A DNA stretch of 64,000 nucleotides from the NCBI GenBank assembly GCA_051882875.1, contig JBJESQ010000043.1, positions 7,284-71,283 on the forward strand. Direction: 5' to 3'. Position 1 is the first letter of the stretch, and the number at the start of each line of letters is the position of its first letter. This document shows positions 1-64,000 of the stretch, piece by piece. A model generated the notes under the pieces. The model was given only the letters and a program-made list of their open reading frames with translations. It was not told the origin of the DNA and did no database searches. Source of the DNA: Lentihominibacter sp. GTDB taxonomy: Bacteria; Bacillota; Clostridia; Peptostreptococcales; Anaerovoracaceae. A program made the translations under genes and the position numbers.

Positions 1-764
1 CGAACCACTGTAGGAACAAGGGTCACGGCCAGTCCCGCCTTCTCGCAGTTCCTTATTGCCTGCACCTTCTTGTCAAAGAGGGCCTCCCCCCGCAGCTTCA
101 GGTATATATCATCCCGGGTTCCGTCAAACTGCATGAATATGACAGAGGCGCCTGCCTCTTTAAGCAGGCGAGCATAGCCCTCCTCCTCAGCCAGGCGTCT
201 GCCGTTAGAATTAATCTGAATATATGAAAAGCCTTTATTTCGAGCCATGCGGATAATCTCCGGAAGGTCATCCCTGACTGTGGGCTCCCCTCCACTAAGC
301 TGAATATTAAACTCACGACCCTCTTCCCCCTGCTGCAAAAGCCAGTCAAATTTTTCGTTCATCTCCTCCAAAGTCGGTTCGTCAGGATTCAAATCCTCCC
401 CGGAGAGGGCGAAGCAGTAAGGACAGTGCTGATTGCACCTGTCTGTCACATCTATTAGAACACAGCATGCAGTCTGCAGATGATTCTCGCATGTTCCGCA
501 GTGGAGGGGGCACGAAGCATCCTCCGGGTCACCCCGGGTAATTGCTGTTTGAGGGGGGATATTCATAACAGGATGCTTTATCCATTCTTTGAAATCATCA
601 GCACGCTCCGAAGCCAGGGTTCTGAACTCACCGTGGTCGGGACATTTCTGAACAAAGAATACTCCGGTCCCCATATCACAGCAGCCCTCCTCCCGGATGT
701 AATACGCCGGAACGGGCCTCCTGCAGATTGGACATATGCTCTGTGTTCTGCTGATAATATCCAT
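1..764 (-). CDS. trsS: Radical SAM protein, TrsS-like (3' end runs off the window; not in the ORF track)
   Basis: Manual translation from ATG at 764 (SD AGGAGA): MDIISRTQSICPICRRPVPA...CPDHGEF...CPLHCGTCENHLQTACCVLIDVTDRCNQHCPYCFA...IQLSGGEPTVRDDL. It has the CxxxCxxC and GGEP motifs plus the Cys-rich N-terminus typical of TrsS, and stays open to the window edge. Confidence 0.8.
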   Translation of the reverse strand, partial: MDIISRTQSICPICRRPVPAYYIREEGCCDMGTGVFFVQKCPDHGEFRTLASERADDFKEWIKHPVMNIPPQTAITRGDPEDASCPLHCGTCENHLQTACCVLIDVTDRCNQHCPYCFALSGEDLNPDEPTLEEMNEKFDWLLQQGEEGREFNIQLSGGEPTVRDDLPEIIRMARNKGFSYIQINSNGRRLAEEEGYARLLKEAGASVIFMQFDGTRDDIYLKLRGEALFDKKVQAIRNCEKAGLAVTLVPTVV

Positions 765-812
765 TGTTATAATATCTCCTTACATCAATGCTGCTATTAA
801 TTATCTCTGTCG

Positions 813-1454
813 TCAGAGAATGGTATACCTGGTTCCCTTGAAATCAATGATACCTTCTCTCTTCATATTGTTCAGTTCATTGGAAAGTGCTGAGCGGTTT
901 ACGCACAGAAACTGTGCCAGCTGCTCCCTGCTCATCTTTATCGTGACTGTACTGCCGCCGGCTTTGCTTCTCAGAACATTGAGGTATACCATGATGCGAT
1001 CCCTCAGTCCACGCTCTGCAAGTATCTCTATCTTGTGGGCCATCTTGATATTGGCATCGGAGAGCATATAAAGCATAGCCCTGTTAATCTCCTCGCGGTA
1101 AGTGTTTCGCTCAATTGAGTGCATAGAAACAAAAACAACTACGGACTCCTCATTGCTGATATAGTCAACAGCGGCCTTCTTAGTTCGAGACGAAGATACC
1201 TCCAGTGCGAAAATCGATCCGGTATCAAATATGTCTACAATGTGAAGCTCCCCGTCCGGGTAGACCTTTTCGCTTCTGACACTTCCCTCTCTGATTATAC
1301 AGATTTTGTCAATAAGGTCACCCTCATAAAAAACAACCTCATTCTTTTTGTAGGTTCTTCCCGTTATCTTCAGCTGCTCAAAGGCCTCAATATAGTCGCG
1401 CTTGTCTATTTCGCTGAACAATCCGCTTTCGATTACTCCCTCAAGATACTTCAT
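813..1454 (-). CDS. Crp/Fnr family transcriptional regulator
   Basis: cNMP-binding-like N-terminus (VVFYEGD...GSIFALE) and C-terminal HTH (MSREQLAQFLCVNRSALSNELNNMKREGII). Confidence 0.93.
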   Translation of the reverse strand: MKYLEGVIESGLFSEIDKRDYIEAFEQLKITGRTYKKNEVVFYEGDLIDKICIIREGSVRSEKVYPDGELHIVDIFDTGSIFALEVSSSRTKKAAVDYISNEESVVVFVSMHSIERNTYREEINRAMLYMLSDANIKMAHKIEILAERGLRDRIMVYLNVLRSKAGGSTVTIKMSREQLAQFLCVNRSALSNELNNMKREGIIDFKGTRYTIL

Positions 1455-1616
1455 AAGAACTCTTCCTTTTTGTTGTCATTCTAACACAAATTATATAAAA
1501 GAAAAAACGGATTTTCATCCGTTTCCCCCGAGTCAATACTAGTCAATATCAATCACAACCTATCAAATAATCAACTTTGGCATGTATGTATGATACCCCG
1601 CATCGAGCTGTTTGTA

Positions 1617-1632
1617 TGTTGTCGTGCCAACA
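1617..1632. promoter_or_regulatory. Crp/Fnr-type palindromic box TGTTG-N6-CAACA
   Basis: Perfect 5-6-5 palindrome upstream of the Crp/Fnr gene. Related boxes occur at 5484, 16579, 16600, 16628 and 33137. Confidence 0.5.
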
Positions 1633-1656
1633 TGTCTAAATTATTTATCTTGAGTT

Positions 1657-2988
1657 TTAGCTTCGGATTTCTATCTCAGCAACATCTCTTATCCAGCGGC
1701 TTCCGTTATAATGTCCCCTGTCTCGCTGGCCGTATACCAGCCTGAAATCATCTGTGATGATTGCCGGAACCTCCTCGATAAGCTTTCCATTTTCGTCATA
1801 CCTTCCGGCCTGAAGAATTTCTGCGAGCCTGAGAGCCCTCACCACGCCCTTTTTATTAGTGACAAGGATGGTTGAATCCGCGTCTGCCTCCTCCGCCAGA
1901 ATTGCAGACAGCCTGACGCCTCTATGTCTTTCGAATACAAGCCTTCCCCTCTGCATCAGGGAGTACTCATACTCCTGGTGCTCCATCCGGTCAAACTCCT
2001 CCCGGGCAATTACCCGTAACCCGGCTCCCGGGACCGGAGTCTTCACCGCCAGCACCGCCCCATCATCAAGCTTCGGTGCCATAAGACTCTCCAGCTGCTC
2101 CATGCAAAGGCGAGCCGCAGCAGCCTCCGAACCCTTCTGCCCTCTGCAGTATTCAAACCTGGGGCATCTGCTGCAATCCTTTTTCGGCTTGGGGTTTACT
2201 GCCTTTGCATATGTATCAATTACCGTACCGGCGGAGTCAATTGTTTCCAGCTTTATTTCTGATTCCGTAACCTCAAATACTGTGGCAACGGATTCATATT
2301 CCCGCACAAAGGCCATATCCTCCAGATTAAATCCGTTAAAATATTTCGTCCCTGACACGCCCATAAGCTGGACCATAGGATACTCGGCGGAGCCCATCTC
2401 CCGGGTCCTGCAGTAAAGATGCTGATGGCCGCAGAGGATGAAATCCACCCTGTACTTTCTGAAAAGCTTCATGTAATTGTCCTGCATGGTCCTGGCCAGC
2501 ACATCATCCCCAAAGGATGTTCCGACTGTATACATCGGGTGATGCATCACCACAAAGGTCGCAGGTTTATCGTTTTCCTGAAGATCATCGCGAATCCAGT
2601 TGCCTATATATTTGTATGCAGCCTTCTGTCCTGTTCCCATGCACTGGGAATTCAGCACCAGAAAATGACAGCATCCATAGTCGAAGGAGTAGAAGCTCTC
2701 AGGAGAAGCCACCTTCAGGCTGTCCATCAGATCTCCTCCCGCCTCAAAAAACGCCTCCCATTCCTCCCGGCGATTTTCTCGTGTTCCCCTGTTCACCAGG
2801 TCTCCCCCAAGCAAAAGCAGACCCTCCCCCGGCGCCATGTCGGTCAGTGATTTCCCATCTCCTGCATACGCTCTGTCTGCTGCCATATGCAAAAGCCTGC
2901 CCCACTTGGAATAATCCGGCTCGGCGCCCTCTAGCCGGCTGGGCTGGGGATCTCCCATGTATATGAATTTTGTGGATTTGCTGTTCAT
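1657..2988 (-). CDS. Calcineurin-like metallophosphoesterase fused to a C-terminal sulfite-oxidase-like (Moco-binding fold) domain
   Basis: Start moved to ATG 2988 (SD AGGAGA). Motifs GDPQ, GGDLV, HHP and GHQH are present, but GNH is absent. A CxxCxxxxxC linker precedes a C-terminal domain with GVRLSAIL...VPAII...FRLVYGQ...WIRDVAEIEI. Confidence 0.75.
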   Translation of the reverse strand: MNSKSTKFIYMGDPQPSRLEGAEPDYSKWGRLLHMAADRAYAGDGKSLTDMAPGEGLLLLGGDLVNRGTRENRREEWEAFFEAGGDLMDSLKVASPESFYSFDYGCCHFLVLNSQCMGTGQKAAYKYIGNWIRDDLQENDKPATFVVMHHPMYTVGTSFGDDVLARTMQDNYMKLFRKYRVDFILCGHQHLYCRTREMGSAEYPMVQLMGVSGTKYFNGFNLEDMAFVREYESVATVFEVTESEIKLETIDSAGTVIDTYAKAVNPKPKKDCSRCPRFEYCRGQKGSEAAAARLCMEQLESLMAPKLDDGAVLAVKTPVPGAGLRVIAREEFDRMEHQEYEYSLMQRGRLVFERHRGVRLSAILAEEADADSTILVTNKKGVVRALRLAEILQAGRYDENGKLIEEVPAIITDDFRLVYGQRDRGHYNGSRWIRDVAEIEIRS

Positions 2989-3065
2989 ACAATTTCTCCT
3001 TGCTGTACAGGTCAAGTTTAACATACAACAGCAGCATTGCCGAAGTTATTTGTTTTCTCATACGA

Positions 3066-3097
3066 GGTGAGGACCGGGATTTCTCCCGGTCCTCACC
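3066..3097 (-). terminator. Stem-loop downstream of the 739-aa surface protein gene
   Basis: Perfect 14-bp arms GGTGAGGACCGGGA / TCCCGGTCCTCACC with a 4-nt loop. The U-tract on the minus strand is weak. Confidence 0.55.
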
Positions 3098-3160
3098 CTT
3101 TGTAAAGTTTTTATTGAGGTTATAGAAATTATGATTTTATTATCATCGAAACATGAAGTT

Positions 3161-5380
3161 CTATTTGCACTTGATCTTCTTAGCTGTTGACCATGCGCCG
3201 TATACTGTAGTTCCCTTGGAATTAGTCACACGGGCTCTTACCTTAACATAGTAAGTCTTGCCCTTCTTGAGCTTCTTTGTTACCTTTGATAAGCTCTTAA
3301 CATTAGTGTACTTAACAAGTCCCTTAGTTACAGCACTGTTGGTTCCAACGTATACATCGTATGCGCTTGCTCCGGATACACTCTTCCACTTAACTGTAAG
3401 CTTCTTTGACTTTGAAGTCAGACTTGAAACAGCTGCCTTGCCGATAGTAGTCTTAGCTGTTGCAGTTACCCACTTGCCAGATTCCTTCTGGTCAGTGCCG
3501 TATTCTGCGTAAGCGGCAACTCTGTATGCATTCGCAATGCCGGGTTCTGTTGTGTCAATATACTTTCCGTCTGCATCAGGAGTGATTGCAGTCCATACAT
3601 CATCAATCTTCTTCTCTACTGTGAATCCGTCTACAGGCTGGTCAGCTTCCCATGTAAGGGTAACCTTGTTGTAAGCTGTAGCTGCTGCCTTAACAGTTAC
3701 TGTTGCTGAACCGGCTTCAATCTTAGCGCTCAGCTGTGCAATCTGTGCTTCCAGAGTCTTGATTGTCTTTTCCAGTTCGTTTGCAGTCTTCTGGGAGTCA
3801 TATGCCGAAACTGCCTTTACTTCGTACAGATTCTCATCTGAAAGGTATACCGGAACCATATTCTCTCCGCACATTTCGCTCGGAACTTCTATGGAGTACT
3901 TGCCGCCGATGGCCTTGATTATTCCGCCTTCAACAGCCATATCTGCTTTCAGCGTTCCGCCGGTAATCTGAACTGTTCCGTTCTTAACAATGAGCTTATT
4001 GGCAGTAAGCGTCTTGCCGTTCAGGTCAAGGGTCACTGTCCTACCGACTGCATCAATGGTAACATCTTTATCGCCGTAATCAACATCGCGGTTAATCATA
4101 ACCGTTCCATCAACTGTACCTTCACTTGTTTTCTCATTTACCAGTTCCTGAAGCGTATAGACTTCATTATCAACTTCAAACAACTGATCCTGACCGAATG
4201 AACAGTAATCTTTTTCCTTCTCATTGCAGATTGCACAGTAATGATAGCAGGCTCCTTCTCTTATAAACCAAACATGGTCGCTGACGATTTCAATCGTCGC
4301 TACCTTATTTGCCCACTTGTTTCCCGGTACCTCAGCACCGTTAATGGCAGTTCCGTATATTCCCTTTGTTCCGGCTGCAGCTCCGTTCTTAATCACTTCG
4401 CCCTGATCATATATGTAGAGTTCATCTATCTCATCTTTTGTAAAGCCGTTTACAAAACCGTCAGTTGCAACAACCTTCAAGCCGTGGGCACTATCATATC
4501 CGATTCCGGCTGTTTCCAAAATGCTCTTGAGGCTGTAGAATGTTCCAACATATTTAGATCCCTTCATATTTGTCCAAGGATTCTCAGCAGTTGCTGTTGC
4601 CGATGCAGTGGATTTGATTTCGCAATCGTGTATTGCAACATCGGAATTTCCCTCCGATTTAACTGTAATTGAAGGCTCATCTTCGCCGCAGATAGCACAG
4701 TAATGCTTGCAGGTTTCGTTCTTAATGAACCAAACGTGATCGTTAGCTACTTCAACTCTCACAACGCCCTTCGCCCACTTGTTACCTGCAGAACCGTTGA
4801 TGGCTAATCCGTATGTTCCTGCGGCGCCTACGGCAGTTCCATCCTCCGCTTTTACTTCACCCTGATCATAGATGTAAACATCATCTATTTCATCCTGTGC
4901 AAATCCGTTTACAAATCCATCATCTGCAACCGATTTCAGACCATGAGCTTCATCACAGCTGATTCCTGCTGTTTCCAGAATGCTCTTAAGGCTGTAGAAT
5001 GTACCTACAAACTTGTGCTCCACGGAATCCTTAACGTATGCCCATGGATTCTCTGCTGTCGCTGTTACCGATGCTGCGGCCTTAATTTCAGCAGCTGTTA
5101 TAACTTTTGTCTCTTCGCCGACAACAAGTTCAATCGAACCGCCGGCCACTTCACCCTCAGCCAGTGCATCTATTTCAGGCTCCTCGCTTTCAGGCTCCTC
5201 TGTATCAGCTGACTGATCTGCATCATCTGTTATGGTGTCAAGCTGCTGTTCTACCCCATTATCGGTGCCTGCAGCCTCTGAAACGGCTTCTGCATCTGAT
5301 GCAAAAGCAATCCCCGTTGACATTGAAAGCAGCATTGTCAGACATACCAGCCATGCTAATGCTTTCTTGTAAAATTTCAT
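3161..5380 (-). CDS. Secreted/surface protein with two tandem sulfite-oxidase-like domains and a C-terminal fibronectin type III-like module
   Basis: Signal peptide (MKFYKKALAWLVCLTMLLSMSTGIAFA), acidic linker, and two ~125-aa repeats (GTFYSLKSILETAG...DGFVNGF...GNKWAKGV/GNKWANKV). The C-terminus is Lys-rich and FN3-like (KKLKKGKTYYVKVRA). Confidence 0.8.
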   Translation of the reverse strand: MKFYKKALAWLVCLTMLLSMSTGIAFASDAEAVSEAAGTDNGVEQQLDTITDDADQSADTEEPESEEPEIDALAEGEVAGGSIELVVGEETKVITAAEIKAAASVTATAENPWAYVKDSVEHKFVGTFYSLKSILETAGISCDEAHGLKSVADDGFVNGFAQDEIDDVYIYDQGEVKAEDGTAVGAAGTYGLAINGSAGNKWAKGVVRVEVANDHVWFIKNETCKHYCAICGEDEPSITVKSEGNSDVAIHDCEIKSTASATATAENPWTNMKGSKYVGTFYSLKSILETAGIGYDSAHGLKVVATDGFVNGFTKDEIDELYIYDQGEVIKNGAAAGTKGIYGTAINGAEVPGNKWANKVATIEIVSDHVWFIREGACYHYCAICNEKEKDYCSFGQDQLFEVDNEVYTLQELVNEKTSEGTVDGTVMINRDVDYGDKDVTIDAVGRTVTLDLNGKTLTANKLIVKNGTVQITGGTLKADMAVEGGIIKAIGGKYSIEVPSEMCGENMVPVYLSDENLYEVKAVSAYDSQKTANELEKTIKTLEAQIAQLSAKIEAGSATVTVKAAATAYNKVTLTWEADQPVDGFTVEKKIDDVWTAITPDADGKYIDTTEPGIANAYRVAAYAEYGTDQKESGKWVTATAKTTIGKAAVSSLTSKSKKLTVKWKSVSGASAYDVYVGTNSAVTKGLVKYTNVKSLSKVTKKLKKGKTYYVKVRARVTNSKGTTVYGAWSTAKKIKCK

Positions 5381-5483
5381 CTTGTCTCCTCTCTAATTAC
5401 TGATAACCATAAATTGTTTTTTTAATTATACATTGCCTTGCGTTATCATTTCAGTGGTTACAGCAATGGGCAGATGCCGCCGA

Positions 5484-5499
5484 TGTTGTTTCTCAAACA
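5484..5499. promoter_or_regulatory. Crp/Fnr-type box TGTTG-N6-AAACA upstream of a TATAAT -10 (5425-5430, minus strand)
   Basis: Near-palindrome matching the boxes at 1617, 16600, 16628 and 33137. Confidence 0.4.
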
Positions 5500-5506
5500 C
5501 ATTCAG

Positions 5507-8500
5507 TTATTTGCATCTGATTTTCTTTGCTGTGGACCAGGCTCCATACACCACAGTTCCCTTGGAGTTGGTCACTCTTGCTCTTACCTTCACATAATAG
5601 TATTTTTTCTTTTTCAAAGCCTTTGATGTTTTGCTGAGGCTCTTCACATTGCTGTACTTCACAAGACCCTTGGTAACTGCACTGTTGGTTCCAATCCACA
5701 CATCGTAGCCGGTTGCTCCGGATACAGCCTTCCACTTAACTGTAAGCTTCTTTGATTTCGAGGTCAGTCCGGATATCGCAGCCTTTCCCAGCGCTGTCTT
5801 TGCTGAAGCATAAACATACTTACTATCGTATTCGAATTTGTTCTCATCTGCCCCTTTGTACATGAGGCCTGCAGCGACCCTGTATTCGTTGGCAATACCC
5901 GGTTCAGTGACATCAGTGTAACTGTTTCCCATTACATTCAGCTCCTGCCAGCTTCCGTTAACCTTCTTTTCGGCTTTGTATATAACATCGTATTCACTGC
6001 CGCTGTCACTTGCATAGTTCCAGCTGAGTTTTACCTGATTGTATGCAGCCGGAGCCGCGCTTAGCTTTGCAGTTATATCCAGCAGCTTCACTTTAGCCTG
6101 AAGACATTCAACCTGTTCCTTCAGGCTTCTGACTGCAATCGCCGCCTCGTTGGCCGATCTGGCCGCCTCATAGGCCTCCTTCTGAGTCATGGTGTAGAGC
6201 TCTGTTTTGCCGTTAAATACAGGCACATAACCCGCTGCACAATGCTCGCCGGCTACCTCGTAGGTGTAGACCCCTCCTGATGCAGCTATCTTCCCCGTTC
6301 CCTCTGTGGCAAGGGTTCCGATTACTCTGCCGCTTCCTTTAATGTTCAGAGTTCCTGATTTAACTGTTATGCAGTTTTCCGTATTAGATGACAGGGATGC
6401 TGTTCCCAGATCAAGCACCACTGTATTATCCCCTGCATTTAATACGAATCCGTAATTTCCCGTGTCGATGTCATCCTGCAGAGTGATAATTCCGCCGCCT
6501 TCATTTGCTTTATCAAGGGCATCGATTAGATACAGCTCTTCCCCGGCATCGCCCTCCGCAGCCTTATAGATTACCTTTGGCTGTTTCAGATTGATTTCAA
6601 CAGAGGTCACCGGTGAAATAAGTCTGTTGCCTCCCAGGGCCGCATTCTCATCAAGTTGCTCTTTGCTCATGCCGTAGCCGAAACGTATGGTACCATTAAT
6701 TTTAGCTTCCTTGGCTATCGTCTCAAGGCTTCCTGCTCCCGTGTTCCAGGCTATTGCAAATGCAGCAGGTGCATCATATTCATTGCCGTTTTCGTAATAC
6801 TTGCTGCAGGTATTAAGAGTATCCATGCTTACAGTTGCAGATGTGCTTGTGCATACTACCTTTATGGAATCAACTCCATCAGATACAAGTCCCTGTTCTT
6901 TCAGCAGGGTTTCCAATGTCACATACTGGGTAACCGCTTCAATATTGTCAGACTTGCTTCCATAGGAATAACCGATAGGCTTGTCTGAAATCTTCAGGCT
7001 GTCAAAGGCCTCCACCGAGTAGGTCTTTGATGCAATTTCCTTGTTGCCCTTCTTGACTGTTACCTTTATTGCTTCCTTGTCCTTGACCGCAGTAATAACA
7101 TTTCCCTTGACCAGCACTCTGCCGCAATCCTTGCAGCACAGATCTCCCGAATAACCATCTGTCATCCATACAGCTTCTTTTTTCCCTACTGTTACCTTGT
7201 TTTCACTGTGTTCCGTTGAAAACAGTCCGTAGGACAGTCCGCAGCTGTCGCACACTGCCAGCTCATTGCAGGTTGCTGTTCCTCCGCTGTGAACGTGAGT
7301 TGACGATGCCTTTGCAATTTCCGGATACCCAGCCGCCTTAAGCTGGAATACGCTGTTGTCGTTTACAGCTGCCAGCACCTTGCTGCTGTCAGCGAAATCC
7401 GCTGCTGATGCTTTCTTAATTCCTTTGCTGTATGCGGCTGACGTGTCAAGCTCATTCTGAGTCATTCCCCCCTGGGCATAATCGCAGGAGGTGTCAAGAT
7501 AGTACACATCCTCAGTAACATTGGTGCTCCTCTTCATGTCTTTGCCGATAATTGCCCCGATGTTTTCCTTAGGCATATCACCGTCTACCTTACGGACATT
7601 TCCATAGTTAAAGGAATTGTACACCTTGTAATAAGAGCCGAAGCCTATGATTCCTCCTGCGCAGTCATAGTTTGAGGTTCCCTGTTCATAGGTTATTGTG
7701 CCGGCATTGTAGCAGCTGTCTATGGTTGAACTGCTTGACACTGAACTTCCTGCAATTCCTCCGATATTTCTTCCGTAAGCATAGAGGTTGCCATAGTTTC
7801 CGGAGCGGCTGATCCTGCCGCTGAGGTTTCCGACTATTCCGCCTACATAGTTCCCTCCTGTATCCGGGCAGTTCACATTGCCTTTGTTCATGCAGCCTTC
7901 TACTTCGCATGTACCCTTAAGCTCACCAACAATACCGCCTATTGTGCCGTAGCCTTCAACTGATGCGTAGTTGACACAATCGCTTATACTGCAGTTCCCT
8001 GTAGCGTATCCAACAATAGCCGCCGCGTGTCCGTTGCCGTTGGTCCCCTTCACCACGCAGTAAGAGCTGCATCCGGTCACATTGGTATTCTCAGCTCTTG
8101 CCACGAAGCCGCAGGCATCCTGCCCTTCGCTTGTTCCCCATATTTCCAGGTTCTTGACAACAGCTCTGTCGTTTGCACTGCTGCCTTTGCAATATTCGAA
8201 GAGCCCGTTAGCCGAGCCTTCGTAGTCCGTTATCTTGTGGCCGGCTCCGTCGAAGGTTCCTGCGAAAGGCTTATCTGCCTGGTAGTCGCCGATTCCGTCC
8301 CAGAAACGTCTGCCGCTTGTTCCGTCATCGTTCTTAAGGGAAATATCAGCTCCCAGCTTCACGGTTTTACCGCTAAAGGATTTGCCCTCATCAACCAGTA
8401 CCGAAAGTCCCGCCAGCTGCTCCGGAGTGGTGAGGGTAAACTCTGCGCTGTCAGCCTCGTACCAGCTTGTATCCGCCTTGTAGTCCCACATTTTCTTGCA

Positions 8501-10882
8501 GGTCAGAGGCTTAACATCTAAGGAAAGAGAAACATCGTCACCCAGCTCGCTGCCCACTGTGAAGGTGGCAACCTCTGTAGTTACCGGTTCCCCAACAGCC
8601 TCATCATCCCCATCTACATAGGTGAACACATACTCAAACGGATTCGACTGACCAGCTGCAGCCTTGTACACCAGATCTTCATCTTCAGGATTAACACCGT
8701 CCTTAAGCTTTACGGACACCATAAGGAAGTCGTCTTCATATACGGCATCTCCCGAATTAACCGGATAGTTTTCTACGGATTTAAACTCATCGTTCTCTTT
8801 TATTTTTCCGTTCTTTGCTACGGTTATTTCACATATATCGTTTGGCTCAATCTTCAACAGACCAGGTGAGGCCTGCTCGTAATAGCCTGTAATTTCACTG
8901 ATGCCGTTAGCCGTGACATAATTGCCTGAAAGCCTGTTTCCGTTGAGCTTGTAGTATCTGCACTTCCATCCCTCTGCTGGTTCACAGGAAAGATAAACCA
9001 CAGTTCCGTTGGTGATGCTTCCTGTTTTGGAAGCCTTTATCGTACCTTCAGATGCCTGCTTTACTGTCAGGGTGCCGCTTCCGGGCGAGCTGTTTTTCTC
9101 CCAGTAAAGAACCGGATAGCCGCTATCTCCGGCGACATAGGCCTTGCCGTTGACGTTAAGCTTCTCAAGAAGCGTTCCGTCGGTCATTTCCTTTTCGGTC
9201 ATGGAAACAGTGTCAACCGAAACGCTCTTGGCAAGATTGTAGGCATAGTATCCCGGCCATACATCGTCATCTCCGCAGCCCTCAAGATAGTAGCAGTCAG
9301 ATACCTTGTAGTTTCTGCCGTTGCTGTCACAGCCTATGCCTCTTCCCCTGTTGTTCCCGTTGGTTTTCAGCTTGCCTGTGTTGTAGCAGCAGTATATGCT
9401 CATTCCCTCGTTGGCTCCGATAATACCTCCTGTAGGGTTGGCATATACCGTCTCCAGATTTCCGTCATTATAGCAGTTAACAATTGTGCCCTTGTCAATC
9501 ATGGAACAGGCAACAATTCCTCCCAGGCCCTTGGAGTCTGTACAGTATGCGTAGGCATGGTTTGCCAGATTCTCCATCTTGATTCCGCCTTCAACGGAGG
9601 TTCCGCTTGCAGCATTTGATCCGCCTCCCATGCAGCCTACAAATCCCCCAACCATACGCCTTCCGAAGAAGTATCCTGAAAGGGACATGTTTCTTACTGC
9701 CGGCGGAGTATCAGGGTTTGTTTCTCCGTCATAAAGGCTTCCCATCATTCCGATGAGGCCCGTTCCCTGGGCATATCCATAAGCTGTTTCCGCAACAGAT
9801 CTGTAGCTCCATCTGAAGCAGTAAACATTCTTGATGTCGTGTCCGCCTCCATCCAGAGTTCCGTTAAAGGAGGCAACTATCATAGTAGAAGGATCGCCCG
9901 GATCCATCAGGTACTCGCCGCCGATAGGCGTCCAGTTGGGATAATCATAGCTGTTCTGGCCGTCCCCGTTGGAGAAGTTTTTGCTGTGTTCAATCTCTGA
10001 GCCGTCAACGCCGCCCATGTCAAGATCTGCCGTTATCTTCACCGTCCTGTTCGCGAAGTCATGCTTAATGAGTCCCATATATGCCTCATCCTGAACCCCT
10101 GCCACCAGGGATGTACTGGCTTCATATTTATTTTCAATTACATCAGGAAGACCTTCGTTCATATTCTGCTTAAGGGATGTCTGCGGGGTGTCGTAATCAA
10201 AGGTTCTGACAGCGCCGTTATCCGTTGCTCTGTCACCGCTTCGGGTGCCCTTAACCATGTATATCGGTGTTGTGCTGTTAATGCTTCCGTTTACTATTGC
10301 AGCCAGTCCGGCAAGCTGAGCCGGTGTGCTGATTTCGAAGCTCGTGTCGCTTTCGTTGTACCAGGACACATCCACTGCACCGTCCCACTTGGTGGTGGAA
10401 TAGTACTGGGCTACTACATTGGCATTATCCTTTGATGTTCCCTGAACTGCGGTAAAGCCATCGTAAGGTGCCTTGAAGCTGTACTGATACCCGCTTGAAG
10501 TCTCGGTAACCGATGCAAAGGCATATTCCGTTTTCTCCTCATTTACGTAGTATCTGACAGTGGCAATATCCTTGCCGCTTTTCTTCTCGAAGGTGCCTGT
10601 TACCTCAGTTCCGGCAGCTGCCCCCGTGAGATCAACCTGACCGGCCGCCTCTTCCTCAGGCTCTTCTGCCGATCCTGCCTGTGAATCATTCTCCGGTTCC
10701 GACTCCTGTAAATCGGCCGAACCCTCCGTCTGTTCATTGCTGACAGACTCCTGCTCCTCCTGCTGAACCGTCACGCCTGCATCTCCCTCCAGGGCGCTTA
10801 CAGGCACTCCGAAAATCGTAAATGTCATTACGACTGTCAGCATGAATACCAGGATTCTTCTCATTGACATTTTGTTTTTCAT
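5507..10882 (-). CDS. Giant (~1790 aa) surface protein with GLUG/beta-helix-like repeats, one sulfite-oxidase-like domain and a C-terminal FN3-like module
   Basis: ATG 10882 with SD AGGTGA and a signal peptide. It has two repeats beginning TP(A/E)QLAGL with GGIVG/GGIAG/GGIIG motifs and a domain VTLETLLKEQG...IRFGYG...ISPVTSVEI. The last ~270 aa are homologous to the 739-aa neighbour. Confidence 0.8.
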   Translation of the reverse strand: MKNKMSMRRILVFMLTVVMTFTIFGVPVSALEGDAGVTVQQEEQESVSNEQTEGSADLQESEPENDSQAGSAEEPEEEAAGQVDLTGAAAGTEVTGTFEKKSGKDIATVRYYVNEEKTEYAFASVTETSSGYQYSFKAPYDGFTAVQGTSKDNANVVAQYYSTTKWDGAVDVSWYNESDTSFEISTPAQLAGLAAIVNGSINSTTPIYMVKGTRSGDRATDNGAVRTFDYDTPQTSLKQNMNEGLPDVIENKYEASTSLVAGVQDEAYMGLIKHDFANRTVKITADLDMGGVDGSEIEHSKNFSNGDGQNSYDYPNWTPIGGEYLMDPGDPSTMIVASFNGTLDGGGHDIKNVYCFRWSYRSVAETAYGYAQGTGLIGMMGSLYDGETNPDTPPAVRNMSLSGYFFGRRMVGGFVGCMGGGSNAASGTSVEGGIKMENLANHAYAYCTDSKGLGGIVACSMIDKGTIVNCYNDGNLETVYANPTGGIIGANEGMSIYCCYNTGKLKTNGNNRGRGIGCDSNGRNYKVSDCYYLEGCGDDDVWPGYYAYNLAKSVSVDTVSMTEKEMTDGTLLEKLNVNGKAYVAGDSGYPVLYWEKNSSPGSGTLTVKQASEGTIKASKTGSITNGTVVYLSCEPAEGWKCRYYKLNGNRLSGNYVTANGISEITGYYEQASPGLLKIEPNDICEITVAKNGKIKENDEFKSVENYPVNSGDAVYEDDFLMVSVKLKDGVNPEDEDLVYKAAAGQSNPFEYVFTYVDGDDEAVGEPVTTEVATFTVGSELGDDVSLSLDVKPLTCKKMWDYKADTSWYEADSAEFTLTTPEQLAGLSVLVDEGKSFSGKTVKLGADISLKNDDGTSGRRFWDGIGDYQADKPFAGTFDGAGHKITDYEGSANGLFEYCKGSSANDRAVVKNLEIWGTSEGQDACGFVARAENTNVTGCSSYCVVKGTNGNGHAAAIVGYATGNCSISDCVNYASVEGYGTIGGIVGELKGTCEVEGCMNKGNVNCPDTGGNYVGGIVGNLSGRISRSGNYGNLYAYGRNIGGIAGSSVSSSSTIDSCYNAGTITYEQGTSNYDCAGGIIGFGSYYKVYNSFNYGNVRKVDGDMPKENIGAIIGKDMKRSTNVTEDVYYLDTSCDYAQGGMTQNELDTSAAYSKGIKKASAADFADSSKVLAAVNDNSVFQLKAAGYPEIAKASSTHVHSGGTATCNELAVCDSCGLSYGLFSTEHSENKVTVGKKEAVWMTDGYSGDLCCKDCGRVLVKGNVITAVKDKEAIKVTVKKGNKEIASKTYSVEAFDSLKISDKPIGYSYGSKSDNIEAVTQYVTLETLLKEQGLVSDGVDSIKVVCTSTSATVSMDTLNTCSKYYENGNEYDAPAAFAIAWNTGAGSLETIAKEAKINGTIRFGYGMSKEQLDENAALGGNRLISPVTSVEINLKQPKVIYKAAEGDAGEELYLIDALDKANEGGGIITLQDDIDTGNYGFVLNAGDNTVVLDLGTASLSSNTENCITVKSGTLNIKGSGRVIGTLATEGTGKIAASGGVYTYEVAGEHCAAGYVPVFNGKTELYTMTQKEAYEAARSANEAAIAVRSLKEQVECLQAKVKLLDITAKLSAAPAAYNQVKLSWNYASDSGSEYDVIYKAEKKVNGSWQELNVMGNSYTDVTEPGIANEYRVAAGLMYKGADENKFEYDSKYVYASAKTALGKAAISGLTSKSKKLTVKWKAVSGATGYDVWIGTNSAVTKGLVKYSNVKSLSKTSKALKKKKYYYVKVRARVTNSKGTVVYGAWSTAKKIRCK

Positions 10883-10908
10883 AATATCACCTGTTTCTTT
10901 TTTCACGG

Positions 10909-11697
10909 CTATGCATTCTCAGCCAGTGTTGCCGGAATGCAGCTCCTCACTGTTCTGCCGCCTATGGGCACTTCCATTATTCTCACATCCAGCCCGTATA
11001 TTTCCCTTATCAGGTTCTCCGTCAAGGTTTCCTCCGCTTCACCGCAGGCAAGCACCCTGTGGTTCTTTACCGCCAGCACATGGGTGGCATACTGAAGCGC
11101 ATGCTCAGGATTGTGGGTTGACAGAAGTATTGTGTATCCCTGTCCCGCCATCTTCTGAATATGCCTCAGCACATGCTGCTGATTGCCGTAGTCAAGATTG
11201 GCCGTAGGCTCATCCATAATGAGAATCTTTGCTCTTTGGGCCATGGCCCGGGCCAGGAGAACAAGCTGCCGCTCTCCTCCTGATATTTCATTAATACCCC
11301 TGTCTGCCATATGGCCTATTCCCAGATACTCCATCGCCCTTTCCGCAATGGCAAGCTGCTCCTCCCCCGGAGCCTGCAAAGGCGACAGCATCCCTGTCGT
11401 CCCCATGAGAACCGATTCCTTTACCGTGTAATTGAACACAGGGGTTTCCGACTGGGGTATGTAGGCTGCCATCTTAGCCATCTCTTTTCTTCCCATAGTT
11501 CTTATGTCTCTTCCGTTGAAGCTTATCTCTCCTGTGTAATGCTTCAGCAGCCCCAGCATGCATTTGAACAGGGTGCTCTTGCCGGCGCCGTTTGGTCCCA
11601 GCACCGCCACCAGCTGTCCCGAGCCCAGACTGAAGCTCAGATCATCCAGAACCTTCTCCTTATCGTATGCGAAGGTGAGGTTTCTAACATCTATCAT
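10909..11697 (-). CDS. ABC transporter ATP-binding protein (FecE/BtuD type)
   Basis: Walker A GPNGAGKST, signature ISGGERQ, Walker B LIMDEPTANLD. Confidence 0.95.
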   Translation of the reverse strand: MIDVRNLTFAYDKEKVLDDLSFSLGSGQLVAVLGPNGAGKSTLFKCMLGLLKHYTGEISFNGRDIRTMGRKEMAKMAAYIPQSETPVFNYTVKESVLMGTTGMLSPLQAPGEEQLAIAERAMEYLGIGHMADRGINEISGGERQLVLLARAMAQRAKILIMDEPTANLDYGNQQHVLRHIQKMAGQGYTILLSTHNPEHALQYATHVLAVKNHRVLACGEAEETLTENLIREIYGLDVRIMEVPIGGRTVRSCIPATLAENA

Positions 11698-12722
11698 TGC
11701 CTGCCGCCTCCTCCCGTAGTAAGCAGAAGGTAGAGGAACAGCGGCGCCCCCACAAATGATGTAAGTATTCCTATCGGAATCTCTGCTGTTGTTGCCAGCC
11801 GCGCGATATCATCAACCGCCAGCAGGAAGGTTGCCCCGAACAGCGCTGTAGCCGGGATGAGCTTCCTGTAATCATAACCATATATCATTCTGCAGAAATG
11901 GGGTATTACCAGACCAACCCATCCGATCATTCCCGACACCGAAACAGCAGAGGCCGTGAGAAGTGTTGCACAGACAACAACAATCAGCCTCAATGCCGTA
12001 ATGTTAATTCCAACAGATTTGGAGGTTTCCTCCTCAATTGTGAGAAGATTAAGTCTCCACCTAAGAAGAAACAGGGGAATCATTCCCACAGCCATGGGAA
12101 CAATAATAAATGCCAGATCCTCCTGTTTTATGGAGGAAAGCTGTCCCATAAGCCAGTAGGTTATGGCAGGCAGCTGGTCATCCGTATCTGCCACCAGCTT
12201 GATGAAGGAAGTCCCTGCCGAGAACAGAGAGGAAATAACCATTCCTCCAAGAATCATTGCCAGGGTTTCGCTTGTTTTGCTCAATCTGCTTACCGTATAT
12301 GCCAGCAGCACTGCGGCTATTCCGAAGACAAATGCCGATGCGGATATCAGGAAATACCCCGCCCCCAGAAGAATTGCCAGAGCCGCTCCGAAGCCTGCTC
12401 CCGTGGATGCTCCCAGGATATCCGGGGAAACAAGAGGATTCCTGAACATTCCCTGATAGCAGACCCCCGCCATGCTGAGAGCCGCTCCAATCAGAACCGC
12501 CGCCCCTATCCGGGGAAGACGTATTTCAAATAGAACCTTCTCCGCCGCAAGGTCCCAGGTTCGCTCCACATCTGTAAATGGCACCCTGGACCACATCACC
12601 TTGAGAAAATCCTCTATTGACAGAGAATACCGTCCCAGTACCGCTGAAACCAGAATTGCTGCAATGAATGCAGCAATCAGGATGATAAATTTAATTGTAC
12701 AGTTTCTGTTTTCACTACTCAT
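11694..12722 (-). CDS. FecCD-family ABC permease
   Basis: IRLPRI, FRNPLVSPDILG and GWVGLVIPH motifs with multiple transmembrane segments. Confidence 0.95.
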   Translation of the reverse strand: MSSENRNCTIKFIILIAAFIAAILVSAVLGRYSLSIEDFLKVMWSRVPFTDVERTWDLAAEKVLFEIRLPRIGAAVLIGAALSMAGVCYQGMFRNPLVSPDILGASTGAGFGAALAILLGAGYFLISASAFVFGIAAVLLAYTVSRLSKTSETLAMILGGMVISSLFSAGTSFIKLVADTDDQLPAITYWLMGQLSSIKQEDLAFIIVPMAVGMIPLFLLRWRLNLLTIEEETSKSVGINITALRLIVVVCATLLTASAVSVSGMIGWVGLVIPHFCRMIYGYDYRKLIPATALFGATFLLAVDDIARLATTAEIPIGILTSFVGAPLFLYLLLTTGGGGRQ

Positions 12723-13035
12723 TTATCTTGTAATAGTACTTTCCTGTCTTTGCATCGTAATATACGTTGCCCATCTTCTGAGCATCCTCGGGCATCTCAT
12801 CCATGTTCTGAAGATCCTCATCAGAGAAGGATACGGATTCCTTGCCCTGTGTTTCGGTGGACTCCTGTGTGGTCTCGATTTCCACGTTCCAGTGCAGAAT
12901 CAGAGCCAGCATTATTCCCACCGCCAGTATGAGCATCACATCGGACAGATTGGAGATGTAGCTCATGGGATTTACATCCTCACCGCTACTGTAACGGGTA
13001 CGCCTCCTCCTGTTTCTTCTGCCATCCCTACGCAT
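12715..13035 (-). CDS. DUF2149-family small membrane protein (ExbD-like transmembrane helix)
   Basis: NPMSYISNLSDVMLILAVGIMLAL single TM and C-terminal MGNVYYDAKTGKYY. It directly follows the ExbB-like gene. Confidence 0.85.
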   Translation of the reverse strand: MRRDGRRNRRRRTRYSSGEDVNPMSYISNLSDVMLILAVGIMLALILHWNVEIETTQESTETQGKESVSFSDEDLQNMDEMPEDAQKMGNVYYDAKTGKYYYKINE

Positions 13036-13807
13036 CGGTTTTCTCCTTCTTTTCTCCCTCCGTTTTCTTCTTTTCTCTCTTTTCCAGCAGACTTCTTACT
13101 ATCTGCCGCTGCTGGTTCTCTGTAAGGCTGTCTACTTCAATTCTGCCGCCGTCAGTCCTGCCTGATGCAGCAACTGCTTTTGCATTCTCAAGCTGCACAT
13201 CTACCACACTGTCAACAAGTGTTTCAAGATCCGACATGTATCCTGCGTACCAGTGCTTTCTGAAGGTATGAATTACAAGGCATATTCCTGCCGCCAGAAG
13301 TCCTGCTATTGTTGTATCAAAGGCAGTAAGCATCGACTCCGAAAGGGTCTGGGTATCTCCCTGGCCTAGAGCTATTATTCCGGGGCCCAGTGGAATCAGT
13401 GTTCCCAGCAGTCCCACCATTGGTGCCAGCTTCGATATAAGGTTCGTTGCGCTTAGAACGTTGTCATAATGTGACTGTTCCTTTTCGATTATGTTGTCTG
13501 CCAGGCTCACCAGCATTTCTTCGCTGAAATCAGGGTGCCTGGTAAGCTCCAGTAGAGCCTCCTTCTGTCTGGCCAGCAGTCCGCTGCCTTGGATGCACTC
13601 CTGCAGGTTGTCCTTGTTGGCTTTAATCGAGTCCAGCAGCTCCGGCAGGGAGTACTTCATGTGCCGCCTTTCTTTTATCAGCTCTGCCAGAATCCATCCT
13701 ATGCAGAATACTGCAAAGGCAATAAACAATATCAGTATCACTATCACCGGATTCTTCATTGTTGAAGATATGGTTCTCAGTATGGTCTGAAATATGTTAA
13801 GTTCCAT
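13028..13807 (-). CDS. MotA/TolQ/ExbB proton channel family protein
   Basis: APMVGLLGTLIPLGPG and AFDTTIAGL helices with three predicted TM segments. Confidence 0.9.
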   Translation of the reverse strand: MELNIFQTILRTISSTMKNPVIVILILFIAFAVFCIGWILAELIKERRHMKYSLPELLDSIKANKDNLQECIQGSGLLARQKEALLELTRHPDFSEEMLVSLADNIIEKEQSHYDNVLSATNLISKLAPMVGLLGTLIPLGPGIIALGQGDTQTLSESMLTAFDTTIAGLLAAGICLVIHTFRKHWYAGYMSDLETLVDSVVDVQLENAKAVAASGRTDGGRIEVDSLTENQQRQIVRSLLEKREKKKTEGEKKEKTDA

Positions 13808-13810
13808 TAA

Positions 13811-15403
13811 TTACTTGTCTCCTTTTAATCTTATCCTGAAGGAAATCAGCTCACTTGCAGCTCCCCCCAGGGCAACTGCCAGGCAGCCGAGTCCCGTAAA
13901 GAGGAGAATCATTTTCTGTTCTTTTTCTTTTTCCTCAGTGTTGTCTTCTTTTTTTACCTCTTCCACATCCATCGTCGCAGCTGTTTCCACCTGTGGAGTC
14001 AAAGCGCTTGCAAATTCTGCAGCAGCCGCATCAGAAAGCTCGAAGGTGGTTGGGCTTCCGGCAATCTGAGCTCTGGCATTGTCCTGCTTTTTGAGCTCGC
14101 TCTCCTTTGAGGCGCTGGCGGTTTTTGGATTGCTGTTATTCACAGATCCCTTATCACCGCTTCCCTCCGATGAGTCCCTGTTGTTGTTTCGGTCGGTTTC
14201 CTGATCTCCGTTGGGCTTCCCCTCTCCCTGTACCGTCTCTGATGTTGACAGGGGCTGGGAGCTTGAACCGACGCCGGCGGTAATGGCCGCCTCGCCTTTG
14301 CCTACAATGTCGTAGGACACCGTCACTGTGGCAAGGTCGCTGTACTTTCTGTCCGGCGTTACTGTTATGCCTGTTATTACAAGCACATCCGTGTTAGTTG
14401 ATTTCACGTTCATAAGCCCGGAAAGCCCGTCTCTGATATTCATGTTGTCAGTCTGCACAGTCATGGTAACCTTATGGGAGCCGTACGAACCGTTCAGACC
14501 TCCCATCTCACCTACGGTAGGCTGTCCCCTCAGGGTTACGTATACGCAGCTGACATACTTGTCGCTCTGGCTTGTCATGGATTCTGTCGGGGAAGTCTGC
14601 CCAAAGAGCAGTCTGAATCTTGTGCCTGCATTAAGTGATGAAAAGTCCGAACCGATATGCTCGAACTCCTCATTGAACTGCGCCCAGTTATCTTCAATGG
14701 CAAGCATTGGCTGAACCTTCTTGGCGCTTTTTGTTGCATTCTCGAAGGAGTATCCCAGGATTTTGCTCTTGTCCTCCACCTCTTCGGTGACAGTCTTTGT
14801 TACCACTTCATCCCAGGCTTCCTTTACCAGCACCTGTTCACCGTTTTCGCCTTCCTCGTATTCCGCATCATGGTGAATGGTTTCCTGCACTTCCTTTTCC
14901 ACGGTTCTTGTGCCGTAGATTATCGTTCTGTGCCCTGCCAGGTCTTCATAATAATATCTGGTCCTGAACAGCGCACTCTGGTCAAAGGATGTTCTGACTC
15001 CCTTGTGATCCTCCACATAGAACTTGAGGCTTTGCACATCGCCGTAATAAATGTTGGCGTATTCAAGCAGATCCGAAATGTAGATTCCTCTGGCGGAATC
15101 TACAATTGCCGTATACTTGGTTTTGCTGCTCTGCTGAAAGTAGGAATATGCCTGCTTAGGTGTGCTGCCGGTACTGCCGTAGATGCTTTCCGCCAGCTCC
15201 CGCCAGTGGTACTTGTCAACTTCCACATATTCATCCAGCTCCATCCCCAGATATCCCACCTTGATTGTAAGATAGTCCGTTGCCACATCGGCTCTTGCCA
15301 CTGAAGTCACCGAGGGCACCACCATGAGCAAAGCCAGCATTACTGCCAGAATTCCCGCAGAAATATTCAGTTTTCCCGGTTTGTTATTTTTCTGTTTTCT
15401 CAT
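13811..15403 (-). CDS. Secreted protein with a sulfite-oxidase-like domain, a low-complexity linker and a C-terminal membrane anchor
   Basis: N-terminal hydrophobic signal and the domain RGIYISDLLEYA...LKFYVED...TRYYY...VQPMLAI...FRLLFGQ. C-terminal TM MILLFTGLGCLAVALGGAA. The start codon is uncertain (15403 chosen). Confidence 0.7.
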   Translation of the reverse strand: MRKQKNNKPGKLNISAGILAVMLALLMVVPSVTSVARADVATDYLTIKVGYLGMELDEYVEVDKYHWRELAESIYGSTGSTPKQAYSYFQQSSKTKYTAIVDSARGIYISDLLEYANIYYGDVQSLKFYVEDHKGVRTSFDQSALFRTRYYYEDLAGHRTIIYGTRTVEKEVQETIHHDAEYEEGENGEQVLVKEAWDEVVTKTVTEEVEDKSKILGYSFENATKSAKKVQPMLAIEDNWAQFNEEFEHIGSDFSSLNAGTRFRLLFGQTSPTESMTSQSDKYVSCVYVTLRGQPTVGEMGGLNGSYGSHKVTMTVQTDNMNIRDGLSGLMNVKSTNTDVLVITGITVTPDRKYSDLATVTVSYDIVGKGEAAITAGVGSSSQPLSTSETVQGEGKPNGDQETDRNNNRDSSEGSGDKGSVNNSNPKTASASKESELKKQDNARAQIAGSPTTFELSDAAAAEFASALTPQVETAATMDVEEVKKEDNTEEKEKEQKMILLFTGLGCLAVALGGAASELISFRIRLKGDK

Positions 15404-16505
15404 TCTTGAAATAGGAGTTTGCCAGCATTGCCTTTGCCTCATCCTCTGTAAGGTCGTAATCCCAGAAGAGCTTATAGTATTCCTGAGCGACCTCTACAAT
15501 ATCGTAATCGTTGTAAACCTCCGGATATGCCAGCTGTCCCAGCCACCACACTCCCAGAACCATGTTTATTGACGGAGGCGATGACATCCAGCAGTAGGGG
15601 TCTCCGGGGATTTCGTAGTATCTGCCTGATTTCACTGCCTTAAGCTCGGACCACTCGTTGTCCTTCAGTTCATCGTATGGGCCTCCTGTTGTCAGGATAA
15701 TCATGTCAGGCTCATCCTGATAGAGGCTTTCCATGCTTACAATTGTGCCGCCCCCCTTATCAGTTATCTCTTCAGGAATAACTGCATTTCGCGCACCGAT
15801 GAGATCGATAACCTGAGCCTGAGAGGAACCCCTGGCGTTTACTGCAAGTCCCGTGGCGCCTGTGCCGTAGAGAATGCTTATCTTGTCCTCATCCTTGATT
15901 TTGGCACTGTTTGTCTCTGCCATCTCTATTGTTTTGTCCACGAAGGCAGCAAGCTCTTCGCCCTTTTCTTCTCTGCCCAGAAGCTTTCCCAGGGTTCTGT
16001 ATGTATCGGCCATGTGCTCAAGGGTTCCGTCATAGAATAGTGCCGGTATTCCCGTCTGCTTCTGTATTGAATCCATGTCCGACTTAACAGTGACCTTCTT
16101 GTCTCCCAGGTCAAACACCACCTGAGGCTCCGCTTCAATCAGCGCCTCCATGTTCAGTGTTGACTTGCTTCCGTAAAACTGCCCGAAGGTAGGCAGGTAC
16201 AACAGCTCCTCAGGAAGATATTTCTCCTGATCCACGCTGGGGCTTGCTGATATTCCCACAAGCATATCCGATGCGATTGGTGTGAGCATCATCGTTGCTG
16301 TGGCTCCTGATGGTGCAATTTTTGTAATCTCTGCAGGTATCTCCACACTGTCTCTTCCGGAATCGTCCGTAACCTTCTGTGTCTCCACGCCCTCCAGCGG
16401 GTCATAGTCCGACTCATTTCCTCCGCATCCCGTAAGGGCAAGGGACAGCACCATCACAAGCGCCATGGCCACCGCCGCTGTTGTTCTGAATGTTCTCTTT
16501 CGCAT
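15384..16505 (-). CDS. ABC transporter substrate-binding lipoprotein (FepB/BtuF-like class III)
   Basis: ATG 16505 with SD GAGGTGAGG. Lipobox LTGC; motifs LNMEALIEAEPQVV and WSELKAVKSGRYYEIP. Confidence 0.92.
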   Translation of the reverse strand: MRKRTFRTTAAVAMALVMVLSLALTGCGGNESDYDPLEGVETQKVTDDSGRDSVEIPAEITKIAPSGATATMMLTPIASDMLVGISASPSVDQEKYLPEELLYLPTFGQFYGSKSTLNMEALIEAEPQVVFDLGDKKVTVKSDMDSIQKQTGIPALFYDGTLEHMADTYRTLGKLLGREEKGEELAAFVDKTIEMAETNSAKIKDEDKISILYGTGATGLAVNARGSSQAQVIDLIGARNAVIPEEITDKGGGTIVSMESLYQDEPDMIILTTGGPYDELKDNEWSELKAVKSGRYYEIPGDPYCWMSSPPSINMVLGVWWLGQLAYPEVYNDYDIVEVAQEYYKLFWDYDLTEDEAKAMLANSYFKNEKTEK

Positions 16506-16569
16506 GTTACTCCTCACCTCGCAGCCTGTAATTATTTCTGCTTCTTCAGCAAAATGCCGCATTCTGTAG

Positions 16570-16643
16570 ATTATATATTGTCGGCGGCCTCGCAACGGTT
16601 GTTGCAACAACCGTATGTATGCGCATTTGTTGTCATAACCGCA
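16570..16643 (-). promoter_or_regulatory. Promoter region with TATAAT (16570-16575) and three Crp/Fnr-type boxes
   Basis: TGTCG-N6-TCGCA (16579-16594), TGTTG-N6-CCGTA (16600-16615) and TGTTG-N6-CCGCA (16628-16643). Confidence 0.5.
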
Positions 16644-16677
16644 ACGGGGCAGATTCCGCAAATTAGTCCCAGAAAAC

Positions 16678-16710
16678 AAAAAACTGCAGCGCCTGTTATT
16701 CGCACTGCAG
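16678..16710 (-). terminator. Intrinsic terminator after the methyltransferase gene
   Basis: Minus strand reads CTGCAGTGC-loop-GCGCTGCAG followed by U6. Confidence 0.7.
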
Positions 16711-16742
16711 CTTGATACTCCTGATACTATTCACACTCCGTT

Positions 16743-17609
16743 TCAATCCATTTCCCATCTGATGAAGGCCATGGTGCTCATGTCACTGTGATCCATCTGC
16801 CAGAATTCTCTCTCTCCCTGGGCATCCCCTCTTGAGCCCCGCTCACCTCCGTCTTCCACCTCATGGTGCTTCAGATGCTCCCGGCAGTATTCCTCCAGAA
16901 GCTCCTCCTGTCGGCTGCTCAGCCCATACCTGAAGCTCGCTTTCAGTCTCTCAATGCCCTCCTCAAAAGTCCTGTACTTGGTGTTTCTGAAAGGGCTTCT
17001 GATAAATATCTGCTCCGGAAACCTGTCTCTATCCATGAGCTCATTCATTACAAACCAGTTGACGCCGCAGCCGGGCCTCTCACAGCCTATTGCCTTTGCA
17101 AGGTGCCTGTCATAATCCATAACCGGTGTATCCCAGGCTCCAACGCAGCAGCGTCTTACGGCCACGGACTCAAGGTTCTTCAGTGCCTGGGTCAAATCTT
17201 CAAATATCAGTGATCTTGATGCAAAGGCAATATCGCACTTTGGCAGATTCCTGACACTCCAGTCCTCATTCCAGTCAAGCCTGATTGGGTGAATCCTGTC
17301 TGCCAGCCCCTCCGCCTCAGCATCCTTCATCATGCAGTCCAGCATGGCGCTGCTGAAATCCGCAGCCCATACATGATGACCTTTCTGTGCAAAGGGCAGC
17401 GCCAGAGTTCCCGAACCGCAGCCCATATCAAATAAGGTGTCCTCCGGCTTAGGCTCCATCAGCCTGTAAAATTCCTGACAGTAAATATCCGGGCCGTCGG
17501 TTTTTTTCCTGAATCTCGGCGCACGCTGGTCCCAGTATTCTGTTGTGTTGTTTCTGTTGTCAATCTTCCGGTATTCCTGCCACTGGGCGTTCCAGTCAAT
17601 CCTTTTCAT
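16743..17609 (-). CDS. Class I SAM-dependent methyltransferase
   Basis: Start moved to ATG 17609 (MKRIDWNAQW). Motif I LFDMGCGSG, followed by ADFSSAMLD. Confidence 0.88.
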   Translation of the reverse strand: MKRIDWNAQWQEYRKIDNRNNTTEYWDQRAPRFRKKTDGPDIYCQEFYRLMEPKPEDTLFDMGCGSGTLALPFAQKGHHVWAADFSSAMLDCMMKDAEAEGLADRIHPIRLDWNEDWSVRNLPKCDIAFASRSLIFEDLTQALKNLESVAVRRCCVGAWDTPVMDYDRHLAKAIGCERPGCGVNWFVMNELMDRDRFPEQIFIRSPFRNTKYRTFEEGIERLKASFRYGLSSRQEELLEEYCREHLKHHEVEDGGERGSRGDAQGEREFWQMDHSDMSTMAFIRWEMD

Positions 17610-17820
17610 ATTTCTCCGATCCTCTCTTTCCTTTCCCGGTTCTTTCCGTCCGCCGTCCTTTCCGTCCGCCGTCTTTTCCGTTCCCGGCATGCTATTGCAT
17701 CTCCGGTCTTGCTCCGCTTCAGGTGACAGTATAATCCAGGTGCAGGGCTCGTGGCAAGACCTATCCAATCCTGTGGCGTGAGCCCGGTAGGCCTCGGTAA
17801 GGCCTTCCGGCAGGTCAGGA

Positions 17821-17877
17821 ACGGAATTTTCAGCAAAACTTGTCAAAATTTTGATTCCTTGCTGAAAAATCAGTACC
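17821..17877. repeat. Palindromic intergenic unit, TTTTCAGCAAAA family
   Basis: ACGGAATTTTCAGCAAAA-N20-TTGCTGAAAAATCAGTACC, related to units at 33253 and 62805-63032. Confidence 0.7.
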
Positions 17878-17904
17878 TGAGGTATATGAAACAATTCGCG
17901 CGGA

Positions 17905-18523
17905 CACCAATAGGCTCGTATCCGAATGCTGCGCTGCCGGCGGTCTACCGGGCCGGCAGCCGCAAGCAGCAAACCAATATTCAAAAGCCGTCATTGGGCG
18001 GACGATTACCTGCATTGTCCGCGACGGCTTGGTTACTTGCGTCCGGCTAGCAGTGTTATTCAAACAGGCAGCCTTCGTCATCTGCACATTATGTGCCACT
18101 CGGCAACTGCATATTACAGCCTGACCTCAGCAATTGTTGAAGTAATCAAAGAAAATCCAAATTTGCTTCAAACAAGCCTTCTGAAACACCGATTCTATCA
18201 CCTAAATTTTTCCAATTGTTGTAAATATCCTTAGCAAAAAATTATTGCTTCAACATTTTTGCGATTCTGTTGAAGCAATTTAATTTATATTGAGAATGCT
18301 TCAAATCGGCTCCTGAAATGAGCCCATTTCAGGGCTAAAAATCAACGTCTGTTGAAGCAAATATGAGAAATCTGCAATTACTTCAACAGGCAGCCTGCCT
18401 CGCGAGCTCTAAGCCCTCTGCCGACCAACCGTCAGGCCTGAGGACTTAGCAGGTAGCGGCCGGCCCAGAAGGTCGCCGGAGAAATGAGCCGGCCCAGAAG
18501 GCAGCAGGAGAAGTGAGCCGGCC
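17905..18523 (+). repeat. ~620-bp non-coding composite repeat element, copy A
   Basis: Reverse complement of 48693-49376 over essentially its whole length, with scattered substitutions and tandem-unit copy-number differences. Confidence 0.92.
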
Positions 18524-18571
18524 CCCCGGATAAAAGGTTGTAATTTCCCGCCGTAAATATATAATTGAGCT

Positions 18572-19279
18572 ATGAATAATCTATTTATTGAAGGCCCGAT
18601 TCAGAGGGGCAAATCAACTTTAATAAGAGAAGTACTGAAAAAATTCTACGGTCCCGGGCTTGATGGCTGTACCGCTGTCGCCGGCGGCAGAGGCGTTGGG
18701 GGATTTACTGTGCAGAGGATGACATTCCCCACTCAGGGTGCTGATAAGCGTTTCGGATTCAGACTTATGGAAGCATCGGCGCCCATAAGGGCACACACCT
18801 GTGTGGTTGCAGCTGATGAGGACTTGCTGCGGAGCGATGGTGTATTCAAGGTGATTGGTCCTTCCGGGGGCAGGACCAACATGAAAGTCTTCGAAACAAA
18901 GGCAGTGACGCTCATGGAGCAGGCGGCAGTCGATGCTGCGAAAGGCCGCATCAGCATGATACTTCTTGACGAAATCGGCGGTCACGAGCTGGCATGTCCC
19001 AGCTTCTGCAATAAACTGTACGAGCTGCTGGATTCGGATATTCCATGCATCGGCGTCATCAAGCACCCGGACAGTGCCCGTCGCATGGATCCGGCAATCG
19101 CCAATGCCAACGAAGAACTCCACAAAAAAATCACCGGGCCCCATGGGGAGCACGGTGAAATCCTCTATTTCGACGCCCCGGTGCATTGCGGTATCCCGGT
19201 GTTATCCAATAACGACCCGGATTCTTCCGGCGACGCTGTCAGAACCGCACTGGAAGAGTTCATCGCACGATTTATCTGA
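18572..19279 (+). CDS. P-loop nucleoside-triphosphatase (THEP1/NTPase_1-like)
   Basis: MNNLFIEGPIQRGKST Walker A and MILLDEIGGHE Walker B. Confidence 0.8.
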   Translation: MNNLFIEGPIQRGKSTLIREVLKKFYGPGLDGCTAVAGGRGVGGFTVQRMTFPTQGADKRFGFRLMEASAPIRAHTCVVAADEDLLRSDGVFKVIGPSGGRTNMKVFETKAVTLMEQAAVDAAKGRISMILLDEIGGHELACPSFCNKLYELLDSDIPCIGVIKHPDSARRMDPAIANANEELHKKITGPHGEHGEILYFDAPVHCGIPVLSNNDPDSSGDAVRTALEEFIARFI

Positions 19280-19292
19280 TTACAAGACGCTA

Positions 19293-19850
19293 CTATTTAA
19301 CAATAACGCAGCTGCCGTGAAGGTCCCCCAGGGGAACCAGCTTTAATGGCGGCTGCCCTGCTGCCGCAAGCTCTTCCTCGAACTCTGCGACGGCTTTTTT
19401 TATTCCTTCAAACTGCAGGTTGTTATAGTCGTGAAGAACGATAGCACCTCCCGGATTCAGTCTCTCATAGAAGAACCTGAGCCCTGCAAGAGCCGGCCCA
19501 TACAAATCCGGATCAATGCTGACGAAGGCAAACTCAGAATCAGAAATATCCGCCGCAGTCTCCGGAAAATAGCCTTTGCGCACAATGCACCGGTCCGGGT
19601 AAGGCATGCGAGCTAATACTCCCTCAACGGAGGTATCGCCAAAATCCCCTGCCTTTGCATAGGATAGTCTGCCGTCGGGATGAACATCGCTTCCCTGCTG
19701 CTCCGCGGCAATATCCCTCTCGTCAAACCCTTCGAAGGTATCAAACAGGTACAGCTTCCTGTCAGGAAACAGACCGTTCAGCAGCACTGCCGTGTCACCC
19801 TTGTAAACCCCAAGCTCAGCAACGGCGCCGATAATCACAACCTTCTTCAT
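19293..19850 (-). CDS. TylF/MycF-family methyltransferase, probably N-terminally deleted
   Basis: AELGVYKG, LYLFDTFEGF, FVSIDPDLY and GGAIVLHDY motifs. The N-terminus MKKVVIIGA joins directly to motif I. Confidence 0.75.
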   Translation of the reverse strand: MKKVVIIGAVAELGVYKGDTAVLLNGLFPDRKLYLFDTFEGFDERDIAAEQQGSDVHPDGRLSYAKAGDFGDTSVEGVLARMPYPDRCIVRKGYFPETAADISDSEFAFVSIDPDLYGPALAGLRFFYERLNPGGAIVLHDYNNLQFEGIKKAVAEFEEELAAAGQPPLKLVPLGDLHGSCVIVK

Positions 19851-19874
19851 TCAAGCCTCCATATACCGTACACG

Positions 19875-20306
19875 TTACAGCAGCTCCTCCAGAATGTTGC
19901 AGGCTGTCACCGCCAGCTTAGGGCAGATTTTTCCCAGCAGCCCCTTCTGCATTATTTCCTCCATGTCCTCAGGAATCTTGTACCCCAGAATCTCGCTGCA
20001 TATCAGTGAGCCGTGCTCTGCGATGAAGGCCTCCTCAAACTCGGCCTTCATTTTCATCATTTCTTCCTTGGCTTCAGCATCGTTCATTTTGCAGTGACCG
20101 TACTTCATGCCGATGGCCATCAGGGCGCCTGTAACGCAGCCGCAGGTGTTGCCGTGAAACATTCCGCCGCCGAAGCAGGCTCCTGCCTTGTACCCGAATT
20201 CCGGATCCATTCCCATGAGCTCCAGCCCGTGCCCGAAGGTTACCTGGGAGCAGTCAAGTCCCCCCTGATACATTTCCATTGCTTTCTCTTCAGTCATTCC
20301 TGCCAT
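19875..20306 (-). CDS. C-GCAxxG-C-C family putative redox protein
   Basis: DCSQ, GACFGGG, TCGCVTG and CPKL pattern. Confidence 0.88.
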   Translation of the reverse strand: MAGMTEEKAMEMYQGGLDCSQVTFGHGLELMGMDPEFGYKAGACFGGGMFHGNTCGCVTGALMAIGMKYGHCKMNDAEAKEEMMKMKAEFEEAFIAEHGSLICSEILGYKIPEDMEEIMQKGLLGKICPKLAVTACNILEELL

Positions 20307-20389
20307 AAATCCTACCTCCTAGTAATTTCATAATTTATTGCTTGCTTTAAAGGCGTCAGGACAATGTCCCGGCGCCTTTGTTAACATAA

Positions 20390-21661
20390 TTAATCAGTGA
20401 AAATGCAAAGGCTGTCCGTCCCGGCATAGCCTATCAGCGCAAGGCTGTTTGCCTTTGCAAGCTGAACTGCCCTGCCTGATATAGTGCCTTTGCCTGCCAT
20501 AACGGGAATGCCTGCCCGTATAACCTTCTTCACCATTTCACGGCTTACCCTGCCGCTGGTGAACAGGATGCAGTCGCTCATATCCACACCGTTTCTCACG
20601 GCCCATCCAATCACCTTATCGATGGCGCTGTGACGGCCTATATCCTCGCATTTAAACAGAATCTCCACACCATCGCCGCGGCCCCTTGCCAGCCGGCAGT
20701 TGTGTGCAGCCATTGTCTCCCTTCGCAAAGGCAGTATTTCCTCGAAATCCTTTGCCAGTGCGAAAATCCACTCCTTCTTCCAGGAGATGGGCTTTACCGG
20801 AAGCGGCTCATATCTGTCGGACTCATTGCCGGCAAACTGACCCCGCCTCGCTTCTCCCAAAGTCACCTCTGCCCGTGTTCCCTCCGCCGATATTCCAAGT
20901 GAAGACACCTCCTGCAGGCTGTTTATGAAGCCCTCGGCAATTAGCCACCCCAGCACCAGCTCTACCTGATACTGCGGCGTGCAGGGAACGGTCCCTGTGT
21001 AGAGGCCATTGACAAAAATCTCCAGGGAGTTCTCAAGAAGCATGTAATCGCTTCCCACCTCACGACTGCCGTCGGCTCTCACCCTTGTGAACTCGTTCGT
21101 TTCCACAAGGGGAAGCTCCGTGTCCTCATCTGATATTGCAGGCTCTCCGCCATTATCGTAGGCTGCCTCAATCAGGTCCACCAGCCTCTCAATGTCAGTT
21201 ATGGAGTTCACCACAGGGATGCCCCGGAACTCATCAAGAGCATTGGACACAACTCCGCTGCAGGCAACGGTCAGCTCATTTATCTGCTCTGCAAGGCTCT
21301 TGTCCCTGCCCTCTCCCGGATACTCCCCGGTAAGTCCCGTAACAACATTAGGGCAGTTCAGGTCAACATGGCTCTCTATTACCACCCAGTCGTTGTCATA
21401 ATGCCTCAGAATCTCCCGAAGATTCATCCTGCTGCCGAACATTATGTTGGTCTCGTCGTGGCAGCGGGCGGTAACGGGATCAGCACCGGCCCTTTTGTGC
21501 TTGCCGGTGTCAGCACTGTCCGAGTCCATTGTGAAGCCGTCAATGTGTATGCCCTTCACGGAGCCTACTGAATAGCCCCGCCGCACCAGCTCGGAAATAA
21601 TATTAGTAACCGTGGTTGTCTTCCCGGTTTTTTTTCGTCCCTGAATGTTTACTACCTTCAT
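20390..21661 (-). CDS. MobB-FdhD fusion (molybdopterin-guanine dinucleotide biosynthesis protein B fused to sulfurtransferase FdhD)
   Basis: N-terminal GRKKTGKTT...VGSVKGIH...DTGKH (MobB P-loop). C-terminal LLENSLEIFVNG...AAHNC...EDIGRHSAIDKVIG...TSGRVS (FdhD). Confidence 0.88.
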   Translation of the reverse strand: MKVVNIQGRKKTGKTTTVTNIISELVRRGYSVGSVKGIHIDGFTMDSDSADTGKHKRAGADPVTARCHDETNIMFGSRMNLREILRHYDNDWVVIESHVDLNCPNVVTGLTGEYPGEGRDKSLAEQINELTVACSGVVSNALDEFRGIPVVNSITDIERLVDLIEAAYDNGGEPAISDEDTELPLVETNEFTRVRADGSREVGSDYMLLENSLEIFVNGLYTGTVPCTPQYQVELVLGWLIAEGFINSLQEVSSLGISAEGTRAEVTLGEARRGQFAGNESDRYEPLPVKPISWKKEWIFALAKDFEEILPLRRETMAAHNCRLARGRGDGVEILFKCEDIGRHSAIDKVIGWAVRNGVDMSDCILFTSGRVSREMVKKVIRAGIPVMAGKGTISGRAVQLAKANSLALIGYAGTDSLCIFTD

Positions 21662-21670
21662 ATGCAGAAG

Positions 21671-21844
21671 CTATTTCTTTATTGTAATTACGATATCCTT
21701 ATCTTCTTCGTAGCCCTTTAATGCCTCCAGCATTCCAAGGATGGAGTTTCCAACGATTTCCTTAACAAAGGGCAGCATTGACATCTCCTTGTCGCCTATT
21801 TTCACCTCGATATCGTATTTCATATCTCTGTCTGCGTGTGCCAT
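21671..21844 (-). CDS. 57-aa conserved small protein resembling the C-terminal extension of some MobB proteins (not in the ORF track)
   Basis: SD AGGAGG, then MAHADRDMKYDIEVKIGDKEMSMLPFVKEIVGNSILGMLEALKGYEEDKDIVITIKK. It fills the gap between thiF and mobB-fdhD exactly. Confidence 0.8.
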   Translation of the reverse strand: MAHADRDMKYDIEVKIGDKEMSMLPFVKEIVGNSILGMLEALKGYEEDKDIVITIKK

Positions 21845-21873
21845 TTCATCCTCCTGTGCTTTAGCGCTTCTGT

Positions 21874-22566
21874 TTAAAACTCAATTACCTCATAGTCCTG
21901 ATTCAGCAGGTCTATTGTCAGCAGCCGCCCTGCCAGGGTCTCCTCTTTTCCAAGCAGCACCTTTACCGTCTCTGCCACCTGAATTCCGGAAACCACCGCC
22001 GGCGTAAATGGCGGATTCGTAGGCTTCTCATCCTCCCCCGGGTCATCCGCTTCCTCGCCGTAAATTTCATGCAAAAGCCCCATACCCGGCATTATTACTC
22101 CCACCTGTCCATGCCATCCGCCGATGGCGCCGTGAATCAGCGGTATGTTTTCTTCACCGCAGGCATCCTCCAGGGCAAGTCTTGCCTTCACATTATCCAG
22201 AGCATCAACAACCGCATCGTGTCCCCTGATGAAGTCTGCCGCGTTGTCTGAATCCAGGAGAGCCTGAATGGAATCAACCTGAACGGAATCGTTAATTGCC
22301 CTCATCTGGAGCTTGGCCTCTACTGCCTTTGCATGTCCCAGATTGTCCTGGTTTGACAGCACCTGGCGGTTGAGGTTTGTTTCGTCAAATACGTCACCGT
22401 CTATTACCGTGAGTCTGCCTACTCCAATCCGCACAAGGCCCTCGATAATGCCGCCCCCCAGGCCGCCGCAGCCAACCACGCAGACGGACTTTGCTGCCAG
22501 GAGCTGCTGCTCTTCCTCGGAAATTGTGCCGATGTTTCTGGTATATCTTTTATCCATAGTAATCAT
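21874..22566 (-). CDS. HesA/MoeB/ThiF family adenylyltransferase
   Basis: RYTRN, VVGCGGLGG, DGDVFDETNLNRQ and DALDN motifs. Confidence 0.93.
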   Translation of the reverse strand: MITMDKRYTRNIGTISEEEQQLLAAKSVCVVGCGGLGGGIIEGLVRIGVGRLTVIDGDVFDETNLNRQVLSNQDNLGHAKAVEAKLQMRAINDSVQVDSIQALLDSDNAADFIRGHDAVVDALDNVKARLALEDACGEENIPLIHGAIGGWHGQVGVIMPGMGLLHEIYGEEADDPGEDEKPTNPPFTPAVVSGIQVAETVKVLLGKEETLAGRLLTIDLLNQDYEVIEF

Positions 22567-22799
22567 CCGCCGTATACCTTGCTGAAGGCCTTCAGATAAT
22601 CTCCGTCATGGAGCTCGGTGTGTATGTCCACTCTCATTTTGTTAACGGATACGAAGCCGAGAGTCTTGTTGTCTCTGTAATCTATTCCCATGCTCATCAG
22701 AGCATCATGGCATGTGCTTCCCTCAGGAAGCTCAAGAATTCTCTCTTCATCGCCGTATTTCTTTTTCATTGTGCCTCGCATGGCAAGTGTTATTTTCAT
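22563..22799 (-). CDS. MoaD/ThiS family sulfur carrier
   Basis: Ubiquitin-like 78 aa ending in YGG. Start moved to ATG 22799. Confidence 0.88.
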   Translation of the reverse strand: MKITLAMRGTMKKKYGDEERILELPEGSTCHDALMSMGIDYRDNKTLGFVSVNKMRVDIHTELHDGDYLKAFSKVYGG

Positions 22800-22899
22800 A
22801 TCTTGTCCTTTCAAATCAATGTGATTGCAAATAAATAGAGCAGCAAAGTCTGAACCTTGCCACTCCATTATACATCATTTACGGAAATCTATCAGTATT

Positions 22900-24729
22900 T
22901 TACAGAAGTGTTCTGATTAATTCGTACGGCAGTGTACCGTCCTTGTTCCATCCCATTACTTCATAGTACTGGTCAAGCATGTCTTCAAATGCTTCAGGCG
23001 GAATTACCTGTCCTGCTGCAGGACCGTTTGACAGCTTGTCTCTTACTACTCTTTCAGGAACTGTATCGTGTCTTCTGTCGAAGCCTTCTCTCTGGTTGAA
23101 TGCTCTGCCGATGTTGAGAACTCTTCTTCCTACAGCTGCCATATCGTCCTCTGTCCATTCCTTGCCGGTGATGAGAGTCAGCAGCTCTGACATGATTGCA
23201 TAGTCAACTGTTCCCCAGAGGTCACAGAGGCAGCAGCTGAACTTGATTGCATTGAACTCACCGAGGTTATATACAATCTGTCCCTTGCCTTCCGGTGTGT
23301 ACGGAGGAACTGATGCTGCGAATACTTCTTCGTTAGGTGCATATGCTCTCATGTGGCATGCGCCTCTGTCTGATACTGCATATGACATTGCCATGCCCCA
23401 TGATCCACGCGGCTCATACTGAGGGTATTCAAGACCCTTAACCTGCATTGCGATGTCAAATCCGCCGTACTTCTCGGCTGCATACTTAACGCCGTTTGCC
23501 AGGTCTGAATAGAAGCCTTCTTCCCTTCTGGCCAGCTTCTCAACATATTCGCACATCTTGTCGGCTTCACCCCAGTGAATTCCGAAGTCGTAGCGGCCTG
23601 TTTCTGTCATTTCCATTGCCCATACGAGTGTGTCTCCTGTTGAGATTGTGTCAACACCCATGTTATCGCAAACCTGGTTGAACTTAACAATCTTCTGAGG
23701 ATCTGTATTGCCGGCGTTCGGGCCTGCTACTGCAGATGTTTCATACTCAGGTCCTTCACAGATAGCGTCGCCCATCTTGATGAAGTTACCGCATCCCAGA
23801 CCGCAGCTTCCGCAGCCTCTCTTGCCTTCTCTGTAAGGGAGTACTGCTGCGTCGTTGTACTTCTCCCATTCAGGGTCAGTTGTATCTGAGAAGTTCTTAT
23901 ACGGCATGATTCCGCCTTCCTGACATCCTTCCAGGAATGCGTAAGTACCAACGTCGAATACGAATTCGTTTTCTTCGTCCAGGCAGCTCTCATGGAGAAT
24001 CTCAAGGATTCTGTCTGTGGTTTCCTTGATGTTAGGAACCTTAACGCCCTTGCTTCCTCTAATCATAATGGCTTTCATCTTCTTGGAACCCATTACTGCA
24101 CCGATACCGCCACGGCCGGCCTGTCTGTAGTAGTCTGAGTTGATGCATGCCATATTTGAAAGGTTCTCACCTGCAGGTCCGATTGAGAGGCATGAGAACT
24201 CTCTGCCGTACTGGTCAATCAGCTGAGCTTCTGCTTCGTGTGAACCAAGTCCCCAGAGATTCTGAGCACCGAGGAATTCAACTCTGTCATCGTCGATAAC
24301 AACATATCCCGGCTCTGACAGCTGTCCTTCGAACACTATCATGTCATATCCGGCAAACTTCACTCTGATTCCTGCGTGTCCGCCGATTGAGCAGTCGTTC
24401 ATAGTTCCTGTTGCAGGTGACTTGGCTGCTACCGACAGCTTACCTGAGCAAGGAATCGGTGTTCCTGACATAGGACCTGTTGTTAAATACAGGTTGTTTT
24501 CAGGTCCGAGAGGATCGATTCCCGGCTTAAGTTCTTCATACATGTATCTGATTACCAGACCCTTGGAACCAACGTACTTCTCAGCAAAATCCATTCTGAG
24601 AGGCTCGATAGTTGCTTCTTTCTTAGTGAGGTTGATTCTCAGAACTGCGTTCTGATAAGCGCTCATTACAGTCTGCTTCGGATCGGCAGCCTGCTGTGCA
24701 TATTTTTCCTTTAATACCTTTGCGTTCAT
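22900..24729 (-). CDS. Aldehyde:ferredoxin oxidoreductase family protein (tungsten-type AOR/WOR) 1
   Basis: KSPATG, GRGGIGAVMGSKKMKAI, CGSCGLGC, GPEYET, CDNMGVDTIS and RGACH motifs. Confidence 0.95.
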   Translation of the reverse strand: MNAKVLKEKYAQQAADPKQTVMSAYQNAVLRINLTKKEATIEPLRMDFAEKYVGSKGLVIRYMYEELKPGIDPLGPENNLYLTTGPMSGTPIPCSGKLSVAAKSPATGTMNDCSIGGHAGIRVKFAGYDMIVFEGQLSEPGYVVIDDDRVEFLGAQNLWGLGSHEAEAQLIDQYGREFSCLSIGPAGENLSNMACINSDYYRQAGRGGIGAVMGSKKMKAIMIRGSKGVKVPNIKETTDRILEILHESCLDEENEFVFDVGTYAFLEGCQEGGIMPYKNFSDTTDPEWEKYNDAAVLPYREGKRGCGSCGLGCGNFIKMGDAICEGPEYETSAVAGPNAGNTDPQKIVKFNQVCDNMGVDTISTGDTLVWAMEMTETGRYDFGIHWGEADKMCEYVEKLARREEGFYSDLANGVKYAAEKYGGFDIAMQVKGLEYPQYEPRGSWGMAMSYAVSDRGACHMRAYAPNEEVFAASVPPYTPEGKGQIVYNLGEFNAIKFSCCLCDLWGTVDYAIMSELLTLITGKEWTEDDMAAVGRRVLNIGRAFNQREGFDRRHDTVPERVVRDKLSNGPAAGQVIPPEAFEDMLDQYYEVMGWNKDGTLPYELIRTLL

Positions 24730-24744
24730 GACTGTCCTCCTTCC

Positions 24745-25131
24745 TTACTCAAATGTCAGTGCGTTATGCGGACAAGTCTTAACACAGTTAGGATCTCCCT
24801 TACATGTGTCACAGATGTACGCAATATCGTCTCTGAGTCTTACAACGTGCTTAGGGCATTCATCTGCGCAAAGTCCGCAGCCAATGCACTTCTCAGGATC
24901 AACTTCGATGTATTCTCCGAATTTAATGGCATCGGCAGGACACGCCTTGGCACATCTGCCACAGAGGATGCAGTAGCTGTCATCATACTTCAGTGCTCCT
25001 CTATCGTAATATGATTCGATAAAGATTCTTGCCTTTGAAGGAACGTACTCCCCTTCTTTATAGGCAGAACAAACCTGAGAGCAAAGCTGGCATCCAATAC
25101 AAAGTTCTTTTTTGAATTTGAGTCTCTTCAT
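24745..25131 (-). CDS. 4Fe-4S dicluster protein (AOR electron-transfer subunit)
   Basis: Several CxxCxxCxxxCP motifs. Start moved to ATG 25131. Confidence 0.92.
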   Translation of the reverse strand: MKRLKFKKELCIGCQLCSQVCSAYKEGEYVPSKARIFIESYYDRGALKYDDSYCILCGRCAKACPADAIKFGEYIEVDPEKCIGCGLCADECPKHVVRLRDDIAYICDTCKGDPNCVKTCPHNALTFE

Positions 25132-25172
25132 TTGCTTGCTTCCTTTCCTATAAAATAAACTCATTTTTTACC

Positions 25173-25223
25173 AAAAAAAACAGCAAAGCAAAACCTGCCT
25201 GTCTATCGGCGGGTCTCCTTTGC
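25173..25223 (-). terminator. Intrinsic terminator overlapping the riboswitch 3' strand
   Basis: Minus strand GCAAAG-G-AGACCCGCC-loop-GGCAGGTTTT-G-CTTTGC, then TG and U8. Confidence 0.7.
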
Positions 25224-25300
25224 ACAATGGCAGGTCCGCAGATCGCTCCCCGGGCCCTGACGTTTTCACCGACTCCGTGAGCCCTGTGAAAATCGGAGAT
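25213..25300 (-). ncRNA. Moco-family riboswitch aptamer lacking P3 (tungsten-cofactor-associated subtype)
   Basis: Minus strand TCTCCGA-[TTTTCAC..GTGAAAA]-AGGG-[stem with GCGA tetraloop]-CCT-GC-CATTGT-GC-AAAGGAGA. This matches the Moco motif end CCTCCCGTATTTGGAAAGG with a compensatory C-G to G-C change in P5. Confidence 0.72.
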
Positions 25301-25327
25301 AATATTCACTTGCTTGCGTTCAGAATT

Positions 25328-25357
25328 ATTATACATTATCCTGCAAAACAATGTCAA
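25328..25357 (-). promoter_or_regulatory. Sigma-A promoter TTGACA-N18-TATAAT for the ferredoxin-AOR1 operon
   Basis: Consensus hexamers lie just upstream of the aptamer. The -35 box overlaps the stop codon of the upstream lipoprotein gene. Confidence 0.75.
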
Positions 25358-25848
25358 TTGAATTCGATGCGGTTCACCATTCTTATCCAGTATGCGGAGT
25401 CGGATTCCGGAATAATAACACGGCAAGGGGCAGACTCCCTGTCCAGAGGCTCCCCGTCAATTCCGAAGGCCAGATATATATCGTGCTCCCTCAGATAGTC
25501 TCCCGTCAGCGGGACATCGTACTCGTCGATTCCATAAAATCTCAGGCTGCTGATGTCATCCTTTGACAGCCCGTACTGCTGAAGCAGGGTGCCCAGCTCC
25601 ACCCCAGTGGCTCTCACCTCTCCTATCTTGTCGCTGGTGCTGTGGGTCTTCACGGTCACGCAATCCATGGCCGCAAGCTCACCGATTGTCACCGCCGTAT
25701 CCTCCTGCTGAATGCCGCTGAGGACAATCTTCTCGTCCGCATAGCCGCTTATGTCGATATCGTCCGTCCCGCAGCCGCCCACGCAAAGGCATGCCATGCA
25801 GGCCATAATAATCCCTATTGTCAGTGTAACTGTTCTTTTAGCTTTCAT
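25354..25848 (-). CDS. Lipoprotein with an oxidoreductase molybdopterin-binding (sulfite-oxidase-like) domain
   Basis: Lipobox VGGC, followed by GVELGTLLQQYG...LRFYGIDEY...YLAFGIDGEPL...PCRVIIP...YWIRMVNRIEF, the clearest match to the Oxidored_molyb pattern in the window. Confidence 0.85.
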   Translation of the reverse strand: MKAKRTVTLTIGIIMACMACLCVGGCGTDDIDISGYADEKIVLSGIQQEDTAVTIGELAAMDCVTVKTHSTSDKIGEVRATGVELGTLLQQYGLSKDDISSLRFYGIDEYDVPLTGDYLREHDIYLAFGIDGEPLDRESAPCRVIIPESDSAYWIRMVNRIEFN

Positions 25849-25889
25849 GATGTTTCCCTTTGTCACCTGTTTACTGTTTCTGTTACCTG

Positions 25890-26204
25890 TTATTCTTCGA
25901 CTACGTAGTATTTGCCCGTTTCCGGGTCCTTGTAGACCTTGCCCATTTCCTGGAGATTGCTGTTCGCATCTATCTCTTCGGTTGCATTCTGCTCAACCCC
26001 TTCAACTTCATACTTTTTTTCAGGATTCTGAATTTCTCCCTTCTCAGTGACATCAACATTCCAGCTCATAATCAGTGCCAGAATCAAGCCACAGGCAAAA
26101 ACAAGCATCGCATCTGCCATATTTCCCAAGCCATCCATAGGGCTGAAGCTTTCGCTGCTGTGAGTTCGTCTGAGCCTGCCCTTATCTCGTATTCTCATTA
26201 CCAT
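25890..26204 (-). CDS. DUF2149-family small membrane protein
   Basis: SPMDGLGNMADAMLVFACGLILAL and MGKVYKDPETGKYY. Paralog of 12715-13035. Confidence 0.85.
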   Translation of the reverse strand: MVMRIRDKGRLRRTHSSESFSPMDGLGNMADAMLVFACGLILALIMSWNVDVTEKGEIQNPEKKYEVEGVEQNATEEIDANSNLQEMGKVYKDPETGKYYVVEE

Positions 26205-26910
26205 TTGCCTCCCGCTGCGCTTTAAGTTTCCGAGCATATGCAACGAACTGCTCCTTTGTTATTTCCTCCTCCGGTGCTTCTTCCCTGCCCTGTTCTTCAA
26301 GAACTGTTTCGAGAACTGTTTCAAGACCGATAACGTACTGCTCATACCAGCTTTTTCTGATTCCTGAAATAACGAAGCACACTGCTGCACTTATTAATCC
26401 CGCAACAGTTGTGTCGAAGGCGATGAGCATTGATCCAGACAGTGTTTTGGTATCACCCTGGCCTAATGCTATAAGCCCCGGACCCAGAGGTATCAGTGTT
26501 CCCATAAGGCCGAACATCGGTGCAACTCTTGCAATAATATCTGTGATTCTCACTATCTTGTTATAATGTGCCTCCTCATCGGCAAGGAGCTGTCTTGCTA
26601 GCGCTTCTCTTGTATCAAACGGCAAGCTGCTTCTGTTCAAAAGCTGCAGAACTGCATGTCTCTGTCTCTTAAGAAGACCGCTGTTATTTATCACATTCTT
26701 CAGTTCGTCTACAGTTTTACCCTGCATGCTGTCAATCAGTCCCGGAATATCGCCTTTGAGCTTCCTTCTCTCCGTAAACGCTTCCGCAATTATACTTCCA
26801 AGCATTATAATGGCAACTATGATCAGGATAATCAAAATTACTATTGTTGGTATCTGCAGCGAGCTGCTTATAAGCCTTAAAATATCTTTTACTGCTTCCG
26901 CCATAAACAA
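26182..26910 (-). CDS. MotA/TolQ/ExbB proton channel family protein
   Basis: APMFGLMGTLIPLGPG and AFDTTVAGL. Paralog of 13028-13807. Confidence 0.9.
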   Translation of the reverse strand: MFMAEAVKDILRLISSSLQIPTIVILIILIIVAIIMLGSIIAEAFTERRKLKGDIPGLIDSMQGKTVDELKNVINNSGLLKRQRHAVLQLLNRSSLPFDTREALARQLLADEEAHYNKIVRITDIIARVAPMFGLMGTLIPLGPGLIALGQGDTKTLSGSMLIAFDTTVAGLISAAVCFVISGIRKSWYEQYVIGLETVLETVLEEQGREEAPEEEITKEQFVAYARKLKAQREANGNENTR

Positions 26911-26922
26911 AATCCTCCAATG

Positions 26923-35809: not shown

Positions 35810-35970
35810 CCGGTCCTCGCTGAACCTGTCTGCGCACTTTTTTTATCAAAAACAAGCAAGCAATTATATGAATTTAAAGAGATTCAGACAAGTCTAAAAG
35901 AATTAAATCCGTATAACTTCAATAAAAAAAGTGCGCAGGCAAGTCCAACTAAAACCATTTCTTCAGTAAG

Positions 35971-36057
35971 ACTCCTTCGCACACCGGCAGGCAGCAGAAT
36001 CGCTCCCGCTACCCTATCGTCCCTGACGGCTGCTTGAGTCAGACAGGGATCGGAGAT
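35971..36057 (-). ncRNA. Moco-family riboswitch lacking P3, upstream copy of a tandem pair
   Basis: Minus strand ATCTCCGATCCCTG...CAGGGACGATAGGGTAGCGGGAGCGATTCTGCTGCCTGCCGGTGTGCGAAGGAGT, with P1 CTCC/GGAG and a GCGA tetraloop. Confidence 0.75.
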
Positions 36058-36082
36058 ATATTCATTTTTCAAAACCATCCTA

Positions 36083-36111
36083 ATTGTATAATTACATCCT
36101 TTCTTTGTCAA
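36083..36111 (-). promoter_or_regulatory. Sigma-A promoter TTGACA-N17-TACAAT driving the tandem-riboswitch AOR2 leader
   Basis: Near-consensus hexamers with 17-bp spacing, about 25 nt upstream of the first aptamer. Confidence 0.75.
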
Positions 36112-36267
36112 TGGTTTAATAGGTAATGATGCAGTTACGCACAGTCAATTATCTCTTTTTCTTGACTACACCCACAAAAACTGTTTAAAATATAAGAGCG
36201 TATAATTTCAATACACAAAGCAAGCAAATTATAACTTAATACCTATCAATCAAAAACGGAGGCAATT

Positions 36268-39222
36268 ATGAATTTAAAGAAGATGACTCTGAACATTAAC
36301 GGTGCCGACCGTATGTTCATCTGTGATCCTGCCAAAGACACCCTTACTGACGTGCTGCGTCGTCTGGGCCTGACCGGAACGAAGGTCGGCTGCGGAATGG
36401 GCGCCTGCGGCGCATGCTCGGTAATTCTCGAAGGCAAGGTAATCAGATCCTGTACACGCAAAATCTCAAAGGTTGAAGAGTACTCGAAGGTAACCACAAT
36501 CGAAGGAATCGGAAGCGTGAACTATCCGCATCCGCTCCAGAGCCTGTGGGTAGCTTTCGGTGCCGTACAGTGCGGATTCTGCGTTCCCGGATTTATCGTT
36601 TCCTCTTATCAGCTTTTGCAGGATAATCCTAATCCTACAAGAGAAGATGTAAGAGACTGGTTCCAGAAGCACAGAAATGTCTGCAGATGTACAGGCTACA
36701 AGCACATCGTTGACGCAGTAATGGCTGCAGCTGAGGTTCTCAGAGGCGAGAAGACTGTTGAAGACTTCAGATATGACTGGTCAAAGGACATCGGTGATTT
36801 CTACGGCAAGCCGCTTGAAAGGCCTAATGCGCTGCCTAAGGCCTGCGGAGTATGTGACTACGGTGACGACATCGAGCTTCACATGCCTGCAGAAACTCTG
36901 AAGGTTGCTCTGGTTCAGCCAAGAATCACATCCCACGCAATCATTAAGAAAATCGATATGTCAGAAGCAGAGAAGATGCCTGGTGTTTACAGGATCATCA
37001 CTGCAGAAGATGCAAAGGCAGCCGGCTGCACAAACAAGCTAATGACTTATGCATTCTCAGCAAGAACTGTTGAGCTTGAACAGTGCCACCACATTCTGGC
37101 TGACGGCAAGATTCTGTACTACGGTGATGTAGTAGCTCTCGTCTGTGCAGATACAAGAGAGCACGCAGAAGCAGCTGCTGCAGCAGTAAAGGTTGAAATC
37201 GAACCGCTGCCTGAATACATGAGCTATCTGGAAGCAGTAACACCGGATGCCAGGAACATCCACGACTGGCTTCCTGATACATACGGCAAAAACATCTATT
37301 CACAGCTTCCTGTTCTGAAGGGTGACTATGAACATATTCCTGAGCTTATTGATGAAGCCGCTTACTCGGTTGAAGGCTCATTCTACTCATCAAGAGAACC
37401 TCACATGTCAATCGAAGGCGACGTTATGCAGGGATATTATGATGAAGACGACAACCTCTGCATCCACTGCAAGACAATGACACTCTACTTCGACAGAGAC
37501 GACATGGCAGAAGCTATCGGAATCGATGTTGATAAGCTGAGAGTTATCGAGAACCCTACAGGCGGATCCTTCGGATGGGCAATGAGTGCTCACACATATT
37601 CAATGATCGGTATTGCTGTAAGAGTAACAGGAATGCCTTGCTCACTGTCAATGGATTGGGATCAGTTCATGGCAGTATCAGGTAAGCGCTCACCGACCTA
37701 CTTCAACGGCAGACTGGCCTGCGATGCTGACGGAATGTTCCTGGCAGGTGAATTCGAAGCAGGCCTTGACCACGGTCCTTTCACAGAGCTGGGGGATGAC
37801 AAGCTGACCAAGCTTTCAAGATTCATGTTCTATCCTTACTACATACCAAATGCAGCAGGTCTCTCAAGAGTTGCCTACACTAACCATTCATTCGGTACAG
37901 CATACAGAGGATACGGAGCTCCACAGGCTTACACCTGCTCAGAGGCTCTGGTTGATATGCTTGCAGAAGAAGCCGGTATCGATCCATTTGAAATCAGATA
38001 TAAGAATATAGCAAGACTGGGACAGGATAACGTTAACCAGTATCCATATCTCCACTACCCAATGGAAGAAATGATGGATGCACTGAAGCCTGTATATGAC
38101 GAGAAAAAGGCAGAGGTTGAAGCATGGAACGCTGAACACGACGACGTTAAGAAGGGCGTTGGTCTGGCTTGGGGCGGATACAACGTTGGCCTCGGTGCAG
38201 TTGACGAAGCCCATGTAGCCATCGAGCTCATGCCTGACGGAACCTTCAGAAAGTATGACACATGGCAGGATCAGGGTCAGGGCGGCGACCAGGGATCACT
38301 CATCTGTACTCTGGAAGCACTGAAGCCTTACTTCCCTAACCTGACACCTAACGACATCAAGCTGATTCAGACCGACTCCAAGTACTGTCCTAACACAGGT
38401 GAGTCTGCAGGTTCAAGATCACACTATGCCAACGGCAAGGCTTCCATCGTAGCTGCCAAGAACATTGCCGATGCTATGAGAAAGCCTGACGGCACATACA
38501 GAACATATGACGAGATGGTTGCAGAAGGCATCCCTACAAGATATCAGGGTGACTGGGCAACTACTGACGAATACAGCTACTTCTACGATCTGGATCCTAA
38601 CGATGGTTCAGGTAACCCTACATACACTTACACTTATGCACTGTTCCTGGCTACAGTTGACGTAGACATGAAGACAGGCAAGGCTAAGTGCACAGGTATG
38701 ACATGCGTTGACTGGATTGGCAAGCCTGGCAACATTCAGGCTGTTGAAGGCCAGATTTACGGCGGAATGTCACACGCCATCGGCTTCGCCCTCAGCGAAG
38801 ACTATGAGGACGTTAAGAGGCACTCCAACATGGCAGCTGCAGGCGTTCCTTATATCAAGGACGTTCCTGACTATCCTGACTTCAATTACATCCATATTGA
38901 CGGTGTTGACCCTCGTGGACCTTTCGGTTCATCCGGAGCCTCCGAGGCATTCCAGTCATCAGACCATATGGCTGTAATCAACGCAATTAACAATGCCTGC
39001 GGCGTTCGTATCTACGAGCTGCCTGCAAGACCTGAAAAGATTAAGGCAGGCATTGAGGCTCTCGCCAAGGGTGAGCCTAACCCTAACAAGCCTGAAAAGT
39101 ACTTCCTGGGTAATGATATGTATGATGCTCTTGAAGACATTAAGGCTAATCCTCTTGATCCATCAAAGCCTGAAGATGTTGAATTCGGCGATCTGGGCGA
39201 AGAAGGAATCAGCTGGAAATAA
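36268..39222 (+). CDS. Molybdopterin-dependent aldehyde oxidoreductase (Mop, xanthine oxidase family) 1
   Basis: 2Fe-2S motifs GTKVGCGMGACGAC, QCGFC and RCTGY. Moco-domain motifs NPTGGSFG, AYRGYG, DQGQG and GPFGSSGASE. Confidence 0.95.
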   Translation: MNLKKMTLNINGADRMFICDPAKDTLTDVLRRLGLTGTKVGCGMGACGACSVILEGKVIRSCTRKISKVEEYSKVTTIEGIGSVNYPHPLQSLWVAFGAVQCGFCVPGFIVSSYQLLQDNPNPTREDVRDWFQKHRNVCRCTGYKHIVDAVMAAAEVLRGEKTVEDFRYDWSKDIGDFYGKPLERPNALPKACGVCDYGDDIELHMPAETLKVALVQPRITSHAIIKKIDMSEAEKMPGVYRIITAEDAKAAGCTNKLMTYAFSARTVELEQCHHILADGKILYYGDVVALVCADTREHAEAAAAAVKVEIEPLPEYMSYLEAVTPDARNIHDWLPDTYGKNIYSQLPVLKGDYEHIPELIDEAAYSVEGSFYSSREPHMSIEGDVMQGYYDEDDNLCIHCKTMTLYFDRDDMAEAIGIDVDKLRVIENPTGGSFGWAMSAHTYSMIGIAVRVTGMPCSLSMDWDQFMAVSGKRSPTYFNGRLACDADGMFLAGEFEAGLDHGPFTELGDDKLTKLSRFMFYPYYIPNAAGLSRVAYTNHSFGTAYRGYGAPQAYTCSEALVDMLAEEAGIDPFEIRYKNIARLGQDNVNQYPYLHYPMEEMMDALKPVYDEKKAEVEAWNAEHDDVKKGVGLAWGGYNVGLGAVDEAHVAIELMPDGTFRKYDTWQDQGQGGDQGSLICTLEALKPYFPNLTPNDIKLIQTDSKYCPNTGESAGSRSHYANGKASIVAAKNIADAMRKPDGTYRTYDEMVAEGIPTRYQGDWATTDEYSYFYDLDPNDGSGNPTYTYTYALFLATVDVDMKTGKAKCTGMTCVDWIGKPGNIQAVEGQIYGGMSHAIGFALSEDYEDVKRHSNMAAAGVPYIKDVPDYPDFNYIHIDGVDPRGPFGSSGASEAFQSSDHMAVINAINNACGVRIYELPARPEKIKAGIEALAKGEPNPNKPEKYFLGNDMYDALEDIKANPLDPSKPEDVEFGDLGEEGISWK

Positions 39223-39262
39223 TCCGGATTACCTTACCGGATTGCTTATGCATCAGTTGGCA

Positions 39263-39299
39263 AAGACCGCGCAGACAAATGACCTGCGCGGTCTTTTAT
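39263..39299 (+). terminator. Intrinsic terminator after Mop1
   Basis: AAGACCGCGCAG-loop-CTGCGCGGTCTT followed by TTAT. Confidence 0.7.
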
Positions 39300-39353
39300 G
39301 ATATAATTCAGTTATCAGATAAAACACTGTTTCTTATTTACAAGCAAGCAATC

Positions 39354-41681
39354 ATGAAAGAAGTAAGAGATTTTTATAACCGGTTCGACACATGCCGTGA
39401 GCGCGACATTCCTCTGTGCTCCGAGGCATGCCCCTTTAAGGTTGACATTATTCCTCTGATGGAGCGAATCACTGCAGGGCGGTTTAATGCCGCCTACAAA
39501 GCATATCGCGACAATGTTGTTTTCCCGGGAATAGTCTCGGAAATCTGTCCGGGATATTGCCGAGACGCCTGCATTCGCAAAGGCTTCGATGAGGCTCTTA
39601 ATCTGCCTCTAATTGAAAAATCCATCATTGGACTGGCTTCCCGCCGTCAGCCGAATTCCTACAATCTTCCCGATAGAAGCGAGAAGGTTGCCGTCATCGG
39701 CAGCGGTATCAGCGGTATGGCCTTTGCTCTTAAAATGGCAACGCGAAAATATGATGTTACCATCTTCGAAAAGGAAGCTTCCATTGGGGGCCGTCTTAAG
39801 AGCCTTATGGATGAATCCATCTATATGGGAGAGTTTGACCTCCAGTTCTCAAACGAGAAATACACTCTTCTTTGCAGCACTGAAGCACAGGTTGACATCT
39901 CAAACGGTGCTGTTACAGCCGTAACGGGAGGCCAGGCACAGCGTTTTGAAGATTTCTCAGTTGTATATGTAGCTACAGGCGCGGAAACCTCACCGGACAT
40001 TGAAGCCGGAAGCCCGCCGTTTATTGAGGCGGGAAATACCGGAATCTTCTATGGCGGCAGCATGCTGGGATCAGATACGATGCACGCCCTTGTTGACGGA
40101 ATAAAGGCATCCGCTATTGCGGATTCCTATATGAAAACAGGCATTTATGAAGCGCCCGAAGCGCCGGAGCCTTCCGGCTGCGTAGCGAACGAGGATATGC
40201 TGGTGCCGACGGAAACCGTCCATCCTGCAGCTACCATATACAGCGAAGAGGAATGCAGGGAGGAAGCCTCCCGCTGCATCAAATGCAAATGCGATGCCTG
40301 CGAGAGCAGCTGCGACCTGGTCAGATTCTATAAAAAGTGGCCGATAAAAATGCGTGACGAGATTTTTCTCTCAGTGAAGCCTGCCGGCTCCCTGGTTCAC
40401 AAATGTCCCTCCAGGAAATACATTGCAGCCTGCACCCAGTGCACCATGCTGGAGAACGCATGCCCTGAGTCGATAGATCTTTGCGGCATGATTAAATCTG
40501 CACGGCACGAGATGCACAATGTTGACAAGATGCCTGCTGCCTACAGGCAGTACTTCATGAGGGATATGGCCTTTGCAAACGGAGAATTCGCTAAAATTGT
40601 GAAGGGCGGCGGGAAATATGGCTTTTTCCCGGGGTGCAATCTTGGCGCGCTTAATCCTGAATACGTAATTAAGTCTTATAAATGGATTCTTCAGCAGTTC
40701 CCTGACACCGGGCTGCTGCTGAGGTGCTGCGGAATCCCTGCTGACTGGGCCGGAAACACTGAACGCCACATGGAGGAAATCAATCAGCTGCGGGCAGAGT
40801 GGACTGAAATGGGCAAGCCCGTTATCATTACAGCCTGCATGTCCTGTGACAAGCACCTGAGGGAATACCTTCCTGAAATAGAAACAGTGTCCCTTTATGA
40901 GCTGTATGCGGAGCACCTCAAGCTTCCGGATTCCCGCAGTCCTTCACAGGAATGCGTTGAAGCCCGTACCTTTACCGTATTTGACCCATGCTCCGCCAGG
41001 GGACTTGATTCAGTCCAGGAAGCGGTGCGGGATATTGCCGAGGCACATGGCATGAGAATTGATGAATTTCCGAAGAACGATCAGCACGGGTGCTGCGGTT
41101 ACGGAGGCCAGGGCAGCATAGCACAGCCTCTGTTTGCCAAGTATGTTACAGAGGAAAGGGCCTGCATGAGCGATAACCCCTATCTCGTTTACTGTTCCAA
41201 CTGCAGAGATGTTTTCAATGCAGAGGGCAAGGAGGCTATCCATATTCTCGATGTAATGTTTGATATTGATTCTGAGGGGACCGCTCCTGTACCCTCTCTT
41301 ACAGACAGGCGAAATAACAGAATAATTCTTAAGGAAGCATTGTTAAATGAAATCTGGAGTGAAGAAATGACAAATAAACCGGAGATTTCGAAATATCAGC
41401 TTGTCATGAAGGATGACATTCTCGCAAAGGCAGAAAGGCTCCGTATTCTGGAGGATGATATCTGCAATGTTATCGACCATGCTGAAACCACCGGAAGACG
41501 TACCCGCAGTCCGGAAACGGGACACTACAGAGCCTACAGGGAAATAGGGGCAATCACTCTCTGGGTGGAGTACGGCGCGGGAGAAGGAAACATCCGGGAG
41601 ATTCATAATATATATACTCACAGAATGCAGATAAAACTGGAGGCGGTATTCAATGGCAGGAAAACCGATGAGCAGGAGTAA
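39354..41681 (+). CDS. Pyridine nucleotide-disulfide oxidoreductase / Fe-S dicluster / CCG-domain partner of Mop, copy 1
   Basis: Start moved to ATG 39354 (MKEVRDF). CSEACP, GSGISG, CTQCTMLENACP, FFPGC and CCG motifs. Confidence 0.88.
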   Translation: MKEVRDFYNRFDTCRERDIPLCSEACPFKVDIIPLMERITAGRFNAAYKAYRDNVVFPGIVSEICPGYCRDACIRKGFDEALNLPLIEKSIIGLASRRQPNSYNLPDRSEKVAVIGSGISGMAFALKMATRKYDVTIFEKEASIGGRLKSLMDESIYMGEFDLQFSNEKYTLLCSTEAQVDISNGAVTAVTGGQAQRFEDFSVVYVATGAETSPDIEAGSPPFIEAGNTGIFYGGSMLGSDTMHALVDGIKASAIADSYMKTGIYEAPEAPEPSGCVANEDMLVPTETVHPAATIYSEEECREEASRCIKCKCDACESSCDLVRFYKKWPIKMRDEIFLSVKPAGSLVHKCPSRKYIAACTQCTMLENACPESIDLCGMIKSARHEMHNVDKMPAAYRQYFMRDMAFANGEFAKIVKGGGKYGFFPGCNLGALNPEYVIKSYKWILQQFPDTGLLLRCCGIPADWAGNTERHMEEINQLRAEWTEMGKPVIITACMSCDKHLREYLPEIETVSLYELYAEHLKLPDSRSPSQECVEARTFTVFDPCSARGLDSVQEAVRDIAEAHGMRIDEFPKNDQHGCCGYGGQGSIAQPLFAKYVTEERACMSDNPYLVYCSNCRDVFNAEGKEAIHILDVMFDIDSEGTAPVPSLTDRRNNRIILKEALLNEIWSEEMTNKPEISKYQLVMKDDILAKAERLRILEDDICNVIDHAETTGRRTRSPETGHYRAYREIGAITLWVEYGAGEGNIREIHNIYTHRMQIKLEAVFNGRKTDEQE

Positions 41682-41886
41682 AAGCTCCGGCAGCAAAATC
41701 GAAGAAAAGCTCATATGTGACAGGTGTAATGTGGAAATGGAAATGATTGAAGTTGCCTTCGATTACCTTTCCCGGAACTTTCGTCACAAGGTTCCCAGAT
41801 GCCCGGTATGCGGACAGGTATCTCTTCCCGAGGAACTTGTAACAGGCAAGATGGCTGATGTGGAATCACTTATAGAAGAAAAATAA
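41668..41886 (+). CDS. DVU_1557-like small Cys-containing protein
   Basis: LICDRCNVEM...FDYL...VPRCPVCGQV...GKMADVESLIEEK. Confidence 0.82.
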   Translation: MSRSKSSGSKIEEKLICDRCNVEMEMIEVAFDYLSRNFRHKVPRCPVCGQVSLPEELVTGKMADVESLIEEK

Positions 41887-42107
41887 CAGCATTATATTAG
41901 TAATAACAGTTGCGAGAATGAGATACCCCAACGGTTTTCGGATTTCTCGCAATTTTGTTATAATTTTTTGACAACTTTGTTGCCCTGCCGGTTTTGGCAA
42001 ACTTGCACAACTTTTGGAGTCTTGATAAAATATTCGTAGGTACGAGTCAATTTAAATTATATTATTCATGGCACATTTTTAAGTTCAATAATCAAACGGA
42101 GGTATTT

Positions 42108-44963
42108 ATGAATCTTAAAAAAATGACGCTGAAGATCAACGGTGCCGACCGTATGTTCATCTGCGATCCTGCCAAAGACACTCTTGCTGACGTTGTCAGA
42201 AGACTTGGTCTGACAGGAACGAAGGTTGGCTGCGGAATCGGTGTCTGCGGATCCTGTTCAGTTATTCTTAACGGTAAAGTAGTTCGCTCATGTACAAGAA
42301 AAATCTCAAAGATTGAGGAGTACAGCGAAGTAACAACCATCGAAGGCATTGGTCAGCCTAACTTCCTGCACCCGCTGCAGCTGGCATTCATGCACCACGG
42401 CGCAGTTCAGTGCGGATTCTGCATTCCCGGATTTATTGTTTCGGCATACGCCCTGCTCCAGGAAAACCCCGATCCTACAAGAGAAGAAGTTCGTGACTGG
42501 TTCACCAAGCACAGAAACATCTGCAGATGTACAGGCTACAAGCAGATTGTTGACTCTGTAATGATTGCTGCCAAGTGCATGCGGGGTGAAATCACCATGG
42601 ATGAAATCGCTCACCCTGAACCTGAGGTTGGTGAATACTACGGCAAGCCGACCCTCAGACCTTGCGCTCTGGCAAGAGTATGCGGCGTAGAAGACTACGG
42701 CGATGATATCGAGCTGAAGATGCCGTCAGGCGTTCTTCACGCAGCAATGGTTCAGCCAAGACAGTACAGCCACGCTAAGGTTAAGAGCATCGACATTTCA
42801 GAAGCAGAAAAAATGCCGGGAGTTTACAAGATTGTTCTGGCTAAGGATGTTCAGGGAAGCAACAGACTGGCATTCTTCTCATTCACACCAAGAACTCTGG
42901 CAACAGAAAAAACTCACCATGTAATCGCTGAAGACAGGATTATGAACTACGGCGATATCGTTGCTGTGGCAGTTGCCGACACCAAGGACCACGCCAGAGC
43001 AGCTGCTGCGAAGGTAAAGGTCGAGCTTGAACCGCTGCCTGAATACAACAACTATCTTGATGCAGTAATGCCTGATGCCATGAGAATTCACGATGACCAC
43101 CCTAACATGTGGTGCGTGCAGCCTACAGTTAAGGGGGCAGGTCACGATATCGATCCTCTTATTGAGGAAGCACCTTATGTGGTTGAAGGCTCATTCTACT
43201 CACAGCGTGAACCACACGGAAACATCGAAGGTGACTGCGTTCAGGCCTACATGGGGGAGGACGGACTGCTTACCGTTCAGTGCAAGGCTATGGCCATCGG
43301 TGCCAACCTTACGGATATCGCAGAAGCAACCGGCCTTCCGGTTGAGAAAATCCGTGTAATCGAGAACCCTACAGGAGCATCCTTCGGATGGTCAACTGCA
43401 GGACTGACATTCGCACTTGCCGCAATCGTATGCCAGGCATGTGACGGAATGCCGATTGCACTTTCAATGTCATATCAGGAGCACATCGCTTACGCAGGCA
43501 AAAGAGCACCTTCATGGTCAAATTCAACTCTGGCATGTGACGAAAACGGTAAGATTATCGCTGCCAAGTGGGACTTCGGTCTCGACCACGGCGCTTACAA
43601 CGAGCTGGGTGACGACCTGACATGGAGACCTGCAAGATTCACATACTTCCCTTACAACGTGCCAAACGTTAAGGGTCTGTCGAGAGTTGCCACAACTAAC
43701 CACGCTTACGGATGCGCATACAGAGGCTACGGATCACCTCAGGCCTTCACCTGCTCAGAGGCAATGATGGACATGATGGCTGAGAAAATCGGCATGGATC
43801 CATTTGACATCCGTTACATCAACATCGCACGTGAGGGTGACACAAACGTCAATCAGAGACCTTTCAGAGAATATGTTCTTGAGGGCATGATGGACAGACT
43901 GAAGCCGCTTTATGAAGAGGCAAAGGCCCGCGCAAAGGCAGAGGACACTCCTGAGGTAAGACGCGGCGTAGGTATCGCTTGGGGCGGATACAATGTAACT
44001 GAAGGTTACGATGACCAGTGCACTCTGGGTATCGAAATCGCACCGAACGGCAAGTTCATCAAGTATGATACCTGGCAGGATGTAGGCCAGGGCGGCGATG
44101 CCGGTTCACTGGTTGTTACTCTGGAATGCCTGAAGGAGCTTGGCGTCAAGAAAGAAGATATCATTCTCAGACAGAATGACAGTATATACGGAGTTGACTC
44201 AGGTTCATCAGCATCATCACGTCAGCATTACATGAACACCAAGGCCTGCAAGATGGCATGCGACAAGCTGATAAATGCAATGAAGAAGCCTGACGGCACA
44301 TACAGAACATATGAAGAGATGGTTGCTGAAGGCATCCCTACAAGATACGATGCCCAGTACAAGAACCACACTGACCCTACCCTGTCATATCTTGATCCTA
44401 ACACCGGAGAAGGAGAGCCTACACCTGCATTCACATATGCACTGTTCATGGCAGAGGTTGCTGTAGAGGTTGCTACAGGTAAGACTACAGTGCTGAAATT
44501 CACCTGCATCGATGACGTGGGAGTAATCGGAAACCCTGTTTGTCTTGACGGACAGGCCTACGGCGGAATTGCTCACTCAATCGGATATGCTCTCTATGAG
44601 GACTACGAGGATGTTAAGAAGCAGAACAATATCCTGGGCTGCGGTATCGCAACAGCAAACATGCTGCCGGACGACATTGAACTGATTCACATCGAAACTC
44701 CAAGAAACACTTCACCGTTCGGTTCATCCGGCGGCTCTGAAGCATTCCAGTCAGGTGACCACATGGCAGTAATCAACGCCATCAATAACGCAACCGGACT
44801 TAGAGTTTACGAGCTGCCTGCATATCCTGAAAAGGTTAAGGCAGGTCTGGAAGCAATGGCTGCAGGTCAGAAGGACCCTCTCAAGCCGGAAAAATACTTC
44901 CTGGGTTCAGACTTCGACGAAGAGATGGAAAACATCAAAAACAATCCTGTTTACTTCGACTAA
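42108..44963 (+). CDS. Molybdopterin-dependent aldehyde oxidoreductase (Mop) 2
   Basis: Start moved to ATG 42108 (SD GGAGGT). Collinear paralog of Mop1 with the same 2Fe-2S and Moco motifs. Confidence 0.95.
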   Translation: MNLKKMTLKINGADRMFICDPAKDTLADVVRRLGLTGTKVGCGIGVCGSCSVILNGKVVRSCTRKISKIEEYSEVTTIEGIGQPNFLHPLQLAFMHHGAVQCGFCIPGFIVSAYALLQENPDPTREEVRDWFTKHRNICRCTGYKQIVDSVMIAAKCMRGEITMDEIAHPEPEVGEYYGKPTLRPCALARVCGVEDYGDDIELKMPSGVLHAAMVQPRQYSHAKVKSIDISEAEKMPGVYKIVLAKDVQGSNRLAFFSFTPRTLATEKTHHVIAEDRIMNYGDIVAVAVADTKDHARAAAAKVKVELEPLPEYNNYLDAVMPDAMRIHDDHPNMWCVQPTVKGAGHDIDPLIEEAPYVVEGSFYSQREPHGNIEGDCVQAYMGEDGLLTVQCKAMAIGANLTDIAEATGLPVEKIRVIENPTGASFGWSTAGLTFALAAIVCQACDGMPIALSMSYQEHIAYAGKRAPSWSNSTLACDENGKIIAAKWDFGLDHGAYNELGDDLTWRPARFTYFPYNVPNVKGLSRVATTNHAYGCAYRGYGSPQAFTCSEAMMDMMAEKIGMDPFDIRYINIAREGDTNVNQRPFREYVLEGMMDRLKPLYEEAKARAKAEDTPEVRRGVGIAWGGYNVTEGYDDQCTLGIEIAPNGKFIKYDTWQDVGQGGDAGSLVVTLECLKELGVKKEDIILRQNDSIYGVDSGSSASSRQHYMNTKACKMACDKLINAMKKPDGTYRTYEEMVAEGIPTRYDAQYKNHTDPTLSYLDPNTGEGEPTPAFTYALFMAEVAVEVATGKTTVLKFTCIDDVGVIGNPVCLDGQAYGGIAHSIGYALYEDYEDVKKQNNILGCGIATANMLPDDIELIHIETPRNTSPFGSSGGSEAFQSGDHMAVINAINNATGLRVYELPAYPEKVKAGLEAMAAGQKDPLKPEKYFLGSDFDEEMENIKNNPVYFD

Positions 44964-44981
44964 CAGAATCAATGTACAGTC

Positions 44982-45019
44982 GGAACCCGGGGCCGACGGA
45001 GGTTCCGGGTTCCTTTTTT
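44982..45019 (+). terminator. Intrinsic terminator after Mop2
   Basis: GGAACCCGG-loop-CCGGGTTCC followed by U6. Confidence 0.78.
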
Positions 45020-45035
45020 AAAACAGATAACAAAC

Positions 45036-47501
45036 ATGAACACAAACGTACCGAATTTAAATGAGTATCTAAAAAAGGTGGATAACTGTCTGCAGCACGA
45101 GGCTTCATTCTGCACTGCTGCCTGTCCCTTTAACCTGGATGTGAACGAACTTGTTTCTAGGCTTCAGGAGGGACGCTTTAACGCCGCCTACAAAATATAC
45201 AGAGACGCCACAGGCTTTCCTGAGCTGGCTGCCCGCCTTTGCACTGAAAGCTGCAGAGCAAGCTGCCTCAAAAACGCTGTCAGAGGAGGTCAGCCCATTG
45301 AGCTCCTGAAGCTTGAGAGGTCTATTCTGGAGCACGCCACCAGGAAGGAGCCTGTTAATTACAATATCCCGGCCAAGAACAAGAGCATTGCAATTATAGG
45401 CGCCGGAATCAGCGGCATGGCCTGCGCTCTCAGAATGGCCACCAAGAAATACCGGGTTACTGTATACGAGAAAACCGACCGCGTTGGAGGAAACCTCAGT
45501 GACAGTATTTCACCGGAGGTTATGGCAGATGAGCTGGCTCTTCAGATGAAGCATCTTAATTATAACCTGAAACTGAATACCGAAATCACATCCCTTCATC
45601 AGGTTCTGGATCTGGGCTACGAAGATAACAAGGCTGCAGCTGATGATGCTGCTTCCGGTGCGGCCTCTGTTATGAGAGCCTCCTCCATGAACGCCTCAAG
45701 AAGCCTGGAGGGAACCTATGATGCAGTTTATGTTGCTACAGGAGCAGAAGGAAATTTTTTTGGAATTGAGCCTTCTGCTGAATACGGCGGTCCCTGCAGG
45801 ATTGTTGATAAAACTGCTGTATTTCTTGGAGGCGCAGCAGCAGGATCCGACCCGATTCATGCTCTCGCGGACGGCTTGAGGGTGTCCACTGCAATAGACA
45901 ACTACACAATGACCGGGGTTCTGAAGTACCCGGTTTACCCTGCTACCGAAATATCCATCGACGAGGCTGCCTTCGTAACAACACAGGCTGTGGTCTCTTC
46001 AGATGAAATATATTCTAAGGAAGAAGCTGTTGAAGAGGCCGGACGCTGCATGAAATGCCAGTGCAGCGCCTGCAGACTTCACTGCGACCTCACCGATTAT
46101 CTTCACAAGTGGCCACTTCGCTTAAGAGATGAGATTGTGGCAACAACTGCTCCCGGCACCTCGGAGCTCCACGCAACTCCTGCCATAAGGCTTATTAATA
46201 CCTGCACCCACTGCGGCCTTTGCAGGGAGACCTGCCCTGAGGATATAGACATGGACGGCATGATACTGGCTTCAAGGTACAGGATGCACCAGCTTGACAG
46301 AATGCCATGGGCTTTTAATGATTTTTTCCTTAGGGATATGGAATTTACCAACGGTCCTGAGGCAGCCATGTGCGAAGCTCCTAAGGGCTATGAGGGGAAA
46401 TCAAAGTACCTTTTCTTCCCGGGATGTCAGCTTGGTGCATCAGATCCGTTAATTGTACATAAATCCTATAAATATCTTATGGAGCATGAACCTTCCACGG
46501 CCATAGTTCTGGGCTGCTGCGGTGTGCCTGCAGAATGGGCGGGTGATGCTGAGCTGCGGGATTCTGTGATAGACAGAATCCGTGAAAACTGGGTTTCCCT
46601 TGGCAAGCCTGTCATGGTTCTTGCCTGCCCTACCTGCCGCAACACCTTCGCCAAATACCTGCCTGAGGCAGAAACAGTTTTTATATATGAGCTGATGGAT
46701 GAATGGGGCATCATCGGACTGCCCGGATGCAGAGATGATGACAGTGCATGTGAGCAGTACGGCGGCAGCGTGTCCGGTGCCTTCAGCGTATTTGATCCTT
46801 GTGCAACCCGGCCTGAGGAGAGTGTGCGCACCGCTGTGCGGAACCTCTGCGGTAAGATGGGCATAAGCCTGGAGCCTCTGCCTTTGCAGGAAAAATGGAC
46901 TGCCTGCTGCAGCTACGGAGGTCACGGAAGGCTGGCGGATCCGGACTTCACGAAATTTGTCCGGGAGAAGCGTCTGTCTGAGAGCAATCTGCCTTATATC
47001 ACCTACTGTATCAACTGCCGGGTTTCCTTCATGGAGGAGGGCAGGATGGCTCCTCACCTGCTTAATATTGTTTTCGGTATTGAACCGAAGCTCTACACCT
47101 GCTCTAAGCGCCGTCTGAACAGAACTGAACTGAAATCGGCTCTGTTGAGGGAATTCCGGGGCGAATCGTCTATTGGCGATGAACGTGATGTGCCGGCGGA
47201 AGCGCCGGCTATTGTCCTGGAAATGAGCGAGGACATCCGTCAGAAGCTCCACAGGGAATTCATCCTTGAAGATGAGGCTGCCCAGGTTGTGGCTTTTTGC
47301 GAGAGAACCGGCAGATCACTTTATGACAGCGAGTCGGACAGCCATACGGGCTACCGCAAGATAGGAAACATGACCTACTGGGTGGAATACCGCAAAACCC
47401 GTGAACCCGGCAGGTATGTTCTCCTTAATGCCTATTCACATCGGATGACAATTGAACTGGAGATGGTTTGGAATGGAAAGAAAATCGACATTGATATGTA
47501 A
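45036..47501 (+). CDS. Pyridine nucleotide-disulfide oxidoreductase / Fe-S dicluster / CCG-domain partner of Mop, copy 2
   Basis: CTAACP, GAGISG, CTHCGLCRETCP, FFPGC and CCG motifs. Paralog of 39354-41681. Confidence 0.88.
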   Translation: MNTNVPNLNEYLKKVDNCLQHEASFCTAACPFNLDVNELVSRLQEGRFNAAYKIYRDATGFPELAARLCTESCRASCLKNAVRGGQPIELLKLERSILEHATRKEPVNYNIPAKNKSIAIIGAGISGMACALRMATKKYRVTVYEKTDRVGGNLSDSISPEVMADELALQMKHLNYNLKLNTEITSLHQVLDLGYEDNKAAADDAASGAASVMRASSMNASRSLEGTYDAVYVATGAEGNFFGIEPSAEYGGPCRIVDKTAVFLGGAAAGSDPIHALADGLRVSTAIDNYTMTGVLKYPVYPATEISIDEAAFVTTQAVVSSDEIYSKEEAVEEAGRCMKCQCSACRLHCDLTDYLHKWPLRLRDEIVATTAPGTSELHATPAIRLINTCTHCGLCRETCPEDIDMDGMILASRYRMHQLDRMPWAFNDFFLRDMEFTNGPEAAMCEAPKGYEGKSKYLFFPGCQLGASDPLIVHKSYKYLMEHEPSTAIVLGCCGVPAEWAGDAELRDSVIDRIRENWVSLGKPVMVLACPTCRNTFAKYLPEAETVFIYELMDEWGIIGLPGCRDDDSACEQYGGSVSGAFSVFDPCATRPEESVRTAVRNLCGKMGISLEPLPLQEKWTACCSYGGHGRLADPDFTKFVREKRLSESNLPYITYCINCRVSFMEEGRMAPHLLNIVFGIEPKLYTCSKRRLNRTELKSALLREFRGESSIGDERDVPAEAPAIVLEMSEDIRQKLHREFILEDEAAQVVAFCERTGRSLYDSESDSHTGYRKIGNMTYWVEYRKTREPGRYVLLNAYSHRMTIELEMVWNGKKIDIDM

Positions 47502-47667
47502 TAAATGCGGAGTTTCCCTTGAGCCTATCAAGGTGAATTTCAGCTACCTTGGCAAACAGTTCGAACACGAAGTTGACCGCTGCCCCCAGTGCGGGCAGGT
47601 GTATATTCCCGAAGAACTTGCAAAGGGCCGCATGGCTGAGGTTGAGAAAATACTTGAGGATAAGTAG
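47473..47667 (+). CDS. DVU_1557-like small Cys-containing protein, copy 2
   Basis: LICNKCGVSL...FSYL...CPQCGQVYIPEELAKGRMAEVEKILEDK. Confidence 0.82.
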   Translation: MERKSTLICNKCGVSLEPIKVNFSYLGKQFEHEVDRCPQCGQVYIPEELAKGRMAEVEKILEDK

Positions 47668-47704
47668 ACATACTCAAGGATAGTTAGAGATACTGGAGGA
47701 TATA

Positions 47705-48652
47705 ATGATAGATTCAAATACTTCACTGATACTTGGTGAGGGTAAATGCAGATATGCGTTCTTCCCGGGCTGCTGCCTCTGTGAGAATGAGCCTGAGATA
47801 GTGGTTAAGGCATACGATTCCCTGAGATTTCAGAATGCCGATACGGCTCTGATCCTTCTGCACTGCGGGGACGTGGCAGATGTGAAAGCCGCCTGTAATA
47901 AACTGGGCCGGCCCGAGTTCATCCTGTGCTGCCCGCGCTGCGTGAGTTTCTTTAGTCGTGCGCTGCCTGAAATACCGGCTGCATCCCTTTATGATAAGCT
48001 TATTGAGTACGGAATCAGCGGAGGCTGCAACAGCGTTGACTACTGTCTCCACGAATCTGTATGCCCTCTGGGACAGGACTCCGGCTGCGCCTGTACCGGC
48101 GATGCGGTTGGCGCCGCTGCCGTCGTCGGTGCCGGCGATGCCGGTGTCTGTGCTGGCGACGCCGGTGTCTGTGCCGGCGATGCGGTTGGAGCCAGCGCCT
48201 GTGCCGGCGATGCTGGTGTCTGTGCTGGCGACGCCGGTGTCTGTGCCGGCGACGCGGTTGGCGCCGTGGCACAGCTTGCCCGGGACATGGGCGCCACCCT
48301 TCATACGCATGAAAAAAACAGCCCGTTTCCTTACCTCGTCAATGACATTGCTGTAAGGAACCAGCTGAAATCGTCTAATCACGATGCTGCTCATATTCTG
48401 GAGCTTGTTTATGGAATGGGAGCTTCTAATACGCATCTTATTCATGAGCACGAGCATGAGGATGGCAGCGCTGCAGCTTCCAGTGATTCCACGTCAGATG
48501 TCCTGCAGACCCCTGAAGACTGCAACGGCGACTGCAGTTCCTGCAGCGGCTGCCCAGGTCAATATGAAGCTCCTCAGCCCCTGCCGGACGAAAACCAGCG
48601 CAGAGCAAACCTGGAGGAGCTTGTGCAGGTGGTCAAAGCACTTTATTTATAA
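47705..48652 (+). CDS. Stand-alone degenerate CCG-region protein with an internal repeat expansion and a His/Cys-rich tail
   Basis: YAFFPGC...PEIVVKAY resembles the C-terminal half of the two Mop partners. It also has AGDAGVC repeats, HEHEHE and CNGDCSSCSGC. Confidence 0.6.
   Translation: MIDSNTSLILGEGKCRYAFFPGCCLCENEPEIVVKAYDSLRFQNADTALILLHCGDVADVKAACNKLGRPEFILCCPRCVSFFSRALPEIPAASLYDKLIEYGISGGCNSVDYCLHESVCPLGQDSGCACTGDAVGAAAVVGAGDAGVCAGDAGVCAGDAVGASACAGDAGVCAGDAGVCAGDAVGAVAQLARDMGATLHTHEKNSPFPYLVNDIAVRNQLKSSNHDAAHILELVYGMGASNTHLIHEHEHEDGSAAASSDSTSDVLQTPEDCNGDCSSCSGCPGQYEAPQPLPDENQRRANLEELVQVVKALYL
48092..48265 (+). repeat. In-frame tandem repeats (21-nt unit GCCGGCGATGCCGGTGTCTGT, peptide AGDAGVC)
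   Basis: About seven degenerate GDA-containing units are directly visible. Confidence 0.85.
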
Positions 48653-48692
48653 GTCTTTCAAACCCTGTGCGCAGGATCCCTGCGAAGCGTAA

Positions 48693-49376
48693 TGCCTTCT
48701 GGGCCGGCTCACTTCTCCGGCGACCTTCTGGACCGGCTCACTTCTCCGGCGACCTTCTGGGCCGGCCGCTACCTGCTAAGCCCTCAGGCCTGCCGGTTGG
48801 TCGGCAGAGGGCTTAGAGCTCGCAAGGCAGGCTGCATGTTGAAGTAATTGCAGATTTCTCATATTTGCTTCAACATACGTTGATTTTTAGCCCTGAAATG
48901 GGCTCATTTCAGGAGCCGATTTGAAGCATTCTCAATATAAATTAAATTGCTTCAACAGAATCGCAAAAATGTTGAAGCAATAATTTTTTGCTAAGGATAT
49001 TTACAACAATTGGAAAAATTTAGGTGATAGAATCGGTGTTTCAGAAGGTTTGGTTGAAGCAAATTTGGATTTTCTTTGATTACTTCAACAATTTCTGGGG
49101 TCAAGCTGTAATGTGCAGCCGCCGAGTGGCACATAATGTGCAGCCGCCGAGTGGTACATAATGCGCAGCCGCCGAGTGGTACATAATGTGCAGTTGCCGA
49201 AGGGCTGCTTGTTTGGATAACACTGCTAGCCGGACGCAAGCAACCAAGCCGTCATTGGGCGGACAATGCAGGTAATCGTCCGCCCAATGACGGCTTTTGA
49301 ATATCGGTTTGCTGCTTGCGGCGGCCGGCCCGGGAGACCGCCGGCAGCGCAGCATTCATATACGAGCCTATTGGTG
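48693..49376 (-). repeat. ~680-bp non-coding composite repeat element, copy B (inverted relative to 17905-18523)
   Basis: Reverse complement of copy A. It carries extra 25-nt tandem units (49110-49195) and a perfect 19-bp-arm palindrome (49246-49296). Confidence 0.92.
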
Positions 49377-49390
49377 GCCGCGGTTATAAC

Positions 49391-50416
49391 CTACTCCACA
49401 AAACGCCGGATTGTGAGAATCCTGCCGGGAGCATGAACGCTGCTGACACAGATTCCGGCTCTGGAATTGTAGGCATGAACAATCTGGCCGTTTCCCGCAT
49501 ACATGGCATAGTGTCCGGGGTAATACACGATGTCTCCCGGTTTTGCCTCGGCAAGGCAGACGCCCTTGCCCATGCTGTAGAAGCCCATCCTTGGCACGTT
49601 GTATCCGAAGTGACGGTATACGGAATAGATGAATCCGGAACAGTCGGCTCCGTTTGTAAGGCTTGTTCCGCCGTACTTGTATGGGTTTCCTACAAATTGT
49701 TTACCGTAATCCACCAGCTTCTGACCGTCTGCTGACCATATAATCTCCCCGGAGTAATCCTGCCAGGCAGTATCTGCAGGTCTGGCAGCAGTTCCCAGAC
49801 TTATCACAGTATTCTCCGGCTCCTGGATTATCTTTTCCTTCACCGGCTCCTTTGACGATTCTTCCCCGTTGGTCATTGTCACTTCACTTGTGACTATCAT
49901 CTTGCCGTCTGTTCCCTCTGTTTTAAGCTCGGTGTTTCCCTCAAAGAGCTCGTCGGTCTTCTCGTAAACAACCTCCGGCTCTACAGGCTCAATGTCCTCC
50001 ACCATTGATGTGGTGGTGACATGCATCATGGGCTTGTCAGTGTCGTTCTCCTCCAGCACCTTTTCCACCGCTTCATCTTCAGTGAGAACCCTTGGCGGCT
50101 CCACCCCAACAAATAGGGTTTTATCTTCAATTTTCAGCTCTTCCTCAATATGAATGCAATCAATGTCGCCTCCCTCGGGAACGTAATTCTCCATAACCCG
50201 GCGAATGACCTTCCCGGCAGTCTCTTCATCCTCAACGATAAACAGCTCTTTCCCGTCGGCGGAGACTATATAGGGATCTTCAACCTTTGTGCCGTCTGCA
50301 TACACAGCATAGGGCTTCACCATTACCCCGAAGGTTACCCCGGCAGCAGCGGCAAATGCAAAAGCAATCACCACTGCGCTGAAGAGCTTTCTGTGTTTTC
50401 TGTAGAAATTTCTCAA
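49391..50416 (-). CDS. NlpC/P60 family cell-wall peptidase with a G5 domain
   Basis: N-terminal TM, G5-like segment, and GNPYKYGG...DCSGF...HYAMY...HA catalytic motifs. Confidence 0.9.
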   Translation of the reverse strand: MRNFYRKHRKLFSAVVIAFAFAAAAGVTFGVMVKPYAVYADGTKVEDPYIVSADGKELFIVEDEETAGKVIRRVMENYVPEGGDIDCIHIEEELKIEDKTLFVGVEPPRVLTEDEAVEKVLEENDTDKPMMHVTTTSMVEDIEPVEPEVVYEKTDELFEGNTELKTEGTDGKMIVTSEVTMTNGEESSKEPVKEKIIQEPENTVISLGTAARPADTAWQDYSGEIIWSADGQKLVDYGKQFVGNPYKYGGTSLTNGADCSGFIYSVYRHFGYNVPRMGFYSMGKGVCLAEAKPGDIVYYPGHYAMYAGNGQIVHAYNSRAGICVSSVHAPGRILTIRRFVE

Positions 50417-50432
50417 AAGATACCTTCCTTAT

Positions 50433-51722
<1,290 letters not shown>

Positions 51723-53645
51723 CTAAAACAGATTCTTCCTGTAAGTAATATAAAGCTCTCTAAGCTCTTCAATCTTCTCCTGCATTTCGATCTGCAGGTC
51801 TGATGCCTCCTGATAGTGTCTGGCATCTATGGCATTAACTATGCGGGTCAGCAGGCAGGTTTCCTCCAGAGTGTTTTTGCCCAGATAATTTCTCATCTTG
51901 ACAATCTTACCCCAGAAGTGTCTGTCGTAATCCGCGCTTTCTTCCTCTCCGTGGGCTCTGGTGCAAAGCCTCAGAATGTCCATTGTTTCAGGCACAATTC
52001 TGTTCTTCAGCTCCATCATCCACTGATCCAGTACCGCCTCTCTGTATGACATCAGCGCCATGTCAGTCATCACATCATCCCTTCTGAAAATGTCCAGCTT
52101 TTCGGGATTTCTGTCGAAGACACTGATGTTTTCCCACACCGTTTTAGGAGCTTTCCCGAAGAATCGGTCTCTCTCCTCTTCAGTGTAATGGTCAAAAATA
52201 TTTTTCTCGCTTCTGTATATTCTATCCTTTTCAAGATAGAAGTCCTCCTGTCCGTATTCCTTGGATACGGATTTCTCCAGCTCCTCAGGTGTCTTCCCTG
52301 CCTCCAGAGCCGCCTTTATGCCGTCCAGCATTGCCATATAGGATGCAGCCAGCACCAGGTATGTGTTGCTCTGAGGATTTGGAGATCTGAGCTCAAATCT
52401 TGTTGCTAGCGGGTTTCCTACCTCTCTCACCAGTCCCACCAGTACCGTTCTGTTTCTTGACGGCATTCTGGCGTCGTGGCCAAGGGATGTTACACAGCAG
52501 ATAGGAGCTTCATAACCCGGTTTTTGTCTGTTAAATGAATCGTTTGATGAGCTTACAAACGGATTGATTACGTCGTAGTTTTTAAGGAGTCCCATGAGAG
52601 CTCCGAAGCCTATCGGGTTCAGGAACTGATTCTCCGGATCCTTATGGCTGAACAGGTTAACGGTTCTGCCGTCCTTCAGCTTCGCTGCTACACCCATGTG
52701 GGTATGCTCTCCGCTTCCTGCTACACCTTCTATAGGCTTTGCCATAAAGGTTACATCCAGACCATAGGTTCTGAAAACATCCCTTACAACATACTTTATC
52801 TGATTTTCATTATCTGCCGCCTGAATCGCCGAGGAGTATTTCCAGTCAATCTCAAGCTGCTCCATTACATGGTCGTAGTTTCCGGAGTTTCCAAACTTAG
52901 CCTTGACTCCACCTACTTCCTTGTGGCCCATTTCCATCTCGAAGCCGTACTTATCCAAAACCAGCAGAACCTCTTCAAGGGCCGTCCTGACCGGTCCGGT
53001 GGTTCTCTTCCAGTACTGTTCCTTCAGCATCTGGGCCGTTGACAGCTGTTCTCTGTCTGCATCGTCATCAGGTGTCTTAACCCAGAATTCCAGCTCTGTA
53101 GCTGCGGTAACATCAAGCCTCTCGATATCATCAGCACTGTCAATTTCCATATATTCAAAAACATACGGATTGTCTCTCAGCAGTTCCATAAGATCCTGCT
53201 TGAAGTTGTATATGGCATCTCGAAGTATCACTCTTGAACCTACACGGTCTGAGTCATTGTGAACCAGTGAGGATGGAATTCTCAGCGTGCCCACCGGCAA
53301 ATCCGTATCGGGATCTCTGTATTTGAAGTTGTGATCAACGAACCAGTTAACTGTCCTGTCGGGGATTATGTCAACCTTGCCGTTGTTCAGATCCGCAATT
53401 CCGGGAAGCACTACTGAAGAGCCGTCTGTCTGGACTCCGCCTGTGAGAAACCCCTCAATATCCTGCAGAAATTCATTTACCGGTATCTTCTCATCAGTAT
53501 CATGTCCGCCTACATCTATTCCCACCACGGAAACGAATTTCACCTCCGGGTGAGCCGTAAGTATTTTTCTTAGTTCCTTCTCGCTGTGTGCCTCCGGGGG
53601 AATGGTAAACAGCATTTTGTCCAGATCGTAATTTAGCATTTGCAA
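51723..53645 (-). CDS. glnA: Glutamine synthetase (long clostridial form)
   Basis: DGSSV, ATELEF, GHKEVG, FMAKP, GSGEHTH, PGYEAP, NRTVLV and RFELRSP motifs. Confidence 0.88.
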   Translation of the reverse strand: MQMLNYDLDKMLFTIPPEAHSEKELRKILTAHPEVKFVSVVGIDVGGHDTDEKIPVNEFLQDIEGFLTGGVQTDGSSVVLPGIADLNNGKVDIIPDRTVNWFVDHNFKYRDPDTDLPVGTLRIPSSLVHNDSDRVGSRVILRDAIYNFKQDLMELLRDNPYVFEYMEIDSADDIERLDVTAATELEFWVKTPDDDADREQLSTAQMLKEQYWKRTTGPVRTALEEVLLVLDKYGFEMEMGHKEVGGVKAKFGNSGNYDHVMEQLEIDWKYSSAIQAADNENQIKYVVRDVFRTYGLDVTFMAKPIEGVAGSGEHTHMGVAAKLKDGRTVNLFSHKDPENQFLNPIGFGALMGLLKNYDVINPFVSSSNDSFNRQKPGYEAPICCVTSLGHDARMPSRNRTVLVGLVREVGNPLATRFELRSPNPQSNTYLVLAASYMAMLDGIKAALEAGKTPEELEKSVSKEYGQEDFYLEKDRIYRSEKNIFDHYTEEERDRFFGKAPKTVWENISVFDRNPEKLDIFRRDDVMTDMALMSYREAVLDQWMMELKNRIVPETMDILRLCTRAHGEEESADYDRHFWGKIVKMRNYLGKNTLEETCLLTRIVNAIDARHYQEASDLQIEMQEKIEELRELYITYRKNLF

Positions 53646-53720
53646 TGCCTCCCATTATCACGAAAAGATGACAAGGAATAGCACCCCTGTCATCTTCTCA
53701 TATTCCTTAAATTTTCTACT

Positions 53721-56657
53721 TTATTTAGCCAGCTTGTTCAGGTAACCTTCCAGTTCATCCATGTATTTGCCATACGATGACCAGTCTCCGTCCTTCAGAG
53801 CATCCTGGGCGTTTTCATATGCGCCCTGGGCTGCTTCTGCCAGTTCTGTCTTTGACATTCCTGTGCTTCCTGCGCTGCTGTTATCCTTGCTGCCTGTTTC
53901 CTCCTTGCTTCCTCCGTTTGCGGAGCCCTCACCGAACATGCTGGTCAGAGCTTCTGCCAGAGTTGCCTCGTATGCGATGTTATCACCGTATACTACAATT
54001 ACTCTCTTAACTTCCGGAATACTTGAGTTGGTAGCTTCCAGATATACAGGTTCTACATAGAGGAGTGAATCTTCGATCGGTATGACGAAGAGGTTTCCTC
54101 TGCTGTACTTGGAGCCTGAAGAACTCCACAGTGAGAATTCCTTGGAAATCTCGGTGTTCTGGTCTATCTGAGCTTCAACCTGCATTGGACCGTAAACAAT
54201 CTTGCTCTTTGGCATCTGATACAGAACCAGCTTGCCGTAATTGTCACCGTCGTTGCGTGCCACCAGCAGACCCATCAGATTCTTCTTGTCCTTCGGAGTG
54301 AACGGAATTGAGTTCACAAATTCTGCGCTCTCTTCACCAGGAAGCTTCATGATGTAGTAGTTCGGCGTCATAGGCTGTTCTTCAGTTCCGTAGATTTCCG
54401 AAGCAATCTGCCACAGGTCCTCGTTCTGATAGAATACCTTGACATCGTTCATGTGATATCTCTGGTATATCTGCGCCTGAATGTTCAGGAGAGTTCCCGG
54501 ATATCTGATGTGAGACTTCAGACCCTCAGGCATTTCCTCAAAGTCCTTAAAGAGCTTCGGATATATGCTCTTGAATGTCTGTGCGATAGGGTCGCTGTCG
54601 TCCACGATGTAGTAGTCGGTGTCCCCTGTGTATGCGTCGATTACAACCTTGATGGAGTTTCTCACATAGTTAACATCTGTATCCTCGCTGTACGGCTCGG
54701 AGTATGGATATCTGTTGGTTGCTGTGTAGGCATCGATAATCCAGTAGAGCTTGCCTCCATCCGTTACCATGTAAGGATCGCTGTCGTAATCCAGGTAAGG
54801 CATGATTTCCTTGACTCTCTGTTCGATATTTCTGTTAATCAGTATTCTGGAATCGCTGTTGATATTTCCCGATACCAGCATCTTAAGGGACTTCTCTCTT
54901 ACGGAGAACATGAGTCTTGTAAGCGGATTCAGGCTGATTCCGGAATCTGCCTTATACTTACAGTACTTGTTGCTGTTTCCGTCAGGATAGTCGAATTCCT
55001 CTTCGTCTGTATTAACCAGAACATAGTCGTTCGTCAACTCGCCGAAGTAAATCTCAGGTCTAGTTACTTCGATATCCACTGATGATTCAGGCGGAATGCT
55101 GTCGATAAGCATATCAGGCTGACCGCTTGCAGTAATCTTATCTACTCTGGAGAGAGTGATTCCGTAGCCGTGTGTATACTTGAGATGCTTGTTCAGCCAC
55201 GTACTGCTTATCTTTTCCTCGTCGATTTCTCTGGCTGAGAGGAATGTCTGAGTGTAGTCGCCGTCGATGGTGTATCTGTCAACGTCAACATCATTGAATT
55301 CGTAGTACTGTCTTATTGACTGAGTCTGATTGTAGAACTTCATTGCCGGAGCATAGTCGTTGATTCTGATGTTCGAAATTGTTTCATCATTATTGGCTAT
55401 GTCTTCTCCGCTGAGGTCCTCTGTGGCCTTGAAGGCCTTCACATCAACGCCGTCCAGCCCGTATGCATACTGGGTGTACTCTATGTTTCTTTCGAGATAT
55501 TTGCTTTCCTTGTTGATTTCATCAGGTGCTACGATGAAGTTCTGGACAACCAGTCCCACACCTGTTCCAAGGATGCCTACAGCCACCATGATTGCAGGGC
55601 AGATTACTGCCACCTTAAGCTTTTTCTTTGAGATTCCGATTGCGACTGTAATTGCGGAAATCACCGCCAGAACAATGAGAACCCTGTACATCCACATCGT
55701 GACGTTTACATCTGTGAAACCTGCACCGTAAACAGCACCTGTACTTCCGAAGAGCAGGTCAAACTGCTTCAGCAGGAAGTAGACACCTATCATCAGGAAG
55801 AAGAGCACCGCTACAATTATCAGCTGCTTCTCGGCAATATGGACAATCATCATGAGATTCCTGTTGTCCAGCTGCTTCTTCGGTTTTTTCTTTTTGCCGC
55901 CGAATCCGCCGGCATTTCCTCTGCCGCCGCCGAACTGCTTGGCAAATTTGCCGAACATCTCATTGATCTCACTGAAAGGATTGTCATCTACAGGACGACC
56001 GCCGCCTTCACCGGTGTATCTGTCTTCTTCATATTCATAGTCGTCATCTGCCGCTTCTGCGTATTCCGATTCAGTCTCCTCCTCAACCTCCTCGAAGACT
56101 CTCGGAGTTCTCATAGACATAAGAATGGAATAGTACACGAATGTAAGCAGTGCGAAGATAACGATAAGCATTATCACTATCTGATTCAGCTCTTCAACAA
56201 AGTTCAGCTTGAACACATAGAATGATATGTCTATGTTGTACAGTGGATCTTTGATGTCAAAGTCCGAGCTGTTGGTAAACTGCAGCGTCTGGAACCAGAG
56301 TCTTGTCACTGCAAAGTACGCAGAGAGCGCACCTACCACGCCTGCCAGTCCCCATGTTATTAGGTTCAGCTTCCTGTTGTCAGGTATTTCATCTGACTCA
56401 ACCTTGTTGTTGTAGCCCTTCTTAATGAACTTCAGGTAAACATAGGTCAGGAACGTTATCACAACAAACGTCGGAATTCCCACCTTCAGCTGGGTAAACA
56501 GCTTGGTAAAGAATACTGACAGATAACCCAGATCCTTGAACCACATGAGGTCTGTCAGCCAGTTAATGAGCACGACAAACAACAATATTATTGCCAGGGC
56601 AACAATAATTATCCCCTTCGCTCCCACTTTTTTCTTTTTCTTTTCAGTTGCCTCCAA
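53721..56657 (-). CDS. UPF0182 family membrane protein
   Basis: TDLMWFKDLGY, NIRIND, YTHGYG and YVRNSIKVVIDAYTG motifs. Confidence 0.93.
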   Translation of the reverse strand: MEATEKKKKKVGAKGIIIVALAIILLFVVLINWLTDLMWFKDLGYLSVFFTKLFTQLKVGIPTFVVITFLTYVYLKFIKKGYNNKVESDEIPDNRKLNLITWGLAGVVGALSAYFAVTRLWFQTLQFTNSSDFDIKDPLYNIDISFYVFKLNFVEELNQIVIMLIVIFALLTFVYYSILMSMRTPRVFEEVEEETESEYAEAADDDYEYEEDRYTGEGGGRPVDDNPFSEINEMFGKFAKQFGGGRGNAGGFGGKKKKPKKQLDNRNLMMIVHIAEKQLIIVAVLFFLMIGVYFLLKQFDLLFGSTGAVYGAGFTDVNVTMWMYRVLIVLAVISAITVAIGISKKKLKVAVICPAIMVAVGILGTGVGLVVQNFIVAPDEINKESKYLERNIEYTQYAYGLDGVDVKAFKATEDLSGEDIANNDETISNIRINDYAPAMKFYNQTQSIRQYYEFNDVDVDRYTIDGDYTQTFLSAREIDEEKISSTWLNKHLKYTHGYGITLSRVDKITASGQPDMLIDSIPPESSVDIEVTRPEIYFGELTNDYVLVNTDEEEFDYPDGNSNKYCKYKADSGISLNPLTRLMFSVREKSLKMLVSGNINSDSRILINRNIEQRVKEIMPYLDYDSDPYMVTDGGKLYWIIDAYTATNRYPYSEPYSEDTDVNYVRNSIKVVIDAYTGDTDYYIVDDSDPIAQTFKSIYPKLFKDFEEMPEGLKSHIRYPGTLLNIQAQIYQRYHMNDVKVFYQNEDLWQIASEIYGTEEQPMTPNYYIMKLPGEESAEFVNSIPFTPKDKKNLMGLLVARNDGDNYGKLVLYQMPKSKIVYGPMQVEAQIDQNTEISKEFSLWSSSGSKYSRGNLFVIPIEDSLLYVEPVYLEATNSSIPEVKRVIVVYGDNIAYEATLAEALTSMFGEGSANGGSKEETGSKDNSSAGSTGMSKTELAEAAQGAYENAQDALKDGDWSSYGKYMDELEGYLNKLAK

Positions 56658-56679
56658 AGCGAATAACCTCCTTTTTTAA

Positions 56680-59181
56680 CTATACTTCATAATCTGTTCC
56701 CGGAATTGAGTAGTCTGTTTCGCTTCCGGTAATAAGATGAATGACTTTGTTCAGCTGATTGTCGATAAACTCAGCTGCACCGCTGTTTGGTGCCAGGAAC
56801 TTGATTCCGATTCCTGCCAGCTCAACGGCAAATATTACGATAAGGATAACAAGGAGAATCTTGAGAACAATACGGCCTGCACCGCCCTTTTCTCTGACTT
56901 CATTCTCTGCGTCATCAGAACCGTCTCTGTAATCCTCTCCTGCAAATTTCTGTTCACCGGCCCCTGTGAAATCATCCTCGATTCCTCCGTAGAAGCTGTC
57001 CATTGCCTTTGCAGCGTCCTCTTCCTGACGGCGCTTAAACTCCGCGGCTTCCTTTTCACCGTAGCTGTCGAAGCTGCCCGGTAATTCATCCTCTCCGGTT
57101 TCAGCAGCCGGCATTACCATTGTATCCTCAAGGCCCGGCTTCAGGGCTTCGTTTGTTCCCGCAGCCGGCTTCAGAGCAGGCTCTTCCTTTGGCGCGAAGC
57201 CGCCTTCGGATGTTAAGGCGTCTTCAGTCTGCTGTGTCTCTGCTGCAGGTGCCGGAGCATCCTGTTCAGATTTCTGAATTTCCTCTGCTGAGGTTTCTTC
57301 GAATCTGTTCAGCAAATCCTCAACTGTTGCATCTTCTGATTTAAGCTTCAAATCAGGTTCTGCCGGTGCGGACGGTATCTCCTGAAGCGAATCTTCTATT
57401 TCTTTCAGCTCGCTCTTGCTGATTTTTACTGTGGTTCCCAGTCCTGCCAGTACTGCCGCCTTATCTACAGTTCTGGTCTGTACCAGCTCGCTGTTGTCCA
57501 GCATTGTATTTCTTCCCGTAACCGGCTTCTCGCCCAGCAGTTCCTCCACAGTTGACGGTATCGGCTCCCCGGCAGGTGCTTTTTTCTCATTGTCAAGTCC
57601 GAATTCTGCCAGGAATTCCGCTCTGGCTCTGGCCATTTCGCTCAGGTTGTCGCGATGTGCCTGATGTGCTCTTCTGTCTCCCTCCAGCTTGGCGTCAACG
57701 GCCGGGTCCGGAGCTTTCGCAGCTGCTGCCGATGCGGCAGGTGCCTCAACAACTGCCGGTTCTTCAGAGACTGCCGCTGCAGCCGGAACTTCCGGAGCTG
57801 CAGATGCTGCAGGAGCTGCCGTCATTTCAGGTACAGGCGCCGGCTCTGCCGGTACCTGCCTCGGTGAAAACTCGCCCTTGAGCTTGGCGATTTCCGCTTT
57901 AATCTTTGCCTCTTCCTCTGCCTTCATCCTTGCTGTCTGTGCAAGAGCCGTACGAACCTCTTCGGCTGCAGCGGCAGAGTTTGCCTGTCTTGCAAGGTTG
58001 TCCTGTTCGGCTGCCAGCCTCTCTCTGATGCTTGCCTCTTCATTGCTGCGTCTTTCGGCTTCCTTAGCCCGTCTTTCGGCTTCCAGGGCAGCCATTCTGG
58101 CTTCTCTCTGTTCTTTTATCTTCTGAGCCTCCTGCTGCGCTCTGTATTCAGCTTCAGCTTTCAGTCTCTGTTCTTCCTCTTCTGCTTTTCTTCTGGCTTC
58201 TTCTTCAGCTCTGATTTTTTCTTCCTCCAGAGCTCTGATTCTCATTTCTTCTTCGGCGCGTTTCGCCTCTTCCTCTGCCTGTCTTGCCAGCTCCTCGGCC
58301 TTTGCCTTTGCTTCTGCAACAGCCCTTTCTCTGGCTTCTTCCTCAGCTCTGGCTCTGGCCTCTGCTATAGCTGCCTCTCTGGCTTCCGCCTCTGCCTTGC
58401 GGCGGGCTTCCTCGGCAATTCTCATTTCTTCCTCAGCCTTAAGCCTTGCTTCCTCAAGAGCTTTCTCTCTGGCTTCTTCCTCCAGGCGTGCCTGTTCCTT
58501 AGCACGCTCCTGAGCTTCTATTCTCTGCAGCACATCAGATTCGAAGGCCTTCGGCTCATAGGATCTGACAGCGCCTTCTCTCTCCAGAAACGCTTCCATA
58601 GAATTATCTTTAGGTCTCTCTTCGAACTTCTGATCAGCTGTCTTTTCGGCAACTGACTGCTCCTGTCCAATCGGATTTCCCGTTCTGATTTTATCGTATT
58701 CTCTGTCCAGAAGCTTCTGGAATTCTTCATTTTTGCTGTTAAAGGTGTAGAATTTCTCTATTTCCGAAGCCGGACTTTCCTTTGCCGGTTCTGCGGTATT
58801 GTCTGACCACAAAGACTGCACCGCTGCCGCAGGCTGCGGCTTTGAAGGCATCAAATCCTCTACAGAAAGCTCTGCTCCGGCAGCAACCTCGGCCTTTTCT
58901 TCCGTAGAAAGACCTCTTGTAAATCTGTCTTTGACATCATTCGGATCTGCGTTCCAGTCGAAGTCAATGTCCTCTGTTTTTGTTATTTTGTCCTGACTTG
59001 GATAATCGTTGACATTCCAGTCGAATTCTTCAAAAACAGGTTTTCCGGTATCTCGCGCTGCAGGCTCCTCAGCCGGCGCTTCCTTTGCTGCCGGTTCAAC
59101 AGGGACCTCAACCGGTGCTCCGCAGAAATTGCAGAACATTGATCCCTCGGCTATTTGTTTTCCGCACTTATTACAATACAT
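56680..59181 (-). CDS. Zinc-ribbon protein with a long Ala/Glu/Arg coiled coil and a C-terminal TM
   Basis: MYCNKCG...FCNFCG, an EEEARxRA-type helical region, and a hydrophobic helix near the C-terminus. Confidence 0.82.
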   Translation of the reverse strand: MYCNKCGKQIAEGSMFCNFCGAPVEVPVEPAAKEAPAEEPAARDTGKPVFEEFDWNVNDYPSQDKITKTEDIDFDWNADPNDVKDRFTRGLSTEEKAEVAAGAELSVEDLMPSKPQPAAAVQSLWSDNTAEPAKESPASEIEKFYTFNSKNEEFQKLLDREYDKIRTGNPIGQEQSVAEKTADQKFEERPKDNSMEAFLEREGAVRSYEPKAFESDVLQRIEAQERAKEQARLEEEAREKALEEARLKAEEEMRIAEEARRKAEAEAREAAIAEARARAEEEARERAVAEAKAKAEELARQAEEEAKRAEEEMRIRALEEEKIRAEEEARRKAEEEEQRLKAEAEYRAQQEAQKIKEQREARMAALEAERRAKEAERRSNEEASIRERLAAEQDNLARQANSAAAAEEVRTALAQTARMKAEEEAKIKAEIAKLKGEFSPRQVPAEPAPVPEMTAAPAASAAPEVPAAAAVSEEPAVVEAPAASAAAAKAPDPAVDAKLEGDRRAHQAHRDNLSEMARARAEFLAEFGLDNEKKAPAGEPIPSTVEELLGEKPVTGRNTMLDNSELVQTRTVDKAAVLAGLGTTVKISKSELKEIEDSLQEIPSAPAEPDLKLKSEDATVEDLLNRFEETSAEEIQKSEQDAPAPAAETQQTEDALTSEGGFAPKEEPALKPAAGTNEALKPGLEDTMVMPAAETGEDELPGSFDSYGEKEAAEFKRRQEEDAAKAMDSFYGGIEDDFTGAGEQKFAGEDYRDGSDDAENEVREKGGAGRIVLKILLVILIVIFAVELAGIGIKFLAPNSGAAEFIDNQLNKVIHLITGSETDYSIPGTDYEV

Positions 59182-59210
59182 TCTATCCTCCTCTAGTTTA
59201 TCAACTAGTA

Positions 59211-59744
59211 TTACGCCCTGATCAGATCTTCCAGTTCAGAGGCTGTATATTTCCTGCCGCTCTTTCCTACATCATATCCCATATGATGGTTTGACGGCGG
59301 ATAAGCTGTTACCGGTGCCGGCTCCGATTTCGGTGCCGGCCTTACTGGCTCAGGCTCCGGTGCCGGCATTGGCTCAGGCTCCGGCTCCTGCGTCTCAGCG
59401 ACCTCCTCCATGAGCCAGTCTTCGAAATCGTCATCAAAGAGATCCTCCAGTGATATCTCGTCAAGCTCCCTTGCCGCGCTGACTTGCTCTGCGCATTCCC
59501 GTGTATTCTCCGGCGGAGCCTCAACAGCTCTGACTGGGCTGCTTTCTTCAAGCTTCGCCGCCAGATAATTCGTCCGCTCCGATATTAGTTTTTCCATGTT
59601 ATCCAGGCTGTCCTCAAGACCCTTTATCCTCGTCTCATTCTTCTGTGAGCTTTTGATGCTTTTGAGAGAGCATATGATAAAGAAAACACCCAGTGCTATG
59701 AACAGTCCTGCAGCAATTACGGCTATAGCCATTGCTACTTCCAT
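59211..59744 (-). CDS. Hypothetical protein with an N-terminal TM and a Pro/Glu-rich linker
   Basis: Hydrophobic first 25 aa, EPEP repeats, SD GGGGGAC; the ORF fills the intergenic space. Confidence 0.7.
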   Translation of the reverse strand: MEVAMAIAVIAAGLFIALGVFFIICSLKSIKSSQKNETRIKGLEDSLDNMEKLISERTNYLAAKLEESSPVRAVEAPPENTRECAEQVSAARELDEISLEDLFDDDFEDWLMEEVAETQEPEPEPMPAPEPEPVRPAPKSEPAPVTAYPPSNHHMGYDVGKSGRKYTASELEDLIRA

Positions 59745-59907
59745 TTGATTTTGTCCCCCTGCTTTCTATCCCAAACAATACGCGCCATCTTATACTTATG
59801 GTACTTATAGATATAGGCATTATACAACAAAAAAGGCGGTATTACCACCTTTTTCCTTTTATTCTGCTATTGTGATGTGATTCCCGGATGTTGAAGCAAA
59901 TCAGCGA

Positions 59908-59951
59908 GAATTTCAATTGCTGCAGCAAGACGCCGCCGTCGGGGCAGCTGC
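59908..59951 (+). repeat. 44-bp direct repeat, left flank of hicAB
   Basis: 38 of 44 positions are identical to 60725-60768. Confidence 0.75.
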
Positions 59952-60022
59952 GGAACTGCAGGCCGACTTGGGAACCTGCTGCTGGGCAGCAGACTGCATT
60001 GGGGCCTTTGATTGTCAGGCAC

Positions 60023-60430
60023 TTACAGTATGCCAAGCTTACTCTTCAAGCCCTCCTGCAGCACCTTGGAGAAGTTTATATTTCTGGCAACGGCTTCTTC
60101 GTTAAGCCACTCAGGAATTGTCAGTGTCTTCTTAACTGATTTCTTACTATTTCTTCGATGGTACTCCAAAGTGTCGCAGGCGACATAGCTCACAAATTCA
60201 TTTTTCTCCGGATTAATCCATCCTATTTCAGATGCTTCAGGTATAAGCTCGCCTTTGCTTTCCTTGGAATAAAGCATCATTGCCAGCGCATCCTCTGCCA
60301 TTGCAATCGCATCCGGAAGATCATCTCCACAAGTTACACATCCCTGTATATCAGGAAACGAAACTCCGTAGGATATTCGGCCATCATTTGTTATTTCCTT
60401 TTTGAATACTGCCGGATATACATATTTCAT
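60023..60430 (-). CDS. hicB: HicB-family antitoxin
   Basis: YPAVF...VSFPDIQGCVTCGD...AEDAL and C-terminal KKTLTIPEWL...INFSKVLQE. Confidence 0.93.
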   Translation of the reverse strand: MKYVYPAVFKKEITNDGRISYGVSFPDIQGCVTCGDDLPDAIAMAEDALAMMLYSKESKGELIPEASEIGWINPEKNEFVSYVACDTLEYHRRNSKKSVKKTLTIPEWLNEEAVARNINFSKVLQEGLKSKLGIL

Positions 60431-60630
60431 CGTTTATTACCCCTTTTCTCAATTCCTGCTGATTTCAGAATAGAATCGGCTGTTCCAGTTGGCAGCTCCT
60501 TTGACTTGTGTCTTGATACCGTAAAATCACAGCCGGTAATCGGGCTATGCCATATATCATGTTTTGCTCCATGCAAGACAAGTTCGCAACCGTTTTTCTT
60601 CAATAATCTGATAATCTCTGATACTTTCAT
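60427..60630 (-). CDS. hicA: HicA-family toxin
   Basis: LKKNGC...HGAKHDIW...GTADSILKSAG. It overlaps hicB by 4 nt. Confidence 0.92.
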   Translation of the reverse strand: MKVSEIIRLLKKNGCELVLHGAKHDIWHSPITGCDFTVSRHKSKELPTGTADSILKSAGIEKRGNKR

Positions 60631-60724
60631 AATACGCGCCTTTTCTAAATTGTAACACGTATTGGCACGTATGTAAATGGGTTGTTAACAGGTTGTCTTC
60701 CCTGTTGTTGCAGTTTTCTTCATT

Positions 60725-60768
60725 GAATTTCAGTTGCTGCAGCAAAGCGCCGCAGTCAGGGCGGCTGC
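60725..60768 (+). repeat. 44-bp direct repeat, right flank of hicAB
   Basis: GAATTTCAGTTGCTGCAGCAAAGCGCCGCAGTCAGGGCGGCTGC, matching 59908-59951. Confidence 0.75.
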
Positions 60769-60789
60769 ATAGCAGCAGTCAGCCCGCTG

Positions 60790-61383
60790 CTATCTCATCT
60801 TGAAGTCCACGCCAAGCTCTGCTGCCTTTGCACGGCACCTGTCCAGAGATTCCCCGGAGATTGCAGAGCTGACCACGGAAACCGTTACCTGAGGTACGTA
60901 CTGCTTCACGTCCCGGATGTACTTCAGAATTGCGTCGTAGGACTCGCGCCCGAACCGGGGCATGCAGAGCTCGTAATACTTGTCCCGGTCCGCCTCGTTG
61001 AGGCTGATGGAAACCATGTCGATTTTGCCTTTGAGCCAGGGTGCCGTGTCTTCGCCCCAGATCAGATCGGCCAGCCCGTTGGTATTGATTCGAACAGGCT
61101 TGCCCCAGGATGCCTTGATGAATACCGCCAGCTCCAGCAGGTCCTTGAGCCTTTCGGTTGGTTCGCCGTAGCCGCAGAAGACAACTTCATCATAGCGGCT
61201 TACATCCCACCGCCTGAGCTCTGCCTTCACCTCTTCAACCGAGGGGTCCTTCTCCAGCACAAGGCTGTCAGCATCCCCAAGGGAGTCGGTATAATTTCTG
61301 ATGCAGAACCTGCATGCATTGGGGCATTTGTTTGTAAGGTTAATGTATAATCCTCCGAAATAATCGTATACTATTGATGCCAT
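60790..61383 (-). CDS. TatD-associated radical SAM protein (TIGR04100-like)
   Basis: Start moved to ATG 61383 (SD AGGAGG). LYINLTNKCPNACRFC and VVFCGYGEPT motifs. Confidence 0.88.
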   Translation of the reverse strand: MASIVYDYFGGLYINLTNKCPNACRFCIRNYTDSLGDADSLVLEKDPSVEEVKAELRRWDVSRYDEVVFCGYGEPTERLKDLLELAVFIKASWGKPVRINTNGLADLIWGEDTAPWLKGKIDMVSISLNEADRDKYYELCMPRFGRESYDAILKYIRDVKQYVPQVTVSVVSSAISGESLDRCRAKAAELGVDFKMR

Positions 61384-61418
61384 ATGTGCCTCCTTTTCAG
61401 TACTCAAGTTTCCAATCC

Positions 61419-61904
61419 TCAGTCATCTGTCCTCAGATCTGCCAGTGTAAAGCTGACTGCCTTGGCAAGCTCCCCGATTCCCATCTGAACCTGGTATCCT
61501 ATTTTGCCGGCGCTGAACATTATCGTTTCGTAATCAGCTGCGGTGCTGTCCACAAATGTGGGGAAGGGTTTTTTCATTCCGATGGGGCTGCACCCTCCGT
61601 GAACATAGCCCGTAAGGGGAAGCAGCTCTTTTTCCTTTATCATTATAATGCTCTTCTCCCCGGCAGCCTTTGCGGCCTTCTTCAAATCAAGTCCGCCGGT
61701 GACGGGCACCATGAATACGTAATGCTGCCCGGTATGCCCCGATGCCACAAGGGTTTTGAAAACCTGCCTTTCGTCCTGCCCCAGAGCCGCCGCCACTTCA
61801 TTGCCGCTGATGGCTCCTGTGCTTTCATAGGAATGAGCCTCGTACTTTGCCTTTTTCTGATCAAGAATTCTCATTACATTGGTTTTGTCTGTCCTTCGTC
61901 CCAT
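61419..61904 (-). CDS. ybaK: Cys-tRNA(Pro) deacylase
   Basis: KTNVMRIL, VFKTL, TGYVHGGCSPIG and SAGKIG motifs. Confidence 0.93.
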   Translation of the reverse strand: MGRRTDKTNVMRILDQKKAKYEAHSYESTGAISGNEVAAALGQDERQVFKTLVASGHTGQHYVFMVPVTGGLDLKKAAKAAGEKSIIMIKEKELLPLTGYVHGGCSPIGMKKPFPTFVDSTAADYETIMFSAGKIGYQVQMGIGELAKAVSFTLADLRTDD

Positions 61905-61925
61905 TATTTCCTCATCTCTTTTTCT

Positions 61926-62750
61926 TTATCTCTTTATCGTCAGGTATGCGGCCATCTCACTTATAATCCCGCCGTCACCTCGATAGGAATAAAACACATC
62001 TCTGCTGCAGCAGGTGCATTCAGGCGCAGCAATAATATTCGAAGCCTTCAGCCCCGCCTCTTCCAATACAATTCTGTTTGCTTTTTTCAGGTCAAAGTGC
62101 ATGCGCCCGGTTTCCGGATTTCTTATGAGAACCATGTCCGCCTTCTCGCCCCAGAGCCTTCTCGTTTCCTCCACCACCTCCGGTCCTATTTCGTAGCAGC
62201 TGCTGCATATGCATGGCGAAATCCAGGCATGGATGTTATCCGGTTCCGCCCCGAAGTTTTCCTGCATTTGTCTCACCGTCTCCCGGCAGATTCTGTTCAG
62301 CGCCCCTCGTCGGCCTGCATGGCAAAGGCCCACAGACCTGCTCTCCGGATCTGCCAGAAAAACTGCCGAGCAGTCAGCCACATAAACCCCCAGTACTATT
62401 CCGGGGATATTCGTTACCAGCCCGTCTGTTTCCGGAATCCTCTCCCGCTTCAGGTCGTAGCCATTCCCTCCGGTGTCGGATTCCGCAGCAGTCCCGCCGG
62501 CGGAGGTGTTCCCCGGCGCCCTATCACCTGTCACCGCATAAACCCTGGCGGTATGCTTCTGGTTCACCGTCACCAGTTCCTCCGGCGCGGCTCCCATCCC
62601 GGCCAGATATTCGCGATTGTTCTTCAATATTTCCTCATAATCTTCGCCCTGCCTGTAATAGAGCTTCGGCCCCCTCTTTCCCAGGGAAAATGTCCCCCGC
62701 GCGAAATCCGGCAGCGACGCAATCATCCTGTCGTCTTCAGTGTGTTTCAC
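61926..62750 (-). CDS. pgeF: YfiH/PgeF family (polyphenol-oxidase-like, purine nucleoside phosphorylase)
   Basis: NQKHT, TDGLVT, ADC, HAGRRG, ISPCIC, CTCC and FYSYR motifs. Confidence 0.9.
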   Translation of the reverse strand: MKHTEDDRMIASLPDFARGTFSLGKRGPKLYYRQGEDYEEILKNNREYLAGMGAAPEELVTVNQKHTARVYAVTGDRAPGNTSAGGTAAESDTGGNGYDLKRERIPETDGLVTNIPGIVLGVYVADCSAVFLADPESRSVGLCHAGRRGALNRICRETVRQMQENFGAEPDNIHAWISPCICSSCYEIGPEVVEETRRLWGEKADMVLIRNPETGRMHFDLKKANRIVLEEAGLKASNIIAAPECTCCSRDVFYSYRGDGGIISEMAAYLTIKR

Positions 62751-62804
62751 AGTTCGTCTCCTTTTTATCTATATTATCACATGCAAAGGCAAGGAGGCTG
62801 TTCA

Positions 62805-63032
62805 GGTACGGATTTTTCAGCAAAAAACAGGGATTTTCGAAGGTTTTGCTGAAAAACCTCTTCTGTCTTTCAGCAGGAACAGGCACTTGCAGGTTTTTTT
62901 GCTGAAAAACCCTAGGCTGCCTGTCTGCTCATGACTCCCACACCAGGTATAGTCTGTCATTATTTTCCATTATTTCCCATTGTTTCAGCAAAAATACAGC
63001 TTTTGGACAATTTTTGCTGAAAAATCCGTACC
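62805..63032. repeat. MITE/REP-like 228-bp element with perfect 21-bp terminal inverted repeats and three internal palindromic units
   Basis: GGTACGGATTTTTCAGCAAAA (62805-62825) is the exact reverse complement of TTTTGCTGAAAAATCCGTACC (63012-63032). Confidence 0.75.
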
Positions 63033-63064
63033 CGGCAGGGCGCTGGCGATATTACAATAGATAC

Positions 63065-64000
63065 ATGAAATATTATCTTGGAATTGACGGAGGCGGAACG
63101 AAGACAAAGTTCACCCTCTGTGACGAAAGCTTAAACAAGGTCAGTGAATACACGGGGCCCGGATGCCACTATCTTCAGGTGGGCTTTGATGGTCTGCAGG
63201 AGGTAATAAGCAGCGGTCTTAGGAAGGTGACCGCCGGAGGCAGGCACATTGAAACGAAGGATATTGCCTTTGCATTTGCGGGATGTGCAGGGTACGGAGA
63301 TGTGGCTGCAGATGCACCGCTAATAGGCGATGCGATAAAGAAGGGACTGGGGGGGATTCCATCCAGGGTGGGCAACGACTGCGAAAACGCTCTGGCGGGG
63401 GCTCTGGGGGACACTCCGGGAATCAATATAATTGCAGGCACCGGATCAGTGGGCTGCGGCAGAAACAGCCGAGGCGACTTCGCAAGGTGCGGCGGCTGGC
63501 ACCATGTGATGGGCGGTGACGAGGGAAGCGGCTACTGGATAAGCTGGAGCCTCCTTAAGGAATTCCAGCGCCAGAGCGACGGCCGGGATGCCCGAACCCT
63601 GCTTTACGAGGAAGTGCGCCGCGCCCTGGAGCTTAACACCGACGACGAAATTGTGACGAGGGTAGTGGGTCAATGGAATCTGGACAGAACGAAAATCGCC
63701 TCACTGGCACCTCTGGCTCTGGAGCTTTGCAATGCCGGAGACCCCCATGGGAAGGCAATACTGAAGGAGGCAGCGGTACAGCTTGCGGATTTCGCCTTCG
63801 CACTCTATGACCGGCTGGGATTTGACAGATCGGAAATCGTGCCATGCAGCGGCACCGGAGGGGTTTTCAGGATGGGAAGTCCTGTCACCGAGCCTTTTAG
63901 CGAGCTGCTGGCTTCAAAGGGCATGGAATACAAAGAGCCCATGTCCGAACCGGACATGGGCGCAGTAATGCTTGCTATGAAGTTCGCCAATCAGAAGGAG
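63065..64000 (+). CDS. BadF/BadG/BcrA/BcrD-type ATPase, N-acetylglucosamine-kinase-like (runs off the window; not in the ORF track)
   Basis: Manual translation gives MKYYLGIDGGGTKT...NDCENALAGA...INIIAGTGS...GGWHHVMGGDEGSGYWI, with no stop codon before 64000. Confidence 0.9.
   Translation, partial: MKYYLGIDGGGTKTKFTLCDESLNKVSEYTGPGCHYLQVGFDGLQEVISSGLRKVTAGGRHIETKDIAFAFAGCAGYGDVAADAPLIGDAIKKGLGGIPSRVGNDCENALAGALGDTPGINIIAGTGSVGCGRNSRGDFARCGGWHHVMGGDEGSGYWISWSLLKEFQRQSDGRDARTLLYEEVRRALELNTDDEIVTRVVGQWNLDRTKIASLAPLALELCNAGDPHGKAILKEAAVQLADFAFALYDRLGFDRSEIVPCSGTGGVFRMGSPVTEPFSELLASKGMEYKEPMSEPDMGAVMLAMKFANQKE

What the first reader, a model, noticed from the sequence alone, without database searches (positions are those of the whole stretch)
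1657..2988. Cytoplasmic metallophosphoesterase fused to the same Moco-fold domain, missing the GNH motif
Seen: no signal peptide. Motifs I, II, IV and V are present, but the segment that normally carries GNH(D/E) is absent (EAGGDLMDSLKVASPESFYSFDYG). A CxxCxxxxxC linker precedes the C-terminal domain. Inference: a candidate intracellular processing step for imported cofactor, such as trimming the nucleotide of MCD/MGD or a phosphate. Alternatively it is an allele inactivated by an in-frame deletion.
Basis: partly seen in the sequence, partly recalled or inferred. Interest (0 to 1): 0.55.

Follow-up and report, generated by a model that had tools for sequence, protein, structure and literature searches.

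The report
Cytoplasmic phosphoesterase fused to pterin-binding fold
A gut Clostridia bacterium encodes an intact, conserved cytoplasmic protein that joins a purple-acid-phosphatase-like metal domain lacking one catalytic loop to a cysteine-less copy of the molybdenum-cofactor-binding fold. It sits in a locus of cofactor-import and tungsten/molybdenum-enzyme genes, so it is probably the intracellular handler of a pterin cofactor.

Summary
There is no signal peptide. Motifs I, II, IV and V are present, the GNH loop is missing, and a CxxCxxxxxC linker precedes a 140-aa C-terminal domain.

The C-terminal domain is a sulfite-oxidase (SUOX) fold. VIA-align Z is 8-11.5 to SoxC, PruR, sulfite oxidase and YedY, then drops to 4.5. 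It contains no cysteine, like the pterin binder PruR.

The missing loop is not a strain allele. Five sequence clusters at 60-76% overall identity share the roughly 25-residue deletion. Their phosphoesterase domain is better conserved (67-83%) than the C-terminal domain (43-69%), and all other metal ligands are invariant in 34 family members.

Motif III has eroded repeatedly. Only 5 of 39 cytoplasmic relatives keep GNH, whereas every secreted purple-acid-phosphatase-like outgroup member keeps it. Those outgroup enzymes are surface proteins in the same kind of uptake locus (MotA/ExbB, Oxidored_molyb proteins, GLUG proteins, Crp).

The fused gene sits next to a Crp-family regulator in seven of the nine fused loci, and often beside the ABC importer, FdhD and a methyltransferase.

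My best reading is a cytoplasmic pterin-cofactor handler with a remodelled dimetal site. Whether it is a hydrolase or a non-hydrolytic clamp is unresolved. The scan had already flagged the neighbouring uptake operons on this window, and phosphoesterases in similar loci on other DNA.

The parts
1657..2988 (-). Complete coding sequence, 443 aa plus stop: phosphoesterase-like domain, Cys linker and SUOX-fold domain
   Evidence: P0002 is 100% identical, 443 aa. AlphaFold2 model: pLDDT 91.1, pTM 0.90.
2996..3001 (-). Ribosome-binding site AAGGAG, 7 nt before the ATG at 2988
   Evidence: Sequence read.
2194..2988 (-). Metallophosphoesterase domain (aa 1-265), purple-acid-phosphatase-like
   Evidence: Pfam PF00149, 40.3 bits against a cut-off of 21.5. 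Foldseek top hits are purple acid phosphatases 1xzw, 1ute and 4dhl, E about 1e-11.
2944..2955 (-). Motif I, GDPQ (D13, Q15)
   Evidence: D13 and Q15 are present in all 32 sequences that cover the position.
2791..2808 (-). Motif II, GGDLVN (D63 bridging ligand, N66)
   Evidence: D63 is invariant; N66 is present in 33 of 34.
2689..2718 (-). Deletion junction KVASPES|FYS (aa 91-100), where the motif III GNH loop and about 25 following residues are missing
   Evidence: The segment is 48 residues here, 73 in the nearest undeleted relative P0009 and 69-79 in most of the others.
2536..2547 (-). Motif IV, MHHP (H149, H150)
   Evidence: H149 is invariant; H150 is present in 33 of 34.
2419..2433 (-). 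Motif V, CGHQH (H188, H190)
   Evidence: invariant in 34 of 34.
2146..2175 (-). Cys triad CSRCPRFEYC (C272, C275, C281) in a low-confidence linker
   Evidence: present in 28 of 34 family members. pLDDT is 58-69 over residues 271-290.
1660..2073 (-). C-terminal SUOX-fold (Moco/pterin-binding fold) domain, aa 306-443, with no cysteine
   Evidence: Domain model pLDDT 91. Foldseek: PruR 7kom, E 2.7e-5, then sulfite oxidases. VIA-align: Z 7.9-11.5 for ten SUOX-fold chains, next best 4.5. ESM features: nearest clusters are small Bacillota Oxidored_molyb proteins.
3066..3097 (-). Perfect 14-bp hairpin (GAAA loop) between the upstream 739-aa gene and this gene
   Evidence: Sequence read. No U-tract follows it.
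1500..1529 (-). Terminator-like hairpin with T-run after this gene, overlapping the promoter-like site of crp
   Evidence: sequence.
813..1454 (-). Crp/FNR-family regulator, the most constant neighbour of the fused gene
   Evidence: Pfam cNMP_binding plus HTH_Crp_2. Directly downstream of the fused gene in 7 of 9 fused loci and of the phosphoesterase-only form in 2 of 3 loci, at 55-90% identity.

Best explanation
The gene encodes a cytoplasmic accessory protein of the Mo/W-pterin cofactor locus.

Its C-terminal, cysteine-less SUOX-fold domain binds a pyranopterin-type ligand. This is probably the same ligand that the surface proteins of the neighbouring importer operons capture.

Its N-terminal domain descends from a surface purple-acid-phosphatase-like enzyme of the same kind of locus. 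It keeps a metal centre (D13, D63, N66, H149, H188, H190) that engages the ligand's phosphate or nucleotide-pyrophosphate end.

In this clade the motif III loop, which carries the Asn metal ligand and the general-acid His, has been excised. The protein therefore most likely works in one of two ways. It may be a slow hydrolase of a good leaving group, that is, the pyrophosphate bond of a dinucleotide or adenylated cofactor. Or it may be a non-hydrolytic phosphate clamp that receives and holds imported or newly made cofactor for the tungsten and molybdenum enzymes encoded nearby.

Shown here: the architecture, the folds, the conservation pattern and the synteny. Inferred: the ligand, the metal occupancy and any catalysis.
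For: Folds: purple acid phosphatases for aa 1-265. SUOX, PruR and YedY for aa 306-443, with Z 7.9-11.5 and a cliff to 4.5, and Oxidored_molyb neighbours by ESM features.

Selection: in the deletion clade the phosphoesterase domain is 67-83% identical against 43-69% for the C-terminal domain. D63, H108, H149, H188, H190 and R194 are invariant in 34 sequences, and D13, Q15 and N66 nearly so.

History: all 8 secreted outgroup members keep GNH. Only 5 of 39 cytoplasmic members do, with several independent losses.

Context in the window: two aldehyde:ferredoxin oxidoreductases, a xanthine-dehydrogenase-type enzyme, MobB-FdhD, ThiF, two FecCD/PBP2/MotA-ExbB importer operons and a 170-aa Oxidored_molyb protein. 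A Moco riboswitch lies at 32965-33096.

Synteny: in 12 loci from other genomes the gene lies beside Crp, the 413-aa methyltransferase, FdhD and the importer genes.

Outgroup: surface phosphatases with signal peptide, PAP_N domain and GNH lie in loci with MotA/ExbB, Oxidored_molyb proteins, paralogues of the 458- and 543-aa proteins, GLUG proteins and Crp. These loci are in Anaerovoracaceae genomes, Clostridium ragsdalei and Sporotomaculum.

The own genome has no second member of the family.

Four of ten carrier genomes show no MoaC.
Against: No ligand, metal or activity was tested.

The C-terminal domain has no significant sequence match to PF00174, PruR or any solved SUOX protein. Ligand binding is therefore inferred from fold alone.

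This genome has MoaA, MoaC, two MoeA genes and an NTP_transf_3 protein. Six of ten carrier genomes have MoaC. The protein is therefore not tied to loss of synthesis.

According to published mutant work recalled from my own knowledge, loss of the motif III Asn and His cripples other metallophosphoesterases.

Three loci (L006-L008) carry the gene with Crp but without importer genes within 10 kb, apart from MotA/ExbB in two of them.

A sister group (L010, L011, L013) lacks the C-terminal domain.
Confidence: 0.45

Rival explanations
1. Pterin/cofactor sensor working with the adjacent Crp-family regulator. The PruR-like domain senses cofactor. The degenerate phosphoesterase domain is an output or interaction module, or a phosphodiesterase for the regulator's effector. 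Together they would give the riboswitch-less importer operon a protein-based cofactor control.
For: The gene-then-Crp order is the most constant feature of the family (7 of 9 fused loci and 2 of 3 phosphoesterase-only loci). Gaps are as short as 5-37 bp in L008 and L006, which suggests co-transcription. The pair travels together without the importer in L006-L008. PruR is a precedent for a Cys-less SUOX fold acting as a pterin sensor that controls a partner enzyme (PMC11194511). Erosion of a catalytic motif fits an enzyme turned regulator. The best NCBIfam hits are cyclic-nucleotide phosphodiesterases, though far below cut-off.
Against: In this window a terminator-like hairpin and a separate promoter-like site lie between the two genes. 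No class III nucleotide cyclase was found in the genome, which is 92.5% complete. Crp orthologues at 54% identity occur in two congeners where the fused gene was not found. The regulator scores best with FixK, NtcA and FNR types rather than cAMP-CRP. No shared Crp/FNR box was found upstream of the gene across loci. L009, L012 and L013 lack the adjacent Crp.
Confidence: 0.2
2. Metal-handling scaffold. The dimetal site, stripped of its general acid, binds tungstate or molybdate as a phosphate analogue. It presents the oxyanion, with help from the Cys triad, to pterin held by the SUOX-fold domain. This would serve metal insertion or Mo/W exchange for the tungsten oxidoreductases.
For: Purple acid phosphatases bind tungstate and molybdate at the dimetal site (own knowledge; kidney-bean entries 3kbp and 4kbp appear among the matches). 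The locus encodes both W-type (AFOR) and Mo-type (XDH) enzymes. The conserved Cys triad lies in a flexible linker. The metal ligands are retained although catalysis looks impaired.
Against: Purely inferential. The genome has two MoeA genes for the canonical insertion step. The Cys triad is missing in 6 of 34 members. No oxyanion-binding residues were identified.
Confidence: 0.1
3. Generic cytoplasmic phosphatase or diesterase unrelated to pterins. The C-terminal beta-rich domain would be a structural or oligomerisation module, and the genomic neighbourhood a coincidence of a mobile island.
For: There is no sequence-level link of the C-terminal domain to known pterin binders. The gene occurs near unrelated MoxR-DUF58-transglutaminase genes in L006 and L008. 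The family is rare and patchy: found in 1 of 301 genomes sampled in the order.
Against: The same locus components recur with both the cytoplasmic form and the surface outgroup form in very different genomes. The fold match is specific to the Moco-binding fold, with a large gap to the next fold.
Confidence: 0.12
4. Inactivated allele or decaying pseudogene produced by an in-frame deletion.
For: The motif III Asn and His are absent, and C16, conserved next to motif I in 26 of 28 other members, is Pro here.
Against: The frame is intact and has a good ribosome-binding site. The deletion is shared by five clusters at 60-76% overall identity. The phosphoesterase domain is more conserved than the rest of the protein, and all remaining ligands are invariant. 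The nearest undeleted relative, P0009, already had a degenerate loop (SESHG), so the deletion removed a loop that had already lost GNH.
Confidence: 0.03

Closest known systems
Purple acid phosphatase-like metallophosphoesterases (Pfam PF00149; PDB 1xzw, 1kbp/4dhl, 1ute), and in particular the surface PAP-like proteins of Anaerovoracaceae, Clostridium ragsdalei and Sporotomaculum found here (P0055, P0080, L040, L077, L048)
   Same: Same fold (Foldseek E about 1e-11). Motifs I, II, IV and V and the FYSFDYG..H hairpin are shared. Sequence identity is 26-32% over 260 residues. The genomic company is the same (MotA/ExbB, Oxidored_molyb proteins, GLUG proteins, Crp).
   Different: No signal peptide and no PAP_N domain (PF16656). 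Asn replaces the Fe-binding Tyr of GDLSY. Motif III GNH and about 25 residues after it are deleted. A Cys triad and a SUOX-fold domain are added at the C-terminus.
PruR, the periplasmic pterin-binding protein of Agrobacterium, Vibrio and Klebsiella (PDB 7kou, 7kom, 7kp2, 7rkb; PMC11194511)
   Same: A minimal SUOX fold of about 140 residues without the Mo-binding cysteine. Foldseek E 2.7e-5; VIA-align Z 11.1-11.3 over 117-121 residues.
   Different: Cytoplasmic and fused, not a secreted single-domain protein. No detectable sequence similarity. The model has a long beta-hairpin (model residues 41-63), whereas the paper describes a truncated one in PruR. The partner is a phosphoesterase domain, not the DcpA cyclase-phosphodiesterase.
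Sulfite oxidase family Moco domains (chicken SO 1sox, SoxC 2xts, SorA 2blf, YedY/MsrP 1xdq; Pfam PF00174)
   Same: Same fold, Z 8.4-11.5. The last strand carries a W-I-R..V..IE patch that is collinear with that of the window's own PF00174 protein (not significant by score).
   Different: No cysteine anywhere in the domain, so no Mo ligand. No PF00174 match. About 140 residues instead of about 250. No dimerisation or haem domain.
Metallophosphoesterase-fold proteins with lost or altered catalytic residues: Vps29 (5gtu, 6xs5), Plasmodium GAP50 (3tgh) and LpxH (GNRD; own knowledge)
   Same: The MPE fold is kept while motif III is altered or lost. GAP50 and Vps29 appear among the structural matches.
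   Different: Here only motif III is lost and every other ligand is invariant. Vps29 and GAP50 have lost several ligands. LpxH keeps the Asn.
Moco chaperones and carriers: FdhD, XdhC, Chlamydomonas Moco carrier protein (own knowledge)
   Same: The proposed job is the same: to hold or prepare pyranopterin cofactor in the cytoplasm. An FdhD gene is a direct neighbour in L012 and L013.
   Different: No homology. None of them contains a metallophosphoesterase or a SUOX-fold domain.

Membership tests
Metallophosphoesterase superfamily (PF00149) | Profile match above the curated cut-off, and the alpha/beta sandwich fold | tested here: met
   40.3 bits against 21.5, but only residues 139-203 are matched. 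Foldseek E 4.7e-12 to 1xzw.
Metallophosphoesterase superfamily (PF00149) | Motifs I (D), II (GD), IV (H) and V (GHxH) | tested here: met
   D13, D63, H149, H188 and H190, invariant across the family.
Metallophosphoesterase superfamily (PF00149) | Motif III, GNH(D/E) | tested here: not met
   Absent: KVASPES runs into FYSFDYG. About 25 residues are missing relative to P0009.
Purple acid phosphatases proper | N-terminal PAP domain (PF16656) | tested here: not met
   No PF16656 hit. It is present in the outgroup proteins.
Purple acid phosphatases proper | Tyr ligand of Fe(III) in GDLSY | tested here: not met
   The motif reads GDLVN, with N66 in 33 of 34 members. The equivalence of the positions comes from alignment and my own knowledge of 1kbp.
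Sulfite oxidase (SUOX) family enzymes, PF00174 | Moco-binding fold | tested here: met
   VIA-align Z 7.9-11.5 for ten SUOX-fold chains, next fold 4.5. Foldseek agrees.
Sulfite oxidase (SUOX) family enzymes, PF00174 | Molybdenum-coordinating cysteine | tested here: not met
   There is no Cys in residues 306-443.
Sulfite oxidase (SUOX) family enzymes, PF00174 | Pfam profile match | tested here: not met
   No PF00174 hit at E 0.01. The ESM feature neighbours carry PF00174 in 63-65% of members.
PruR-type pterin-binding proteins | Small Cys-less SUOX fold | tested here: met
   (7kom, 7kp2, 7rkb, 7kou).
PruR-type pterin-binding proteins | N-terminal secretion signal and periplasmic location | tested here: not met
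   The domain is the C-terminus of a protein that has no signal peptide.
PruR-type pterin-binding proteins | Pterin-contact residues (N102, Y104, W160 of A. tumefaciens PruR; PW motif) | tested here: inconclusive
   No residue-level alignment could be obtained. A nearly invariant Trp (W432) lies in the last strand and a nearly invariant Thr before Asn in the TN motif of the central strand, but their equivalence to the PruR residues is not shown.
Class III cyclic-nucleotide phosphodiesterases (CpdA, NF008359) | Equivalog score | tested here: not met
   27.4 bits against a cut-off of 225.

The most novel reading that the evidence does not exclude
The protein is the cytoplasmic receiving station of a bacterial molybdenum/tungsten cofactor salvage route. 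A purple-acid-phosphatase-derived dimetal domain moved from the cell surface into the cytoplasm and shed its general-acid loop. With a Cys triad and a Cys-less Moco-binding fold, it now takes imported pyranopterin cofactor. It then strips the nucleotide or exchanges the metal, so that the cofactor can be loaded into tungsten aldehyde oxidoreductases.
Probability: 0.2. Interest if true: 0.8.

Novelty: new variant of a known kind. Interest (0 to 1): 0.55.

Why it matters
Bacteria are generally held to make their own molybdenum/tungsten cofactor, and I found no paper describing either an uptake route or an intracellular acceptor.

If the neighbouring operons really import the cofactor, this protein is the only candidate in the locus for what happens to it inside the cell. 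It offers a single soluble 443-residue protein that can be expressed and tested for pterin binding, metal content and hydrolysis.

Independently of that question, it is an unusual natural experiment in the metallophosphoesterase superfamily. One catalytic motif has been lost repeatedly, and here excised, while every other metal ligand stays invariant. That pattern asks what a dimetal site without its Asn and His is used for.

Tried and rejected
Genomic context came from the search for related loci and the genome search instead.
- The giant protein P0072 (6093 aa, 8 stretches) looked like a repeat carrier of the C-terminal domain, but it does not match the family HMM. P0078 is low-complexity. 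P0073-P0077 are fragments of the same fused family. The exhaustive single-sequence search therefore found this domain only in the fused family.
- Sequence searches of the C-terminal domain and of the family profile against solved structures found no SUOX or PruR chain.
- hhalign and BLASTP against the window's 170-aa Oxidored_molyb protein and the 458-aa protein were weak or not significant.
- A scan for shared Crp (TGTGA-N6-TCACA) or FNR (TTGAT-N4-ATCAA) boxes upstream of the gene in 13 loci gave nothing consistent.
- No stand-alone copy of the C-terminal domain was found near the phosphoesterase-only genes of L010, L011 and L013.
- The cAMP phosphodiesterase reading was weakened by the lack of a class III cyclase in the genome.
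I could not measure where E96, the Cys triad or the SUOX cleft lie relative to the metal site.
- A literature search for metallophosphoesterase together with molybdenum cofactor returned nothing relevant.
Full report
**What is there**

The finding's coordinates hold a gene on the minus strand. The longest ORF is 1657..3024 (455 aa). The ATG at 2988 is preceded by AAGGAG at 2996-3001. The database gene call with 100% identity is 443 aa (P0002), and homologues start at the equivalent Met. I therefore use 1657..2988 and 443-aa numbering.

The stop-to-stop frame leaves 19 codons before this ATG. The first beta-strand of the predicted fold starts at residue 6. There is thus no room for a signal peptide, and the protein is cytoplasmic.

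A perfect 14-bp hairpin (3066-3097) separates the gene from the upstream 739-aa gene. A hairpin with a T-run (1500-1529) follows it, before a promoter-like site of the crp gene. In this genome it looks monocistronic.

**The phosphoesterase domain**

- Pfam finds Metallophos only over residues 139-203 of the 455-aa ORF.
- Purple acid phosphatase (PAP) sequences in the PDB align only from residue 110 onward.
- The AlphaFold2 model built on 34 family sequences is confident (pLDDT 91.1, pTM 0.90). Its best Foldseek matches are PAPs (1xzw, 1ute, 4dhl, E about 1e-11). GAP50 and Vps29, two catalytically dead members of the fold, appear further down the list.
- Motifs I (GDPQ 12-15), II (GGDLVN 61-66), IV (MHHP 148-151) and V (CGHQH 186-190) are present.
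- Strand beta-3 (KVAS, 91-94) is followed by PES and then directly by FYSFDYG. Motif II to that hairpin spans 48 residues here, against 69-79 in most relatives and 73 in the nearest undeleted one.

**Is the gap a strain allele?**

No. P0003, P0004, P0006 and P0007 share the same junction. They are 76, 69, 64 and 60% identical overall, and one cluster has 370 member sequences.

Within this clade the phosphoesterase domain is 67-83% identical, the linker 46-68% and the C-terminal domain 43-69%. The domain that lost the motif is therefore the most constrained part of the protein.

D63, H108, H149, C186, H188, H190 and R194 are invariant in all 34 full-length relatives. D13, Q15, N66 and H150 are nearly so.

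A maximum-likelihood tree of 47 sequences gives the following.
- A secreted, PAP-like outgroup of 8 sequences, all with GNH.
- A cytoplasmic family of 39 sequences (support 100/99) in which only 5 keep GNH.
- The other 34 read GN[FSKR], G[VTY]H, VNG or [VIT]TG, or carry the deletion, spread over several well-supported clades.
- The deletion clade (100/100) also contains P0009. P0009 is not deleted but already reads SESHG, so the deletion removed a loop that had already lost GNH.

One further clade-specific change sits next to motif I. The Cys of GDPQC, present in 26 of 28 other members, is Pro here.

**The linker and the C-terminal domain**

C272-x2-C275-x5-C281 is present in 28 of 34 family members. 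It lies in the only low-confidence stretch of the model (pLDDT 58-69).

I modelled residues 297-443 alone on a 33-sequence alignment (pLDDT 91.0).
- Foldseek's best match is the pterin-binding protein PruR (7kom, E 2.7e-5), followed by sulfite oxidases, SoxC, YedY and nitrate reductase.
- VIA-align against 48,161 chains puts ten SUOX-fold chains on top: 2xts Z 11.5, 7rkb 11.3, 7kp2 11.1, 2blf 10.5, 2bii 10.0, 4pw3 9.6, 2a99 and 1sox 9.0, 1xdq 8.4, 8s5s 7.9. The next fold scores 4.5.
- ESM feature neighbours are small Bacillota proteins that carry PF00174.

The domain has no cysteine, so it cannot ligate Mo as SUOX enzymes do. PruR likewise lacks this Cys and binds non-Moco pterins (PMC11194511).

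By sequence the domain stands apart.
- An exhaustive phmmer search of 1.84 billion representatives found it only in this fused family.
- Pfam and PDB sequence searches see nothing.
- Similarity to the other SUOX-like domains of the window is marginal.

"The same Moco-fold domain" is therefore true for the fold but not for the sequence family.

**Context**

The window encodes the following:
- two aldehyde:ferredoxin oxidoreductases;
- a xanthine-dehydrogenase-type enzyme;
- MobB-FdhD and ThiF;
- two FecCD/ABC/PBP2/MotA-ExbB importer operons with large surface proteins;
- a 170-aa Oxidored_molyb protein.

A Moco riboswitch lies at 32965-33096.

The search for related loci returned 80 loci.
- Nine carry the full fusion (L002-L009 and L012; rumen and gut Clostridia MAGs, 32-75% identity).
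- Three carry a phosphoesterase-only form (L010, L011, L013).

In these 12 loci the gene is directly followed by the Crp-family regulator in 9, seven of them fused loci. It lies next to the 413-aa methyltransferase in 5 and next to FdhD in 2. It lies within 10 kb of FecCD/ABC/PBP2/543-aa/MotA-ExbB/GLUG genes in 5 (L003, L004, L005, L012, L013; L003 shows only the ABC ATPase and the GLUG and 739-aa proteins), and L010 adds ABC ATPase, PBP2, MotA-ExbB and a GLUG protein.

L006-L008 carry only the gene-Crp pair, beside MoxR-DUF58-transglutaminase genes.

The family is rare. It was found in 1 of 301 genomes sampled from the order, and not in five congeners.

**The outgroup tells the history**

The more distant homologues (26-32% identity) have a signal peptide, a PAP_N domain, an intact GNH and a C-terminal membrane anchor or SLH/surface domains.

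In Anaerovoracaceae genomes (L040, L051, L075, L077), Clostridium ragsdalei (L048) and Sporotomaculum (L023) they lie among MotA/ExbB, small Oxidored_molyb proteins, paralogues of the 458- and 543-aa proteins, GLUG proteins, ABC ATPases, PBP2 and Crp.

A PAP-like phosphoesterase is thus a recurrent part of this locus type, normally on the cell surface. In one gut clade it lost its export signal and PAP_N domain, gained the Cys triad and the SUOX-fold domain, and let motif III decay. The own genome has no second member of the family.

**Cofactor synthesis**

- The own genome (92.5% complete) has MoaA and MoaC side by side, two MoeA genes and an NTP_transf_3 protein.
- MoaE was not found.
- MoaC is present in 6 of 10 other carrier genomes and was not found in 4.

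The protein is therefore compatible with salvage but not tied to loss of synthesis.

**Interpretation**

Shown:
- an intact, selected, cytoplasmic two-domain protein;
- a PAP-derived metal domain without motif III;
- a Cys-less Moco-fold domain;
- conserved company of importer, Crp, FdhD and methyltransferase genes.

Inferred: the SUOX-fold domain binds a pyranopterin-type ligand, and the metal site engages its phosphate end.

Hydrolysis of a phosphoanhydride (MGD, MCD or MPT-AMP) needs less general-acid help than hydrolysis of an alkyl phosphate. LpxH-type pyrophosphatases also lack the motif III His (own knowledge). It would make sense because AFOR-type enzymes use non-nucleotide pterin (own knowledge).

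For the deletion clade, which lacks both Asn and His, a slow hydrolase and a non-hydrolytic phosphate clamp or carrier seem about equally likely.

Rivals:
- a sensor role with Crp, supported by the very tight gene-Crp pairing and by the PruR precedent (0.2);
- an oxyanion or metal-handling role (0.1);
- an unrelated phosphatase (0.12);
- a dead allele (0.03).

**Comparison and novelty**

I found no paper on such a fusion. NCBI names one member only "metallophosphoesterase". It fails the motif III test of the superfamily, the PAP_N and Tyr tests of true PAPs, the Cys test of SUOX enzymes and the secretion test of PruR. I file it as a new variant: a new architecture and a new active-site state within known folds.

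Earlier notes of this scan had already proposed the two neighbouring operons of this window as cofactor importers (e1-5225503, e1-5225498). On other DNA they had noted phosphoesterases, mostly surface ones, in candidate pterin-cofactor salvage loci (for example e1-5645857, e1-2797546). I used these as leads. My own searches agree with the parts I could check. The import hypothesis itself was not tested here.

Noticed in passing
window 3-764 (-), running off the window start: Radical SAM gene with an N-terminal HMPTM-type zinc ribbon (Pfam PF23545). Its best NCBIfam match is the radical SAM (seleno)protein TrsS (E 1e-84, truncated by the window edge), then the tetraether lipid synthase Tes. It follows crp here and in L002 and L003, and follows MobB-FdhD in L009, so it belongs to the conserved gene set.
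   Followed up: partly
window 2941-2943 (-), residue 16: The Cys directly after motif I (GDPQC) is present in 26 of 28 other cytoplasmic family members and in P0009, but is Pro in all five deletion-clade sequences. This is a second active-site-proximal change that accompanies the loop deletion.
   Followed up: partly
own genome G000 (C34:48507-49372; C25:14130-15865): MoaA and MoaC are adjacent and two MoeA genes are present, but no MoaE was found in this 92.5%-complete, 1.48-Mb genome. MPT synthase may be missing, unassembled or divergent.
   Followed up: partly
L006 4647-9011 and L008 2258-6569: In two distant carriers the fused gene and crp lie beside a MoxR AAA ATPase, DUF58 and transglutaminase trio rather than the importer. 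In both, a pyruvate-carboxylase-type gene follows.
   Followed up: no
L048 7835-11182 (Clostridium ragsdalei P11): A 1115-aa surface protein joins two Shr-like haemoglobin-interacting domains (PF07550), a PAP_N domain and an intact phosphoesterase. It sits in a locus with GLUG proteins, a paralogue of the 458-aa protein and a PBP2 binding protein. Its first roughly 260 residues have no Pfam match.
   Followed up: no
window 1530-1600 (-), between the gene's stop and the crp promoter: A cluster of TTGAT/TTGAC repeats (TTGATTATTTGATAGGTTGTGATTGATATTGACTAGTATTGACT) lies just upstream of the terminator-like hairpin and the crp promoter-like site. It may be an operator for autoregulation.
   Followed up: no
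P0007, C-terminal domain (alignment A1 columns 617-680): One deletion-clade member carries an insertion of about 60 residues, rich in E, T and P and of low complexity, inside the SUOX-fold domain after the G-x-R-L strand.
   Followed up: no
G000:C43:1869-2414 (-), about 5 kb before the window start: A 503-aa ORF with an NTP_transf_3 (MobA/MocA-type nucleotidyltransferase) domain lies just outside the window. The organism may therefore itself make dinucleotide cofactor.
   Followed up: no
window 18572-19279 (+): A 235-aa ORF with a weak match to an NTPase (PRK13695) lies between the TylF-like and the 413-aa methyltransferase genes. It is conserved in L004, L005 and L009, and it is a possible kinase or NTPase of the cytoplasmic module.
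   Followed up: no

What the first reader, a model, noticed from the sequence alone, without database searches (positions are those of the whole stretch)
12715..15403. ExbB/ExbD-like proton motor in an apparent monoderm, with no TonB
Seen: the DUF2149 TM helix reads NLSDVMLIL here and NMADAMLVF in the paralog at 25890-26204. Both follow an ExbB-like gene and, upstream of that, a secreted protein with a C-terminal TM anchor and a long flexible linker. Known: ExbD has an essential TM Asp in a DVMLVLL context, and 5:2 MotA/ExbB stators convert ion flux into mechanical work. Inference: DUF2149 is the ExbD equivalent, and the anchored protein may be the force-transducing partner that strips cofactor from surface carriers.
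Basis: inference. Interest (0 to 1): 0.7.

Follow-up and report, generated by a model that had tools for sequence, protein, structure and literature searches.

The report
Ton-like proton motor without outer membrane
A gut-type Gram-positive bacterium with no outer membrane and no TonB carries two copies of an ExbB-like/ExbD-like proton-channel pair, each placed after a tail-anchored surface protein inside a nutrient-importer operon. This suggests that single-membrane bacteria also use membrane voltage to capture scarce cofactors.

Summary
Both DUF2149 genes (12715-13035, 25890-26243) follow a MotA/ExbB-family gene, and each pair follows a secreted protein with a roughly 90-residue disordered linker and a C-terminal membrane helix.

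The DUF2149 Asp is invariant in 150 of 150 family representatives. The ExbB-like proteins keep the two pore threonines of ExbB.

The genome has no TonB, ExbD, MotB/OmpA or Omp85 match. These are its only MotA/ExbB genes. None of 50 related genomes with this module has Omp85.

The order binding protein, anchored protein, ExbB-like, DUF2149 holds in about 70 of the 80 closest loci. In those loci it usually sits with a FecCD/ATPase importer and a giant surface protein.

One window copy is under a Moco riboswitch beside tungsten-enzyme (AOR) genes.

Direct homology of DUF2149 to ExbD is weak and limited to the membrane helix. Complex formation and force transduction are inferred.

The ExbB/ExbD reading of this pair is already published for Bacteroidota HmuU/HmuV, where it is assumed to serve TonB. 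The monoderm, TonB-less version with a tail-anchored partner is not in the papers I could search. This scan has met it in at least 18 other genomes. I file it as a new variant of a known kind.

The parts
12715..13035 (-). DUF2149 protein 1 (106 aa), the candidate B subunit (ExbD-like). It has a basic N-terminus, a TM helix with N29/D32, an acidic linker and a C-terminal G-x-V-Y-Y-D-x-x-T-G-K-Y-Y hairpin motif.
   Evidence: Pfam PF09919 at 32.8 bits. D32 is invariant in 150/150 representatives. hhalign aligns D32 with ExbD D25.
13028..13807 (-). MotA/TolQ/ExbB-family protein 1 (259 aa), the candidate A subunit, with the 3-TM ExbB-type layout.
   Evidence: PF01618 at 47 bits. The family profile aligns to E. 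coli ExbB 5sv0 over residues 17-214, and T136 and T166 fall on ExbB T148 and T181.
13811..15403 (-). Anchored protein 1 (530 aa): signal/TM, a 258-aa domain of unknown fold, an Ig-like domain, a roughly 90-aa disordered linker and a C-terminal TM helix. It is the candidate client or force transducer.
   Evidence: AF2 models. No PDB fold match for the N-terminal domain. Homologues lie directly upstream of the ExbB-like gene in 70/80 loci.
15384..16505 (-). Substrate-binding lipoprotein 1 (Peripla_BP_2, lipobox LTGC). The probable start is the Met at 16505; the ORF is open to 16679.
   Evidence: PF01497 at 74.8 bits. Weak IsdE/BtuF/FhuD-type NCBIfam hits.
11694..12722 (-). FecCD-type ABC permease 1. 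Its start overlaps the DUF2149 stop by 8 nt.
   Evidence: PF01032 at 286.8 bits.
10909..11697 (-). ABC ATPase 1.
   Evidence: PF00005 at 120 bits.
3161..10906 (-). Two giant secreted surface proteins (1799 aa and 739 aa) that end operon 1.
   Evidence: ORFs. Homologues follow the DUF2149 gene or the importer in most related loci.
25890..26243 (-). DUF2149 protein 2 (NMADAMLVF helix), the paralogue.
   Evidence: PF09919 at 42.1 bits. 36% identical to copy 1.
26182..26910 (-). MotA/TolQ/ExbB-family protein 2 (242 aa).
   Evidence: PF01618 at 49.2 bits. 41% identical to copy 1.
26923..28299 (-). Anchored protein 2 (458 aa): N-terminal domain, Big_2 domain, linker and C-terminal TM helix.
   Evidence: Big_2 hit. 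25% identity over 156 aa to anchored protein 1, E 1e-4.
28296..31206 (-). Importer of operon 2: binding protein (28296-29405), ATPase (29357-30316) and FecCD permease (30163-31206).
   Evidence: Peripla_BP_2 at 87.6 bits.
31207..32895 (-). First gene of operon 2: a secreted surface protein (about 562 aa from the Met at 32895) with Fn3-type domains.
32965..33096 (-). Moco/Tuco riboswitch aptamer in the leader of operon 2.
   Evidence: Rfam RF01055 at 45 bits, cut-off 36, E 1.7e-7.
25354..25866 (-). 170-aa lipoprotein with a sulfite-oxidase-type molybdopterin-binding domain, directly after DUF2149-2.
   Evidence: PF00174 at 46 bits. Homologues hold the same position in L066, L070, L076, L078, L081 and L084.

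Best explanation
Each ExbB-like/DUF2149 pair most likely forms a small ExbB/ExbD-type ion-driven stator in the single cytoplasmic membrane. ExbB-like subunits would surround the DUF2149 helices, and the buried Asp would be protonated and deprotonated as protons flow. There is no TonB and no outer membrane. The likeliest client is the protein encoded just before the pair: a surface protein held by a C-terminal TM helix and carrying its binding domains on a roughly 90-residue flexible stalk, which makes it a topologically inverted TonB analogue. The motor would pull or turn this helix, or the short conserved strand that precedes it. That would change the ectodomain or its contact with the giant wall proteins, so that a tightly held ligand passes to the binding lipoprotein and is imported by the FecCD/ATPase transporter. 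In this window the cargo is tied to molybdenum/tungsten cofactor metabolism. Shown here: family membership of the A subunit, invariance of the Asp, absence of TonB/ExbD/MotB/Omp85, conserved gene order, and the riboswitch. Inferred: the complex, its stoichiometry, proton coupling, the client and the cargo.
For: PF01618 and PF09919 pass their cut-offs for both pairs. These are the only MotA_ExbB and DUF2149 genes in the genome. No ExbD, OmpA/MotB or TonB_C match exists, so DUF2149 is the only candidate B subunit. D32 is invariant in 150/150 representatives; N29, M34 and L35 are conserved in at least 148/150. 614 representatives match at E<=0.001. hhalign places D32 on ExbD D25 with score 23.0. 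The reversed control scores 11.7, 0/30 column shuffles reach the real score, and 1/50 within-helix shuffles does. The ExbB-like profile aligns to ExbB 5sv0 over its whole length with both pore Thr conserved. The genes overlap: 8 nt here, and 4 nt in at least 28 related loci. The order anchored protein, ExbB-like, DUF2149 is kept in 70-74 of 80 loci while the importer genes change position. Three loci with an unrelated ectodomain still have a C-terminally anchored protein in that position. Paralogue types co-segregate: Anch against DUF, Fisher p 4e-7, not corrected for phylogeny. No Omp85 in this genome or in 50 related genomes. Control genomes show that Methanosarcina acetivorans has MotA_ExbB and DUF2149 but no ExbD, TonB_C or Omp85 match. 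Cargo link: Moco riboswitch here and in L010 and L016; AOR/MoaD/MoeB next to the module in six loci; a molybdopterin-domain lipoprotein after DUF2149-2. In print, HmuU/HmuV are read as ExbB/ExbD-like (PMC10100974, PMC12583661).
Against: No direct evidence exists for a complex, for proton flow or for mechanical work. DUF2149 fails the ExbD Pfam model. Its profile finds no ExbD or TolR chain in the PDB. It lacks the folded ExbD periplasmic domain. The profile match covers one TM helix, with probability 14%. The N-terminal domain of the anchored protein has no known fold (best Foldseek E 0.16). Its similarity to the molybdopterin-domain lipoprotein is a 32-column match of 16% probability. The 80 loci are those closest to this window. 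An earlier check in this scan (e1-1973521, not re-tested here) found a receptor-like gene before the pair in only about half of 123 genera. This genome has MoaA, MoaC, two MoeA and a ModA-type binding protein, so it does not depend on imported cofactor. Operon 1 has no detectable riboswitch. Only 2 of 31 related loci scanned show a Moco aptamer at Rfam threshold.
Confidence: 0.5

Rival explanations
1. The pair is a real ion-driven stator, but its client is the cell-wall layer of giant surface proteins and not the import path. In this Tol-like role it would assemble, tension, position or release those proteins, and the importer would be only a neighbour.
For: A giant surface protein follows the module in most loci. 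An earlier check in this scan (e1-1973521) found the wall-protein neighbour as common as the importer (67% against 57%). TolQR shows that this motor family can serve envelope mechanics (PMC12505986).
Against: In the 80 loci the binding lipoprotein and the anchored protein are always directly upstream, and FecCD/ATPase lie in the same cluster in most. Type-2 loci have no giant protein after the pair; they have a small molybdopterin-domain lipoprotein instead. Operon 2 is under a metabolite riboswitch, which fits nutrient uptake.
Confidence: 0.2
2. The pair does no mechanical work. It would be a proton-gated channel or sensor that links importer or receptor activity to membrane energisation or to signalling, or a scaffold that holds the tail-anchored protein near the importer.
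For: Only neighbourhood evidence links it to a client. DUF2149 has no folded external domain with which to grip a partner.
Against: Every characterised member of the MotA/ExbB family with a B-subunit Asp is a force or torque generator (PMC12505986, PMC7014051). The residues that line the proton path are invariant. The DUF2149 C-terminal hairpin is also strongly conserved (G89, V91, Y92, D94, Y101), which points to a specific external contact.
Confidence: 0.12
3. The module works as proposed but the cargo is not an intact Mo/W-pterin cofactor. It would be another large chelate, such as a metallophore-bound tungstate or molybdate, haem, or a corrinoid, and the Mo/W link would be regulatory only.
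For: The binding proteins are Peripla_BP_2 type with weak IsdE/BtuF/FhuD-like hits. The genome makes its own cofactor and has a ModA-type transporter. Operon 1 has no riboswitch. Earlier notes of this scan report B12 and haem contexts for the same trio (e1-4530769, e1-3890830; not tested here).
Against: A Moco aptamer controls operon 2 and the L010 operon. A molybdopterin-binding-domain lipoprotein lies inside operon 2. AOR genes lie next to the module in several genomes.
Confidence: 0.3

Closest known systems
HmuU/HmuV (with HmuT, HmuS) of the Bacteroidota hmuYRSTUV haem operon
   Same: It has the same two Pfam families, MotA_ExbB and DUF2149, as an adjacent pair inside an uptake operon for a tightly bound cofactor (PMC11681262, PMC10434189). 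HmuU/HmuV are already described as ExbB/ExbD-like (PMC10100974). DUF2149 matches in the Bacteroides thetaiotaomicron control genome.
   Different: The hmu operon belongs to diderms and includes a TonB-dependent receptor (HmuR), a hemophore (HmuY) and a CobN-like dechelatase (HmuS). The papers assume the pair works through TonB. HmuT is described as a multi-pass membrane protein. Here there is no outer membrane, no TonB and no CobN-like gene. The gene before the pair encodes a single-pass, C-terminally anchored surface protein, and the import route is a FecCD ABC transporter. The statement in PMC10100974 that HmuV is diagnostic of haem transport does not hold for this context.
ExbB-ExbD-TonB (Ton system) of diderm bacteria
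   Same: It shares an A subunit of the same family with the two pore threonines, and a small N-in B subunit with a buried Asp in a D-V-M-L context. Both have a third protein with one TM helix and a long flexible linker carrying a distal binding domain, and both serve uptake of scarce chelates that end in a FecCD/BtuCD-type importer.
   Different: There is no TonB_C, no ExbD Pfam match, no Omp85 and hence no TonB-dependent transporter. The anchored partner has its TM helix at the C-terminus, whereas TonB has it at the N-terminus. The B subunit has a roughly 15-residue hairpin motif in place of a folded periplasmic domain.
TolQ-TolR-TolA and MotA-MotB
   Same: They share the superfamily and the Asp-dependent logic. 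The best NCBIfam hits of the A subunits are TolQ, PomA and MotP.
   Different: The scores lie far below the equivalog cut-offs (19.6 against 221 bits; 25.8 against 341 bits). The genome has no OmpA-type peptidoglycan-binding domain and no other MotA-family stator gene. Flagellar genes as such were not searched.
Isd/NEAT haem relay of Gram-positive bacteria
   Same: Wall-anchored surface receptors pass a tightly bound cofactor inwards to a Peripla_BP_2 lipoprotein (IsdE-like) and a FecCD-type importer.
   Different: From my own knowledge, the Isd relay is described as passive and driven by affinity. This operon adds a proton-channel pair and a stalked, membrane-anchored protein, which implies an energised step.

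Membership tests
MotA/TolQ/ExbB proton-channel superfamily (A subunit) | Match to Pfam PF01618 above the gathering score | tested here: met
   47.0 and 49.2 bits against a cut-off of 22.9.
MotA/TolQ/ExbB proton-channel superfamily (A subunit) | ExbB/TolQ-type three-helix layout with conserved pore threonines in TM2 and TM3 (ExbB T148, T181) | tested here: met
   The profile of 28 sequences aligns to ExbB 5sv0 residues 17-214 (E 3.6e-4). T136 and T166 are invariant and fall on T148 and T181. The layout is read from the sequence alignment, not from a structure.
MotA/TolQ/ExbB proton-channel superfamily (A subunit) | Pentameric ring enclosing two B-subunit helices (5:2) | not testable with these tools
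   No multimer prediction is available.
ExbD/TolR family (B subunit, PF02472) | Match to the ExbD Pfam model or to solved ExbD/TolR sequences | tested here: not met
   None of 28 members gives an ExbD hit even at E<=10. No PF02472 match in the genome. The DUF2149 profile finds no ExbD or TolR chain in the PDB at E<=10.
ExbD/TolR family (B subunit, PF02472) | Single N-in TM helix with an essential Asp near its cytoplasmic end | tested here: met
   A basic N-terminus is followed by the helix N-L-S-D-V-M-L. D32 is invariant in 150/150 representatives. ExbD D25 lies in F-I-D-V-M-L. Essentiality was not tested.
ExbD/TolR family (B subunit, PF02472) | Detectable common ancestry by profile-profile comparison | tested here: inconclusive
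   hhalign gives 31 columns, E 0.0019 and probability 14%, with Asp aligned to Asp. Controls: reversed 11.7 against 23.0; 0/30 column shuffles and 1/50 within-helix shuffles reach the real score. The ExbD profile was shallow (enterobacterial sequences plus TolR).
ExbD/TolR family (B subunit, PF02472) | Folded C-terminal periplasmic domain of about 80 residues | tested here: not met
   After the helix come only a variable acidic linker and a roughly 15-residue conserved motif, G-x-V-Y-x-D-x-x-T-G-x-Y-Y. Most family members are 100-140 aa long.
Ton system (ExbB-ExbD-TonB with TonB-dependent transporters) | TonB protein | tested here: not met
   No TonB_C (PF03544) match in the genome. The same search matches in E. 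coli, Caulobacter and B. thetaiotaomicron.
Ton system (ExbB-ExbD-TonB with TonB-dependent transporters) | Outer membrane with beta-barrel assembly (Omp85/BamA) | tested here: not met
   No Omp85 in this genome, which is 92.5% complete, and none in 50 genomes carrying related loci. All 7 diderm controls match.
Bacteroidota hmu module (HmuS-HmuT-HmuU-HmuV) | Adjacent MotA_ExbB and DUF2149 genes | tested here: met
Bacteroidota hmu module (HmuS-HmuT-HmuU-HmuV) | Co-operonic CobN-type dechelatase, TonB-dependent receptor, HmuY hemophore and multi-pass HmuT | tested here: not met
   Pfam scans of the main ORFs of both operons show none of these. The gene before the pair encodes a single-pass, tail-anchored protein. 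The hmu features are taken from PMC10100974 and PMC11681262.

The most novel reading that the evidence does not exclude
Monoderm bacteria have their own Ton-like machine. An ExbB-like/DUF2149 proton motor would pull on a stalked, C-terminally anchored receptor that reaches through the thick cell wall. That pull would extract protein-bound cofactors from surface capture proteins and feed an ABC importer. In this window the cargo would be the labile molybdenum/tungsten pterin cofactor; elsewhere it would be B12 or haem. Energised nutrient capture would then not be an outer-membrane speciality, and the Bacteroidota HmuU/HmuV pair might also work independently of TonB.
Probability: 0.2. Interest if true: 0.85.

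Novelty: new variant of a known kind. Interest (0 to 1): 0.62.

Why it matters
Proton-driven force transduction for nutrient uptake is treated as a solution to the outer-membrane problem of Gram-negative bacteria. A conserved ExbB/ExbD-type pair built into ABC-importer operons of bacteria with one membrane would show an energised capture step at the Gram-positive surface. It would also assign a function to DUF2149. It questions two points in the literature: that HmuU/HmuV act through TonB, and that HmuV is diagnostic of haem transport. It gives a concrete entry point, with cultured carriers and a riboswitch-controlled copy, to the question of how gut anaerobes scavenge labile cofactors.

Tried and rejected
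- ExbD membership of DUF2149 by HMMER gave no hit in Pfam or in PDB sequences. Only hhalign gives a weak match over the TM helix.
- I tested whether the anchored protein has a sulfite-oxidase or pterin-binding fold. The whole-protein model gave only weak Ig-like, SbsC and SorT hits. The isolated 258-aa N-terminal domain (pLDDT 95) has no PDB match. hhalign to the molybdopterin-domain lipoprotein is local and has 16% probability. This reading is not supported for the anchored protein.
- No riboswitch was found upstream of operon 1, even at E<=1.
- The anti-phage Zorya-type reading was rejected because PADLOC gave no hits.
- Dependence of this genome on imported cofactor was rejected. MoaA, MoaC, MoeA and a ModA-type binding protein are present.
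- The DUF2149 hairpin motif recurs 13-25 times in two giant proteins. Pfam gives only spurious partial hits there, so this adds no functional clue.
- The NCBIfam TolQ, PomA and MotP hits are far below their cut-offs.
- Literature searches for a monoderm ExbB system or a bacterial Moco importer found nothing.


Full report
**What is there**

The minus strand of the window carries two paralogous operons.

- Operon 1 encodes, in order:
  - a Peripla_BP_2 binding lipoprotein (15384-16505);
  - a 530-aa anchored protein (13811-15403);
  - a MotA/ExbB-family protein (13028-13807);
  - a DUF2149 protein (12715-13035);
  - a FecCD permease (11694-12722);
  - an ABC ATPase (10909-11697);
  - two giant secreted proteins (3161-10906).
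- The genes of operon 1 abut or overlap: ExbB-like/DUF2149 by 8 nt, DUF2149/FecCD by 8 nt and FecCD/ATPase by 4 nt.
- Operon 2 starts with a Moco/Tuco riboswitch (32965-33096, 45 bits). It then encodes a surface protein, FecCD, ATPase, a binding protein, a 458-aa anchored protein (26923-28299), an ExbB-like protein (26182-26910), DUF2149 (25890-26243) and a 170-aa lipoprotein with a molybdopterin-binding domain (25354-25866).
- Downstream of operon 2 lie ferredoxin, AOR, MoaD, MoeB and MobB/FdhD genes.

**The A subunit**

- Both ExbB-like proteins pass PF01618.
- An alignment of 28 orthologues has an invariant block, AP-M-x-G-L-L-G-T-L-I-P-L-G-P-G ... A-F-D-T-T-x-x-G-L.
- Its profile aligns to E. 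coli ExbB (5sv0) from residue 17 to 214. T136 and T166 fall on ExbB T148 and T181, the pore residues that face ExbD Asp25.
- NCBIfam gives only far-sub-threshold TolQ, PomA and MotP hits. This is a separate branch of the superfamily.

**The B subunit**

- DUF2149 has a basic N-terminus, one TM helix, a variable acidic linker and a conserved C-terminal motif, G-x-V-Y-x-D-x-x-T-G-x-Y-Y.
- A profile search of 1.84 billion cluster representatives found 614 members.
- Among 150 aligned sequences (146 of the top representatives, the two window copies and two rows entered twice), the Asp (D32) is invariant, N29 is kept in 148, and M34 and L35 in 149.
- HMMER finds no ExbD relationship in Pfam or PDB.
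- hhalign against a shallow ExbD/TolR profile aligns only the helix, Asp on Asp, with score 23.0, E 0.0019 and probability 14%.
- In controls, the reversed alignment scores 11.7. None of 30 column shuffles reaches the real score, and 1 of 50 shuffles confined to the helix does.
- Common ancestry is therefore possible but not shown. Functional equivalence rests on architecture, position and exclusivity.
- On exclusivity: the genome has exactly two MotA_ExbB and two DUF2149 genes, all in this window. It has no ExbD and no OmpA/MotB domain.

**Monoderm, no TonB**

- The genome is 1.48 Mb and 92.5% complete. It has no TonB_C and no Omp85 match, while the control genomes match as expected.
- Its nearest relatives are labelled Clostridiales, Lachnospiraceae and Oscillospiraceae.
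- None of 50 genomes holding related loci has Omp85. This includes one labelled Bacteroidaceae, so that label is doubtful.
- In the control set, Methanosarcina acetivorans has MotA_ExbB and DUF2149 but no ExbD, TonB_C or Omp85 match. The pair therefore also exists in an archaeon without an outer membrane.

**The third protein**

- The AF2 model of anchored protein 1 shows a signal/TM helix, folded domains at 40-395 (pLDDT about 90), a disordered stretch at 399-489 and a C-terminal helix at 490-528.
- The N-terminal 258 residues, modelled alone, reach pLDDT 95 but match nothing in the PDB (best E 0.16). The whole model gives only weak Ig-like, SbsC and SorT hits.
- All 70 orthologues end in one TM helix followed by an aromatic-basic tail. 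Most have a short strand-like motif 15-30 residues before the helix. I propose this motif, without a test, as a docking site for the DUF2149 hairpin, by analogy with the TonB-ExbD contact.

**Conservation of the module**

- A pattern scan of one genome per species found 376 loci, and the best 80 were analysed.
- 70 of the 80 have a recognisable anchored-protein homologue directly before the ExbB-like gene. 74 have an ORF of at least 150 aa ending there.
- Three loci with an unrelated ectodomain still encode a C-terminally anchored protein in that position.
- The binding lipoprotein precedes the anchored protein in most of these loci. FecCD/ATPase are upstream, downstream or divergent.
- A giant surface protein (type 1) or a small molybdopterin-domain lipoprotein (type 2) follows the pair.
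- Paralogue types of the three proteins co-segregate, with Fisher p values from 4e-7 to 7e-4. These values are not corrected for shared descent.
- The module is rare. It occurs in 2 of 300 genomes sampled across the class.
- My 80 loci are the ones closest to this window. An earlier check in this scan (e1-1973521) reports a receptor-like gene before the pair in only about half of 123 genera, which I did not re-test.

**Cargo**

- A Moco aptamer precedes operon 2, the type-1 operon of L010 (61.6 bits) and the AOR gene next to the module in L016.
- No other riboswitch tied to the module was found in 31 loci, and none precedes operon 1.
- AOR, MoaD and MoeB genes lie next to the module in six loci.
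- A Denitrobacterium-labelled locus places the pair beside a ModA-type binding protein.
- This genome has MoaA, MoaC, two MoeA and a ModA-type protein. Any cofactor import is therefore supplementary here.
[quoted passage not shown] That gives a rationale, by inference only, for an energised extraction step.

**Comparison with what is known**

- The same two families form HmuU/HmuV of the Bacteroidota hmuYRSTUV operon (PMC11681262, PMC10434189).
- PMC10100974 already calls them ExbB- and ExbD-like. Together with PMC12583661 it assumes that they power the TonB-dependent receptor HmuR. It also states that HmuV is diagnostic of haem transport.
- What I could not find in print is the TonB-less, monoderm version with a tail-anchored partner and an ABC importer.
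- PMC12505986 notes many 'generic ion transporter' homologues of unknown function.
- Within this scan the same trio has been noted in at least 18 other genomes. This window adds a double copy, one of them under a Moco riboswitch.

**Verdict**

The module is best filed as a new variant of the ExbB/ExbD-type motor family. The stator reading is likely. The client and the cargo are plausible but rest on gene neighbourhood alone.

Noticed in passing
window 14513-15286 (-): The N-terminal 258-aa domain of anchored protein 1 is modelled at pLDDT 95 and pTM 0.81, with a long beta-ribbon insert. It has no Foldseek match in the PDB (best E 0.16). It may be a new fold.
   Followed up: partly
window 13811-14100 (-); L005-L084: A short strand-like motif lies 15-30 residues before the C-terminal TM helix of the anchored proteins, inside otherwise variable linkers. 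It reads TFELSD here and QLVL or W-x-Y-E-M in relatives.
   Followed up: partly
P0217, P0293: The C-terminal hairpin motif of DUF2149 (G-x-V-Y-x-D-x-x-T-G-x-Y-Y) recurs 13-25 times in two giant proteins of 1599 and 2870 aa. Pfam gives no meaningful family for the repeat.
   Followed up: partly
G000 contig C34:48507-50827 and C25:14130-15865: The genome has moaC, moaA and a ModA-type binding protein side by side, and two MoeA genes elsewhere. It can make the Mo/W cofactor itself despite carrying the riboswitch-controlled import operon.
   Followed up: yes
L010:5980-6115 (+); L016:17526-17638 (+): Moco riboswitches occur in related genomes. One lies upstream of a type-1 operon (binding protein, anchored protein, ExbB-like, DUF2149, FecCD, ATPase). 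The other lies upstream of an AOR gene next to the module.
   Followed up: partly
L082:1866-4932: In a Denitrobacterium-labelled (Actinomycetota) contig, the ExbB-like/DUF2149 pair is followed by a PpiC-type rotamase lipoprotein and a ModA/WtpA-type SBP_bac_11 protein, not by a FecCD system.
   Followed up: no
L031:6678-10252: In Sarcina sp. DSM 11001 a 757-aa DUF6591 protein lies between the ExbB-like and DUF2149 genes, an unusual split of the pair.
   Followed up: no
window 1657-3024 (-) and 16743-17984 (-): Homologues of the 455-aa metallophosphoesterase and of the 413-aa methyltransferase recur beside the module in several related loci: L007, L029, L036, L044, L052, L053, L057 and L079; and L007, L025, L029, L044 and L071.
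   Followed up: no
L052 (genome G329): A contig labelled Bacteroidaceae carries the Clostridia-type module, and its genome has no Omp85 match. The taxonomic label is probably wrong.
   Followed up: partly

What the first reader, a model, noticed from the sequence alone, without database searches (positions are those of the whole stretch)
25173..25357. Third P3-less Moco-family aptamer with the same ON-type platform above the ferredoxin-AOR1-moaD-thiF-mobB/fdhD operon
Seen: this aptamer shares TCTCCGA, AGGG, the GCGA tetraloop and CCTGC...GC(A/G)AAGGAG with the tandem pair but has different, still-pairing stems, which is natural covariation. Its 3' strand GCAAAGGAGAC again forms the 5' arm of the U8 terminator. 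All three enzyme-linked copies have a G-C pair in P5 where the transporter-linked copy has the canonical C-G. Inference: these form a distinct subtype that may discriminate W from Mo cofactor.
Basis: partly seen in the sequence, partly recalled or inferred. Interest (0 to 1): 0.68.

Follow-up and report, generated by a model that had tools for sequence, protein, structure and literature searches.

The report
Cofactor-activated riboswitch before tungsten aldehyde oxidoreductase
This is a real RNA sensor of the molybdenum/tungsten-cofactor riboswitch family, wired to switch a tungsten-type aldehyde oxidoreductase operon on; it belongs to a widespread variant that standard annotation mostly misses and that I found described in no paper I could search.

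Summary
Window 25214-25299 (- strand) holds an 86-nt aptamer, P1 to P1, of the Moco/Tuco family (RF01055). It scores 23.9 bits, below the 36-bit cut-off. It has no P3, a GCGA tetraloop and no tetraloop receptor, and one of the two P5 pairs is flipped from C-G to G-C.

A perfect promoter lies upstream (25357-25328). The aptamer's 3' strand is the 5' arm of the only stable terminator (U8 at 25180-25173), so aptamer and terminator cannot coexist. This predicts an ON switch for ferredoxin-AOR1-MoaD-ThiF-MobB/FdhD.

P3-less aptamers upstream of AOR genes are already known as the Tuco/Wco class (Regulski 2008; E. limosum WOR1, 2024). P3 loss does not set these three copies apart, because the genome's two other high-scoring copies also lack P3.

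What does set them apart is the flipped P5 pair together with a non-GAAA tetraloop and no receptor.
- I collected 109 distinct aptamers of this type, from Bacillota, Chloroflexota and a few other phyla.
- 88 of them sit within 1.6 kb upstream of an AOR gene, against 0 of 43 canonical aptamers.
- 67 of them have the aptamer-overlapping terminator, against 1 of 41 canonical.

Whether the subtype tells W from Mo is untested. Some relatives place it before a xanthine-dehydrogenase-family (typically Mo) enzyme.

Verdict: a new variant of a known kind.

The parts
25328..25357 (-). Sigma-70-type promoter: -35 TTGACA (25357-25352, overlapping the TGA stop of the upstream gene), 18-nt spacer, -10 TATAAT (25333-25328). 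The inferred transcription start is near 25320.
   Evidence: 12 of 12 consensus matches; sequence
25214..25299 (-). Aptamer, P1 to P1. P1 25299-25295 / 25218-25214; P2 25292-25286 / 25269-25263; distal P2 25283-25279 / 25275-25271; no P3; J2/4 CGUCA; P4 25257-25247 / 25242-25232; GCGA tetraloop 25246-25243; P5 25231-25230 (GC) / 25223-25222 (GC); J5/1 AAA 25221-25219.
25173..25223 (-). Intrinsic terminator. 5' arm 25223-25208 (GCAAAGGAGACCCGCC, which is P5-3', J5/1 and P1-3' of the aptamer); loop 25207-25200; 3' arm 25199-25183; U8 at 25180-25173. It excludes P1 and P5.
   Evidence: stem about -20 kcal/mol; downstream-only sequence folds to -8.1 and leaves the U-proximal bases unpaired
24745..25131 (-). 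Poly-ferredoxin (4Fe-4S), comparable to a WorS/AOR small subunit. ATG at 25131; ribosome-binding site AGGAAAGGAAG at 25148-25138.
   Evidence: Fer4, E 1.3e-22
22900..24729 (-). AOR1, an aldehyde:ferredoxin oxidoreductase family tungstoenzyme (609 aa).
   Evidence: AFOR_N 2.9e-73, AFOR_C 3.4e-102
22563..22868 (-). MoaD/ThiS-like sulfur-carrier protein. It is the only MoaD-like gene that tblastn finds in the assembly.
21874..22566 (-). ThiF/MoeB-like adenylyltransferase.
   Evidence: ThiF, E 1e-54
20390..21661 (-). MobB-FdhD fusion, a candidate cofactor maturation or sulfuration factor.
19293..20306 (-). C_GCAxxG_C_C redox protein (19875-20306) and a TylF-type methyltransferase (19293-19850). 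Both are on the same strand and may form the operon tail.
   Evidence: operon membership is inferred from strand and spacing only

Best explanation
A transcriptional ON riboswitch of the Moco/Tuco (Wco) family, of an AOR-dedicated structural subtype.

Proposed sequence of events:
1. Transcription starts at the consensus promoter, around 25320.
2. The nascent RNA folds P2 and P4 first.
3. The last 12 nt of the aptamer (P5-3' GC, the AAA junction and P1-3' GGAGA) then have two options. They can close P5 and P1, or they can pair with 25199-25183 to complete a terminator hairpin directly before U8.
4. Without ligand the terminator wins and RNA polymerase stops at about 25173-25180.
5. When the pterin cofactor (most likely the tungsten form used by AOR) binds, P1 and P5 are locked and the terminator cannot nucleate. 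The ferredoxin-AOR1-MoaD-ThiF-MobB/FdhD operon is then transcribed.

The logic is that the apoenzyme and its dedicated maturation factors are made only when cofactor is available. This is the opposite polarity to the canonical copies of the same genome, which have free-standing terminators before uptake-type operons.

Shown: the homology, the structure, the covariation, the mutual exclusivity of aptamer and terminator, the conservation of that layout, and the gene association. Inferred: the ligand identity, the actual regulation and its polarity in vivo.
For: Family membership:
- RF01055 matches full length with P3 deleted.
- Compensatory changes occur in 10 pairs among the three window copies. 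In 76 cross-phylum sequences they occur in 19 pairs and 514 cells, with 92.9% of cells paired against 38-57% when partners are slid.

ON logic:
- The full-leader MFE (-48.2 kcal/mol) contains the terminator. The aptamer-enforced state is -42.1. The first 96 nt alone fold into P1, P2 and P4.
- The U-proximal stem bases pair only with aptamer nucleotides. The downstream sequence alone leaves them unpaired.
- The same layout is found in 67 of 109 distinct variant aptamers, against 1 of 41 canonical ones.
- The terminator's partner covaries with the variable aptamer position R (A-U 40, G-C 11) and with the variable P1 extension.

Context:
- Pfam assigns the operon genes.
- Among same-genus variant hits, about 24 precede Fdx-AOR1-MoaD-ThiF-MobB/FdhD and 5-6 precede AOR2.
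- Across phyla, 88 of 109 variants have an AOR within 1.6 kb, against 0 of 43 canonical aptamers.
- The genome's canonical copies carry free-standing terminators whose 5' arm is complementary to GGAAAGGA, which is classic OFF design.
- MoaA, MoaC and two MoeA genes are present, so the cell can in principle make the ligand.
Against:
- The score is below Rfam's gathering threshold (23.9 against 36 bits).
- P1 is only 5 bp.
- About 40% of variant aptamers elsewhere did not meet my strict ON criterion. 12 of 109 have an apparently independent terminator, so the subtype is not uniformly ON.
- An ON switch over MoaD and ThiF would put cofactor-synthesis-type genes under positive feedback, which needs basal read-through or a different role for those genes.
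- The ligand has never been shown to bind any Moco RNA in vitro, because the cofactor is unstable (PMC2408646).
- The statistics are not corrected for phylogeny.
Confidence: 0.74

Rival explanations
1. Same architecture, different ligand. The flipped P5 pair, next to the invariant AAAGGAG core, retunes the pocket. This subtype would then sense a species other than the one read by canonical P3-less copies, for example the non-nucleotide W-bis-pyranopterin that AOR uses, metal-free MPT, or either metal form without discrimination.
For: - The pair's identity, not just its pairing, is fixed: G-C in 38 of 38 variants from relatives and in 72 of the 76 aligned cross-phylum sequences, and C-G or U-A in all canonical ones.
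- Both types coexist in single genomes with different gene sets.
- The AOR link (88/109) is tighter than the ON link (67/109), so the flip tracks the enzyme rather than the platform.
Against: - No binding data or structure exist for any member.
- The flip always travels with loss of the GAAA tetraloop and its receptor. The whole package could therefore be one inherited peripheral remodelling with no change of specificity.
- Some congeners use the variant before an XDH-family (typically Mo) enzyme.
Confidence: 0.17
2. A constitutive attenuator or degenerate relic. The aptamer no longer binds anything, and the terminator simply sets a low basal level or ends the upstream transporter operon.
For: - The Rfam score is below threshold.
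- No terminator separates the upstream operon's last gene (stop at 25354) from this leader, so the hairpin also serves as that operon's terminator.
Against: - There is strong purifying selection with compensatory changes across at least three phyla.
- A perfect promoter sits immediately upstream.
- The aptamer-terminator overlap is conserved and covaries.
Confidence: 0.05
3. An OFF switch, or translational control. Ligand binding would repress the operon, as it does in E. coli moaA.
For: - The only experimentally tested member, E. coli moaA, is an OFF switch (PMC2408646).
Against: - Aptamer and terminator share 12 nt and cannot form together.
- No alternative U-proximal hairpin exists in the downstream sequence.
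- The ribosome-binding site at 25148-25138 lies beyond U8 and is not paired with the aptamer.
Confidence: 0.04

Closest known systems
Moco RNA motif / Moco riboswitch (Rfam RF01055; E. coli moaA; Regulski et al. 2008, PMC2408646)
   Same: The P1-P2-P4-P5 architecture is shared, as are the conserved CUCCGA, AGGG and CCU..AAAGGAG blocks and the GNRA-capped P4. Both are associated with pterin-cofactor genes.
   Different: This copy has no P3 and no 11-nt tetraloop receptor. Its tetraloop is GCGA rather than GAAA. One P5 pair is flipped to G-C. It scores below the gathering threshold. It has a terminator-overlap ON platform, whereas moaA is an OFF switch that sequesters the ribosome-binding site.
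Tuco/Wco riboswitch class (P3-lacking Moco RNAs; Regulski 2008; tandem Wco in PMC9481103; E. limosum WOR1 leader, PMC11725836)
   Same: Both lack P3, sit upstream of AOR/WOR-type tungstoenzyme operons that begin with a poly-ferredoxin, and occur in tandem arrangements. This is the class the element belongs to.
   Different: The published descriptions I could read do not mention the P5 G-C flip, the receptor-less GYRA subtype or an ON polarity. For the E. limosum operons the paper proposes RBS-sequestering structures or a terminator hairpin placed after the riboswitch. The canonical P3-less copies in this same genome keep GAAA plus receptor, keep C-G in P5, and have free-standing terminators.
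pbuE (ydhL) adenine riboswitch: a transcriptional ON switch by P1/terminator competition (from my own knowledge, not tested here)
   Same: The expression-platform logic is the same. The 3' strand of the ligand-stabilised closing helix is also the 5' arm of the terminator.
   Different: It is an unrelated aptamer fold with a different ligand. The resemblance is in mechanism only.

Membership tests
Moco RNA motif (RF01055) | Score at or above the curated gathering threshold (36 bits) | tested here: not met
   C scores 23.9 bits, B1 33.3 and B2 27.0. Of about 21 variant aptamers from other genomes, only 3 reach 36 bits.
Moco RNA motif (RF01055) | Full-length match with the conserved CUCCGA, AGGG and CCU..AAAGGAG blocks and P1, P2 and P4 helices supported by covariation | tested here: met
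   The match covers model positions 1-135. Covariation is shown.
Moco RNA motif (RF01055) | GAAA tetraloop on P4 docking into an 11-nt receptor in P2 | tested here: not met
   The tetraloop is GCGA and there is no CCUAAG..UAUGG receptor. Regulski 2008 reports rare members with non-GAAA loops that also lack the receptor.
Moco RNA motif (RF01055) | P5: two C-G pairs (CC...GG) | tested here: not met
   The helix forms, but its first pair is G-C (GC...GC) in every variant aptamer examined. Canonical hits have CC..GG or UC..GA.
Moco RNA motif (RF01055) | 5' regulatory position before Mo/W cofactor genes | tested here: met
Tuco/Wco subclass | P3 stem absent | tested here: met
   The P3 columns are deleted in the Rfam alignment. 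Only 5 nt lie between P2 and AGGG.
Tuco/Wco subclass | Association with tungsten-cofactor enzymes or tungsten metabolism | tested here: met
   An AOR lies downstream. 88 of 109 relatives have an AOR within 1.6 kb. A tupABC-like operon sits under a sister aptamer in a congener.
Tuco/Wco subclass | Selective response to the W form of the cofactor over the Mo form | not testable with these tools
   This needs reporter or binding assays. It has not been shown directly for any member (PMC2408646).
Transcriptional ON riboswitch | Terminator and ligand-stabilised helix are mutually exclusive, and no separate anti-terminator exists | tested here: met
   conserved and covarying
Transcriptional ON riboswitch | Ligand-dependent read-through observed | not testable with these tools

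The most novel reading that the evidence does not exclude
The receptor-less aptamers with the flipped P5 pair form an unrecognised, cross-phylum subclass of the Moco/Wco riboswitch that is dedicated to AOR-family enzymes and is mostly wired ON. Its fixed core change would reflect a different ligand preference from the canonical P3-less copies that control uptake in the same cells, for example the W-bis-pyranopterin of AOR. That would make it a coenzyme riboswitch licensing apoenzyme synthesis, and a handle on how RNA reads the metal or the form of the pterin cofactor.
Probability: 0.25. Interest if true: 0.75.

Novelty: new variant of a known kind. Interest (0 to 1): 0.55.

Why it matters
Coenzyme riboswitches almost always repress synthesis or import. 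One that turns on the enzyme consuming the coenzyme is a different regulatory logic: feed-forward licensing of an expensive Fe-S/W apoenzyme.

The subtype is common in gut and rumen Clostridia and in Anaerolineae, yet it mostly scores below Rfam's cut-off. AOR regulation is therefore under-annotated in metagenomes.

One strictly conserved flipped base pair in the core gives a clean, testable entry point. The question of how, or whether, these RNAs distinguish forms of the Mo/W pterin cofactor has been open since 2008, because the ligand is too unstable for ordinary binding assays.

Tried and rejected
- The genome search with RF01055 on the window's own genome did not report the three variant copies even at E <= 1. 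I therefore built a model from the three copies (R1).
- My first platform score, 'aptamer 3' end paired downstream', also flagged canonical OFF switches, because their anti-terminators pair with the same segment (for example L040:214-320, before a tupABC-like operon). I replaced it with a stricter test. The U-proximal bases must pair into the aptamer, and the fold must lose at least 5 kcal/mol without it.
- The simple terminator scanner missed the riboswitch terminator, which has internal mismatches. ViennaRNA folds were used instead.
- The idea that P3 loss distinguishes enzyme-linked copies was rejected.
- The idea that the organism cannot make the cofactor was only partly borne out. MoaA, MoaC and two MoeA genes are present, but MoaE was not found in this 92.5%-complete assembly.
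- The supplementary alignment of Regulski 2008 is largely held as images, so I could not establish whether it contains this subtype.
- Literature searches for an ON-type or variant Moco/Wco riboswitch found nothing.
- The GCAAGCAA motif is not significantly enriched in the window: 8 copies against 4.4 expected.

Full report
**What is there**

On the - strand a perfect sigma-70 promoter (TTGACA, 18 nt, TATAAT; 25357-25328) overlaps the stop codon of the preceding gene. An 86-nt structured element follows at 25299-25214, then a hairpin and U8 (25180-25173), then a ribosome-binding site and the ATG at 25131.

Rfam's Moco/Tuco model RF01055 aligns to 25199-25310 over its whole length. The score is 23.9 bits, E 0.0042 for a 1-kb search against all 4227 families, with the P3 columns deleted. 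The gathering score is 36 bits, so routine annotation would not report it. Only the copy at 32965-33096 passes, at 45 bits.

The two copies of the tandem pair at 35708-36067 score 33.3 and 27.0 bits. The three copies align without gaps over 96 columns.

**Is it more than chance?**

Among the three window copies, 10 of 29 pairs carry changes on both sides. 89.7% of cells are paired, against 34-52% when the partners are slid.

A covariance model built from them (R1) found no further copy in the genome. It matched 27 of 81 related genomes (the window's own included), almost all of them in the same genus.

Hits came from many Bacillota, many Anaerolineae (Chloroflexota), and single Desulfobacteraceae, Negativicutes, Spirochaetes and other assemblies. 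69 of the 73 fetched loci that I searched were confirmed by the model. The other 4 are about the number expected by chance.

In that 76-sequence alignment, 19 pairs and 514 cells show compensatory change and 92.9% of cells are paired. The RNA structure is real and old.

**What it controls**

Pfam assigns the downstream genes as follows:
- a 4Fe-4S poly-ferredoxin
- an aldehyde:ferredoxin oxidoreductase (AOR1)
- a MoaD/ThiS-like protein
- a ThiF/MoeB-like protein
- a MobB-FdhD fusion
- a GCAxxG protein
- a TylF-type methyltransferase

Same-genus homologues of the aptamer precede the same Fdx-AOR1-MoaD-ThiF-MobB/FdhD block about 24 times. They precede the AOR2 paralogue 5-6 times. In several species they precede a roughly 1000-aa xanthine-dehydrogenase-family protein.

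**How it most likely works**

The last 12 nt of the aptamer (P5-3' GC, the AAA junction, P1-3' GGAGA, plus CC) form the 5' arm of the hairpin that abuts U8.
- The sequence downstream of P1 cannot on its own pair the U-proximal bases.
- The full-leader MFE (-48.2 kcal/mol) contains the terminator, while the aptamer-enforced fold is -42.1.
- The first 96 nt alone fold into P1, P2 and P4.

The aptamer forms first and is then displaced unless something stabilises it. That is the design of a transcriptional ON switch.

The design is conserved. By a strict criterion, 67 of 109 distinct subtype aptamers have it, against 1 of 41 canonical aptamers. The terminator strand also covaries with the variable aptamer positions.

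The canonical copies of this genome instead carry free-standing terminators. Their 5' arm is complementary to GGAAAGGA, the classic OFF layout, and they sit before surface-protein and importer operons. In a congener a canonical copy precedes a tupABC-like tungstate importer.

The locus thus reads as demand (AOR) switched on, and supply (uptake) switched off, by the same class of signal. Ligand identity and in-vivo polarity are inferred, not shown.

**What is known and what is not**

P3-lacking Moco RNAs, their link to tungsten enzymes, and tandem arrangements were described in 2008 (PMC2408646) and reviewed as 'Wco' riboswitches (PMC9481103). A P3-less copy upstream of the E. limosum WOR1 operon, which also begins with a poly-ferredoxin and an AOR-type subunit, was reported in 2024 (PMC11725836).

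P3 loss is also not what separates these copies. The genome's two best RF01055 hits lack P3 too.

**What does separate them**

The separating feature is a package: a G-C flip of one P5 pair, a non-GAAA tetraloop (GCGA, GUGA, GCAA or GUAA), no 11-nt receptor, and a compact core (84 nt from CUCCGA to AAGGAG in the window copies).
- In hits not selected on P5, the pair is G-C in 38 cases and C-G or U-A in 16, never mismatched.
- In 24 above-threshold RF01055 hits from a sample of 300 Clostridia genomes it is always C-G or U-A, with GAAA plus receptor.
- The package tracks AOR: 88 of 109 subtype aptamers have an AOR within 1.6 kb and 5 have the XDH-family gene, against 0 of 43 canonical aptamers with an AOR.
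- Rfam reaches its threshold for only 3 of about 21 subtype aptamers tested.

I found no description of this subtype or of an ON polarity in the searchable literature. The 2008 supplementary alignment is largely held as images and could not be checked.

**Caveats**

- The cross-phylum set was selected by a pattern that fixes the tetraloop class and P5. Within that set, only the gene association and the platform are independent observations.
- Counts are not corrected for shared descent.
- About 40% of subtype aptamers did not meet the strict ON test, and 12 have an independent terminator.
- The XDH-family association argues against a strictly tungsten-specific role.
- MoaD and ThiF under an ON switch imply positive feedback or a maturation role. 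MoaA, MoaC and two MoeA genes are present, but MoaE was not found in this 92.5%-complete assembly.
- No transcript data could be consulted.

**Verdict**

This is a new variant of a known kind, of moderate interest.

Noticed in passing
window 35830-35960 (- strand), between the two tandem aptamers; also L013, L037, L039, L044, L045, L053, L059: The 3' arm and U-tract of the first tandem terminator (ACTTGCCTGCGCACTTTTTTTAT) recur about 90 nt downstream as a near-perfect inverted repeat (ATAAAAAAAGTGCGCAGACAGGT). The loop holds a promoter-like TTGTCT-17-TATAAT, so the second aptamer may have its own start. The inverted repeat is conserved in congeners, where it lies between a variant aptamer and an XDH-family gene.
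   Followed up: partly
L039, L044, L045, L059 (congeners) versus window 36268-39222 (+): In several congeners the variant aptamer precedes a roughly 1000-aa Fer2-MoCoBD (xanthine-dehydrogenase-family, typically Mo) enzyme. In the window the orthologous gene is divergent from the tandem pair and has no aptamer of its own. A 57%-identical paralogue lies at about window 42108-44951.
   Followed up: partly
window 25310-25317, 33101-33108, 35856-35863, 36220-36227, 25132-25139, 20338-20345: GCAAGCAA (or its complement) sits 0-15 nt downstream of the -10 box of four Mo/W-related promoters (aptamers C, A and B2, and the XDH gene) and before two start codons. Overall it is not significantly enriched: 8 copies against 4.4 expected. 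It could be an operator or leader motif, or chance.
   Followed up: partly
genome contigs C18:11346-11467 (+) and C12:60569-60694 (-) (L001, L002): Two more Moco-family aptamers score 66.6 and 59.1 bits. Both lack P3 but keep GAAA plus receptor and C-G in P5. Each has a free-standing terminator before operons of large surface proteins, a small conserved protein beginning MRVYICVDD, and a FecCD-type permease.
   Followed up: partly
whole genome (G000): MoaA, MoaC and two MoeA genes are present, but no MoaE was detected. The only MoaD-like gene is the one in the AOR1 operon. The assembly is 92.5% complete.
   Followed up: partly
L075 372-2668 (G036:C13): A canonical P3-less aptamer in a congener precedes a three-gene ABC importer. 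Its binding protein carries a TTTS-type motif (ATTTSTKDSG), which I recall as typical of the tungstate-binding protein TupA. The platform is OFF-type: a small UUCUUC/GAAGAA terminator with an anti-terminator.
   Followed up: partly
L099 668-761, 830-922, 3750-3842; L118 3540-3620, 3862-3942: Multiple subtype aptamers occur on single contigs of a soil Bacillota MAG and a Desulfobacteraceae MAG. Two of the L099 copies have a GGAA tetraloop and CCGGCC or CCAGCC in place of CCYGCC, while keeping the flipped P5 pair.
   Followed up: no
window 25354-25357: The -35 box of the riboswitch promoter overlaps the stop codon of the last gene of the upstream transporter operon, and no terminator lies between them. 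Read-through from that operon would therefore also be gated by this riboswitch.
   Followed up: no
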